Positions 1 to 64,000 of a stretch of DNA of 64,000 nt are shown here, in pieces. The position numbers and the translations under genes are program-made. This DNA is from Monocercomonoides exilis PA203 (taxonomy: Eukaryota; Protista; Preaxostyla): NCBI GenBank assembly GCA_001643675.2, contig LSRY02000041.1:620001-684000 (forward strand), written 5' to 3'. The notes beneath the pieces are model-generated. The model ran no database searches. It saw only the letters and a list, made by a program, of their open reading frames with translations, and was not told the DNA's origin. Numbering within the stretch: the stretch's first letter is position 1; every line of letters begins with the position of its first letter.

Positions 1-3000
1 TACCATTCAATTCGTCGTCTCTTCTCCAATGCTCAAGAAAAAGGCGGGGTGTTCTTGAGAACTGTTGCCAGAAGCTTAAATAGACTGAAAATTCGGATGC
101 GTTCAATGAATCTGATGAATGACACGCAAAACAATAGCAATTCTGCTTCTGCTTCTTCTTCTTTAAATTCTTCTGTTTCTTTGAATTCTTCAGGAAATAA
201 TGCAAAGTCGCAACCAACAACTTCTTTTTCTTCAAATTCTTCCTCTCCCTCATCGTTATCTTCCTCCTCTTCTTCTTCTTCCCTTCTTCCTTCCTCCCTC
301 CACTCCTTCAACATCTCCTCTCTCCATCTCCTCCCCCTCAACCTTCTCTTCCCTTCTCCTCTCCTCTCGTTCTTCTCTTCCAACCCTCTTTCCATTCTTC
401 GCTTTCTCGATTTGTGTATTGTCCATCTGACAACTCTATCTGCAAGAGTTATGGCTGCATACTCGTTCACTCTCACTCATTCCATCCAACAGCCTGCTTC
501 TTCTTCTTCTTCTTCTTCTTCTTCTTCTTCTTCTTCTTCTTCTTCTTCTTCTTCTTCTTCTTCTTCTTCCATCCAAGAAAACGAAGCTCAACTCAAATTA
601 GCTTCTGTTCTTTTGAAACATCTGTCGAAAAGTTTGAGTTTCGGAATGAATTTCATTATGGCCATGCTTCAAAGAGAAAAAGACACAACAAAAATTTCTT
701 CTTCTTCTTCTTCTTCTTCCTCATCTTCAACAACAGCATCGTCAATTTCTTCATTTCCAAACAGCATTCAACAAATAGGAAGCAAAAATTATGCTCAGTT
801 TTCATTCAGAAATCTTGATACTTCAAAAGCTCAATCTTCAACAACTAAACAATCAACAACCTCAACAACAACTTCTTCTTCTCCTTTTAATTCTCCTTCT
901 TTCAATTCATTATCGTCATCATCTCCTTCTTCTTCTCCTTCAACCTCCACCAACCAATTCTCCACCAAACCCTCTTTCCCTCTTCATCTCCCTTCCTCAA
1001 TCTCTCCTTCTCCCCTCATCATCTTCACCCCTCCCCCTCAATTCACTCTCAAATGCCTTCTTTCAGCCAAATTCGATCGTCTTGCTTTCTTCTTCTGCCA
1101 TTCCATGGGCTGCTTCAAAGAAGCCTGCTCTTTGCTCCTTTCCCGCTCTGTTCATATGGCTCCTTCTGCTTCCTTTGTTTTCTCTTCAAATTATCCAAAT
1201 ATTCTCTCTTCTGTTTCTGGTTCTGGTACTGCTGCAAATACATCTTTATTCGCTGCAGCTAAGTCTTCTGCATCTGCCTCTGCTTCAACAACAACAACAT
1301 CTTCTTCTTCTTCTTCTTCCTCTCCTTCATCATCTTCATCATCTTCTTCTTCTTCTTCCAATCCTTCCAACCTTCCTCAATCTTCATCTGTAGACACCAC
1401 TCTGTTCCACTTCATCACTCCCTTTCCTCTTCTTCAGCAAACAGAACAATCCTTTTTGCATCGCTTTGCCAATGGCGAATGCCCGTTGAGATGTGGCTGT
1501 GCAAAATGCATAGCAGATTGGAAGAGTTTTGCTGCAGAAGACAAACAGAAACTGATGGAAAACAGCGGAATTGAGCTGGAAGAAGAGGAAGATGAGGAAG
1601 AAGAAGATGACGATGACGATGAAGGAGGAGGAGGAGACGGAGAAGATTTCACAAGGAATGAATATGGAGGCGAGAAAGATGGGAGTTCAAAATTGCACAG
1701 AGGAAAAAATGAAGGCAAAAAAGGTGTGTTTGAGAAGGAGATGGGCGGAAGAAGAGGGCAAAGCACAGAAAGCGTCCAGCATCCGTTTGAAGATGTGGTG
1801 AGGTATTTGGAAATACTCTTGTTCTCCACCAGCTCTCCACTTGTGATACAGTCGCAGAGGACTTTGGCTGATTCGTTGAATTCTGACGAGAAAAAGGAAG
1901 GAAATAAGAAGGATAAGGAGAAATTGAAGGAAATGATGAAACTTGCTGGAAGCGATGCTCAAACAGCTTTTGATTCAAAATCCAATTTTTCTGGTTATTC
2001 TTCCATTTCTTCCTCGCTTTTATCTGCTTTTCTGTCTTTTGCTCAGTTTCTGTTGGCTTTTGACTCACGAACACTCAGAATCAATGAATGTGACGTGGAC
2101 GAAGAGTCATTTGCTCCTTTTGATCCAAAACTGAGTGAAGATGAGGAAGGAGAGGAAGATGAAGAAGAAGGAGTTGATGTTAATGAAGGAGAAAAAGGAA
2201 GAGGAAAAGGAAAAGGAAACAAGGATGATGGACAAAAAACACGCAGAAGGCATTCGATAAACTCCATTCCAACAGTTGCTAATGCTTCTACTGATGCTTC
2301 AGCTCCTGGAACATTATCTTCTTCCTCTTCTTCTTCCTCATCTTCTTCTGTTGCCCCTTCAATCTCTGTCCATTCCACAGCCACAACTGCCTCTTTCTCT
2401 TCTTCTTCTTCTTCCATCCACACTCTTTCAATGAGATCCCTCTCTTCAAACATTTCCTCTTCTTATTTCCAAATAAATGATATTGTCCCTCCTCCTAAAC
2501 AGCGTTTTCCTTTCTTCTCTTTCTATTCTTTGCAACCGGATTCCCCTCCACTTGCCATGTCTTATTCTTTCTCCACATTCCGCCCTTTACTTCGAATTGC
2601 TTCTTCGCCTGCGTTTTTTGTTCCTGGTGAACAACTCGATTTCCCATTGAAGATGTCATTTGAAGAAGATGAAGATGAAATGGAGAGAGGGAAAAGAGAA
2701 GATAAAAAGAATGTTAAAGAAGATCAAGAAGTTGTTGAAGTTACTTCTGCTTCTGCTTCCTCTTCTTCTTCAACCGCTTCCTCTTCCTCTGATTCTTCTT
2801 CTTCTCTTTCTTCTTCTTCTTCCGCCTGTTCATCCTTCTGCTCCTCCTCGTTATATCCCAATGAATCCTCTTCTCTCCTCAGCCCAGCCACTCTGTCTGA
2901 CACACTCGATCTGAGCATCAAACAGAGCATCGGCAGAGACATCACACGAGAAATGAGCAATTTGGGACACAAATCGAACGATTACGTCGAAAACGACGAG

Positions 3001-6000
3001 GCCAAAGAGCAAATCATTCGGAGTGAGAGCGAGAAAAGTGAAGGGGAATACGGAAGCTGTGTGAGGCTGCCTTCTTCGCAGTATTCTGTTGGAGGAGGAG
3101 ATGCAATGAGTGGAAGCCCAGATGTGTTTGCGGGCTCTTCTGTTTCTTCCTCCCCGTCTCGCTCTTCTTCTTCCATTGCTCCGAATTCAATATCATCTTT
3201 TTCTTCTTCCTCTTCCTCTGCTTCTTCTCAAACATCTTCCAAAAAGACAGCCAAAAAGGATGCTATCCAACTCGAATGGCTCGATTCCTTGTCTTCTCTT
3301 TTTTCCTCTGTCCATCCAGATTTGCCTCCAAACACATTGGAATCTTCTCTTTTGGGCGATTTCTCTTCTTCTTTCCTCTCTTCGCCTTTCTCTTCAACAA
3401 GCTCATGGAACAAAAGAAGATTGCATTTGCTTCCACCTGGTTTGTCTTTATTCATCAACAACAGAGCGAAAACTTTGCTCTTGCAATATCACGAGGCAGA
3501 GAAGGAGCTGAAAAAGAAGAAAGAATCGCAAAAAGGAAAGAGTAGAAGACAAGAGGAAGATGAAGGAGTGAATGGAGAAGATGGTTATTCAAATGATAAT
3601 GCGAATTATGTTCATTCAGATTTCTATCAAAATAACTTGGATTCAACAACAAATCAATCTTCTTCTCAAACAAATTCTGCTTCTGCTTCAACTGATCCTT
3701 CTTCTTCTTCTTCAGCATTTTCACAGCCAATGCTGTCTCCTCTTCTCTTTCTTCATTTTTCTCTTCTTCTCTTTGTTCAATCTCTTACAAAAAGCCACAT
3801 AATTCCTTTTGTTGAGTTTTTGATTGAAGAATGCCAGCCTTTCTTTGAAGAAGCTATGCTTTCGTCTTCTTCTTCTTCACCTTCACAACAGAAAGATCAA
3901 ATAATGAAGGTGAACACAAAGTCATCAACTTCTTCTTCTTCTTCACTTAACTCATCATCCAACACCTCCCTTTCCCTCCCCTTAGTCTTCTCCTCTCGCT
4001 ATCACTGTGCTGAGGTTGAGGCGTGGCGCTGCATCCATCAGGAACTTGCCGTTGCTTACGTCTTCCGCCTTCGTGAACTGTGGCTGAGGTGCCTTTTATG
4101 GAGAAGGATGCTGTTGCAGGAGAAAATGAGCAAGAAGAGGAGAGGGAGAAGATTTTCACAAGGATTTGACTTTGCTTCGGAGGTGTCTTTAGTGTTGTGT
4201 GAGAGGAGTAACAGCTCAACAAGAACAGATTCTTCTCACACGAATGTGACAAATGACAAGAAGAATCAGAGGTTTGCCAGCAGCAGTGAAAAGTCAGATG
4301 AAGACACGGATTTGTCTATCATCTCAACCGACCCTTCTCTTGAGCCTTCTTTGAGACAGACATCACAACACTCTACAGTAAGCAACGCATCGCAGGCACA
4401 GTTAATGTCTTTTCAGCATGTGAGTGGAGAAGGCTGTGAAATTGGTGGGAGTTATGATAATAACCTGATTACAAGCGGAAAAATGAAAGATGAAAAACAG
4501 ATATATTCTGCTCCTGTTCCACCTCCTCCACATCAATCTCCTTCTCCTTCTCCTTCTCCCTCTCCCACTCCATCTCCTTCTGCTTCTCCTTCCCATTCTC
4601 TTTCTCCTTCCCCTTCCTCCTCCTCATCTTCTTCTTCCTCTTCTCAATCTGCATCTTCTTCTCCTTCCTTGCAATACTCCCGCCGAATCTCAGAGCCCAT
4701 CCCTGTCTCACAAGACTTGCTCAACCAGCACCATTCATTTTCACTGTCGCCTGCAGAACAACAGCCAGTTGTGCAAATAGATGGAGCTTCTTCAGCAACA
4801 GCATCTTTGCCATCATCATCTTCTTCTTCTTCCACTTCTGCTCCAAATAATAATAATTCTTCTATTTCTCCACAACAGATGAAGTCATCCATCAAAAATA
4901 AGCCTCAACAAACAGGAATCGAAAACAATGATTTTGAAGGAAATTTATCATCTCAAAACGAAACAGGAGAAAGAGCAAATAAAGAAGGCACTCAAAATAC
5001 GTCTTCAATTCCGTTTAATTCACAAAACAGTCAAAATATAAGCGTTAAAAACAACAATTCTGCAGTTGATAGGTTTGATTCAACCACAGGAAACAAAAAT
5101 TCTTCTTCTTCCTCTTCTTTCTCTTCTTCTTCTTGTTGTTCATCAACAACAACAACATATTTGCTATTTCTGATCGCACCTTCACAAATGACTGGTGAAT
5201 TAGGTTTCATCCGACGCCGTTTACTCGGCTTGCTTCGTTCTTCTCCTTTTATCAACCCAGCAAAACTGCTTGAAATTCTCAAAGCACACGAAACAGCCAA
5301 TCTTGTGCCTGATTTGAGTGAAGGGGAATTGCTCAGTCTGTTTGTTGAGGAGAAGATTATCCTGAATCATCTCTCGGGAAATGTGAAGGAGATATTTCCA
5401 TTGTTTTTCATGGCACGCAATCCGAAGGCAGCTGAGGTGTATTTGATGAGTGTGATGCAGCTGGAGACGAGAAAGAAGAAGAGGAAAATTTGGGAGGAGT
5501 TTACAGGGAAGAATGAAGAGAAGGGGAAAGAAAGGGAGAATTCAAATGGGGAAAAGGAAGAGGAAGAGGAAAGGAGAAGAGAAGGCACTGCTTTCCAGAA
5601 CTGGCTGGAAGGAGGAAATAAAGTTATCAAAATGCAACAGCAGCAGCAGATGAGCTTAGAGAAAGTTGAGCAAAGAGATGGGTTGCATGATGTGAGCATA
5701 CTGTTTCTGAAGCATTATGTGGATGTATGTGAATATTCGTGTTATTCATGAAAAATTCATAAATATTATTTATTTACTTAATATTTTTTTTTCCTCAAAT
5801 AAAAATCCTATTTTTTCACAATCATTTTTAATTTCTTTCTTATTTTCTTTCTTTTATTTATTTCCCAGGCCATCATCCGCACCAAATACAGTAGCCATCT
5901 TCCACGTGTCCTCTTCAAATGTCTCCAATTCATTCCTTTTTCTTCTCTCCTTTCCGCCCTCCCCGATACCCTCCCCCTCAAATCCCTCATCGACTTCTTC

Positions 6001-9000
6001 AAACTGATCTTCCAAACATCCTCCTCCAGCCGCAAACACCTCCTCCTCTCTCGCTCATTGCTCCATTCCCACTCCATCCTCTCTGAATATCAGCGTGTCA
6101 GAGCCATCAGCTCCTCTGTCACAATCACCCAGACCGTCCGCTGCTGCCTCTGCAGACAGACCATCGGATCTTCACACAGCCTTGCCATTGTCGTTTCGCC
6201 GAAGGGAGAAATTGCTCATGTGCATTGCTACGACAGCATGAAGAGGGCGAAGGAGGACGAAGAAGTGGGGAGAATCTTAAAGTGGGACAGACTTAGCGGA
6301 GGAAATGGTGGTGCAAAAGACGGGAGAAGGGAGAGAGAAAGAGATAGAGACAGAGAAAGAGAGAAGGAACGAGACAGAGAAAGAAGAGGCAGCCGGCTCA
6401 GTTCTTTTGACGAGTCGATCGATTTCATGCGGCCGATGTCGCTTTCTTCAGACGATTCGTCCTCTTTGCGCTCTTCTCTTGGCCTTTCTGATGGATTTGA
6501 ACACTCACCCAGAGTGTTCAACATAAGCAGGACTGAAAGAGAAGACATGGATGGCCTTTATTACTCTCCTCTGACTCATTCTTCAACGTCTGCTTCTTCT
6601 TCTTCTTCTTCTGTTGCTTCTTCTGCCGTTTCTGCTTCGTCTTCTTTGGCTCTGTCAGCAGGCCGGTCCTCTTTCATGTACTCGTTTGGCGATGGCACTT
6701 TCTCTTCACACGGTAGAAATCTCTTTGATGACACCGAAGACGACGATTCTCCATTCCAATTGTCTGCTTTCCGGTCAAACAGCAACGCAATCAACTCTCC
6801 ATTGAGCAGGCTGTCGGAGATATCGATGATTCAGAGGGGGAAACTGGAGAAGATTGAGAGGCGAAGGAACTTGGGCGGGTTTGGGCAGATTGTGGGGTTT
6901 GTGGAAGAAGGATGGAGGGGGAGAAAAGCACAGGAGAAAGAAGTGCTGAGATTGAAGGAAGTGATTCAGCAGGAAAAGAACTTGGAAAAGGGGAGAAGGA
7001 AAGAGAGGAGGAAGCAGATTGAGCAGGAAAATGCAGAGTTGTCGTCTTCGGCAGCAAAAGAGGGCACAAGTGAAGGAGGAGACAGAGCAGAAGGAGGCAG
7101 TCAAATGAAAGGTGATATGAAATCTGTGTCTTCTCAACAGCAGCTGCAGTTGAGTGAAGGAAATGAGAAGAATGAGGGCAAAGAAGAAGAGAAGTCGGAT
7201 ATTGAAAGCGGAAGAGCCAACGACAACGGAGTGGAAATTGTGGATGATGACGAAGAAGACGAGGAAGATGCAAACAACGACGAAGGCTTGTCTTTGCCTG
7301 CGTTTTCTGCAGGTGCGCTGATATTTCCTCTTCCAGCTGTGTCTCGCTATTCTTCCTCTGTTGACATGCCCTTCTTCAACAACAAAGCTCCGCTTTCGCT
7401 TCTTTCTGTTCCTCCTCCCTCGCTCAAAAGAGAAAGGAAAGAAGAAATGGAGCAAGATGCTGCAATTAGCCTGCAAAGTGAAGAGCAGAGGGGATGCTAC
7501 GATGTGCTGAATGAGATGATGAATCGGTTCCACAGTGGAAGTGGGAATATGAATGGAAATATGAATGGAAGTGGAGGAAGCAGAAGAAATGACTCACGTG
7601 GATGGGAGTATAACATTGTGCCAGAGTTCTTTGCACAGGGCGATGAGATGCTGTGGCTGAGAAGGAAAGATGGCTTTGAGGGCATCTCCAAAATGATCCA
7701 GACACAAAGATTCGACTTCCTCCGGACGAGAAAGAAGCTCAGTGACACAGAATGGATGGCTCAAAAACACCTTTTCTTCCATCTGGCAGGCTCCACTGAC
7801 AGAACAAAGTATCTTTTCCCTTCTGCTTCTCTTCCTCGCCAGCTCCTCCCTGTGCCTCGTCCCTTGTTTCCCACATCGTCTCTTCTTCTCTTTTCTGCCT
7901 CTGCTGCTTCGTTGGGCATGCACCGTGTGCCGTTTAAGCAGCGCCATTTGAGCGAGAGAGAAGCAGAAGATAGAAGATGGAGCTGGCTCTTGTTCCAGTG
8001 GGGAGCAGAATCATCACTGAGGGAGGAGAAGATGGACACAGCACATTTGTACAGCCTGTCTGACCACAGAAAGAGGAAGAGCATGCTATTTGAGCATAAG
8101 CCAGGGGCTATGGAAAGAGAGAAAATGGAACATGCTCGCTATAACAGGAGACACTTTTATGGCAGTTCTGTTTCTTCTTCCTCTTCTTCTTCTTTCTCTC
8201 CCTCTCATTCTTCTTCTTCTTCTTCTTCTTCTTCTTCTTCTGTTTTGCCTTCTTCTCTTCCTCCTTCTTTCTATCGCTACTCACTGCTTTCGTCAAGTGC
8301 TCAAGATAGGTTCTATTCAGACCACCAGCCATCTTCTCATTCAGAAATGCAGTTTGGTTCATGGGATGGCTCTGATTCTTCTTCTCCTCCTTCTTATTCG
8401 CCTTCTCCTTCGCCTTCTCCTTCTCCTTCTCCTTCTTCCTCTGCTTCTCTCTCTTACAGCCCCGACTTCATTCAGCATCCTTCATCTGCTTCTTCTTTTG
8501 ATGGAGCAAATTCATTCAATCGTTCTGCCGATGCTTCTTTCTTGTCTTCTTCGCAGCGCCCTTCTCCTGTCAGAATAGAAATTGGAGCACCTCAATCAAC
8601 TTCTTCTTCTTCTTCTTCTTTATTCTCTCAGATAATGTCTTTTTCTGCTCCTTCTTCAGATTCCAACATGCTTTCTTCTTCCTCCTCCTCCTCCTCTTCA
8701 TTGTCATCTTCTTCTTCCTTTTCCAGTCAGAAATCGCCAAGTTCGTTTGTTGGTGAAGAATTTGAAGGCTTTTCAACAGAAAGTGAACAGTTTGCTCCAG
8801 AGCCACTGAAACCCAGTTCGAATTCTCCAAACAGAATCGACAATGGATTGATGAATACTACATCAGTGCAACTGGATGGCTTGTCTAATTCTGTAGGAAT
8901 TTCTAGTTCTAATTCAAATTCTTCCTCTTTCTCTTCTTATGCTTCTTCTGATTCAACAACTGAATCATCATCATCTTCTTCTTCTTCTTCTTCTTCATAT

Positions 9001-9294
9001 TCCCCTTCTTCCTTCTCATCCTCTTCATTTTCTTCTCCCCTTTCTCCTCTTTCCTCCATCTTCTCTTCATCATCTTCTCCTTCATCATCGTCTTTTCGTC
9101 CATCTACTTCCACCGAACAGTCGCAGAAGAAGAAGAAAAGCAGATTTTCTGGACTTTCTTCGCTGATAAGCTCCGTTATGACATTTTCACCTTTTGCAGA
9201 TGAAAACGAAGAGCAGATGCCTCGACTGGGAAAGAAAGAAGTGAGTAACAGCAAAAGAAAAGACAAAGGAAATAGCGGATATGGGTTTTCGTGA
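1..9294 (+). CDS. VPS39: Vps39/Vam6 (TGFBRAP1-family) HOPS/CORVET-type tethering subunit with large Ser-rich insertions; 5' end lies outside the window; visible exons 1-5724 and 5869-9294
   Basis: Frame is open from base 1. ORFs 49..5751 and 6058..9294 are in the same frame and are joined by a phase-0 intron. Family-like motifs: GELGFIRRRLLGLLRSSPFINPAKLL...LFVEEKIIL...AAEVYL (clathrin-repeat region), ALPDTLPLKSLIDFF, and the C-terminal Zn-finger-like VTITQTVRCCLCRQTIG...VVSPKGEIAHVHC. Confidence 0.75.
497..569 (+). repeat. (TCT)n coding microsatellite (poly-Ser)
   Basis: Uninterrupted run of about 24 TCT units; many shorter runs occur through 1-9294. Confidence 0.95.
5725..5868 (+). other. 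Spliceosomal intron (144 bp, phase 0)
   Basis: GTATGT donor, AT-rich body, pyrimidine tract ending TTTCCCAG; removal gives ...HYVD|AIIRTKY... in frame. Confidence 0.85.
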
Positions 9295-10051
9295 GTGAAG
9301 AGGAATTGAAAGAAAGAAAATGTGAAAGAAAATGTGAAAGAAAAAAATATTTATATTTTGTTAATGTTTATTGTATTTGTTTTCTTTTTATCTTCATTTC
9401 TATTGAGATTAGTATTAAACTCTTCAGAACATTATTTTTTATTTTGTTTTTGTTTTTGTTTTCACGAAGTTTATGAAATGTTGGTTTTATCTTTTTTTCT
9501 TTGACATATTTCATCAAATTCAACAGAAAACGAGGTATTTCAAAATGATGTGCCGAACAAAAGAAATTCAATTTATAATAATTTAAATTCACTCTCCTTT
9601 GAAGTGGCTTTCATTCATATTCCATTCAAATTACCATGAAATATCGAAGAGTTGGCTTTCAGGTAATGTTTCTTTTTTATTGGGCATTGGAATGTGCAAT
9701 ACTTGAAAAAAGCATGGAACATTCTTTTCATTTGAATAAAGAAAGAATGAGTAAAGCATTAAATATGGAGGGGAAGGGGGAGGGGGAAAGCTGGAGGGGA
9801 ATGTTTTTAAAAGATTCACCAGAAACAATATTTGAATTTAAATTTGTGGAATCGGTGTATATCATTAAAAACTCATTTTTGAATTTCTTTCTCAAAAAGA
9901 AAGTTTCTTATATTTTTGTTAAAAGTTCATTCAAAGAAAAAAAAAAAAATCCTCTTTTTCATTATCCATAAAAAAGCTTTATCGGGTGAAAAGGAATATA
10001 AAATTTTTAAAAAAATGATATTTTATGTAATAATGCTCAATTTGATCAAGA

Positions 10052-11180
10052 ATGGAAAGTGAAAGTGGAGATATTTCATGGATTATTGGTGTGAATGATT
10101 TTACATCTTCATTTATGAATAAAAATTATTAATTTTTCAAGATGCTGTTGTTACATTTTGTCAAAGCAATGAATTCAGAGATAAAATTTCAGCATATTTA
10201 AATTCTAATTGTACGGAATATTGCAAAGCTAATACACCAGAAGAATTAAAAATTACTGTATACAATGGATATGTTACGATGTATAACGATCTCATCACAA
10301 AAATGTTCACAGAGATGGGCTTACCAATTGAACAAATTAAACCTGCTTGGGATTATTTACTCCAAAGCGAAGAAGGTGCAAGCGACACAAGGATGGCATC
10401 AGAATTTCTTTCTGCAGAAAATATATCGATTTTTGGGGGATTAATGGAATATTACAATGCCAGACATTTTCTTTCTTCTCTTCGAGATTCAGTTTGATCA
10501 TTTCAAAAATTACAATTTTTTTCAGAAAGCATATGGTTCAACTTTATTTAATGATATATAATATAATTCAGGGATCAGAAAAGGATGTTATTTTGCAGGC
10601 TACAAGTGCTGCTGAGCTGGCAGAACTTCAATTAGCAATATCATTAAGTACGGAACTGGAAAAACGAGCAAAAGAAAGAGAAAGTGGAAAGAAGGTTGAA
10701 AGCAAACCAATAAAACTTCCTCCGCCACCTCCTCCAAAGCCAAAAGCAACTACACCGTCTTCAGAAACTGCATCATCCTCATCTGTCCCATCGAGTTCTT
10801 CAAAGGCTTCAAAGGATGACAGCGATGCGTTTGGTGTAACTGGAAAGCAGATGACTGTTGGTGATGGAAAGAAGAAACTGACTCCAATGACGTCTTCTGG
10901 GATCCAAAGCCGGCTTGTGAAACTTCGAGAAATGGAGGAGTCTCTTTTACAGCAACTTGCAAAAATTAGGGAAGAACAGGAAAAAGCTGTTAGAGTGTGT
11001 TGATGTTCAGAAATTGTGCTTCATTAGTTAATTTCTTTCATTTTTTTCTTTTGGATGCTAATGGAAAATTATCGCTGTTAAAAATTATAAATAAAAAAAA
11101 TGAAACAGGAACGCTCAAGTGATTTAGCTGCGAAGATGAAGGCAAAGAGAGAAGCCGCATTATCTGCTCAGAAAAAATAA
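10052..11180 (+). CDS. CFAP36: CFAP36/CCDC104-like BART-domain (ARL2/ARL3-binding) protein; exons about 10052-10088, 10142-10491, 10572-10988 (or 10994), 11109-11180
   Basis: Spliced product MESESGDISWIIDAVVTFCQSNEFRDKISAYLNSNC...MYNDLITKMFTEMGL...FLSAENISIFGGLMEYYN fits the BART-like N-terminus of CFAP36, followed by UIM-like ELAELQLAISLS and a coiled-coil C-terminus. Three GT-AG introns keep the frame; stop is TAA. Confidence 0.7.
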
Positions 11181-11690
11181 CTCATTATATTTTTGCGCAC
11201 AAGGGCAACATTGTTTCAATATGAGTATATTTTTTTGTTGTTGTTGTTATTGTTGTATTTTAAGCAAATTTTCATCTGAGAGATAAATCAAAAATATTTT
11301 AAGAGCAATATTCGATAAGTCTGAGACCTGAAATGCAAAGTTTTTTTGGACAAAAATAATTGAAAATGTTTATGATTTTTTCATTCCATTTTCATTATAA
11401 AATTGATTTAGCCAATCATTCCGTGATTGATGTTAAATTATTTCTAGCTTTTTGAATAATAATTTCATAATGATCTTCTTGATCGTATTTATACTTTTAT
11501 TCATTATTCTTGAAAATTGTGAATACTTCATGAAATAATAAATCGATGAAAAACAAGAAATTGAAGAATATGCTTCAAACAATATTTTGATTTTTTTGGA
11601 AATGTGCAACAATGAATGATTAAAAACTCGTCAACATTTCAATAGCTCGACAAGTGAAATCAATTGCTGAAGTCCAAAATAAGGTGTCAT

Positions 11691-12908
11691 TCAATCTATG
11701 TTTATTATTCCCCGCTCACCTCCTTTTGTTTGCATTGTTTTTCTCGAACATGAAAGTGGCAATGACTTGTTGTCCAATTTGACGATTTCAATCACTTTTT
11801 CAAAGCTTTCTTAGAAGATCCGCGCTGTTGAGGGAGTTTTGTCAAAATCATTCACAAGTCCACTTTTTTTAAAAGCAGAAAAAATGTTTATCGATGAAGA
11901 AACTTGCAATATTTCATTCATTCCAACCCACAAAAGATGTTCCATACTATCGTGCATTGAACCCGATCTGACCTGTTAAATTTGAAGCTTCCAAAGCGAG
12001 AAAATAAATGAATCCAATGACCGCAGCAAATGTGTTGTATTCGGAGGTGAAACCAAAAGCAAAATATTTTTATTAACAAGTCGAGTCAATTCATCATCTG
12101 ATAGGTGGATTTTGCAACCATCAACCATTAACACTGCCTGTGCATGCCTATCTGGGAAAATCATTCTTTTAATGTTGACATGAGGAATGAATACTTTCTC
12201 AATCCAGTTTTCAAACAACTCCTTTCAGAAATATGACGAATTTCCGATTTTCACACACACATGTATTCCTATTTGATAGCCTAGAGACCGAAGGGATCTA
12301 ATGTTGAATGGTTTTTGTACAAGAAAACAAGGAGGAACAAAAGTTCCATCAAGTGAAATGCAGTGGAGCAATGAAATCCTTTTTTCTCCTCTGTCAACAG
12401 GCGTGTGATTCATTTCAAGATTTTCATTTGTTCCGACTATAAGGCTCATCTTTCTAGTATCTTCATGCGCATGATAACCTGATTCATCAGCACAGAAGAT
12501 CATGGATGAATATTTTCCATTCACATATTGAGTCAAGTAATTTTTCCAGGTTATAATACTTTGTTCCGAAATTTTCATTCTTTTTTCGTCTCTCACGCTT
12601 GATGGAACAATCATCAATTCCTCGCTATGCCTTTTTATGAATGAAGAATGAAAATTGTGAGAAGGCGTTTTATGACAAACTTTTGCAACAACGGCTCTTA
12701 GCGTTTTCGGTGTGATTTGCTTTCTTTTATCTCTCAAATTTTTCAGTATTTCCATGACTCGTTTTTCTTGCTTTCGAGTCATCAACATGTTCTTTTTCTC
12801 AATCATCTTTTTCCTTAAATTTCCTGTTCGAATCTGGTAGACAAGGCTCGGTGTGCAGTTGAGTGCCTTTGCAATTCGCACTTTTGAAGGAATTTTGACT
12901 TTTCTCAT
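11691..12908 (-). pseudogene. Decayed pogo/Tigger-like (DDE_1, Tc1/mariner superfamily) transposase
   Basis: N-terminal HTH-like region, then CADESG, ISLLHCISLDG, VLMVDGCKIH, PPNTTHLLRSLDSFIF and NIFSAFKKSGL. All lie in one frame broken by stops at 12225-12227 (TGA), 11976-11978 (TAA) and 11811-11813 (TAA). TIRs not found. Confidence 0.85.
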
Positions 12909-13329
12909 TTTGAATGCATTTATGAAGGAACGAATTCAAGTCACTTTTGCTTTTGAAGTGTTTCGCGATTAGTGAGATGAAATAAACAGAAACCTAAATC
13001 AAGAAATGAATCCATTTTATCATTTTTTTGTTGTCAATATTTATTGCTTCAAGATATTTATTAACATTCCGAATTAGTGAGTGAAAATTTTTAAAATTCC
13101 TTTTTTTCTAATAAATTGGTATGACTATCTGCAATCAAACATTTTTTCAAAAATAATGTGTAAATGCTATAGATAAGAAACGTATGGAAATTTTTCATGT
13201 TTATTGATATTGAACATCATTTCTTTTATTAAATTTTCTGATCTGAAAAAATTCATTCTCAATCAAATCAGTTTGATTAATATTATTTAATATTATTGGA
13301 TTTTATTTCAGCACAAAATATGACATGTC

Positions 13330-13575
13330 TGTCCAAATTTTTTTGAAAAGTTCCATTAGTTTTTTTTTCAAATATATTAATAAATTCATATTTCGATCAA
13401 ATTTCTGTTTTCACTCACCAGATTTCATGAGAATGAATATAATATCATCATCAAGAATTTGTTTCCATCACAGAAAAATATGGTTGATGTGAACAGAAAT
13501 ATGATCAAAATATGATTGTTCTATTTTATTAAATAAAAAGAAAAATACAAATGGTATTTTTATAAAAAAAATGCC
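13330..13575. repeat. Degenerate inverted repeat (old foldback/MITE-like remnant)
   Basis: TCATATTTCGATCAAATTTCTGTTTTCAC (about 13386-13414) matches the reverse complement of GTGAACAGAAATATGATCAAAATATGA (about 13489-13515), with looser pairing inward and outward. Confidence 0.5.
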
Positions 13576-13661
13576 ATATGAAGGTGGATGACTATTTTTT
13601 TAGAAAATATCAAGTATTACGGTTTTGCACACACCTTAAATAAATAATTATTATCCATGTG

Positions 13662-14476
13662 AACACCATTTATTATTCAAATTTGGTAGACTAATTATTC
13701 GTAATTATTAAACTTATAATTCAAAATTGGTCAATGAATTATTTAAAATTCATAAAATTTGGTATTTTCAAAAAATATTTTTTTGTGAAAAATTGGTTTT
13801 TGGCTGAGTATCAGAAAATATTGACAATATTATTTTCACTCAATATTCGAAATATAGATGAGAATTTGAAGCCAGATTTTTATTATTTGTGAACAAACAT
13901 GAAAATTTCTGATTTTTCAGAAAAAAATCATCATCATGGAAATAGGATAATTTTTGAATTATTTCGCCTTTCATCGATGAATAATGCATCATTCAACAAA
14001 GAAAAGTTTCATAAATTAAAGTTTATTCAGATAATCAATAAAAAACAAATAAAGAATTCCGAAAGAGCGTTTGTGGATTTATTCTGTTCTGTTAAATATT
14101 TGTATTCAGTTTGTATCATTGATGCAAACAACTTTTTTTGATTGAATAAAACAATATTTATTGATGTGATGAGAAATAATTCAAAATTTATTCTATTTCC
14201 ATGATGATGATTTTTTTCTGAAAAATCAGAAATTTTCATGTTTGTTCACAAATAATAAAAATCTGGCTTCAAATTCTCATCTATATTTCGAATATTGAGT
14301 GAAAATAATATTGTCAATATTTTCTGATACTCAGCCAAAAACCAATTTTTCACAAAAAAATATTTTTTGAAAATACCAAATTTTATGAATTTTAAATAAT
14401 TCATTGACCAATTTTGAATTATAAGTTTAATAATTACGAATAATTAGTCTACCAAATTTGAATAATAAATGGTGTT
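13662..14476. mobile_element. 815-bp non-coding foldback / MITE-like element with long terminal inverted repeats
   Basis: 13662-13945 is the apparently perfect reverse complement of 14193-14476 (284 bp). Imperfect pairing continues about 60 bp inward, leaving a ~120-bp loop. Degenerate 22-bp subterminal tandem repeats are present. No TSD recognised. Confidence 0.8.
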
Positions 14477-14829
14477 ATCGAGAAGATTAAAAATTGAGTC
14501 AATTATTGTTGACTTTTAACCAAAACTTGTTGTTGTTATTATTGAAGAATTACTTTTTGACATTCATAAACAATAATTTTTTCAAAATTTGTTGAAAAAC
14601 TATTAAAAACACAAACTGTTTGAATCTTATATATGTGAGACATTTCAATTGACATATATTCGTAAATGCTTTTGTGTGCATTTCTCATTGCTTATTACTA
14701 TTCTTTACCTGAATTTTTGTACATGATAAAACGCTCTCATTTTTTACTAATGTTTTTTGAAAAATTATTTGTTCCCTTAATAAATGTTGAAAAACAACAA
14801 ATTATCATTATATCAATTTGGTGATATAG

Positions 14830-17800
14830 ATGAGATTAACAGTTATGTTTTTTACAGTTCTCGCATGTAATTATGTATTGAATGTGGAAACAAATAAGTA
14901 TTTGGTCAAACAGCAATATGATGAAGAGTGCGAAAGCGAGAAAATATTTGTTCATCCTCAGGTACACAGATATCTCAAAAATTCATCAGAGCATAAAATA
15001 TATTACAATAATTTATTGCAGCACATGAACACTTTCCAACCGAGCATCAGCATTGGAAACACGGAAATTGAAGGAAAATACGAAAAACACAATTTGCAGC
15101 CAGATCAAAAGGAAAACAAAAGATATTATCTGACTTTTGCACCAGAAATATCAAGAGATTATCAGATGCACCTTTTTAAAGAAATGTTGAAAGATCATAT
15201 TAAAAGCGAGATTGAGGGATGTGTTTGTGCATTAAACTCGTCTATTGAATTGAAAGGGATTGGGCTGATGGGAGGCGAGTGTGGGAGTGTGATATGTGGA
15301 AGGAAATGGAGTGTGGTTGTGGTGAGGGGTTGCGTTGTGGTGATGGGGAAGGATGTTGAGGCAGGGGCATTTGATCTTAGTGGGAGCATTGGGGTGTTGA
15401 CAAACATCACATTGAAAGGGTGGAGAAGAGGGGGAGAGATCTATTCAGGCAGGCTGTTTGGAGGGAAGGGATATGGAGGGGAGAAGGGTGGTGGTGAAGA
15501 AAAAGGAGGAGAAGGAGGAGAAAGAGGAAGAGGCAGAGGCAGAAAAGGAGAAGGAGATGGAGAAGGCATCGAAGGGGGTATTTCGGTGAGTGAATCACAC
15601 TTCTCTTCTTTTTGTGTCTCATCAGCCCCATTCCTCTCATCCCCTTCAATACCCCTTGTATCCCTCTCTCGCCTGACATTTTTCAATATTTCAACAGCAA
15701 ATGATGCATATTCACCTTCAACCACTACGTCAGTCCAAACCACATGTTTTATGAGCAGTTGCTCATTTTCATCAGTTTGCGACGCATATGATGGAGGGAT
15801 TGTTCCTTCCCTCAACAATCCCTTGGTCTCCTTGTCTGTTTCAAACACTTCATTCATTGGATGTTGTCGGACAAGAAATGTGAAATGTGAAGGAACTGCA
15901 GATGGAAAGTTGACTCCAGGGAGACAGAATGAAACATTCAATGGAGCAAATTCATTTATTTGGTGTGAATGGGATAGATCTAGGACAACTGGATCAAGTG
16001 AATCTGTTTCAGACAGAATTTCTAGTGGCGGGGCCATCTGCATGTCTGATTTGGGAAATGCAACGCTTTCAGTTTCTCATTGTTCTTTCAATGGATGCAT
16101 TGCTTATTATGGAGGAGGGGGAATTTTGTGTTCGAATATTAAAAGCGTTGAAATTGAGAACAATTCGTTTAATTTATGTTCTGCACAAGTTAATTTAGGA
16201 GGAGGGATGTGCATTTATTCAATTTTTTCATGTACTCGAATCAGTGGTTGTGCTTTTGATAAATGCTCCGCTTTCAGAGCGGGAGGGGGACTTGATCTTG
16301 AAAACTTTCAGATTTCAGAACCAGGATGTGTGGAAGCAGAAAGTGGTGAAGGGGAGAGTTCGTGTGTATTTGACTGCTGTTTTTCTTCGTGCTCTCTGAT
16401 AAGTGCAAGCGGTGGAGGAATGTATTGTTACAATGCACCAACTCAATTAAAATTGAGAAATATCCAGTTTTTTTTCTGTACAGCAACTTCGCAAGGAGGA
16501 GGCTTGTTTTTGAGACCAGAAAAACAGATTGGAGCAAATAATATGATCTACTGTTATTTTTTGTTCTTTCATGAATGTGAATATTCAGAATATCCTCAAT
16601 ATGGCAACGACGTGATTTTTTTGGATAAATATAATCTCTATCTGAATTCTGGAAATCCATTCAAAGAATGTTACACCACAAATAGCGATGATAAGAGATT
16701 GTGCTACGCATATAATTTATCGAATTCAGGGAGTTGGGTGTACGATCAAACATCAAAAAAGGATTGGCTGAAAGGCAAAACGATTTATGTGTCAGTGAGC
16801 GGAAATGATGGATATGAGCAATGTGGGGCAAATGAAACATTTCCGTGTTTGACAGTGAAGAAGGCGTTTGAGATGTGTGAGATACAAATTAGTTTGGAGA
16901 TCACGCTTATGGAAGGGAATCATCAAAGTGAGGCAACAACAGTTGAGATTGGGGAAAAGAAGATTTCAGTCATTGGAACAGGCAAAGATAAGAGTTCGAT
17001 CGAAATAGGAGCCCTTTTATCAGCTGGAGTGCTGTTCAGTGTGTCAACAGGCCAACTTGGTTTATTGCACATGAAGATTGATTGCAACTCAAATTCAAGT
17101 CCTTCTCCGAGTGTGGTTGTGGTGTCTGATGGGAGTGGGTCACTCTCATTGGAGGATGTTGTGATCACCACGAGTAAAACAGGAGACTATGTGATGTCTT
17201 CGTCAGTGTTTGTGGTGGCGCTGTCACAGCTGTCGATGGTTGATGTGGAGATCAAAGATGTGAATGTCTCAAAACCATTGTTCTCTGATCCGAATCAATC
17301 TTCTCCTTCTTCATTTTCATCACCTTCATCTGCCCTGTTTCTGACAGCCACAACATCAGAAGAGAGTATGCTTGCGAACTTGTCTGTGAATAATGTGAAG
17401 TTGACAAGTGGAGATGGAGTGGTTGTGGCAAAGAGTGTGAAGGAAGGGGAGACATTTGTGGTCAAGAATGTGACAATCGAAGATTGTGAGCGTGAGAATG
17501 GCAATGGTGGTGGGGTCAAGGTCGATTTGTCATCACCTTCAAGCAAGTTTCAGGTTGAATTATCAACAACAATGAACAGATGCACAAGTGGCAAATATGG
17601 AGGAGGGATGATGCTATATCTGGCTGACAACTCGATTGACTTCTCGATTGTGTCAGTTGACTTTTCAGGGTGTTCTGCCTCATTGGGAGGGAATTATGTG
17701 TTTGTGAATGGGAGCAATTCAGCGAGCTGGGGAATAACAACAGAAAAGCTGGATGTCCAACATGACAGTTCAAAATACAATGAGATTGTGGGATATGATC

Positions 17801-20800
17801 GGAGTGACACAACAATGGGGCTGTTTCCACTGAATGTGTATTTGGATTCATATCCAGATGCAGTTCATGTGGGGAAGGGGAAGGATGGGGTGGGTGGATA
17901 CGACTCGTGGTTCTGTGGGTTTGACTATTATCCGTGTGCGACCATCACCCATGCAGCGCAGGTGAGATATCCAGGCACAAACAAGAAGATCGAATTGGAT
18001 TCAGGATATGAGCTTTGTGAGGCAGTTGGAATGACAGATGGCTGTGAATGGGAGATTTCCTGTGCGAGAAAAAGGATGGAAGTTGGGGTGAAAGCACCAG
18101 AGAATTCTGAGTCATCTTGTCTGATTGATGTTCAGAGCAAATGTTCAATGAGAAACATCAAGTTCTGTATTCCATCAGCTCTATCTGGTGCATCATCATC
18201 ATCTCTGATCACATCCAACTCCACACTCCTCACACTCATTGACTGTTCTATTGCTTGTTCATCTGAGAATCCCATTGGATATTGTTTTGTGAATGTGATT
18301 GGGGGAAAAGTGAAAGTGGAGGGATTGGTGATCACAGAGACCTTGAGATTTGGAGAGCATTCAGTGATTGAGTTTAGTGAAGGGGTGGAATCAGTTGTGT
18401 TTTGTGGATGTGAGGTGAACAACATTGAGAAGAGAAATGGAGATGGGGGATGGGTGAGTGGGGTGGTTGGAGCAGAAGGGGATGAGGGGAAGAATGGGAT
18501 AATTGTGATTGAATCGTGTGTTGTGAAGGGGTGCAGGTGTGTTGGTGGAAGAGGAGGAGGGATGAGTGTTGTTGTGAAGGGGGAAGGGAGTGTTGTTGTG
18601 AATGGGAGTTGTGTGATTGATGGGTGTGAGGCGAAGGGTTCAGAGGAGAGTTCAGAAGGGAGAAGTGAAGGGAGAAGTGAAGGGAGAGGGGGAGGGATGA
18701 TGATTGTGATGGAGAGCAGGGATGGTTCAATGAAAATGGAATCTGGAATTCAGAGTTTGTTTGGAGAGGATAACAAAGCTTCATATGAGAAGGATGTGTT
18801 TGTTGAATGTGGGAGTGGTGTGTTTTTGGAATCGAAAGTGAATGGGAGTTCATTTTCATTTTTTGATTTTGGTGTGATTCCATCAGATGTTGTGAAGTTG
18901 TGTGGGAGTGAGGATGGGAGAGAAGGGGAAGTGATTCCGCTGTTTGTGTATTTGTGTTCAATTGGAACAAAGCTGAGAGTTGATGGAAGAGGAGAGAGGG
19001 CACTGGATCAGAGCCATTGTGGGTTTGAGGAGTTTGGGTGCCTGACGATTGACTATTGTGTTGAGAAGAGAGCGAGCATCAATGTGAATGAAATTGAAGT
19101 TGCCTCAGAATCATGAATAAAGAGTGAAATGAAAGTGGTTTCATTTGGAGTGAGTGTTTCAGGGAAAGAAGAAGGGATGAGGGTGGTTGTGAGGGATGAA
19201 GGATTGATAAATCAAAACAACCTTATTGAGTGCACAAAATCATTTGAGATGAGATATTTGGCATTTGTGCTGAACGATGAGATGAATGGGAGGAGAAGTG
19301 GATTTATCCACTCTTCCTCATCATCATCAACTATCACAATAACCAGCTGTTCAATCTCATTTGCATATGACGATTTGATTGGATTCAATGTGATATGTGT
19401 TGATGGAGGAGGGTTGGTTGTTCATGGATTTATGATGGAAGGGGGAGTGAGAATGAGTGGGAAATCGCCAATTGTTGTTTTGAATGGAGTTGAATTGGAG
19501 ATGAATCACAGCCGAATGAGTGGAGTTGGAGTGACAGGTGGGAGTGGAGGAGGAGGAGGAGGATGTTTGAATGTGGAGATGGGTGTGAATGGGATTGTGA
19601 ATATTGAAGGATGCAATTTGTCATCAGTGTGTTCAGGAAGGAGTGGGATGAAAGGGGGAGGGATGAAGATATCAGTGGGGAAGGGAGGGATGTTGGAAAT
19701 GAAGAATGTGAAATATTCAGGATGTGAAGTGCCATCAGAGGATGTTGAGGAAAGAGGGAGAGGAATGGGAGGAGGGATGTTTGTGAAGCTGGCAGATGAG
19801 ATGGGAACATTTGTGATGGAAGGGATGGAATTTGAGGGATGTGATGGGTGGAAAGGGAAGAATGTGTTTGCTTCGGGATGGGATCTGAGCGAGGTTGTGA
19901 ACAAAGAGAACTTCAAATGGGAGATAAAGGAAGAGGAATTAGGATCATTGGATGAATTGTGCGGGTGGGAGAGGAAGACGACAGGAGAGGAGGGATATGT
20001 TATTCCATTGGTCGTTTATTTGTGGAGCAACTGGAGTGGGAATGGGTTTGTTTCGAGAGAGAAAGGAGGAGACTTCAGTGGGTGTGGGTTTTCTGAAGCA
20101 CCATGCTCATCGATTGACCACTTGATATCACTTCGATATCCAACACTTGGAGAAGGGGAAACACATATTGCCATTGTGGGATCAGGGTTGCTGAGCCATT
20201 CCGTTTCATTTTCATCATCAATTTCAGAGTCACCAAAAGTGGTGATTGAAGGGACAAAGAAAGGGACAGGGGTGACGATCAGTGATAATGAGGAAAATGA
20301 TCTGGATGATGGTTCAATGATATCCTCGAATGTGAGTCTGTCATTTGTGAATGTGTCATTCACCAAGCCAGCCATCACCACCCATCATGAAGTGTTGATT
20401 GAATCCTCTGGAGCAAACACATTATTGTCAGTTTCAGATTGTTCATTTGGGTCAGGGAGAGGGGCGGCAGAAAGTTTTGGATATTATGTGATGAGAGTGA
20501 ATGGGGGGAGTGTATTGATTGAGAGGTGTTCGTTGAGTTTGATTTCAGAGTTGAAAGGGTTGATTTCTTTCAGCTCAAGTGCAACCGAGGTGACTGTTCA
20601 GAATGTGAACATTTCATTTGTTGGAGTGGTTGAAAGAGGCCTGATTTCGATGATAGATGATAAAAACCAGATGAATGGAGAAAAGAAGGTTATTTCAAAT
20701 GGCAAAATACCAGTTTTGAGGATTGTTGGGTGTTTATTTTCCAATATAACAAACGAAAGAAATGGAGCGAGTGTCATTGATGTGGGATCATTTGAAGATG

Positions 20801-23800
20801 GAGTGGAGTGTGTGGTGGATGAGTGTTCGTTGTCGAGTTGCAAGAGTGGTTTGAGCGTTGAAGGAGGTGGGATGAGAGTGGGCTGAAGAGTGAAGAATCA
20901 GTGTTGAAAGTGAATGGGAGCTCATTTTCGATGTGCAAGTGCTCGAGTGAAACAGGGTTTGGAGGAGGGCTGTTCGTTGATGGGTCTGACCCACATGCAA
21001 ATTATGGAAATGAGAGTCAGATTCCGCATCTGAATTTCAAGATTGTGAATATCCTGTTTGTGATGAATGAGGCACATGTGGGGAAAGACATATTTGTCAG
21101 ATGCCACTCGATTGCTCATCAGATCAACGAAACACTGTTTGCGCTGAACTACAACCAGGAGTCACTGAACTCGAACAACTCGATCTGTGGGAGGGATGGT
21201 TGGAGCGAGGGAGATGTTGATCTGATTCCGCTGATCACATTCTATTATTCGGCACAGGTGTTTGTGAGTGGAAGAGGGAGTGATGGGAGGGGATGTGGAT
21301 CACAGAGCAGTGCATGTGCGAGCATCAACTGTGGGGTTGAGCACATACAAGAAGGGGTGATGAATGCGATTCTGATTGATGGGGAAGGGTTTGTGACAGA
21401 AGAATGTGTGATTGGAGATCTTGTTGTGAATTCATTGAAAAAGACACAGGCGATTGTGAGATTGAATTCCAAGATTGAGAAATCATTTGAGAAGGATTGC
21501 ATTATGGAGTTTATAAATGAAAGCACTGTGGAGAGGTGCTCATTCCAGTTTGAAGAGACATTTAAGTCAACTCACAGCTTCATCATGAAAGTGAGGAATG
21601 GAATGACGAAAATACAAGAATGTGAATTCTTCTCTTCTCAAACAACAACAGTTGAGTTCATGAAGTTGAACAGTTCAGTTGTGAGCGTGGAGAGTGGAGA
21701 GCTGAAGATATTTGATTCAACTTTCAGGGATTTGGATTCAACAACCGCAGTGCTTTTATTCAACAAAGAATCGAATGTGACAATTGATGAAGCAATTATT
21801 TCAAATATCGAATGTGAGGGAGATGTTGTGAGTGTTGGAGGGAAAGCGAAAGTGGAGATGAAAGAGATGGGAGTTGAGAATGTGACTGTGTTGTTGGAGG
21901 GGTGTGTGATTGAGATGGAAGATGCTGAGCAAGAGGTGAGTGCGCTGAACAGCTCATTTGGAAAGTGTGTGAATTTGGTTGATAAGGGAAGCATGATGCA
22001 GATCAGGAATTCCAAGAATGTGAGGGTTGAGATATGTGTGTTTGATGGAGAAAAAGAAATCGAGTTTATCAATGAAGAAGTTGAAAGAAAAAAAGAAGAG
22101 GGATTGTGCAAATGGAATGGGTCATTAGTTGGCGTTGAGAAGAGCAATGTGGAGATGAGGGAAACAACAATCAAAAACAGCAAAGTTGGGGGGTTGTGTG
22201 TGAGTGGAGGGAGTGTGAAGATTGAAAATGGAAAGTTTGAGAACAACAACCCATCAATTGAGGGATATCCATCATCTCGAAGGAATGCGATTTGTGAAGG
22301 GAATGGGGAATTGAATGTTGTGAGTGTGAAAGGGGGAGATGGATGGAAGTACAACTCATCATTGTGGATATTGGATGAGGGATGCGAATTGGGAGGGATA
22401 GCAACTGAAAGAGGATCATCATTTTTCATCCCTGTTTTGGAAGAGGTGAAGAATATTTCTCAGCCAAATGGAGATGCGGAGTTGATGATTGTGGGAAAGT
22501 TGCTTCTACCATGTGATTTGTCAGTGAAGATGAGCAAGAAAAATGGGGATGAGGAGGAGATTGTGAGAAAGGGAATTGAAGAAGAAGGGTTTGTGTCAGA
22601 GAATGAGATTCACTCAGTTATTTCATGTTCAGAACTGGAGAAAGTGAGAGAAGAGACAGAATTGAGTGTGTGGATTGTGTTTGGCAAAGGAGATTCACCA
22701 TCATCAACAGAGCGATTTATTGTGAAGAACAGTAGTGAAAGTGTTGGAAAAGGAGATGAAAGGATTGTTGAAGGAGAGAAAGAAGGGAAATCATCATGGG
22801 CTGTTTTTTGTCTGATATTTGTTGTTTTGTTTTTGATTGTTCTGATTGTTGCTGTTGTTCTAGCCGTTCGATGGAAGAAGGCAAAGAATGAAAACAAAGA
22901 TCTGAGAGAGATTGTGAATGACACAGTGAGGAAGGATCCGAAGGCGTTTGAGATGGTGACGATGGAGATGTCGCCAGAGGAGCAGTGGAGGAGAGCAGAA
23001 AGGGAGGCTGAGAAGAAGAACGAAGAGAGGATGAAGAAAAGAATAAATGGAAAGGAGATGGTGCATTCAGAATCTGAAGAGTACCTTCTATCTGAAAGTG
23101 GCTCCACTGAATATATATTGGGAAAAGATTCAGACAAGATTCCTGAATGGGCATTGGAAAAGGTGGATGAGGAAGAGATAAGGAAGAGAACACCATCACC
23201 ATCCATTTCATCTATCTCATCCACTTCAACAACTGATTCAGATTCGACATTTGTTCGTGGGGAGGATCTGTGTCCAACCACCTCATCAATGTCAAACCTG
23301 GTGGATGCGATGGCCTGTTCGTCTCCTCATGAGAAGCTGATTGTGGACTTGAGGGATTCGCTGTTCATGCTGCTTCATGGGAGGAATGAGAAGAAGGAAA
23401 TGGATATTGGCAGCCTTGAACAAAGAGAGATTACAGCTGCGCAGGTATTGTTCTGGGTGGCTAATCTGGCGCTCCACTCGTTTGATGAGATGGAAAATGG
23501 ATTATCATCTCTTTCCACTCTGAATCCTCACATTGTTCTCTTCTCAGAGCACATGGTGATCTGCATTGCAATGCATTCAGACTTCTCTTCTGATGATTCA
23601 GATTCCTCATCCATCTCTTCATTGAGCATTGTTTCTTCTTCCTCGAATATTTCAGTGATGAGCGAGAGATTCACAGACTCGCCTCCGCCCTCGTCTGCGT
23701 TTGAGGATGAGAATGATTTCAAAAAAGAGTGCTTGAGGTGGAAGGCGCCGGAGCTGTTGATCAACAAGAAGATGGGTGCAACAAAGGAGTCAGTTTCGTT

Positions 23801-24176
23801 CTCGATTGGGATGATGCTGTGGGAGTGCTTGACACTGGATATCCCGTTTGGGGAGTATGATGCGGAGACAGCAGGGCAGAAGATTGTGAATGGGGAAAGG
23901 CCGAGCATGAGCAAAGTGGAGGGATGTCGTCTGAAGGGAATGGTGGAGAAAAGTGTCATGGTGCAGAGGCCAGACAGAATAACGCTTTGGGAGATGAAGA
24001 GAGAGTTGATTAAATTGTTTCCAGCAAATGCAGCGATGGTGACAGTGACAGATGCGCTGTGCTATGCAGGCAGAAAGAGCGAGGCGAGACACGAAAGCCG
24101 TGTTCGAAGTGGCAGCAGAATAGTGGAGTGTGTTTTAATTGATGAGCACAAAGACATTATTATTGTTGGTAATTAG
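14830..24176 (+). pseudogene. Giant receptor-like surface protein gene (signal peptide, Cys/GGG-rich beta-helix-like ectodomain, one TM, kinase-like tail), interrupted
   Basis: ORFs 14830..19116, 19129..20886 and 20901..24176 are one gene broken by an in-frame TGA (19114-19116) and a 1-nt frameshift near 20881. GGAI/GGG plus Cys repeats, TM AVFCLIFVVLFLIVLIVAVVLAV, and LRWKAPELL / FSIGMMLWECLTLDIPF motifs. Confidence 0.8.
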
Positions 24177-25973
24177 AACAGCCCAAACAACAAAAGCGAG
24201 AGAAATTGAAAAGACGATTTCGATAAAAATGTAATGTGTATGCATGCATGTATGTATGTTTGTATGCATTTTATAAATAAATCATTTATGGACGAACACT
24301 GAAGCAGTGATGGTTCATTTGTTGCATATTTTTGTGTGTCTGATTGTGAACACACTCTCTTGATTTATTGGAAAGATCGTTTGCTTATATTGGCTCATAT
24401 GATGCTTATGATTGATGAGCAAAGTGTGGAAATGAACAAGTTTCCGCTTTCAGTTAATGAGTTGAGAGGCTATTTTCAAAATCATTTATGTGTGGATATT
24501 TATCGAATTAAGTTTTTTTTTTTAAAAAAGAAAATAAAAAATTAGATTGACTTTTATTTCTTTTTTTTTTATTTGGATTTTGTGTTTCTTATTTGAATGA
24601 TTTTTTTTTCGAATTAAACTTGTTTGTTTCACGAATTTATATGTAATTAAAAAGCCAAGTTTTTATTTCTATTTGTGTATGTATGCTGATTATCATCCTT
24701 GGCCATTAAAAAAAGACACTTTCTGTATTTTCATCCTCATAGCATTATGAATGTTTGCAGTCATTTTGAATGGATGGGTATTTTCATTAAGACATTACGC
24801 ATCAAACTTCATGTTTTTGTTTGTTTGTTTATTTAAGCAAGATTTATGAAAAGGGACGGGGTGATTTTTTTGTCAGGACAAAAAAAAATTTTTTTAAATC
24901 AGGATAAAATTAAAAAATCGTGTAACACGGCAAGTTTTCGAATTAAAATTGCAGTAACCTCTATGGTCGTATCTCGATATCTGTTGCATCCATTCATACA
25001 TTAAAAATAAAACTCAACACTTTTATTAATTTTAAAAGGAAATAATATGTTGATTGTTTAAGGACTCCGTTTTTGTTCAATTATTCTATTTTTTATGAAG
25101 CATCTTGATTCGACTTTTATTGATAAATCTAATGATTTCTGTGTAATAAGAAGTTCTTGTTGTTTTTTCATCTTCAACAATTTGTTTATTTTTTTTTCCC
25201 TTTTTTTCGGATAGAATCGGAAATAATCCTCTTCGAAAGAACACAGTCAACAAAATCACTTCTAAAATTATTTATGAAAAGTTCAGGGGCTTTTCTCTTC
25301 AATTGTCACAAACAATTGCAAAAATAAAACAGTATGGCAAGTTGCAACTTTGCATTACATTCAGAAACTCATTTGTTTTTTGGATTATTTTGGATAAAAT
25401 GTTTATCTTTTTGTTTTCATTTTTAATCTTGTCATGGGCGAATTTTTCTTTTTTTTTTTTGCAATTCATGTATTTTCCATGAATCATATCAAAAGCTCGA
25501 AAATATACCAATTACCCCAATTATTATTCAAAATTGTTAAACTTATTATTCGAAATTAGTTTTTTTGAGTGTTATTGAATTTGAAATTTGTTGAGTCAAC
25601 CTGGTTATTGGCTGAATGTGTGAAAGAGAACATAGTTAGTTTCATATGGGTTGTTATTTTTGAAATCATAACTTTTTTCGGTGAGATATTTTTTCAAAAA
25701 TTGTTTGACTGTGAAAAAATTTTGTATACAAATTGAAAATTTATAACAACTGTTGGAAAAAAAGATGCTTTTGCTCAAATAAAGATGATGATGTCTTTTA
25801 AAGAACTTTTTTAACTTTTCAATGAACTTTTGTTAAAATTCAAAATAAATTTTCGAACAGAAAATTTTCGAATGAAAAAATATGATTTCAAAAATAATCA
25901 CACATATGTGTGATTATTCGCAATGTTGCTAATCTTCAAACGCAAGGAGCAGATTTGCTCCTCAACAATGAGT
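22383..25973. repeat. Left arm of the ~3.3-kb inverted duplication (contains an extra 260 bp at 25647-25906)
   Basis: Reverse complement of 31210-34542; mirrored ORFs 24173..24355 / 32570..32752 and 22610..23281 / 33644..34315 translate identically. Confidence 0.97.
25647..25904. mobile_element. 258-bp MITE-like element with imperfect TIRs, flanked by TA within CATATG
   Basis: Left end TGGGTTGTTATTTTTGAAATCATA versus reverse complement of right end TGTGTGATTATTTTTGAAATCATA (21/24). It is cleanly absent at the equivalent site of the right arm (31275-31280). Confidence 0.75.
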
Positions 25974-26006
25974 TCTGAAATCCCTCACTCTTTTTATCTC
26001 CTCTGA

Positions 26007-27637
26007 TCAAAAACCCTCCTGCCTAGCACGCTCTAGTGCGGCGGATGAGTTGAGAGCGTGCGGCTGATGGTGCGGAACTCCTGCTCTATACCCTCTCTCT
26101 CTCTTGGGATATCTTTGAGGAGACATCAGTCTGGCCCTTGCCTCTTCAGTGTCATTACCTATCTGTCCAATACTTCTTCCGCTACGCCTCTTCCGATCTT
26201 TGCCTCTCTTCTTCAGCAGAGTTGTGTCCTTTACTCCAGTCAGCTCACTGATGTGACTGGGGATTATGGAGGGTGTCTTCTGGCGACTCGGTTGTCGGGA
26301 TGCTGAGTTTCGTGGCTTAGCCGTCTCACCTCTGTTTTCTTCTCCACTCGGCAGTTTCTTTCTTCCTCTTGATCGCTTTCTCGTAAGCTTCTTCCCTATC
26401 TCAGATCCCGCTTTGGGTAATTCCTCTGTGCGATCTTTCATATCTGCATCTGCTATCTCCAGCGTCCCCTCCTTCGTGTCTCCGCTCCTATCTGTCTTAT
26501 AATCTTCTCCCCTCTGGAGTACTGATCCACATATTGTCTCCAGGATCCAATTTGTGTCCTGTACCAGAAACACGGTATAGTATTCCTGGGCCACTCTCGA
26601 ACCAGGTGCCCATCTCGCATACGCATTGATCGCCTTCCAGTCCGCTCCTTCTCGTCTTGCTAAGTGTGAAATCACTGCGTATCTTATAGAGTACTCGTTG
26701 AAAGTTTCGGGAATTTCGTTCTCTCTCAAAATAGCAGTTAGTTCTTCTTTGATCTTCTGTAGGTTAGCGGGCCTACTCCCTTCTATGTCGAACCACACAT
26801 GTTCACTCTGAAACGTCGTCTTTGTATAATCCATCCAGCGTTGGAGCGCCTCCACTGCATAGATACGTGGATTTGGACGTTTATTTATTATTACTATGAA
26901 AACCTCACCTCCAGACGTCTTGATTCGAACTTGTGTCTGTTCTTTATTTTTTTTAAACATCGTTGTCTCTCTTCTCATTCTTTCCAGCTCTGCTGGCCTT
27001 GAAGCACCGAAAATCATGGTCAGGATGAGAGCTCTCCTTTAGAGGGTCTGTGGGTCCGTCATCTCATGGGTGGCTTCTGCCCATTTGGTGATAATTGTAA
27101 AATCCCACTTTGGTTTACATCATTTGCCCTTTCTCGGCTTCTCTCCCATATCGGTTCTTTGAAATATCTCTATATCCTTAATTCCATTTTCATCTTCTAA
27201 AAAAGGTTAATGGAATCCAGTTCTTTCCGTACTGTCTGATGAATCAATCCACTTGAGAGGTTCGTATTTGAAAGTGTTTCAGTGAACTTTGCCATAATCC
27301 ATTTAGCATCTTTGGTTGTGATGGGAACGGTGTCATCCATGCTCTCCCAATCAAGGAATTGTTTGAATCTTCGCAGTGCTCTCCACGTATATCTTTCCCT
27401 CTTCTGGTTTTTCAGTATTGCTGCTGCTATGTCTTTTTCTCCCACTTATTCTCCCAATGTTTGGAAGAGGTCCCTTCCTTGTATATTCTCTTCTCCAGTG
27501 TGACGCATATCACCTCTCCTGGGGGTAGTTTCCAGCCTTCCCTCCTCATCCTGGCTCCCTGAATCATGCACTCCTGAAAGGTCCCCAGGGTCTTTATCAA
27601 ATGCCCAGGCTGCAGAAGCGGGGTCCAGGTCTGCCAC
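26007..27637 (-). pseudogene. Tyrosine recombinase of the DIRS-like element
   Basis: GASRPAEL (catalytic R), YSIRYA (HxxR box) and ARWAPGSRVAQEYY (W...catalytic Y). The catalytic domain is open in 26007..27017; the upstream part is broken by stops and frameshifts. Confidence 0.85.
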
Positions 27638-29671
27638 CTCCAGGCCGGCAGAATCAGAATCGTCAGTTCCCTCTGGGCTTCCTTCATCTTCTCTTTCAGG
27701 GTCCGTCCAATGTTTCTCAGGAACGGGTGGACTAGCACTATCTCATTTTCTCGCATTTCTCTCTCTCTCTCTTCCTTCTCACGGAGGATAGTCTCCAAAT
27801 CCTTCCGCAGGGCACCGGAGCAATCGGTTCTAAAATTGTATCTGGTGTTCTCGGTGCGATTGTTTGTACTATCTCTGCGACTTTCTTCCCCCTCAGTGCA
27901 TAATCCGGCTTTCTTGCCATCCGGCTGAGTGCACCTGCTTCCGTGTTCTGTTCTCCCGGGAGGTGTTCCGTTTGTATTGTTATGTCCAGGCTGTTCAGTT
28001 TCTTCTCTTATGCTCTCAGTGTTGGAATGAGCGATGGCACTCCCCTTTTCTTCTGAATCGTCCATCTCGTGGACATGTTGTCTGTCTTCAGATGAATATG
28101 ATCTATCTTCTGTTGTTGCAGCCATGCTCCCTTTATCTCTGGTGTCCTCAACACTGCTCAGGACTCCTTTTCGTTTATCGCTAACGCACTCTCCTGGAGG
28201 GTCCAACTCCCGTGGACATATATCTTCTCCTCTTTGTTCTCCCTCGTTATTGTTAATATTGCACCCCATCCCAGCTCTGAGGCGTCCGTTGTTAGTACTG
28301 CTGGTCTGTTCCTTCTCTTCAGACTCCTTGGTCTGTTCTGAAGCAGGACCTTCCTCCAATGTGTTAATTCTCCCAGCATCATTGGGTTAACTATTACCGT
28401 CCCCTTCCATCCCCCGCGGTCTATTGCCTGTTTCAGCATGTATTGCATTCGCATCGTCCACAAGCTCGCTGATGGGTGTTGTTACCTCACAAAATTCAGC
28501 CTCCCGAGGAGTGCTGCTAAGTCCCTCGTCTTTTGTCTCCTCCTCTTCTTTGCCAGTCCTATCCATGTTCGCATATCCTCCAGGAGCAGCACTCACTTCC
28601 TCTCCTGGAGCATTACTTCCATCTTCTCTGAGTTCAATAGCCATCCCAGAAACTCCACTCTCCTTCTTGTTCCAACTTCAGTTTCTCTTCCGACAGTGTC
28701 CAGCTTAGATTCCTCAGGAACTGGGCTATCTCCTGTGAGATCGATCTCAAAACTTCCCTGTCTTTGTGCATGAGAAGCATGTCGTCCAGGAATATTACTT
28801 GCTTCACTTTCCCCTCTTCTCTGATATATGACGCTGCCCTTCTCATTATCTTCGTGAATACTCTGGGCGCATCTTTCGCTCCAAATGGCATCACTGCATA
28901 AGCGTAGCATTGACTTTGAAAGCTGAAGCACAGGTGAGGGCTGAACTGTTCGTCCACTTTGACATCCTTGTATACACTCGATATATCCAGAGTGGTCATC
29001 CAATCGTTCTCCTCCAGGAGTTCCACTACTGTCACCTGGGAATCCATCTTGAAGTGTATTCCCTGCACTTCCTCGTTTAGAGCTCTGCAGTCCAGAATTT
29101 TTCTCCACTTTCCGTTTTTCTTTCGCACCGTGAATGTCGGGTTGAACCACTTCACCTCCGACTCCTGAATGGGCTTCACCACTCCTTCCTTCAATTCCTC
29201 CTTCAAGAGGGATAAATAATTGCTCGTCATCTCCTTCGTTCCCCGAAACTCTTGTCTGTGTTTTCTCTCCTCGAGTGAGATTGGGGATTGGTAACTTTTC
29301 CATCGAGCTCTTATACCACTACTCACAAATTTGTCTCCCCCAATCTTCTTCCACTCGCTCAGCCTGTTCACTAGTCTCCCAGGCAGTGGTTTCCTCAGTG
29401 GTTCAATCGCTTCACTCCTCCTCAATTCTGGCGTCTTGTGGCCATGCTGCATCTGTGTATTCCCTTCTCCTTCGAAAATGTCTGCAATAGCTGTCTTCGA
29501 GCTCACCTCCAATGTACTCCCAATTTGGAACTTGATAACAATCCCAGAAGCTCTCCAAACTATCTTCCCGTTCCCCCTCTCGCTCATCTGTCTCGTCACT
29601 CGGGGATATGCGGAGTCTTCTTCTGTTCTCGTTGCCTCGTGTTGCACATCTTCTCTCGATATCCCCATCAA
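27427..29671 (-). pseudogene. Reverse transcriptase - RNase H - methyltransferase-like polyprotein of the DIRS-like element
   Basis: RT: KKNGKWRKILDCRALN, LDISSVY, MPFGAKDAPRVFTK, FLDD, EFLGW. RNase H: TDASELGWGA, INEKE, TDN, HLPGEQNTEAGALSR. MT-like: LVHPF...ILILPAWRWQTW...LPPG. Several stops and frameshifts. Confidence 0.92.
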
Positions 29672-29897
29672 ACAACCCCTTCTGATTTCTCGTTCTCACT
29701 CCTTCCATTGATCTAACGAGCTCAGAGTCTCTCTGATATTGACATGCTGTTTCTGAATTTCCGTCTCTGATCGCTTCTCGCCCAGAGCTACTGTTTCTCG
29801 TTGAATATTCATTTCGCTGTAATTTGATTCTTTATCTCTTCTCTCTCTGTGTTGCAGCAAAGCAAGGCTCTCTTTTCTCTCTCAACTCTCGCGACCA

Positions 29898-31128
29898 TTA
29901 GTCGGCTCCAATTGTTGATTCCACAGCTGTTCCCCCTTGTGTCCTTGGTGAGGCTGGGTGCAATGGTCCAGTGATTTGAACAGGCCTCCCAACGATGGTT
30001 GGGACATACTGAGCTTTGAACTTGGGCGTTCTCTTCATTCCTTTGAAGTCGGTGAAGGTCCTTACGAATCCCCTTCTCTGGAGTTGTCTGTGAACAAAAC
30101 CCCGGGTGCACCTTCCTGAACTGTGTCTTCTCGGGGGCTCACTTCTGGACGTTACATCCCCGAAACCTGTTGTTGAGTCGGGAGATGCATCGTATCCTGT
30201 TGCATCTCCCTCTGCTTGAAAAAAGCTGGTGCTCTCTACTAGCTTCTTCAGGTTATCCGGCACATCTTTCAGACATTCCTCCTTCTAAAAAAACCTTTCG
30301 CGCTTTCCCAACTCGATTGGGGATAACATTTAGTAGGTTAATTCTGCTGATTCAGTCGGCGATAAGCGCATATGCACATAATAATCCTCTCAATCGTTCC
30401 TTCTCCTCTTCCATGAGGTGCGCCTTCTCCAGTTCCTTCACTGTTAGTGATGCAATTGCTTTTGCTGCTTCAAAGCCTGATTCGAGGGCCGGCTGGAGGA
30501 TTTCAATTGCTCGGCTCGCTTCCGGTGAGTCCTTTCTTCCTTCAACAGTGACCCCCATCACTGCCAAGGCGTTCCAACTTGCATCTGTGTGTCTGGTGAA
30601 AAAGTTCTTTTCCGTCTCTGGAATGAATGGATTTAAGATATCATCGTTTATCCTGATCGATCCGGCCTGGCAAAACTCCATAAATCTTTTCAGTTCACCC
30701 GCCTGTCTCCTGGGCGTAAGCCATTCGTCTGGGAAAATTCCCAAAAAGTCTTCAGATCTTTCCTGCTCTTCTTCCCGCTTTTCTGTCCTTCCGGAATCGT
30801 TCTCGCTTGTTTCTTCTTCGTCCCATCTCTTCATCTGGTTACGTTAGCGACTGCCCCTCAATCGCTGTCTGTGTCTCTTCTTTGCGATCATCTCTGTAAA
30901 ATTGGTTTCGGACTCAGATTCCCTTTATCTCGTCAGAGATCTTCTTCTTGGCCGTTCCTTCTTCGTCTTTCTCATTGGTTATATTACTTCTGCTCCAAAG
31001 TGACTTAGTCCTCCTCTGCTCCTCAACACTTCATCGATCCAGTTTTCAACTTTTTTGAGCCTTTGAACAAGATCAAATTCCTTTTCATCTCCAACTCTGT
31101 TCGACTGTCTAACATGTTCTTGTTCCAT
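29898..31128 (-). pseudogene. Putative gag-like ORF1 of the DIRS-like element
   Basis: ATG at 31128 is in frame with ORF 30352..30834 through three TAA stops and continues by frameshift into 29898..30263. The assignment is positional only. Confidence 0.6.
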
Positions 31129-31209
31129 TCCGACTGCAGACAATAATGTTCACGAAAATGTGAGTATTACAGAAGTCTGATCAAAAACCACCCATTCTTA
31201 ATGATAAAT

Positions 31210-34200
31210 ACTCATTGTTGAGGAACAAATCTGCTCCTTGCGTTTGAAGATTAGCAACATTGCGAATAATCACACATATGAAACTAACTATGTTCTCTTT
31301 CACACATTCAGCCAATAACCAGGTTGACTCAACAAATTTCAAATTCAATAACACTCAAAAAAACTAATTTCGAATAATAAGTTTAACAATTTTGAATAAT
31401 AATTGGGGTAATTGGTATATTTTCGAGCTTTTGATATGATTCATGGAAAATACATGAATTGCAAAAAAAAAAAGAAAAATTCGCCCATGACAAGATTAAA
31501 AATGAAAACAAAAAGATAAACATTTTATCCAAAATAATCCAAAAAACAAATGAGTTTCTGAATGTAATGCAAAGTTGCAACTTGCCATACTGTTTTATTT
31601 TTGCAATTGTTTGTGACAATTGAAGAGAAAAGCCCCTGAACTTTTCATAAATAATTTTAGAAGTGATTTTGTTGACTGTGTTCTTTCGAAGAGGATTATT
31701 TCCGATTCTATCCGAAAAAAAGGGAAAAAAAAATAAACAAATTGTTGAAGATGAAAAAACAACAAGAACTTCTTATTACACAGAAATCATTAGATTTATC
31801 AATAAAAGTCGAATCAAGATGCTTCATAAAAAATAGAATAATTGAACAAAAAACGGAGTCCTTAAACAATCAACATATTATTTCCTTTTAAAATTAATAA
31901 AAGTGTTGAGTTTTATTTTTAATGTATGAATGGATGCAACAGATATCGAGATACGACCATAGAGGTTACTGCAATTTTAATTCGAAAACTTGCCGTGTTA
32001 CACGATTTTTTAATTTTATCCTGATTTAAAAAAAATTTTTTTTTGTCCTGACAAAAAAATCACCCCGTCCCTTTTCATAAATCTTGCTTAAATAAACAAA
32101 CAAACAAAAACATGAAGTTTGATGCGTAATGTCTTAATGAAAATACCCATCCATTCAAAATGACTGCAAACATTCATAATGCTATGAGGATGAAAATACA
32201 GAAAGTGTCTTTTTTTAATGGCCAAGGATGATAATCAGCATACATACACAAATAGAAATAAAAACTTGGCTTTTTAATTACATATAAATTCGTGAAACAA
32301 ACAAGTTTAATTCGAAAAAAAAAAATCATTCAAATAAGAAACACAAAATCCAAATAAAAAAAAAGAAATAAAAGTCAATCTAATTTTTTATTTTCTTTTT
32401 TAAAAAAAAAAACTTAATTCGATAAATATCCACACATAAATGATTTTGAAAATAGCCTCTCAACTCATTAACTGAAAGCGGAAACTTGTTCATTTCCACA
32501 CTTTGCTCATCAATCATAAGCATCATATGAGCCAATATAAGCAAACGATCTTTCCAATAAATCAAGAGAGTGTGTTCACAATCAGACACACAAAAATATG
32601 CAACAAATGAACCATCACTGCTTCAGTGTTCGTCCATAAATGATTTATTTATAAAATGCATACAAACATACATACATGCATGCATACACATTACATTTTT
32701 ATCGAAATCGTCTTTTCAATTTCTCTCGCTTTTGTTGTTTGGGCTGTTCTAATTACCAACAATAATAATGTCTTTGTGCTCATCAATTAAAACACACTCC
32801 ACTATTCTGCTGCCACTTCGAACACGGCTTTCGTGTCTCGCCTCGCTCTTTCTGCCTGCATAGCACAGCGCATCTGTCACTGTCACCATCGCTGCATTTG
32901 CTGGAAACAATTTAATCAACTCTCTCTTCATCTCCCAAAGCGTTATTCTGTCTGGCCTCTGCACCATGACACTTTTCTCCACCATTCCCTTCAGACGACA
33001 TCCCTCCACTTTGCTCATGCTCGGCCTTTCCCCATTCACAATCTTCTGCCCTGCTGTCTCCGCATCATACTCCCCAAACGGGATATCCAGTGTCAAGCAC
33101 TCCCACAGCATCATCCCAATCGAGAACGAAACTGACTCCTTTGTTGCACCCATCTTCTTGTTGATCAACAGCTCCGGCGCCTTCCACCTCAAGCACTCTT
33201 TTTTGAAATCATTCTCATCCTCAAACGCAGACGAGGGCGGAGGCGAGTCTGTGAATCTCTCGCTCATCACTGAAATATTCGAGGAAGAAGAAACAATGCT
33301 CAATGAAGAGATGGATGAGGAATCTGAATCATCAGAAGAGAAGTCTGAATGCATTGCAATGCAGATCACCATGTGCTCTGAGAAGAGAACAATGTGAGGA
33401 TTCAGAGTGGAAAGAGATGATAATCCATTTTCCATCTCATCAAACGAGTGGAGCGCCAGATTAGCCACCCAGAACAATACCTGCGCAGCTGTAATCTCTC
33501 TTTGTTCAAGGCTGCCAATATCCATTTCCTTCTTCTCATTCCTCCCATGAAGCAGCATGAACAGCGAATCCCTCAAGTCCACAATCAGCTTCTCATGAGG
33601 AGACGAACAGGCCATCGCATCCACCAGGTTTGACATTGATGAGGTGGTTGGACACAGATCCTCCCCACGAACAAATGTCGAATCTGAATCAGTTGTTGAA
33701 GTGGATGAGATAGATGAAATGGATGGTGATGGTGTTCTCTTCCTTATCTCTTCCTCATCCACCTTTTCCAATGCCCATTCAGGAATCTTGTCTGAATCTT
33801 TTCCCAATATATATTCAGTGGAGCCACTTTCAGATAGAAGGTACTCTTCAGATTCTGAATGCACCATCTCCTTTCCATTTATTCTTTTCTTCATCCTCTC
33901 TTCGTTCTTCTTCTCAGCCTCCCTTTCTGCTCTCCTCCACTGCTCCTCTGGCGACATCTCCATCGTCACCATCTCAAACGCCTTCGGATCCTTCCTCACT
34001 GTGTCATTCACAATCTCTCTCAGATCTTTGTTTTCATTCTTTGCCTTCTTCCATCGAACGGCTAGAACAACAGCAACAATCAGAACAATCAAAAACAAAA
34101 CAACAAATATCAGACAAAAAACAGCCCATGATGATTTCCCTTCTTTCTCTCCTTCAACAATCCTTTCATCTCCTTTTCCAACACTTTCACTACTGTTCTT

Positions 34201-34542
34201 CACAATAAATCGCTCTGTTGATGATGGTGAATCTCCTTTGCCAAACACAATCCACACACTCAATTCTGTCTCTTCTCTCACTTTCTCCAGTTCTGAACAT
34301 GAAATAACTGAGTGAATCTCATTCTCTGACACAAACCCTTCTTCTTCAATTCCCTTTCTCACAATCTCCTCCTCATCCCCATTTTTCTTGCTCATCTTCA
34401 CTGACAAATCACATGGTAGAAGCAACTTTCCCACAATCATCAACTCCGCATCTCCATTTGGCTGAGAAATATTCTTCACCTCTTCCAAAACAGGGATGAA
34501 AAATGATGATCCTCTTTCAGTTGCTATCCCTCCCAATTCGCA
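31210..34542. repeat. Right arm of the ~3.3-kb inverted duplication
   Basis: Reverse complement of 22383-25973 minus the 260-bp insert. The only differences I saw were homopolymer lengths and one substitution in the 71-bp inner repeat. Confidence 0.97.
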
Positions 34543-37500
34543 CCCATCATTCAGAATCCAAAGAGATGTGTTTGGCAAGACTCCATCTCCTCCTTTCAAG
34601 CTGACAACATTCAACATTCCACAATTCGAGCAGATGATGTTCCTTCGAGCCGAAGGATATCCCTCAATAAAGGGGTTGTTGTTCTCAAATTCTCCTTTTG
34701 TTATGGAAAGAGAGCCATCTGAAACTGATAACCCTCCAGCTGATGAATTCGATATTGTTGTTTCTTTCATCATCACAGAACTCTTCACCATATCCACAAG
34801 AGACCCATTCCATCTGCAAACTTCTGATCTATTCTCAACAATGTGATTCTCTTTTGCATTTTCAGAATCGCCATCAAAGATGCACGAATCAACAAGTGCA
34901 TCCACACAAGAAAAAAAGCAAATCATCTTTCCTTTCTCGATTCTTGATGAAGAGTTGTGCATTTCACAATTCGACAAATCCACATTTCTTCTGTTGCTGA
35001 TAAAGACAAGAGGATAATTTCCTGTGAATGAAACATTCGAAACAACACATTCAGACAACACAGCTTTCATATCAATATTGTGCGCTTTGTTCTCTGCTCC
35101 ATCCAAACGGATGATGCTCATCTGACTGTTCGTGTTGCTGATTGTCACTTCCTTCATCGAGAAATCTTCGTTCAAAACAACAAACAAATCTCGAAGAGAT
35201 TTCACATACTCAACAACAACTGAACGGAATTGACATGTTCCTCTTTTGAATGTGCACAAAGTCGTTGCATCAATTCTCTCGACTGACACTTGGCCGAGCA
35301 ACAACACCCCACCTTCCATCCGGACAAGCTCATTCAAAGAAGCTTTTGAATTGACGCTCTCTGGCTTGAATGCAACATCAGAGACCAACATGCTGCCTTC
35401 ATCAATTTCCAGAATAACCTCATGACTCGAAGAAAATGAGTCTGCAAATTGGAACTCAACTGACTCCAGGCGATTTCTTCCTGCAGCTTTAATCAATGCT
35501 GGGCCAACAGCAGGAATAGCAGATAAAACAATTAGCTTAGCTTTTGTGAAGCTCTTCGATTGGATGGTGATATCATTCAGCTCAACCTCCTTCTCAATCT
35601 CACATTGCTCGTCAATGGCCACGACTCTCAGGAAGTCTCCCGCAAGATGGCCAACACCATATCCAAGGGATAAACAAGGATGGGTGCTTGTACCACACTG
35701 CCGATCATTTCCTCCACCATTCCCAAAAATGTTCGAAACAACAATCGTGGCTGACTGGTAGATCGTGATCAGATCCATCAGATCAGCTGGCTCAGAGAGT
35801 GTCGGATCAATCCCAAATATCGCATTCAGGCGGATATAAGAGTCTGCCCTCAAATCCATCACAAACTGTGTCTCGTTGATTTGGTTCGAGATGTTTGTGC
35901 ATTCAACGAAAATATCTCTTCCCACAAATGCCTCGTCTCCTGAAAACGTCACATTTTTGAACAGAAACAGCAACTCTCCTCGTTCCACACATTTCAAATA
36001 TCCTCCACCTCCTCTTCCGCTTGAGACAGAGCAAGAGCATTGAGCAATTCGTGTCTCTTCCACTCTCAGTGAGCCATCCGAGCTCAGCGAAAAGAAGACG
36101 GCTCCCCCTTCCTCAGAAGAGAGTGCTTTGCACGACTCCATTGACGAATTTCTCACAACCATTTCGACACCACTGCTGCAATCACTCTTGCACACACACG
36201 ATCCATCATCAGCCCTTGAAACCGAAAAGAAGGTTGATTCATTGATATTGATCACAGTGTTTGCATTTTCTCTGTAGACTTCATCTGAATCCTTCACATT
36301 AATAATGCTTCCACTCTCGATTGTGGATGAAAGAATGCTCAGTTTGTTCATGCTGCATTCACATCCATCAAACACATCGAATATTCCTTGTTTCGTGTTG
36401 ATCCTCTCCACCTTCAGATTATCAGCATTCATCTCTCCTTTCACCATCTCCACAAACAAGTGGTTTTGTGCCACATTGTCCGAGTTTGTTGAAGAAAACC
36501 AGCACTCTTCAAACGTTAAAGTTCCATCTTCGTTTTTCACAATGATTTCTTCTCCATTTTCACATATAAACTCCACTGATAGAATTATCCACGAAAATAT
36601 CAGAGACTTGTTGTTTCTGATCAATCCTTTGCCTTCCGCTCGTTCTTCCTGGCTCACGGCTAAAGTCGAATGGCTTGCATCCACTTCAGATGCTGTTCCA
36701 GAGCATATCTTGAAGTCTGAAAGAACAAAGCTTTCCTTCAAAACTGTCTTGTTGTGAATAATCATCTCCTTCTTTGTCTCGCTCTGATCAATCTGTTGCA
36801 TCCCCTTCCAGAAAGAAAAGCATGGATCATCTGCACTTCCACATCTCTTCACATCAAATCCAAGTGAAGAGACATGAATCTGAGAATTCGAATAACTCAC
36901 AAGAAATCTGAAGAGATTTGAGTTGTTAATTGTTCCGTCACTCCCCACGAACAGATTTGATGAATTTTCCATTGAAGAATAATCAAACACGAATGAAGAT
37001 GATTTCACAGTTGTGTTCAAATCATTCGACAAAATGAAAAGATGCTCTCCAATTTTCGCCTTATTGCCTTCCAACACAACTGCCTCAAAAACAAAAGGAA
37101 TTCCAATTTCTGAGTTCGAGCAGTCAACATAAAGAAATCCACCTTTTCCTGTTGTCTGTGAGCATTCACAGCTCTTTCCTGTTGTTCTGTTGAGAATCAA
37201 TTGTTGCTCTGCTTTCAATGAGATTTGAAGCGCTCCACCTTCTGCTCCATTCTCTGTTTTATCTCCAGATATATCGCATTCTTCAATCACAGCCGAAGAC
37301 GAAGATGCAGAAATGGGTGTGAAATCAAACTTCAAATTGACAATTGTGCAACGAATCAGCTCAAATGTTCCTCCATTTGCAGAAATCAGTGAAAACGAAA
37401 GTGTGCCTTGCTCCTTTGCTGAAAATGCACAATCATTCAAGCACAGCCTCCCATTTTCAGTTGAAGACAAAACCAGAACTTGACGATTGGTGCTGAATTC

Positions 37501-40500
37501 AGATGGCAATGCGAATTCAACAAGGCAAAATTGCAGATTCATCGAATTTGTGATGATCGCAGAAGATGAGTCAGAACCGATTATTTCAGAAGCAAAATCA
37601 AGCTTCTCATGCTCTTCAGGGACAGAGGACTTGACTTCGAAATTGGACAGATCATATTCGTCTTGGATGACAACGTTTGACCCAATCCACACAATTCTGT
37701 TCGGAGAACTCAAATTGGCATTTTTCACACCTCTCCAGAAAGACGAGCAGGGATGACTCAGACTGCTACACCCAGCCACATCAAAGCCATCCTGTTCGAC
37801 AAACACCTCATCCGAATGGTATTTCACCAGAAATAGAAGCAGATCAACTGCTTCACCGTAAAATCTTTTGTCAATGCCTTTCATATCCACAACAGAAAAG
37901 CCATTTTCGTCGAATAAGTTGAAGGCGAACCGATTCTTCCTCGCTGTTTGGTTCAGATCAGAACAGCTGACAAACATATCCCTCCCACACCAGGCGTTGT
38001 TTCCCCGAAACTCCATTTCTCCAAATTTGAAGTTGTTTGTGGAATCATCGCTCAAACAAAGAAAAATGCCTCCTCCTCTTCCACTTGTCTCACTCGCTTC
38101 ACATTCACTTATCTCAACGTTTTCCATATCGAACCTGTTCTCAGAAATAAGCTCACACTTGACAACACCTCCATCACTGTTGAGCGACTTGCTTCTCACA
38201 AATTCGCATCCTCCTGAAATCGATGCCTGCTCCACATTCCTCAAAAGAAACATTCCTCCATCAGAAGTCGAGCAGTCAGCAATACTCACTGCCTTTGCTT
38301 CAAAACTTTCCCCTTCAATTTCTTGGATCAATCCGTCTCCTTCAGAAACAACATGAGATGCATTCAGATTGTTGATCGACATCTCCCCTCTCTCCAACCA
38401 AGCTATTCCGAAGCTCGACAGAAAAGTCATATGTGAAAGGGCAACGCTCTCAAGACAAATTTCTCCTCCCACTCCAATGGCAATCCACATCCTTTCTGTT
38501 TCTTCAGAGCCTTCTCCTCCTCCAAACTCACAATTCAACATTGTCACTCGTCCGCCATTCATCTGAATCACTCCAACGTTTCCTTCTGCTGGAGAGACAG
38601 GAAGCTTGAAGACAAGTCTGTTGAGCAGAAGCACTGTTGGTGTGAGGCTATCAACCACATTGAAGAATCCGCTGCTTTCTATTCTCAGCTCAGATTTGGC
38701 TGCAACCCCACGGATCGTCAGCGACTTCCCATCTCTTCTCATCTCTCCAAAAACCCAATTGTGGTTGTTGATCTGGACAGTCGTCTGGTTCTCTTTCAGG
38801 TTGCTGACACCAACCTCCAGTCGATCACATGGATTCGCATCGCTTCCGCAGTTCGGCAACGTGCTTTTCCCTGCCTCCACGAAAACAGTGTCTCCTGTTC
38901 CAGAAAACAAATATTTCTTGATCGAATAGTCAATTGCCGGGCTTTCAACAGAATCCATCACCCAGAAACTAGGCTCAGGCGTGTTCAACTCGTCGATTGT
39001 CCCAAACCACAGATCTTCTTTCATCAGCGCTTCTGGATTCCTGCAAAGCAGAAACAGGTCATTTCCCTTCGAAGCAAGGTTTCCTGTGAAAGTGTTCGAT
39101 TTCATCGAGTACTGCACATTCGCATCGAATTTCAGATGCAACCCTCCTCCATACCCCCGAGCTCCCAGCGCTGTGCAGCTCTCCACTCTGTTCTGAGTGA
39201 ATATCAGCTCTCCTCCATCCGACACATTCAATGCCCCCATCCCGCCAAATGGAACCTCGCCTTGGCACATGTCTTTCGAAAACACACAACCACTGATCTC
39301 CACTCGCTTTCCTTGCCCAACAGCTCCCGAAATGACCGAGCCATTCCCGCTGTTGCTGGTCACATTCGACAATTCACTCGATGCAACTTTCATTCCATTT
39401 CCTTCCCCAAAAGAAATAACACTGCCACTTTCCAGTGTTGAGCCATTGACTGTTAGCTTCTTGATGTCAGCTGAAGATTCGCCAGTCAAGTGGATCAATC
39501 CATTATGCGTCAGACTCTCAATCTCTTCAAAAGTGCATCCTGCAACAAATAATGATGTTCCTTGTCCACTCAACTCAACTGCAGCAACTTCCCCAAAATC
39601 AATTCTTTTCAGCTCAAATTCAGTCAAATGCACTTCACCTCCTGTTGCACAAAGAATACTGAATTTGATTGCCTCGCTTTCTATTTGCCTTGTCGCTGAG
39701 CAATTAGTAATTTTCAAAGCTGATTGCTGGCACAGAATCAGACACAATCGAGAATTTTCAATGAATCTTGGAGGCAACGAAAAAGAGATGTTCGAAATCG
39801 ACACATCTGCTGCTGTTTCGATCAATCCATCCCCTTCCCCGATTCCATTGCTGCAAACAAAAACAGATGAATCCTTTGTTGTTGCCAAAATTGAAACAGA
39901 ACACGAGGCAAGCCTTGTGCAGCTGTCCATCTGGAATGATGGGAGTATCTCAACAACTCCTTGCTCTTGCGCTGATACTAACCTCAATTCAACAAGTCTG
40001 CCGATCGTGTGGCAAGGAGCAAATGCGAATCCGCATCCCGAGTGATCGTATCCTCCATCTTCCTCACCCCCAACATATCCGCTTCCTGAAAACGAAGTCA
40101 GAAATGCAGCCAAAGGAATAGCAAAATCTCGATTGCATGTGACTCGCTCATATCCCATCAAATCCGTTTTGTCCATCTCTCTCCAAGCAATTTGGAAGTT
40201 ATCTGTTCGGACTGCTTCAGTCAAATTGATGGCATCCACAAAGACATTGCTTCCTTTCCACGCTTTGCACCCAGAGAATGTCAGGTCTTTCAGCAAGCAC
40301 ATTCCATTGTTATCTGAAACATGCAAATATATCCCTCCGCCCAGTCCTCTCCCTCTATCTGCTGCTTCACCAGCCGGAACATCACAACTGCTGAATCTGG
40401 TGTTCTTCACATTAACATCCATATTCCCCTGTTTCTGGACAAACAAAGCTCCTCCTTTCAGTTCACTCCCCTCTTCACACGATGAACTAATCTGACATCC

Positions 40501-43500
40501 ATCAATCACGATTTCACAGCTTCCTCCATTCGCGTTTGTGCAAAGTAGTCCGCCATTTCCGTTCTTCACGATTATTCCGTTGAACTCACAGCTCTGCATC
40601 GTGAACGAGCTTCCTCCTTCAAATAAAAATGGACTGGTTGAAAACGTAATTTTATTTGTTTCTGCAACAACAACAAAGCCATTTGCAACAAATATTCCAC
40701 CACTTATTTTTGCAAAGCTGAAATTGATCTCGTTGTATTCTTCTTCTGAATAAGTTCGCGAAAACCCACAGTCATTGAACGTCAGACTGTTTCCGTTGCA
40801 TTGAATCAATGATGTTCTGGAGTTGAGAGATAATGGCAAAACAAAAGTGATGTTCGTGATTGTTGCTGGTTGAGTCACAACTATTAATGAGGGAGAATCT
40901 GTTGGAGGTGGTGGAGAAACAGCAATTCTTGTGTCCTTTTGAACACATTTCACCTTCCATTCACCAGCAGCCATCACTGTCTCTTCGCTCCAAACAAATG
41001 TTGGATCAAGCAAGATGTCTTTGTACAATGAGGAAAAACGAAGATCGACTGTGAATGCGATTGTTGAGCAAGGATAGCCTGAGTTACCACATCCACTGAA
41101 GTCTCTCTTGTTGTTTCCTCCAACGACCGCTGGCAGAGGAAATGGAGCAATGAAATACAGAGCCAGTGGAATTGCATAATCCCCATCCCCATTTTCGAAG
41201 CCCATTGCATCACTGTATTCTGCTGCATTTGTCGAGATCGTCACATCCACTTTTCCTGAATTCATCAAATCTGCCAAATTCGCTTCATCAAAAAACAGGT
41301 TGTTTCCTCCTTTCGCTGCATGGTTTTTTTCAACACTGCTCGCAAAGCTGAGTGAAGAAATCGAATAATCATTGAACCGACCAGCAGCCTTTACAAACAG
41401 CCCACCACCATATCCGCATTGAGTTCTTGTATCACTTGCTCCGCACTTTGTGAATGATGTGAGAGTTCCTTCTTTCCCAATGCTCAGCTTTCCGCTTCCA
41501 GCAAACGAAGCATATATCCCTCCTCCACAGCCAGAGCAAGCCAAACAGTTGGAAAAAGTTGATTCACAAATCTCAACAATATTGTCAGAATGAATAACGA
41601 TACTCATTGCACTTCCATTTCCATTTGCAAGCTCGATTGATTTCATGTTGATTTTTTCCACTTTCACTGTTTTCCCATTTTCAATCGAGATAGCTGCCTT
41701 GCTGTTGCACACAATTCCTTCCATTGTTGAATTCTGAAGAGTGAGCGAACCTCCGTTTGAACATTTTATAATTCCTTCTTCTGATGTGGCAGTTGTATTC
41801 GAAATGTTGCACAGCTCAATGTTCAGCTGTCCGTTCGTGTGTGAAATCATCAGTGGTGCTTCTGTTAATGTGAATCCTTTCACCACAAGCGACTTCACCA
41901 TGCTTGTTCCACCAGTGCTGACAACAAATCCATAAGACAACGTTGTGCTCGATGTCAGCATCAGCACACACTGCTCACACGAGAAAGATCCTGACTGCAC
42001 CAGAAACAGTGCTTCTCTTCCAGAGAGCGAGCTTGGCAGATAAAACTGGATGCCCAAAAAAGAAGTTGTTGCTCTGCTGATAATCATCCCATCTTGATTT
42101 TTTGTCGAATTGTTGTTAACGATGAGCTGTGTCTGGGCTCTTATCCCTCGAACACTTGTGGTGCCTTCAGACAGAGATATCTCTCGTGAAAGGGTAGAAC
42201 TTCCATCAACAGCAATTGAGACACCGCTTGATGTTTTGTGCTGCAGGAACACATAATCCACGGTTGAGCACTGCTCGTCAACAAATCCACACATATACCA
42301 ATCTCGTTTGTTCGCATTTCCAACATAAAACTCGCTCGGCTTGCTCTGGAGATAAAGCACAAGAGGAATCGCAAATGAACGATCGCCATTTTCAAATCCA
42401 CACAGATCAGTGAGCACATTCAGTTGAGGGCTGAACTTCAACCGCTCTGCGTTGATCACTTGGCTGAAGTTCTCTGCCTCAATAAAAATGTTGTTGCCAA
42501 ACTGTGAAGCATGGCAGTTGGTGAATGCCACCTTTTCAAAAACAAAATCACTGGCTGAGTTCTCCAATTTCAGAAATATTGCACCTCCAAATCCGTTGTT
42601 GCCTGCTCCCTCAGCATCGCAATCAGCAAAAGTCAGCGAATCAATTTCTCCAAGTCTCACTTTTGATTCGACTTGCATCAAAATGGAAAGGCATCCTCCA
42701 TTTCCGTTTTCACATTTGCACCCATTAAAAGAGATGTTTTTCAACGCCAATGCCTCTCTATTTGAAACGTTGCGCTCAATGACTCCTCCATTTCCTGAGC
42801 TTCGAATGATCTCTGTTAAGTTCGCATTTGATATTTCAGAAAAGGACGATATTGGAGCCTTTATCAGTTGTGCATTGATTCTGAAATCAGAAAACTTGCA
42901 TGATTCAATTGAAATGCTTCCTGAGCCAATATCAAACAATGGATTACAAAAACATAAGGTCTGTATCCTTGTTGAAGTGATAAGAAGATGCTTCAAGTGA
43001 ACAGCTCCAGCTGGGTCAGAAATGGAAAATAATCCAACGGTCTCTGATTCTGTGCTGTGGTCAATCGTCAATGAGAAGATACGCAAATCACCAGAATTGA
43101 TTGTGAATAGCATCACTGAGCTTGACAGCATGCTTGTCCTTATGACTGATTTGTTTGTTCCGTTTCCAATCACTTTGACTTTCTGACTGCTGATAGAGAG
43201 TGCTGAAGAAGGGGCAAAGGATGATTCCAGCAAAATCACTTTGCACTCAACATCGTTCTTCAACTTTCCGAAAACATGCTCAATTGTTCTGCAGGGTGTT
43301 GTGTCGTTCACCCCACAAAGCTCATCCAAATCATTTCCATTTTGATGAGCATATCGAGTCAGAAGCAATATCCCCACTGGAAGCCATCCGTTGTATTCTT
43401 CGCTATCTGCAGTGCCTTTGAACCACACCCGCTTTTCTGTTGTTGTTGAATATGACTCAAAAAATGGATTGCTATTAACTTCTCCTCCACATATTTTTAT

Positions 43501-45043
43501 GTCATTTCCTTCTCCATTGTTTGCTTTATTTTGATGGAAAAAACAATAACGAATAAATGACGTTCGAACAGCTTGCTCTGAAAGTCCATCAAAATGTATT
43601 CCAGCCCCACCATATAAACTGACATTCGTTATTGCACCGTTCAGCATATTGCTTATGAATATATTTTCCGATATCAAAAGTGTTGATAATTCGACAGATG
43701 GCAAAGGATATGAAATCAAAATGCAACCAGCTGCGTTGATGGCGGAATTGTGATTGAAGCAACATCTTGAAATCAAGAAAATTCCAGTTCGTATCATGTA
43801 AAAAGGTCTTAAATAGCATGCAATGCCATATCCTTTAGTAATTTGACAGTCTTCAAATCTGTTGCAATAATAGAAATTTTTTGTCGTTGTATCAAGAATG
43901 CAAATTGCCCCACCATGATTGGAGCAACATTTACAAAAATTAGAAAAAACTATTTCATTATTAATGGAATTACTAATATATATTGCTCCCCCGTGATTAT
44001 TTGCTTGATCATTTGAATTATCAATGTTTTCGAATGAGCAATGAGAGATATTTATCAAAACACATTGGATATGAACACAAATTGCACCTCCATGATCATT
44101 CGTGTGAGAATTTTTCCATTCACACCAAACAAACAAATGCTCTCCTGCAGTCTCAATAAAAGTCCTTTCAAGAGATAATGGGTTTTCTTCAGTTCCAGCA
44201 TAACGAGTATTGGACGAACGATTACAAGAAAGAAAAGTGCTGTTCAACGAAGACAACGACGAGCAAGGGCAATTTATGGATTGAAACAGTCCACCATCAT
44301 ACACATCATTGACTGAGAAAAACGAGCAGCTGTGGATTGTTGTGTGATGATGAGCTGTTGATGCCGTGAAACGATTTCGAGATGGTCTCTCTGATTTGAA
44401 ATTAGAAATGTTCTCAAAAACGGAATGAATGGCAGAAACGTGGGACATTGCTTCTGAAAAAAGAAATGGCAAAGACGAAATCATCATCGAGGAAAACGAA
44501 CAATGCGACATTGTCAACAATCCACAGCAGGCAAATTGTGAAGTTGGGGAGGATTCCAGCAAAGGGGGAACAACAAATGTTGGTGAATCGCAGCAAAGGC
44601 TGATGTTGGACAAAGAAGCTGTGCTTTCTGCCAAAGAGATTGGGCACGATGACGAAAATGCCTTGAAACGAACTGAACAACGGACAATAGCAATCACCGA
44701 TGAATGCCTGCAAATGAAAATTGGACTGTTTGAACACTGATAAAGTTCTGAACATGATATTTCCAACGAGGAATTGCTTTGAACAAAATGAATGAGAAGA
44801 GCATTTTTGAATCCGATTTCGAAACGATCTGAGGGCAATGGATGAAAGTGTCAGAAAAACAAAACAACAAATTGAAACAATATTGATAGCAAAAAACTCA
44901 CCTTTATAACTTGCATTCAACTTTTTGTCTTCAGTGAAAGTGAAATCGTCATTTATCGTCAAAAGCTGATCATCTTCAATGCAACAAAGAAACGAAGCCA
45001 AATGCAAAATTACAAAACAATGAATTGGCTTCAAGAATCTCAT
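32749..45043 (-). CDS. Giant (~4070 aa) receptor-like surface protein: signal peptide, repeated Cys/GGA-rich beta-helix-like modules, one TM, pseudokinase-like tail; exons 45043-44902 and 44828-32749
   Basis: The 4029-aa ORF is joined to a hydrophobic-leader exon (MRFLKPIHCFVILHLASFLCC) by a 73-bp intron 44901-44829 (GTGAGT...CTGAC...CTCAG), giving ...SYK-D-RFEIG. Repeated GGAI/FxxN-like and CG...PC modules are present. Confidence 0.88.
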
Positions 45044-45534
45044 TTGCTCTGCTGTTTCGAATCAGCAACAACAAATAAAGGCAATTTTCTTTTTTTGCAA
45101 TTCCCAATAATTAAGTATGGGTAATCTCAAAATTGGTATTCCTTCATCAGATTTATCATTTGCATTGTTGTTAATATACAGACTTGCTAAATAAAAATTT
45201 TTCTCAGGCAATATTTCAGTAATTCAAGCGCAATAATTTCATTTTCCTTTTGAGATATAATTTTCATCTTATCATCACGAATTCTTCGTCAATTCTGATT
45301 AATTGTTTTTGAAAATAAAATCTGAAATGAAATTGTTCTCTTGATTCCAAGAATCGAATAAACCTTTTAAAAAAGTTCGATATCATGAGCACATTGTGTT
45401 TCTCACTCGCTTTCTTTCCCAATCACAACTGAGTAATATTCGTTTTTGAATGACAATCGATCATTGTTGAAAAGTGAAATGCAATGAACTGAGAAAAAAC
45501 TTTTGAAGGGATGGGAAACATGCTTTTTTGAAGT

Positions 45535-46850
45535 TCAGAAAAGTGGATAATGCTCGTTGAATTCAATCAGCAATTTATTGGAGTGTGCCAATGTGATTTT
45601 GGACAAACTGATGATTTCATCTTGGAGTCCTTCCTCTTCAAATCTGTCATTAATCTCTCTTTTCGCTGTTAATCCTGCTTCTTCATGTTCACAATCTTTC
45701 TTTTTGCTCAGCCTCTTGTCGAGATGAAAAAATATTTTGATGCAGCTCCTTGCAATGTTGTTGTCCAATGTCGACTGACAAATCTCTTCCAAAGCAAACT
45801 CAATGGCCTCTCCTTTCAAAATGCTCTCAATTTCTAACGATGTGTTGTCGACCATGATTCCAATAAGATTCAACAGTGCTCGAAGCATTTCAGCATCATT
45901 CATCATTTTGACTCTGCACAGCTCAACAATGAATTGAACAAAATCTGAACAGTCTCCTCTTTTCCACTCTACACAATCAAAATATGAGTTCAGAATGTTG
46001 AACCATCGTTTCAGCACATGCACTTCCATCATCTTCCCAAGCTTTCTCTTCTCTTCCTCCAAATTCACATGCTTTGCCAACTCCTCCAATTCTCTCGTTG
46101 TCTCTTTCATCAAATGGAGCTCATCCACAATCACATCTTCCAAGCTTCCATCGTTATGAAATCTTTTTATCAGAAAATACCAGGCTGATTGATAGGCAAG
46201 TTGCGTCAGGTTGTGATGTTCCTGATAATTTCTGATGATTTCCTTTATTCTGTCCAGATACAACTCTTTTGCTATTCTCTAATTTCATGGTTGAACACAA
46301 AAACAAATTCATCACCAAAGAACGACAAATACTCACACCTTCTCCCAACCGATAGTACTCAACGAAAGCAAAGCCATCTCCACTTCTTTTTTTGTTTCTT
46401 TGTTTTCCTCCTTGTTAAAAGCAGCCTTCAGGAGACAGGGAACACACACCAACAGCAATTCCACTGAAAGGCCTGCATTCAGAATTACGCTGCTCGTACA
46501 AACATCCCCCAGAATCCTTTCATCCTTTTCAAATTCGTTCTTCTTCTCATATCTTTTCCTCAGTGAAGAACAAAAATAAAAAGTCATCATCTCTCAAGAT
46601 CTTTGGCTCTTCAAAATATCCCCAAAGGCTCCAATGCAAAAATCTCGTACTCCAACCCCAACCTCAATCGCTTTCCATCCTCTTTTTTTTTTATTTTTTT
46701 ATTGATTTTCTTTCCAACTACCGATTCCACAAACAAAAACAGTCTCTTTAAACCTCATTTTTTCCATTATTCCTCCAATTTCTTTGCTTCTCTCTCATTC
46801 TTCGTATCAAATGTTCTTCCAGATTCCTTCATTCAAATTGCTCTATTATT
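45535..46850 (-). pseudogene. Decayed member of a lineage-specific alpha-helical family, paralogue of 50420-51851
   Basis: Shares VCVPCLLKA..KEEN.E..KEVEMALL.L, YL..IKEII..YQ.H.NLT.LAYQSAW and .EEEG..D.I.S motifs. The 5' part is disrupted and the 5' limit is approximate. Confidence 0.65.
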
Positions 46851-46969
46851 ATTTCTACCTCATTTTTATTTTTATTCATCTTTAATTGCCCCAAATATAC
46901 AAATTGAATTTTCTTGGTTTTTGATCCATAAGCATTATCTTCTTCTTCTTCACAACTGATTCTATCTTT

Positions 46970-49800
46970 CTAAGCCAAACTTCCAGCATCTGGTGTGCTC
47001 TTCCTTAAGATCGCTTTCTGTTCCATGGCCAGTTTCGTCTCATCACCACAAAACTGGCAGATCTTCACAAATAATACTTTTCTCTTTCCACTAGATTCAT
47101 CAGTTGTTACGTGAGAAAGAGCGAGGATACAAGTTCTGGAGGAAGAGGCGGTGTTCTCATGATCGAGAACAATCAAGGCTCGCAAGTCTCAGAATTCTCC
47201 TTTTCCATCACCAATATCGTGTTTTAAGCCAACAAGGCCAGCGTCGGAAGAGATATGTATTTTGTGTGTGAATCCCTTGTCGCTTCTGTGAAAGAGCCCT
47301 TGTTCGCCTTCATGAGAAGCATCACTCAGAAAGACAACTCGATTGATGGACATGACAGAACAGAAGCAATTGGAATTTCGATTAAAAAATCTGTATCAAC
47401 TGGCATACTGCTGACAATGCTTTGATATCAAGAATATTTTCCACGTATTCAATGTATTTCTGGCTATCAAAGACGTCCTGCAAGAGGACACAAAACGCGA
47501 TGGGTTTTCTGAAGAAGGTGAAGAACGTTTGCAAATAATATTGAATAAGCAGACAAATTGTGAATTCATGTGCAAATGAAGGCATATTCGAAGAAATTTG
47601 AATAGATGGCGCACAAAAGAATAAGAAATTGACTCAAATATAATTTGATGGATTAATCTAACTTGTCTGCTGAAAATACTTCTGTTTCATAGAATTTTCC
47701 TTTTTAAAAATGAATTTTCCTCTAAATCGCTTTTTTTCATCGTTTCATCTTTGATTGCTTGTTGAAGTCCCATTGCATTGAAAAATCTGAAGAACATCAT
47801 TTCAATCATTTTTTTCATCCAAGAATTGTCTTGATAATATGTTCGTTTCATCTGATCCTCTTTCATCTACCAAATGAAAACAGCAAAGCCGTCCTCCTTT
47901 TTTGATGGCGCTCCTACTGATCGTCTTTTCTTGGGCTTAAAAAGAATAACTTCCATATCCTTATTTCTTCATCAGAACATCTGTGTTTGAATAAAAGTTC
48001 CTTTCGCATCTCTTCATATTAATGAAAGAAAAGATATGAAGAAGAATTCGAGGAGAGTTGAATGAAACGAATACAAAAACATTTTTTGTTTCCAATCGAA
48101 AAATAAGAAGAAGAAAAAGAAGAAGAAGAAGAAGAAGAAGAAGAAGAAGAAGAAGAAGAAGAAGAAGAAGATTGAGAAAAAGAAGAAGAAGAAGAAAAAG
48201 AGAAGAAAAAGAAAAAGAAAAAGAAAAAGAAAAAGAAAAGGAGGAGGAGGAGGAGGAAGGAGAAGAAGAAGGAGAAGAAGAAGGATAAGAACAAGAAGAT
48301 GACTGCAACTGCATTTGAATCTGAGTGTGTGCCTGTCTGTTCATTGCGCTGTTCATTGCATCAGCCACAAAACGAGAGCAGTGCGAAATGAATGGATCAT
48401 TCAATGAGGCACTTTGCTCACTCACATTCTTCTCTTTCTGCTTCCCTCTCTCTTTTGCGTTCTCTTTCTCTTTAGCTTTTGTTTTCTCGTTGTTGTTGTT
48501 GTTGGCATTTTCGTTCCCATTCTCATTCTGCATCTTCTGAACGTCTTTCTCCTTCTCCCTTTCCCTTTCCTTATTCTTGTTCTTGTTCTTCATCTGTTGC
48601 TGATTCATCATCATCATCTGCTGCTGCTGCCTCATTTCATTCATCTTCTGCTGTTTAATGTCTCCATTCTGAACAAATGAAAGAGTTCTCTTTGTTTGTG
48701 GAGAAGAAAGAAGATAAGGAGAAGACAGAAACATCGATGTGGAAGGAGAAGGCGATGGCGAAGAGGCAAAAAGCTGGTTTTGAGACCAAAAAGAGGAAGG
48801 TTGGAAGGAAGAGAAGGAAGAGAAGGAAGAGAAGGAAGAGAAGGAAGAGAAGGAGGAGGAAGAGAAACAACATTAGAAGAAGAAGAAGAAGAAGTTGAAG
48901 GAACAGAAGAAGAATTATTATTCATATCAATCTTTTGATTTTCTCTCTTTCAATTTCTTCTCCTTCTCCTCCTTCTCTTCCTTCTCTTTTGTCTTTTCCA
49001 TTTTCTCCTTCACAATCCTCATCTTCTTTCTCTTCTTTCTCGTTTTCAGAGCCAGCTGAGAAGGATAATGAAGAAAGAGAAGAAGAGGAAGAAGAGGAAG
49101 AAGAGGAAGAGGAAGAGGAAGAGGAAGAGGAAGAGGAAGAGGAAGAGGAAGAATTTTTGAATGTTATTGTTTTCGATGCCTGTAAGGTGTTCATCACAAA
49201 GCAGCTCAAATGCAGAAATGAAGTGAACTTTTCATCTGAAAATGATGTTGATGCAAAAACGATGGATTGTTGAGACATTCGAAAAGAGGCCCTTTCATTC
49301 TTTAACGCATTTTCATCACGCTGATATTGCTGAAGCAAAAAGGGAGAGTTTCTGAATAGCCTGATGAACGCCTCATTTCCACAAGAGCATCTTCATTTAG
49401 AAAACAAAAGTGTTTGCCATTCATCTTCATTCTGATGTTGCAGAAGCTGAAATGTCGGCCAATTCCTTCCATATTGAAAACGTCAATGCTTTTGGTCTCT
49501 AAAGAAGAAGGAAAATAATAATTCAGGCATTTTTTTCATTGCTCCTTGGTTACAGAGTCTTCTCCAAAAAATTCCTTTTCCAATCTCTTTTCATCCGAGG
49601 CAAATGTTTTTTGCTGCCAGCAATGCTCAATCACCCACATAGAAAAGGATGAACAAAACGCATCACCGAACTCTTATCAAGCGCAAAGCCAGGCAGCTTG
49701 GCCAGTGCGAAACCAATTTTGATCGTTTTGCTTCAAATAATCCATTTTTTGAAGGCCCATGATGCTTTTGCAATTGAACCATCCAACCTTGTTCTCCTGC
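46970..49800 (-). other. Low-complexity, probably decayed coding region of unknown function
   Basis: Fragmented poly-Ser/Gln/Glu/Lys ORFs (47961..48734, 48641..48925, 48922..49338) in shifting frames; no recognisable domain. Confidence 0.35.
48105..48290. repeat. (AGA)n / (GAAAAA)n / (GAG)n purine microsatellite tract
   Basis: Directly visible; similar tracts at about 48805-48855 (GAAGAGAAG)n and 49080-49152 (GAGGAA)n. Confidence 0.9.
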
Positions 49801-50419
49801 CATTCGTTTGGTTTTTTTTTTTGTAAAGAATTGTAAATGATTTTTTGCTTGTTTTATCCATTTCTATTTTGGCATTTTTCACTTCTTTTGTCTTCAGCAA
49901 TCACTTGAATCCTTTTGGATGAAAATAGAAACCGCAAAATAAAACAACCAACGAGTCACTTCAAGAATGCAAGCATTAGCTGTTCTTTGGTTTTCGACAA
50001 AACAATCAAGAACTCAAAAAAGTCATGTAACTCTTCTTCTCAATCCTTTTGCTTGATTGCAGTTTTCCTCTTCCAACAAGTTCCATTTCTATATCGTAAA
50101 TAAATTTGATTCCAAAACGGGAAGAAACCAATTTCATGGAGCATCATGAATCGAATAACAATTCTCCATTTGTTTTTGATGAATATTTGTTGGTTTGATC
50201 AACAAGAAACAAAAAATTGGTATTTTTTGTCTCGTTCAGCTAAATCAGGCTATTTACATTGAAACCGTTTCCAAATCATTATTAATAAAGCAAAACAATT
50301 TGGATAGCGACTGTAACCTTCTCAATTTGTTGGATCATTATCGATGTTTGATGTTTATTTGATTTTGCTTAATTGTTGGGTATATTCGTTGCGAATGGAT
50401 TGCATTTTAAATAAACAGA

Positions 50420-51851
50420 ATGGAAGAATTCATTGCTGGTAGAACCGAAGACAGAAATCGAGAGATGGCCCCAAAGGAAAAGTTTTCAAGTATGTTCATT
50501 TTTCACTGTTTTTTCAAAGGCTCATGGCTTTTATCATTTGGGGGAAATTTGTTTCTTTAGAATTGTTTGAGGAATTGAAAAGCTGTAGCGTTTCAGAACA
50601 AAAAGAGAAAATTAAAGAAATGAACAGATTGATGGAAGAAATGAATAAAGAGGAACTTAAATATGTTTGCACAACAGAACTGTTCAATAAAATCGATCAA
50701 ATGATTGAAGAAGAGAAACTGACGATGGAAAATGCAATCTTGCTGTTGAAGCATATGGGATATTGCAACATGCTATTAAACATGATAAACTTAAGTTTTA
50801 TGGATTCATCATTGAGTCTTGGATTTGTGAAGATGATTGTAAAAGAAGATAAGAAAAAAGAGGAAAGAAACGAAAAGCTTCTTACTGAACTTTGTGAATG
50901 CTATCTTTTGTTTAACGTTGGAACTTCATCACAATTGATATCTGTTTGCGTTCCATGTCTGTTGAAAGCTTCATTGAAGAAAGATGAAAACGAGGAAGCT
51001 CAAAAAGAGAAGGAAATGGCTTTGTTGGCTTTGTGCAACATGAACGTGTATAACGTTTGGGCATTTCTGTTTCCTTTTTGACTTTATTGATATTTTTTTA
51101 AATATTTGAATAGAAAGTTGAAATAGCTCTTTATCTGAATGAAATCAAAGAAATCATTCAGTATCATCAGAAACATCGGAATCTGACGCGACTTGCCTAC
51201 CAGTCTGCTTGGGGTTTTTTAATGACAGAATTTTTCAACGACAAAAGCCTGGAAGAAGTTATTACGAATGAGCTGCATTTTGCGAGAGAGGTAGAAAGCG
51301 AACTGGATGGACTGATGCAAAGCGTGGATTGGAAGAAGAAAGAAGAAGAGATGGAGAAAACAGAAAGGAAAGCAATGAATATTATTTCGAGATGGATCCG
51401 CTCGATTTGTCATTACTTCTACTCATGTCATTTGTGGAATGAAGAATGTGTTGAGCTTATCAGCCGCATTGTTGATGTGCTTCTTGCATCAAGAGATAAT
51501 CACAGTGAAATAGGTGAGGAATACATTCAATCATTTATTGTAGTTGCGAAAAATGGAGCTGTGATATTTGATGTCTTGCTGAAAAGTGGTGCAATTGATG
51601 CTGCTTTTGAGGAGATTCAGCGGCGAACGTTGAATAGAGTAATGACATCTGAAATCTTGAGATTTTTTCATTTGATTTCAATGCGGTTGAAAGAAAAGGA
51701 GGATGGTGAAATGGAAGAAGCGAAAAGAAAAGAGTTGAAAAGGAAAATATTTGAAAAGATGGAAGAAGAGGGATTCGAAGATATCATTACAAGCTTTTTT
51801 GAAAAGTTTAGTTACATTTTTGCAAATCATGACGTATTTATTTATCTTTGA
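50420..51851 (+). CDS. Lineage-specific alpha-helical family protein of unknown function; exons 50420-50489, 50561-51054, 51114-51851
   Basis: Two GT-AG introns (50490-50560, 51055-51113) join MEEF...MAPKEKFS-K-LFEELKSC... and ...VYN|KVEIALYLNEIKEIIQYHQKHRNLTRLAYQSAW in frame. Confidence 0.75.
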
Positions 51852-52098
51852 ATATTTCTGATTATATTGTAAATGTTTATGGAAATGGAGTACTATGAAT
51901 ATCGTTGAACAGAAATTCTATTCTTATTTCTTTTTGTTTCATTTCAGAAGATGAAGAATATTCTTTTGAGAGGTTTGTTTTCCATATTTTGATGAAATTT
52001 AAAAAATTAAATGCAATGATTTTGGCGAGCATTTTTTTTTCAGAAATAATATTTCAATTTTTTTTCACTCAAATAAAAAAAAATAAATAAAAATTTAA

Positions 52099-52140
52099 AA
52101 AAATAAAAATAAAAATAAAAATAAAAATAAAAATAAAAAT
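52099..52140. repeat. (AAAAAT)n hexamer tandem repeat
   Basis: About seven units directly visible upstream of the UXT-like gene. Confidence 0.9.
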
Positions 52141-52266
52141 AAATAAATAAAAAAATTTACAATATTCCCAACATTAAATATAAATTTTAAGCAATTTTTT
52201 TTCCCCGTTTTTGCAAGCAGAGAAAAGGAAAAAATTTTTTCATTATCGGCTTAACATTATATTAGA

Positions 52267-52842
52267 ATGGAAATTGGAAATTTAAAAAATTGTTTGCATT
52301 ATTTATAACGAATTTGACTCGAGTTTCATTTATCTTCATGTAGACGAGATTCTTCACGAAAAAATGACGAAGGATCTTCGAATTTTGCTTGAAAAGCGAG
52401 ATAAGGTGTTTGAAGAAATAGCAAAATTGTATGTTTGTTATTTATGGATGAATTTAAAAGTCTTTTTTGTTTTTAGTGAAGATCTACGGACTATTGTATT
52501 ACATTTTCAAAACAATTCAATGAAGGAATTAAAAACACTGACAGATATTGGTGGAAATATTTTATGTGAAGCGAAAGTTCCAGATCTCTCGACACTCATG
52601 GTTGATGTTGGTTTTGGAACATGCGTTGAAATGACTCATACAGAAATACTTTCATATATGCCAAAGAAAATTTCCATTTTGACTGCAAGTGTTGCAGACC
52701 TTGAAAGTAAAATTGTAACTCAACAGACTAACATTAGAATTGTATGAGCTTTTATTATTTATTAAAAATTTTCAAAATTTGATCAAATGAAAAGGTTACT
52801 GCAGGAATGGCCGAAATGAAAAGAGAATTAAAATGCACGTGA
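52267..52842 (+). CDS. UXT: UXT-like alpha-class prefoldin; exons 52267-52291, 52344-52428, 52477-52741, 52795-52842
   Basis: KDLRILLEKRDKVFEEIA...ELKTLTDIGGNILCEAKVPDLSTLMVDVGFGTCVEMT matches the UXT/prefoldin-alpha coiled coil plus double beta-hairpin; three GT-AG introns keep the frame. Confidence 0.8.
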
Positions 52843-53299
52843 TTTATGTGTTATTATTAGTATTATGTCAAAAAAAAATATCATACTCATTTTAATTCTG
52901 CTTCTGAAACAACTATTTTGGGGATAATTTTTTCATAAATGAAAAAATCCACGCTTTGTTCGTATTTATTTGACCTACATATTTCAATGCATGCAACCCA
53001 ATAACACAAAAAAAGAAATTGAATTGAAATTTATATAAATAATTTATTTTGATTTTTGTGAGCAAGCAAGATATTTATGGAAATAACAAAAGAAGAAATG
53101 AGAAAGGTTTGACTGAGATCATTGCTTTCATTTAAAAATACGATGAATAGGAAAAGAAGTGAAATAGAACTATCTGTGCTGCTGATGAAGTTTTGATATT
53201 ATTCGTGATGATTATTCACATAATAATATTTAATGCGTAAAAGAAAAATTACTCATTTGAGCAGAAAGAGAAAAAAACAGCGATTTTCATTAGAAGCAC

Positions 53300-53800
53300 A
53301 GAATTCAATACATGTGCATATTCGTCTTCAAAGCCAAGATTGATGCAAGTGGAGTCTGGAACTGAGGTTCCTCAATCTGCTTATCTGTACAATTTCGGCA
53401 CTGCTGATTCCATCACAAAAGGAAGCAGAGATCCGAGAGCCATTCAAGACGTCTCACTTCATTATGTGTGTGGGAGTAATGCTGGGCTATGTGATGAGAC
53501 AGAAGGTAAACATCTGGGATATGTGGAGGATGGTGTTTGAGCTGGTGACTGAGCGGGTTCTGTTTCCGGGGAAGACAAAAAACGAGAAGCTGAAACCGAT
53601 TTCAGGAGTTAAAGTGAGTGCTGCCAAACAAGCTGAGGAGCAAAGGGAACGATCAGCTTGAGAACAGGTATTTTTCCTTTGCCAGAAAGCTCCTTGAGCG
53701 TATCTTCAATCCAGTTGTGAAGGAGAAGATCACAAAGGTGATGGCTTATTCAAGCCTTCGCTGAAAATTTCGCAATATGCTGTAAGAAGATTAACATTTT
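53300..53800 (+). pseudogene. Degenerate CMGC-type (DYRK/PRP4-like) protein kinase remnant
   Basis: Across frameshifts: KPRLMQV...AYLYNFGTA (subdomains VIb-VII-like), IQDVSLHY, and LGY...KVNIWDMWRMVFELVTERVLFPGKT..EKLKPI (IX-X-like). Limits approximate. Confidence 0.5.
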
Positions 53801-54806
53801 TCTCTACTCTCTGATTCGTCTGGAACCAGAGCATCTGACACAGAAAGTGAGAAAACAAGAGAAGGCGAACTGCTCCTGAGCGGCGTTGTGTCGTCCATCG
53901 CTGTGGTTGATGCGTATGATGCAGTCACCTACGAGGCATCCGAAGGATCAATCACAGACGCGTTGAATGATGAAAGTGATAACTGATCATCCACTGCCGC
54001 CTTCTTCTCTTCGCTTCTCAACCTCAGGAATGGAGAAGCGGACAAAGATTACTAAAGGCGCTGAGCGAAGATACAACTACTGAGCTGCCCCTTCCACAAG
54101 AATCTTTTTTTGGATTTCACACCACGTCTGCCGGCAGCATTATCGGAGATACGAACACCATGTCTTCATTCAAAGAAAACAATGTGGGTCATCCGTAAAA
54201 GCTCGCTGTTATTATGCAGCAAGAAAGGATGAAGCAGAACGTTTTCAGACTTATCACAGAAATAAGAAAAAAAGAAAAGCGAAGATGTTTCATGAAAAGA
54301 ATGCTTCAATAAATATGAATAATGATTTTATCCAAAGATGAGCAATTTTATAATCAGTTTTATCGATTTCATTGTGTGCTTTTCAAAATACACTTTTTTC
54401 ATTCAGTTGAAATATCAATCGTTTGTTTGATGCTCTGGACATCTCTTGCGATATTGATAAATATTTGTCACAAAACTCTATAATAAATAATTGAAATCTT
54501 GTTTCTCAAACGGATATTTTTGAACTGGCATTTTTGATTGGAATCAATGAAAATGTCAAAAAAAATAATCATACATTTCTCAAATTGAGCTTTCTTTCGT
54601 AAGATTATTTTGCGACTTTCGGAGTTACAGTGCTCAAAAAAGAAAAAATTGCAATTTCAAAACAAGCAAAGTTGAACAGAAAAAGAAAATAAAAACTGAC
54701 GTTGAAAACTGAAAACAAAATTTGCTTCAAATGAAAAGAAAAACTCTTTGTCTCTATGAAATAACAAAATGAATGGAAAAACTCTTAATATCTGAACAAG
54801 GAAATT

Positions 54807-56830
54807 TCACAGAATCAAATAAACTACAACAATAACTAACACAAATAAACACTTGAAAAACGAAGTGTTCATGTGCTTGAAGAGCTTGACTGCAAAAGTT
54901 TCTGTTTTGTCGGCAAAGCTTTCCCACCAATTGGGATCCGAGCCTTTAAGCCTTGCATAATAATCTCTTCGTATTTTCAATGCTTTTTCAGTTTCAAGCC
55001 TATCCACCCAAAATTGTGATACTGTTTTTCTCATGTTCACTGCTTTTCCCACTAGCTTCCATGCATTTTTTTTATATTGCTCTTCAAATCCAACAATAGC
55101 CTCGCCCTTTAAAAGCTTGCGCAATCCAAGTTTCATTCTCAGCCACTCAAATTTCTGAATTGCAAAATAATATCTACTATCAATCTCTTCGTTCCACAAT
55201 TCCACTTCCAATTCTTCACGCATTCCTTTTGAGTCATCAGGAATACATAACAATTCAAAAATCACAAAAGGAACAATCAAAGAAGCAATGCAAAATCCAA
55301 AATGCAGCTTTATTGAGCCATCCAGCTTCAGCGGGACCAGAATCAGAAACGGAAGCACAACTACGCTGAAGACTGCCACTCCAAGTAATATAAGTTCTTC
55401 GTCAAAAGAATTCAATTTTTCATTAAACCTTCTTCCAGTACATCCCATTGCAAAGAAACGGGCAAAGAGAATCAATGCGCTCCAAATTGTTAGAGAAAAT
55501 ATAGTTCTCCACTTGAGCGATGTCAGGCTCACTAAAACTCGATAAATGTGTGCTGTTTAACATCACGCGATGAATTTGACAAGAAAGAAAGAAAAAGGAA
55601 AAAATTATTTTTCAAAAATTTTTTAATTTAACAGTCAGATCAAACCGTCTGCTTTTAGCGAAGCAATCACCAAAAAGAGCAGCATAAGACCAGCTGAAAT
55701 GACATCCAACAGCAAAAACATGTACTTCGAAACTGAAGCTGCTTGCTTAAATTCACACACAATCAGAACTGCAAGCAGCAGTAGCAAGCACAAAATATGG
55801 CCATATGAACGCAAATATTGAAACGTTCTTCCAAAAATAGTCGAAATACACCACAGTCAATTGAATCACTCCATTTAAAATATTAATTGGATCAATCGTT
55901 TCAGTTTTTTTTAACAGAAATAAATTGATATAATACACTAAGCAATACGATCCAATCAGAAGCGTTGAAAATGTCAAAGTGTCTGTGAACGACTTTTTGG
56001 CAGCTTCCCCGTTCGCTCTCGCTCGAAAAGCAATTTCACTTTTCCTCGAGAAACTGAGCAATCCAAGTACTATCAAAATTTCTGATATATATCGCAAAAC
56101 AGAACAAATCGATGTTTTAAGCTTCGATTGCTTCAGCCTTTTCCTATTCTCCCCAGAGATCCGTGGAAAATCTCGTATGTGTGCCAACTCTTTGTATATT
56201 CTAAATGCAACAGAGAATGTTCACACAAAATACACAAATTAAAGATTAATAACCAGTCAAAGAATAAAAAATGTTAAATTGTTTCAGAACACAAACTGCA
56301 ATGTCTCCTTCCATCCCTTTGCGCTCACCCCGTATTTGTAGCTCTCTTTCCAGTCTTCTTCCGAACGAGGGTTAAAAAAATAAATATATTGAAATGCACA
56401 TTCTGGCAGAAGGCAAATCTTGTGCATGAAGGGAATTATTGCTCTGCACTTTATTCTTGCACATCTGTACAACCAGTGGGAAGAGGCAATACAAAGTGTC
56501 AAATGTTGATTCTTTCTTTGAAAAAATGAAAAAAATCAAATTCAAACTCTTCCGTTTTTGAGAGGATATTGAATCTGCGATTCACCTGAGACAACGAAAT
56601 AATCGTTGAAAAGTTGCATTTCCCAAAGATTCTATTTGCAACGATCATACGCAAAAAAAGCAAATCTTGTTTCATCAATAGATTTCATGAATAAAAACTC
56701 AAACATCTTCAAAATATCATCGGGAAGGCTGCCTGAATAAAAAGATTTCAAAACATAAAATATTGCAAATGAAGCACATCCGCACCTAAACATGCATCGA
56801 CAGCACCCTTGGAAGAGCTTTCTCTCATTT
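54807..56830 (-). CDS. Multi-pass membrane protein of unknown family, spliced and/or decayed; 5' limit uncertain
   Basis: Consecutive minus-strand ORFs 56284..56502, 55753..56187 and 54807..55532 carry many hydrophobic helices, separated by short AT-rich intron-like gaps. Confidence 0.45.
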
Positions 56831-58255
56831 CCATGAAAAACTGTATTAATAATTTATGGGTATTTTTTCAAAAAAAAATCAAAAAAGAATTGGAATGCAC
56901 TTTCTTTTTGATAAAAGTGCGTATTATAACAAAATGTCAATCTATTCAAAAATCTTGCAACAAATATGTTTCATTCCTTGTTTCATCAAAAATCATTCAA
57001 ACAATTACTATTTCATCGACCAATCTCTATTTTTGCGAAAATGAATAAATATTATTTTTCATTTTTCATTCACTATTGCTTGTGAATGTCTGACTTCATA
57101 TGTTTTTCACTATCTGAAGATTATCAAATGGAATAATTCAACATTGAGGTGATTGAAAAGAATATTCAATTGGAAACAACATTTTTGAAATGTTAAAAAT
57201 AGGATTTTCTGAATAAAATAATTTTGAAAATCATGAAAACATTCATCAAACACAATAGAGGTGTTCATCATATGTGATATTACTGGACTTGCAGCATTTC
57301 TGTTTTCAGATACGTTCACATCACGCACAACTTTGTATTTGGAGGCACATCAATTTGCTGAAGCATCAAGATTTAATCCGTCATTCTTGTTGATATTCAT
57401 GAAACTGCCAACGCAAAATCATGAGAATGGTTTTTGAAATAGGTCGATTTTTAAGAATGCTCATTCCACATGTCGTAATTGCGTTCCATTTTTTGTTTCA
57501 CATCCTCTAAGTGTTTAACAATGAACAACGGTTCGCATAAGATGAGACAGATGAGACAGAACAGAATTTGGAGCATATGGAAGATCGAAACTCTTTAGGA
57601 AACAAAAACACATCAACATTGATTTTAAAAAAATATCGCAACGAAATGGTTCATAAGGTTATGCGATCGACGAGTCAAGTCAAAGATTCTGATTTATAAA
57701 AAAATAGATAAAAATATTTGTTATATTGATTCCGGTGGAAAGAACAAGATAATAAATTGTTATTTTCTGACGAGGTTGTGATCAATACACAATAGATAAT
57801 GTTTTTAAAACTTTATAATTTCTGTTGTCCACATTTGTTGTGAAAGAAATAATACTTGAGTCAAAGAATTATCCTCAGGAGTTTCTGTAACGATGAAAAA
57901 GGAAATCATTCATGTTTATTGCAGGAAAACCAATAGTGAAACATTTTTTCTTGATTTTTCTTTTTTCGTTTTTCATCAATGAAACAATTTCTCTCGGCAA
58001 ACTTAATCGAATCTTTTCAACTTTCATTTGATAAATGGGTTTTCAAAATATATTTTGGGCGTTAACTTTTTTTCAATTCATATATCACTTGATATTCAAA
58101 AAGGTGCATGTGATACGATATGTGTATTGTCCAATGATTGAACTAACTTTTTGAATGATCTTTGGATGATGAGGAAACCATTTATTGCATTCTGTTTTCT
58201 ATATGTTAAGGATTTGTTGATCTATTTTGATATTGACATTGAAACATCAACACTC

Positions 58256-60688
58256 ATGCTCTTTGTTTTTCTGATTTTCACATTTGCAATTTCACAACAA
58301 ATGGATGAAGGAAAACCATATACAGTTTATGTGAAGCAAAGTGGAAGTGAAACCCACACTGGAACAGAGATCGGTCAGGAAAGGAAATCATTGAAAAGTG
58401 CATTTGATCTTTTGGGAGATGATGAAGCATGTAAGATCTATGTTGTGAATGATACAACTGCATTCACAGCAGAAGCAGTTCAATTCAACAAAAACCAAGG
58501 AATCAGCATTGAAGGAGTTAATAGTGATGGAAATGAAAACACAATTGTTGCAATTGATTGTGATGTGAATCCTAATGGAGATCTATTCACTTGTGATGGA
58601 GTTACAGAATTCAAATATCTGGCATTCCATTTTCCCGCATCTTTAGGTGGATCATTCAATGTTGCGTTGATAAAAGGAACTTCTGGAGAATTAACTATTA
58701 AAAACTGTCAATTTATTCGGCCAACAACAAGTGTGGGAACTGTGAATTATTTCCTTGTGTGTGTGGAGAGCGGAAATTTAATTATGGATTCAGCGGAGTG
58801 CACTGATGATAGTCGCACAGTTGCGTTTGAAAGTGGTATTTTTTATATAAGTGCAAGAAATACTGTTTCATTGACGAATGTGACTTTGAAAAAAATTTCG
58901 AATGCCTATTCATTTGTTTTCATAGGTGGAAACGATGGCTCCAAGTTGGATATTTCTCTAAATAATTGTTCATTCACTGAATGTCACAGCAAGAGATCGT
59001 CAATTTTGTCCGTTTTGATCAACAACAGTGAAAGCACGTTCACAGTGGGAGATGGGGGTGTAACATCTTTCACTTCATGCAGTTGCATGACAAACAATTC
59101 TTATTATTCAGGAGTATTTTATTTGTCAATGCTTGATATATCTTCAGCATCCCCACTAAAGTGGCCAACAGATGGAAAGAACCTGGTATTTCAGAATTGC
59201 TCAGCGAGCGATTCTAACAGAAAGAGAAACACTGGGTTATGCTTGCTCATGAAAAATATACATCATTTGGCAGATGCAGCTCATGCAATGAAGGCAAGTT
59301 TTGCAGCCAATTACACACGAAAAGACAATTCTTGGTTTGTTGCTGGATATGACCATGAAAATGGTGAATTGTGTGATTTCACAACTTTGTTTTTTGATCC
59401 TATTCCCAAAAAACCAGACAATCTGACAAGAGCATTTGTGAAGAATGGAGGAAAAGGAAATGGAATCAATATTAATTCAGCAATCAACAGCTTAAAGGAG
59501 GCTTATGATTTCTTGGAAAAGAGTGGGAAATGTTTCATTGACGTTGTCAAAACATCTGATCCAATCAAAGCAGAAGATATAAGTTTCAGCATTAACAATG
59601 GAATAGCAATTGAAGGAGTGAATGACAATGGAGAAGGAAATACAGAAGTGGCAATTGATTGTGATGTTTCTGTTTCATCAATTCTCTTTTCTTGCCAGAG
59701 AGTTGTGGAATTCAAGTATTTGGCATTCCAGTTCTCTTCAACAGAAAAGAATTGGGACTCATTGATCAGTGCAGGATCAGGTTCAATCTCATTGAAAATA
59801 TCAACATGTCGATTTGTCAGAATTGAATCACAATCACAAGAAGGAATGGTTTCAAATGCTGATGGAAACAGCCCCTTGGCAAGCAGTCTTGTGAGTGTGA
59901 TATCTGGAAGTGTGGAAATGGACACTGTGAAATGCACAGATGAGACCTCATTTGTGACATTCTCTTCATCACCATTTTCATTTTCTGGAGCCAGCCTGGT
60001 GTCATTGAGGGGAATGGACATCAGCAAAGTGAATGTGGAAAGTGGAGCAGCAATCAGCATCAGAGATAAAAGTGATTCATCTTCGAAGGTTTTAATCGAA
60101 GGACTGAATGTTCAAGAAGTGAAATCTGAGAAAGGAGCAGCAGCAGGGTTGGATATCACCCTCAGTTCAGAAGAATCAAGAGTGGCCATTGGAAGGGGAA
60201 GCAAATGCTCATTCAAGTCATGTTCAGCACCAGAAGGGAAATCAGGAGCAATAATCATTGACATGCCCAAAGCCACATCGAATCTCAAACTCCCTTCAGA
60301 ACACAACCTGGAGATCGACAGTTCAAACACCGCTGGCTCAAAAACAACTTCACTGTTCATCATTGCCCCAGACTTCGACAAGTTCTGCAAACAAGAAGAT
60401 GCCTTTGCGTTTGCGAATGATTATGATGAATCGACATCTGGGTGGATTGAGGGAGCAAAAGACGCAGAATCAGAGCCTGAGGATGTGTATGAGAAGTATG
60501 TGAAAGTGAGACAAGAGAAACTGAAAGAACAAAACAAAAAGAATAAAACAGGGATCATTGTTGCCATTGTTGTTCCAATTGTTGTTGTGGTTGCAGTTGT
60601 GGTGATTGTGATTGTTGTTGTTGTTGTGAAGAAAAGAAGATCAAAAAATGAAGAGAACAACGGAAAGGAACAAGAAATGAATGATTGA
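58256..60688 (+). CDS. Type I membrane surface protein (810 aa) with two internally duplicated modules and a short basic tail
   Basis: Signal-like MLFVFLIFTFAISQQ from ATG 58256; IEGVN..G..NT.VAIDCDV....LF.C....EFKYLAF.F occurs twice; TM GIIVAIVVPIVVVVAVVVIVIVVVVV followed by KKRR. Confidence 0.85.
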   Translation: MLFVFLIFTFAISQQMDEGKPYTVYVKQSGSETHTGTEIGQERKSLKSAFDLLGDDEACKIYVVNDTTAFTAEAVQFNKNQGISIEGVNSDGNENTIVAIDCDVNPNGDLFTCDGVTEFKYLAFHFPASLGGSFNVALIKGTSGELTIKNCQFIRPTTSVGTVNYFLVCVESGNLIMDSAECTDDSRTVAFESGIFYISARNTVSLTNVTLKKISNAYSFVFIGGNDGSKLDISLNNCSFTECHSKRSSILSVLINNSESTFTVGDGGVTSFTSCSCMTNNSYYSGVFYLSMLDISSASPLKWPTDGKNLVFQNCSASDSNRKRNTGLCLLMKNIHHLADAAHAMKASFAANYTRKDNSWFVAGYDHENGELCDFTTLFFDPIPKKPDNLTRAFVKNGGKGNGININSAINSLKEAYDFLEKSGKCFIDVVKTSDPIKAEDISFSINNGIAIEGVNDNGEGNTEVAIDCDVSVSSILFSCQRVVEFKYLAFQFSSTEKNWDSLISAGSGSISLKISTCRFVRIESQSQEGMVSNADGNSPLASSLVSVISGSVEMDTVKCTDETSFVTFSSSPFSFSGASLVSLRGMDISKVNVESGAAISIRDKSDSSSKVLIEGLNVQEVKSEKGAAAGLDITLSSEESRVAIGRGSKCSFKSCSAPEGKSGAIIIDMPKATSNLKLPSEHNLEIDSSNTAGSKTTSLFIIAPDFDKFCKQEDAFAFANDYDESTSGWIEGAKDAESEPEDVYEKYVKVRQEKLKEQNKKNKTGIIVAIVVPIVVVVAVVVIVIVVVVVKKRRSKNEENNGKEQEMND

Positions 60689-62438
60689 TTATAAAAGGAT
60701 CTTTCATTCATCTTCTTAATCAACATTTGTTCTTGTATTTCTATGTGTATTCATTTGTATATTGTTATCATGCTTTATTTTTTCTTTTTCAATTTGTTTA
60801 ACTGTTTTTTTCAAATATATTCTAACCTTGTTTGAAACATATCACCAGATATATTTCATTATGAATACGAAAAAATACCTAATCCATCTTTTATGTGATT
60901 ATTGCAGATACAATTATGTATGTTTTTATTAATATGAAGAATTTTCTGTTTCTTTTGAGAAATCAAGAAAATAACATTTCAAAAAAAATAAATCATATCG
61001 ATAACAAAAATAGTAATTCTTTTGTTATTGTTTTTAGTTGACAATAATTGTTTAAAGAAAAAGCACAATAAAAGAATGGATATTTCTTAACAATTGATTA
61101 TTAAACATAATTTTTTCAACAATTCTTTAAATTTAATCAAAGAAATTAATTAACAGTCAAAACGAAAAAAATTGAAGATTCTTGTTTTCAAACAGCATCC
61201 ACATAACTTGAAATTGTTTGTCCAAATAAGCAATCAGGAAAAGAAGAACACAATCTAAATTAGAATTTCAATCTTTTCTATCAAAGCAAACAATAAAGGA
61301 AACAATGACTTTTTTTAAAGAAAAATTGAACGGAGATCTGCAAATGATTCAATTGACAGAAATAAACAGTCATCCGATCATTTTCTCTTAACACTTTTTT
61401 CAGAGTTACTAGCAATGCTTGAAAACTGGACTGAAAATGAACAAAAACCCATGATCTGGGAAATTAATGAAATAATTGAAGAGATGGATGGTTATGGACT
61501 GTTTTCAGTTTTGACTGTGGAAATGTTCGAAAGAATCGATAAAACAAATAAAAATGCAGAATTTTGTTAAATGAGTTCAATCAAAAATATAATTTGCTGA
61601 AAAAAGCACGCTCTTAAAAATTAAGTATTTTCTGATGTTCTTTGAAGAAAGTTCATTCTTTTGCGCTGGAAATAACATAAACGAAAGCAAAAACTTAAAG
61701 ATATTTAATTATTTCGAAAAAAAACTAAAAAATTTGGTTATTATCTTTGAAAAGTCGAAAATGTTTGTTATTTGGGTTCAATCAAACTGAACCTTGTTTG
61801 ATCATTTTCGGAAATAAATCCATCAAATTTCTTCATAATGTTCATATTTTTGCATCAAATTATTTTTTTGTGATTTTAATTTTCAAATTGACGAAGTTTA
61901 ATGGATATATTGTGTGATTATTTTTGATGTCATATTATTTCTTATTAAAATTTCGGTTAAAATATTCCTTTTTTTGTATAAACAAAAGAACACTGAAAAA
62001 TGAAAAAGCTCATTGAAGACATCTTAATCTTTATTTGAGTGAAAACATTTGTTTTTCAAGCAATTGTGATATTTTTTCAATTTGAATACAAAATCTCTTC
62101 CTGATGATAATCTATCTTTGAAAAAACAACACCCCAATAAAAGTTAAAGTTTCAAAAATAATCACAAAATATTGTAAAAATTTATCAAAAATGTTTCTAT
62201 TTTATAAAACCCAAGCATTAAACACAAGCGACTTTTCAAATAGAACGATCCGAATGTTTATATCAATTTCGTTTGTGTTTTTTGAAATATGAGTTCAATA
62301 GAAAAAAGGGAATGACTTCAAATCATTGCATCATTTTTAATCATACCCTCTATAAAATACAAAATATTAAGTTTTCTTATTTTTTTCAATGAACTTTGAC
62401 ATGATAAATTTCGTTCAAACAAATTAAAGCTCAAATAA

Positions 62439-63120
62439 TTAAATTGTTTCAGATTCTTCCCCACTGGATGCTTTTTCACCATCATCTTCCGTTTTTTTTT
62501 TCTCAATCGAATAAACTGTTGCATCTGTGTCATCCGTTCCAATGGATGAAATGTTGCTTGTTGCTGTTTCAGCATCATCTTCGCTTTTTTCGTTAACTTC
62601 ATCGTATGTTTTTTCGTATCTCTCTGGATTATATTCAAAACATATTTCAAATAACTTCAGAATTGAAATTTTCTCTATTTTAAGCAATACAAATGCAGCA
62701 ATGTGATCTTCAATGTGAGGCAGGCTGGTTCTATTATGTGACAAATACATTCTTTTCCTACTCCAGACAGCTTCTGTGTTATTTGCAAGACAATTTGTTG
62801 TTTTATTTTTAAATTCCTTGCTATGATCAACTGTTAAGAACCCAAAACCTAGCTCTTGCAATTTTGAGCAGGCTTTCCAACAATCTGAATATATCATTGT
62901 CCCAGGCTCAACGGTTTTTGTGACAATACAAAGAAGAGTTTTTGAATCCCTTTTTTCACTGGAATAATAAATGCTTTATTTCCCAAAGGATTTTTTTCAT
63001 AGATTCCAAATATCCAAACCTGCTTTTTGGATCTGCTCCTATGGTACTTCCTTTTCAGTAACAAACACTCATCCAATTCGACAACCTTTCCAACACCTCC
63101 TAATTTTTCTTTTTTGAGTA
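62439..63120 (-). pseudogene. Merlin / IS1595 (ISXO2-like) DDE transposase, frameshifted and 5'-truncated
   Basis: LGGVGKVVELDECLLLKRKYHR...QVWIFGIYE, then after a frameshift near 62950 IYSDCWKAC..L......TVDHSKEF......NNTEAVWSR. Confidence 0.85.
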
Positions 63121-64000
63121 GTATCCCGAATAACAAGCTTGTTGGCAAATAGCAAAAATTTCCCCCGTTATTTTTTCGCCAAGGCCTGTAAGAGATCTGG
63201 CCTGAAGATGCTGAAGGCCTAAGTGAAATAATAAAACAGTTTGTAATATAAGTTCAATTTTTGCTTTTGCATGATAAAATGGAGTATTTAATAAAATAGA
63301 ATTATTTCATTTGCATTTTCTGCAGTGATAGACAAATCTTCCTGTTGGTAATGCGTAGAAATACATATCTTTGTTGCATAGTGAGCATTTTTTTGAGTTA
63401 AAAATTAATTTATTATCGAATAACCAGCGTTAACTGCTTTCACTGTTGCTAAATGTTTTAAACAAGATATGACGAGAGTTTATTTCAGTGGAATTTTCCT
63501 CAATTTCCATTATTCTAAACAAATTATTATAACAAAAAATCCTATTTGATTTTTTTTAGTTATGTTTTTGGGACAGATCAAAAAAGATACCATGATCGAA
63601 TGGCATGCCAAAATAAGAATGAAAAAACATTATACATATTTATCAATGTTTTTCCATAGAATAAATAACTGTTGTCAGTAATGTTTCATATCCCCCTTTT
63701 TTTATCGGGACCTAAAATTTCTGGATCTCCAGAGCACTTTTCGAAAAAAATAAATAATAGAAAACTTTAAATATATAATAATAAGCAATTCATGAAAATA
63801 TATTTTGGTTTTCAATTTTTGTGAGGAGATCTTGTGTTTTTTGTTTTATTTTTTTAATTTTTATTTTTTTTTTTTTTGATCAAAGACTTGCTCATATTTT
63901 CACAAGCTTTTGGTTTGAGTGTTTTGAGTGTTTTGAGTAATTTCATCGTTTATAAAATTTTCTTCTTTTGAATTTTGGTTATTTTTCATTGTTAAACACT

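Follow-up and report, generated by a model that had tools for sequence, protein, structure and literature searches.

The palindromic locus

The window, a stretch of 64,000 nucleotides of the genome of the oxymonad Monocercomonoides exilis PA203, contains a 12.2-kb palindrome in which two receptor-like genes lie tail to tail and a retroelement forms the loop. The features to which we refer are as follows, numbered from the first nucleotide of the window.

14830 to 24176, forward strand: gene A, an A-type giant receptor-like gene, the putative arm donor and a probable pseudogene
22382 to 22393 (mirror 34543-34532), no strand: outer recombination junction, placed by three-way informative-site analysis and segment identities
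22383 to 25646, no strand: arm A; coding 22383-24176, 3' UTR and flank 24177-25646; 0 substitutions relative to arm B
About 22794 to 22880: TM of arm A, with 132 aa of ectodomain upstream and the pseudokinase tail downstream
25647 to 25904, no strand: candidate Stowaway-like MITE of 258 bp, in arm A only; its TIR begins TGTGTGATTATT
25907 to 25918, no strand: remnant of 9-12 nt, identical in sequence to the MITE terminus, abutting the retroelement and mirrored at 31265-31276
25916 to 31267, reverse strand: degenerate, putatively DIRS-like tyrosine-recombinase (YR) retroelement of 5,352 bp, the loop
25916 to 25973, pairing with 31210 to 31267: inverted terminal repeats (ITRs) of the retroelement, 58 bp with 1 mismatch
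26007 to 27017, reverse strand: YR open reading frame; Phage_integrase E 2.1e-5, just below the Pfam cut-off
28634 to 29671, reverse strand: RT open reading frame; Pfam RVT_1 E 8.3e-22
About 29886 to 30996, reverse strand: gag remnant
31277 to 34542, no strand: arm B, an inverted copy of arm A without the MITE; coding 32749-34542
32749 to 45043, reverse strand: gene B, an intact chimera of about 4,070 aa and the putative arm recipient
Probable parts of gene B: exon 1 at 45043-44902 (signal peptide), a GT..AG intron at 44901-44829, exon 2 at 44828-32749

In an arm-to-arm alignment of 22383-25648 with 34542-31275 there are 0 substitutions in 3,266 nt, perhaps a slight overstatement, as Canu read correction may have wiped out a few real differences. 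The only differences are in poly-T length, 6 nt over five sites (24561, 24601, 24889, 25070 and 25449). In each arm the last 132 residues of the ectodomain are followed by the TM, by a tail of 465 aa and then by 1.47 kb of 3' flank that is non-coding, in agreement with the roughly 1.8 kb of coding and 1.5 kb of non-coding sequence per arm given in the initial annotation. The arms had there been drawn as near-identical from 22383 to 25973 and from 31210 to 34542; this holds for the stretch aligned here, but 25649-25973 is made up of the MITE, the MITE terminus and the ITR and is not plain arm. The arms run uninterrupted into the retroelement ITRs.

At the outer edge, as had been described, identity stops abruptly inside the reading frame and the two genes are diverged beyond it, with DNA identity of about 70% immediately past 22383/34542 and at background level thereafter. 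Both outer junctions are in frame, at SLWIL-(D/N)(E/D)-GCELGG, and the site is the downstream edge of a juxtamembrane block that is conserved between subfamilies.

The frame of gene A is interrupted twice, by an in-frame TGA codon at 19114-19116 and by a frameshift of 1 nt near 20881-20883. An intact A-type paralogue of 3,041 aa aligns collinearly with it by tblastn, in two segments that lie in different frames and are not separated by a gap of intron size. Both disabling lesions lie outside the arm, and there are 0 inside it. Gene B has an open frame of 4,029 aa; its exon 1 and intron are modelled from sequence and reading frame, and the searches used exon 2. A junction-centred 600-aa query found no partial protein model of near-identity among those of the older 454 assembly (best match 58%), and a search with the last open reading frame of gene A returned paralogues only, at most 80% identical. 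Pfam gave nothing significant on the ectodomains of A and B; a Beta_helix match (PF13229) was found in paralogues only.

The receptor-like family and its pseudokinase tail

The receptor-like family is the largest in M. exilis, where its members are annotated as "tyrosine kinase-like", and there are more than 1,400 tail-like matches in the 82-Mb genome. The tail had been described as a constant signalling module, a description that does not extend to the family, since other family tails are only 72-80% identical to the arm tail. Tail segments are mosaic across the family.

Pfam matches to the tail are limited to the C-lobe (APE to alpha-F), with E 0.002 for Pkinase and E 0.005 for ILK, the latter a known pseudokinase; PF07714 matches occur in paralogues. 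The HRD Asp, the DFG motif and the Gly-loop/VAIK Lys of an active eukaryotic protein kinase were not found in the tail. In the family alignment, L-S-T-L-N-P-H stands where the catalytic loop is expected and H-S-D-F-S at the DFG position, and from these readings and the C-lobe-only match we consider the tail a pseudokinase.

Histories of the ectodomain and the tail

In gene B, a B-type ectodomain is joined to an A-type juxtamembrane, TM and tail module, which makes the gene a chimera; it is B-type down to 34543 and carries the A-type arm from 34542. We considered the positions that separate gene A from the closest paralogue of gene B. Upstream of the junction, gene B agrees with that paralogue and not with gene A at 419 of 440 such informative sites, and downstream it agrees with gene A at all of them (531/531); the breakpoint is single and clean. 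In trees of the upstream part, A falls in the A-type clade (SH-aLRT 100 for its ectodomain) and B in the B-type clade, where its ectodomain is sister to that of the C38:607k gene (94% aa), while the ectodomain part within the arm places A and B together, as one sequence, inside the A-type clade. Trees without a chimera are rejected by AU tests (p 3.7e-39 and 7.9e-54). The trees on the two sides of the breakpoint are thus discordant. Incongruent ectodomain and tail trees were the pattern by which tail swapping was to be recognized in the initial annotation, and the discordance and the clean breakpoint bear that suggestion out.

The juxtamembrane part of arm A is 82-92% identical to A-type genes and 36-55% identical to others. 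By parsimony, the arm would be native to gene A and the transfer one-way, from A to B. The immediate source may instead have been a third A-type donor, since lost, or the chimera in B may be older, in place of direct copying from A to B.

The retroelement in the loop

The loop was said to encode RT and a tyrosine recombinase, and the RVT_1 and Phage_integrase matches confirm this. We took the boundaries of the element from about 24 other genomic copies, 79-85% identical, and from their aligned termini. DIRS1-like elements are DIRS-order tyrosine-recombinase retrotransposons bearing inverted terminal repeats. On the basis of its RT, its tyrosine recombinase and its ITRs, the element is probably DIRS-like, and it resembles that order further in having gag, RT and YR on one strand and no obvious target-site duplication. 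It departs from the order in that the ITRs are short (58 bp) and this copy is dead. Pfam did not detect RNase H or methyltransferase domains in the element. The window copy and five of six others have ITRs of 58-61 bp.

An intact copy elsewhere in the genome, L002, encodes a gag of 369 aa and a pol of 1,405 aa with a Phage_integrase match at E 9.5e-12, above the cut-off. Measured against it, the pol/YR frame of the local copy is interrupted by no fewer than 4 frame changes and no fewer than 10 stops. Given this heavy disruption and the 79-85% identity to its relatives, we consider the element older than the arms. No palindromic flanks were found around six other element copies, and no RNA contigs were found on 30000-31999. 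A 700-bp, ITR-bearing non-autonomous unit adjoins other copies of the element; we had considered it as a sign of replacement of the left flank, but it is a separate, abundant non-autonomous element and is silent on direction.

The MITE at the edge of arm A

The one feature that sets arm A apart is the 258-bp insertion at its inner edge. It is flanked by TA within CATATG (25643-25648 and 25903-25908), with a single TA in the empty arm, and it has TIRs of about 21-23 nt and a predicted hairpin fold of -36.7 kcal/mol (z -3.3). There are 1,056 candidate genomic copies, the nearest 91% identical. As a short, non-coding, high-copy sequence with TIRs and a TA duplication, it is probably a Stowaway-like MITE, of the type mobilised by Tc1/mariner.

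A 26-nt palindrome of MITE end, TA and MITE start occurs at 3 genomic loci. We also considered an older, spacer-less axis of two mirrored MITE termini, later hit by the retroelement. The corresponding 24-nt pattern is without a match in the genome at up to 2 mismatches, and we therefore give a low rank to an insertion of the element into the middle of a perfect palindrome that already existed.

Other palindromes in the genome

Seven more palindromes of the family were found, one each on contigs C21, C26, C18, C8 and C5 and two on C10. Their arm cores are 99.4-100% identical with sharp outer edges, although the sample was found through identical search scores and is accordingly biased towards identical arms. 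Among the matches listed, nearly all pairs with identical scores are inverted and on the same contig. The spacers are 93-743 bp long or unsequenced, and no YR element was present in those examined. The expectation that convergent pairs with identical 3' arms would be found around YR elements thus holds for the pairs, which recur at these seven loci, and fails for the element.

The spacers in C10, C26 and C8 are the plain continuation of the 3' flank of one of the two genes, so that a mobile element at the centre is not required; the asymmetry between parent and copy in these three spacers is the expectation under fold-back. The C21 spacer is a piece of MITE TIR, and in the C21 arms patches of 96-98% identity lie between stretches of 100%, with 70-79% further out. 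TIR elements as universal seeds were rejected on account of the plain 3' flank in the C10, C26 and C8 spacers.

Origin of the palindrome

We think it probable that the palindrome is a young inverted duplication produced by homology-directed repair, in which arm A was copied onto gene B, and not a cassette operated by a recombinase. At the start, A-type gene A and B-type gene B would have lain tail to tail with the old, dead DIRS-like element between them. A break would then have arisen on the side of gene B, and its repair would have used the inverted gene A, on the same chromosome, as template; annealing of the two 58-bp ITRs in a fold-back would have set the inner end of the copied tract, and synthesis would have proceeded back through the 3' flank, tail and TM of A until the outer end was captured in the juxtamembrane coding block conserved between A and B. 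Gene B would thereby have given up its C-terminal 600 or so codons and its own 3' flank in exchange for those of A, copied exactly and in inverted orientation, leaving an intact, in-frame chimeric gene B and the palindrome with its retroelement loop. The break, the fold-back or SDSA steps and the part played by the ITRs are what we infer from the end product. The element most likely served passively, as inverted homology only. The locus would be one instance of a kind of palindrome-forming repair that is common in the M. exilis genome. In M. exilis, NHEJ is reported absent and HR present (PMC6759080), so that breaks would be channelled into homology-driven outcomes, and in yeast inverted duplications arise when inverted repeats that lie far apart fold back in resected DNA (PMC10164571). 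The MITE, being in one arm, requires an extra step in the repair account: it may have been inserted later, or skipped as a hairpin during copying.

The palindrome could instead be old, with the chimera and the arms formed long ago, around the time of the element or before it, and with frequent arm-to-arm conversion preserving their identity while the loop and the edge MITE escaped conversion and decayed. This history accommodates most of the same facts, and we regard it as possible, although the less probable of the two. A decayed old loop and an old MITE family (nearest copy 91%) do adjoin perfectly identical arms, although a cut-and-paste MITE moves without leaving a twin, and the age of its sequence does not date its insertion. 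Every arm core examined is at least 99.4% identical, but in a sample biased towards such arms. The patchiness of C21 resembles the outcome of repeated conversion; at the present locus, however, the outer edge is one clean switch with no ragged or patchy zone. The restriction of the lesions of gene A to the part outside the arm would also fit continued conversion, but these lesions could be recent too.

A recombinase-driven origin, in which YR supplied in trans acts on the ITRs of the dead copy and either starts the break or flips the loop as a switch, is quite unlikely. The arms end exactly at the ITRs and at least one intact copy of the element (L002) is present in the genome, but the local YR gene is disrupted, transcripts of the element were undetected on 30000-31999, YR elements are absent from the other palindromes examined, and there is no flank duplication at other copies of the element. 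Neither would a switch have anything to switch: because the arms are identical, exchange between them flips the loop only and keeps both gene sequences. Site-specific inversion switches of the Flp/2-micron or shufflon type have a functional recombinase, whereas here the pol/YR frame is broken as described above, and the joined sequences are unchanged by inversion. The two stronger proposals of the initial annotation, an invertible cassette and a transposon-centred mechanism of tail exchange, accordingly find no support: the element is dead, the other palindromes examined lack YR, six copies of the element lack palindromic flanks, and the loop flip changes neither gene. Tail swapping itself is supported by the tests of one-way transfer.

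That the palindrome is an artefact of fold-back chimeric nanopore reads or of a mis-join across a repeat is scarcely credible, for although the assembly was made by Canu from ONT reads, the arms differ at homopolymers only, as they would where polishing cannot place reads, and none of the listed 2016 contigs (short contigs, region 30000-35999) bridges 34542/34543 by at least 31 nt, a chimeric read would yield mirrored flanks and no spacer, while here the loop is 5.6 kb of unique sequence, each arm continues into a different long open gene, the 3.3-kb arms are far below the N50 of the ONT reads (8.9 kb, for 12.9 Gb or ~150x), and there are seven similar loci, each with its own spacer and edges. 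Moreover, the end of the element, the arm and the B-unique part are all matched, at 99% or better, by contigs from 2016 short-read runs, one of which stops precisely where the branch is predicted, at 31280. DNA contigs from 2016 and 2022 and RNA contigs from 2024 lie on arm B.

Relation to known systems

We found no description of palindromes in M. exilis in the literature searched. The closest published analogue is the set of identical inverted VSP gene pairs of Giardia. In Giardia lamblia, identical VSP copies occur only as head-to-head or tail-to-tail inverted pairs a few kilobases apart, with flanks identical up to an abrupt point of divergence (Adam et al. 2010, PMC2996952). The M. exilis palindromes likewise belong to a large surface-protein family of a metamonad and show inverted identical copies, a unique spacer, abrupt outer divergence and recurrence within the family. 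In Giardia, however, whole open reading frames are duplicated, whereas at the M. exilis locus identity starts inside the coding sequence and joins two subfamilies into a chimera; the arms are also longer, the genes 10 times larger and the spacer a retroelement.

For the proposed mechanism, the nearest parallel is the Alu-IR fold-back system of yeast, in which two inverted repeats separated by kilobases pair within single-stranded DNA, and the synthesis that they prime runs back along the same strand (PMC10164571). The product has the same order of arm, spacer and inverted arm, and the 58-bp ITRs, 5.2 kb apart, occupy the position of the seed repeats. Palindromic amplification in tumours is a further case of fold-back inverted duplication. 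These systems usually yield dicentric chromosomes, whereas the M. exilis copy would have been recaptured locally and in frame in a paralogous gene, the mechanism here being deduced from its product.

The ampliconic palindromes of the human Y chromosome have kilobase-scale arms of near-100% identity around a unique spacer, carry members of multigene families and undergo arm-to-arm conversion. The M. exilis palindrome is like them in its near-100% kilobase arms, its unique spacer and its multigene family. Its arms, however, are confined to the 3' part of two paralogues that are otherwise unrelated, and any continuing conversion between them is putative.

Trypanosome VSG mosaics and Plasmodium var genes undergo segmental gene conversion with pseudogene donors. 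The event at the present locus is similar in the non-reciprocal transfer of a segment from a (pseudo)gene donor to an intact member, with the junction in conserved sequence. It is different in that the transferred module is the conserved tail and not the variable part, and in that donor and recipient are inverted neighbours; nor is there evidence at the M. exilis locus of programmed switching, expression sites or immune selection. PMC6893398 deals with segmental conversion in variant surface-gene families.

The locus provides a base-pair-resolved case of reshuffling in a huge, lineage-specific receptor-like family, in which a single repair event would have put the TM and pseudokinase of one subfamily behind the ectodomain of another, with a pseudogene as donor and the ITRs of a dead element as the hinge. 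Together, the M. exilis palindromes and the Giardia VSP pairs suggest that metamonads, in which end joining is reported absent, may produce inverted duplications routinely in break repair; if so, part of the "unclassified repeat" fraction of M. exilis would be explained.

It is a more distant prospect, and in our judgement an unlikely one, that tail-to-tail palindrome formation is a regular and selectable means of remodelling the largest receptor-like family of M. exilis. In that event, an organism without end joining would use fold-back copying to mend breaks that fall close to inverted-repeat elements (MITEs, DIRS ITRs), and a module from a pseudogene or a neighbour would be grafted onto an intact gene to give new combinations of ectodomain and tail, a cassette-like diversification system of a kind undescribed in oxymonads. 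Hairpin RNA with a regulatory effect on the family might arise from the inverted arms as well.

Identical 3' ends of two convergent receptor genes

The quasi-palindrome reported in the initial annotation is real. In the ONT assembly of M. exilis PA203 (82,301,135 bases, 101 contigs; PMC8767320), which is the genome searched throughout and in which the window is C38:620001-684000, BLAST aligns 22225-25658 with 34699-31265 at 98.5% identity. When this stretch is aligned base by base, all of its substitutions lie outside 22383/34542, and the arm and its mirror show 0 substitutions in 3,266 nt. The sole differences between the arms are 6 nt of poly-T length, spread over five sites; leftover errors of this type are to be expected in a repeat, which short reads are unable to polish. 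At the arm edge, identity drops from 100% to 77, 69 and 60% over 300 nt (windows of 100 columns).

Principal features of the locus
14830-24176, plus strand: gene A, with a signal peptide at its start, collinear with a paralogue that is intact at 3,041 aa
22383-25648 and 34542-31275: arms, each with 132 ectodomain residues, TM, 465-aa cytoplasmic tail and 1.47 kb of 3' UTR/flank
about 23580-23880: serine-rich insert of the pseudokinase domain (gene A residues about 700-800 after nt 21483)
25647-25904: MITE of 258 bp in arm A, with TA on both flanks
25916-31267, coding on the minus strand: the loop, a single retroelement with 58-bp inverted terminal repeats (ITRs)
44838-32749, minus strand: gene B open frame, 4,029 aa

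Gene A is a probable pseudogene: an in-frame TGA lies at 19114-19116, and near 20881 the frame is shifted by 1 nt. Gene B appears to begin with an upstream signal-peptide exon (45043-44902) followed by a 73-nt GT..AG intron. Both belong to the 'protein tyrosine kinases', TKL group, described as the largest M. exilis family (PMC6759080; PMC8767320), and their close protein relatives are all MONOS_ proteins of M. exilis. In the databases searched, the only relatives from beyond this organism are two short metagenomic proteins (P0135 and P0137, 35-37% identity), and within those databases the family is otherwise lineage-specific. A search of the genome with the tail gave 1,434 candidate places; the 89 paralogue tails that were scored share 72-80% identity with that of the arm, and 100% is found only in the two arms. 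The tail matches kinases in the C-lobe alone (Pkinase, E 0.002; integrin-linked kinase, E 0.005). Across the whole family alignment other residues stand at the catalytic-loop and DFG positions, and on this sequence evidence the tail is a pseudokinase.

Direction of the tail transfer

In the 300 residues that precede the junction, gene A shares 70-90% identity with a clade of genes on contigs C26 and C21 (A-type), and gene B shares 93-95% with the B-type paralogue C38:607k, which lies 12 kb upstream of the window; identity between A and B is about 21-63%. For the first 132 residues of the arm, identity is 82-92% with A-type genes and 36-55% with all others. Trees give the same picture. In the tree of the region upstream of the junction, A falls within the A-type clade with support 100 and B within the B-type clade with 99, a clade of A and B being rejected (AU p 3.7e-39); in the tree of the arm's ectodomain part, the identical A and B sequences are nested inside the A-type clade (97), and grouping this part with the B-type is rejected (AU p 7.9e-54). 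At informative sites, defined as positions separating gene A from gene B's closest paralogue, B before 22383 matches the paralogue at 419 sites, A at 11 and neither of them at 10, and after 22383 it matches A at 531 of 531. The arm thus runs on unbroken from gene A and is foreign in gene B, and one A-to-B replacement is the simplest history.

The cytoplasmic tail itself clusters with another gene set, separate from A-type tails (support 96). The tail alignment of paralogues also contains two versions of the serine-rich activation-loop insert, the spread of which is discordant with ectodomain type. Earlier exchanges within tails have therefore taken place in this family too.

The retroelement and the MITE junctions

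The loop encodes both a reverse transcriptase and a tyrosine recombinase (YR), as first noted, and its bounds were set by about 24 further copies in the genome, which show 79-85% identity. In an apparently intact DIRS-like relative (L002:2251-7616 = C20:1012350-1017715) the gag ORF is 369 aa long and the pol ORF, which includes a Phage_integrase domain, 1,405 aa. Relative to that copy the window element has at least four frame changes and at least ten stops, and is therefore old and dead. The existence of the apparently intact copy suggests that the family may still be active. Mirrored host flanks were found in none of six other copies examined. A unit of about 700 bp with ITR-like ends adjoins the recombinase end of six other copies (for example at L001:7622-8321 and L002:1553-2252, both in other genomic stretches) and is found alone too, with 259 candidate places genome-wide; it looks like a non-autonomous derivative having repeats in common with the DIRS-like element.

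MITE sequence explains a 26-bp palindrome and three CATATG junctions of the window. At the place of the arm A MITE, arm B has only one TA; the MITE belongs to a family with more than 1,000 candidate copies, of which the nearest is 91% identical. The 9-12 nt separating TA from the retroelement repeat on both sides match the MITE terminus, so that the palindrome is a MITE end, TA and the start of a second MITE. The retroelement would formerly have inserted into such a second MITE. The same 26-nt junction (window 25893-25918) occurs at two further loci, C1:1823017-1823042 and C11:1479116-1479141, the former about 1.2 kb downstream of another receptor-family gene's tail.

Other palindromes in the family

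The initial annotation proposed a search for like convergent pairs around YR elements. Pairs with identical or nearly identical arms recur; a YR element is present in none of the five convergent spacers (C21, C10:1439-1453k, C26, C18 and C8). Seven palindromes were fetched, picked from same-contig, opposite-strand pairs with identical search scores.

Palindromes of the receptor family (sample biased to identical arms)
C21:841133-861940 (stretches L030, L008, L031): arms 10.4 kb, about 100% over the inner 6 kb, followed by 96-98% patches and further out 70-79%; spacer 93 bp
C10:1439-1453k: arms 6.6 kb, 99.86%; spacer 743 bp
C26: arms 7.6 kb, 99.4%; spacer 472 bp
C18: arms 5.3 kb, 99.0%; spacer 118 bp
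C8: arms 2.45 kb, 99.6%; spacer 385 bp
C10:984-1010k: head to head, arms at least 9.7 kb, 99.97%
C5: head to head, arms at least 9.7 kb, 99.93%

The arm edges examined are abrupt, and all lie within coding sequence. The C10, C26 and C8 spacers carry on one gene's 3' flank as in paralogues, an asymmetry expected if one arm is the parent and the other a fold-back copy. The C21 spacer is a piece of a MITE terminal inverted repeat, the matching MITE family being about 730 bp long; in the C21 arms the 96-98% patches alternate with 100%, which suggests repeated conversion.

The closest described case is that of the Giardia VSP genes, with 14 identical inverted pairs, no identical genes elsewhere and abruptly diverging flanks (PMC2996952). 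Similarly, in whole-genome hit lists, identical-score members of the M. exilis family are inverted same-contig pairs and never direct repeats, with one exception (C80:1150954). Unlike the VSP pairs, the case described here has identity that begins within coding sequence, a fusion of two subfamilies, a pseudogene donor and a retroelement hinge. Nothing relevant on Monocercomonoides and palindromes was found in the paper library searched.

Origin of the palindrome

M. exilis has been reported to lack non-homologous end joining and to have a full homologous-recombination set (PMC6759080), and in resected DNA the annealing of inverted repeats that lie kilobases from each other can prime copying in inverted orientation (PMC10164571). 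We infer that the palindrome arose by break repair of this kind. A break between the element and gene B, or within gene B, would be resected until the element's right repeat was bared and could anneal to the left repeat; A's flank and tail would then be copied inverted, in gene B's orientation, and the new strand captured at a conserved juxtamembrane block of gene B. Such a sequence of events would explain why the arms abut the ITRs exactly, why the outer junction is in frame and homologous, why gene B's own tail is lost, and how an old loop came to lie within young arms. The MITE may have been inserted into one arm later, or its hairpin may have been skipped while copying.

An old palindrome whose arms are held identical by ongoing conversion would be consistent with the old loop, the old MITE and the C21 mosaic, but it is a poorer match to the razor-sharp edge and fits less well than break repair. 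A switch driven by the recombinase, as in the invertible, transposon-centred cassette first proposed, is disfavored: the local recombinase gene is dead, palindromes exist without the element and element copies without palindromes, and flipping the loop would alter neither gene. An assembly artifact is unlikely, as the 3.3-kb arms are far below the read N50 of 8.9 kb (ONT data, 12.9 Gb; PMC8767320), the loop sequence is unique, and the two arms run on into different genes.

Of eight sequencing runs that contain the region, four were placed on window 30000-35999, all as short Logan contigs. Those of the 2016 and 2022 DNA runs match the B-unique part, the arm and the end of the element with identities of 99% or more, with none among the matches listed bridging 34542/34543; one 2016 contig extends from within the element to 31280 and ends there, where the arm version with the MITE parts from the version without it. 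RNA contigs cover the tail and the 3' UTR as far as 32117, and none in this interval lies on the element.

Other features of the window

Two long plus-strand ORFs, 49-5751 (1,900 aa) and 6058-9294 (1,078 aa), are unrelated to the receptor genes; a weak match to a Vps39-type zinc finger was found in the second. Just 5' of the gene A start codon, 13636-14502 is an inverted repeat, its 373-nt arms 93% identical and separated by 121 nt, which looks like a fold-back type element.
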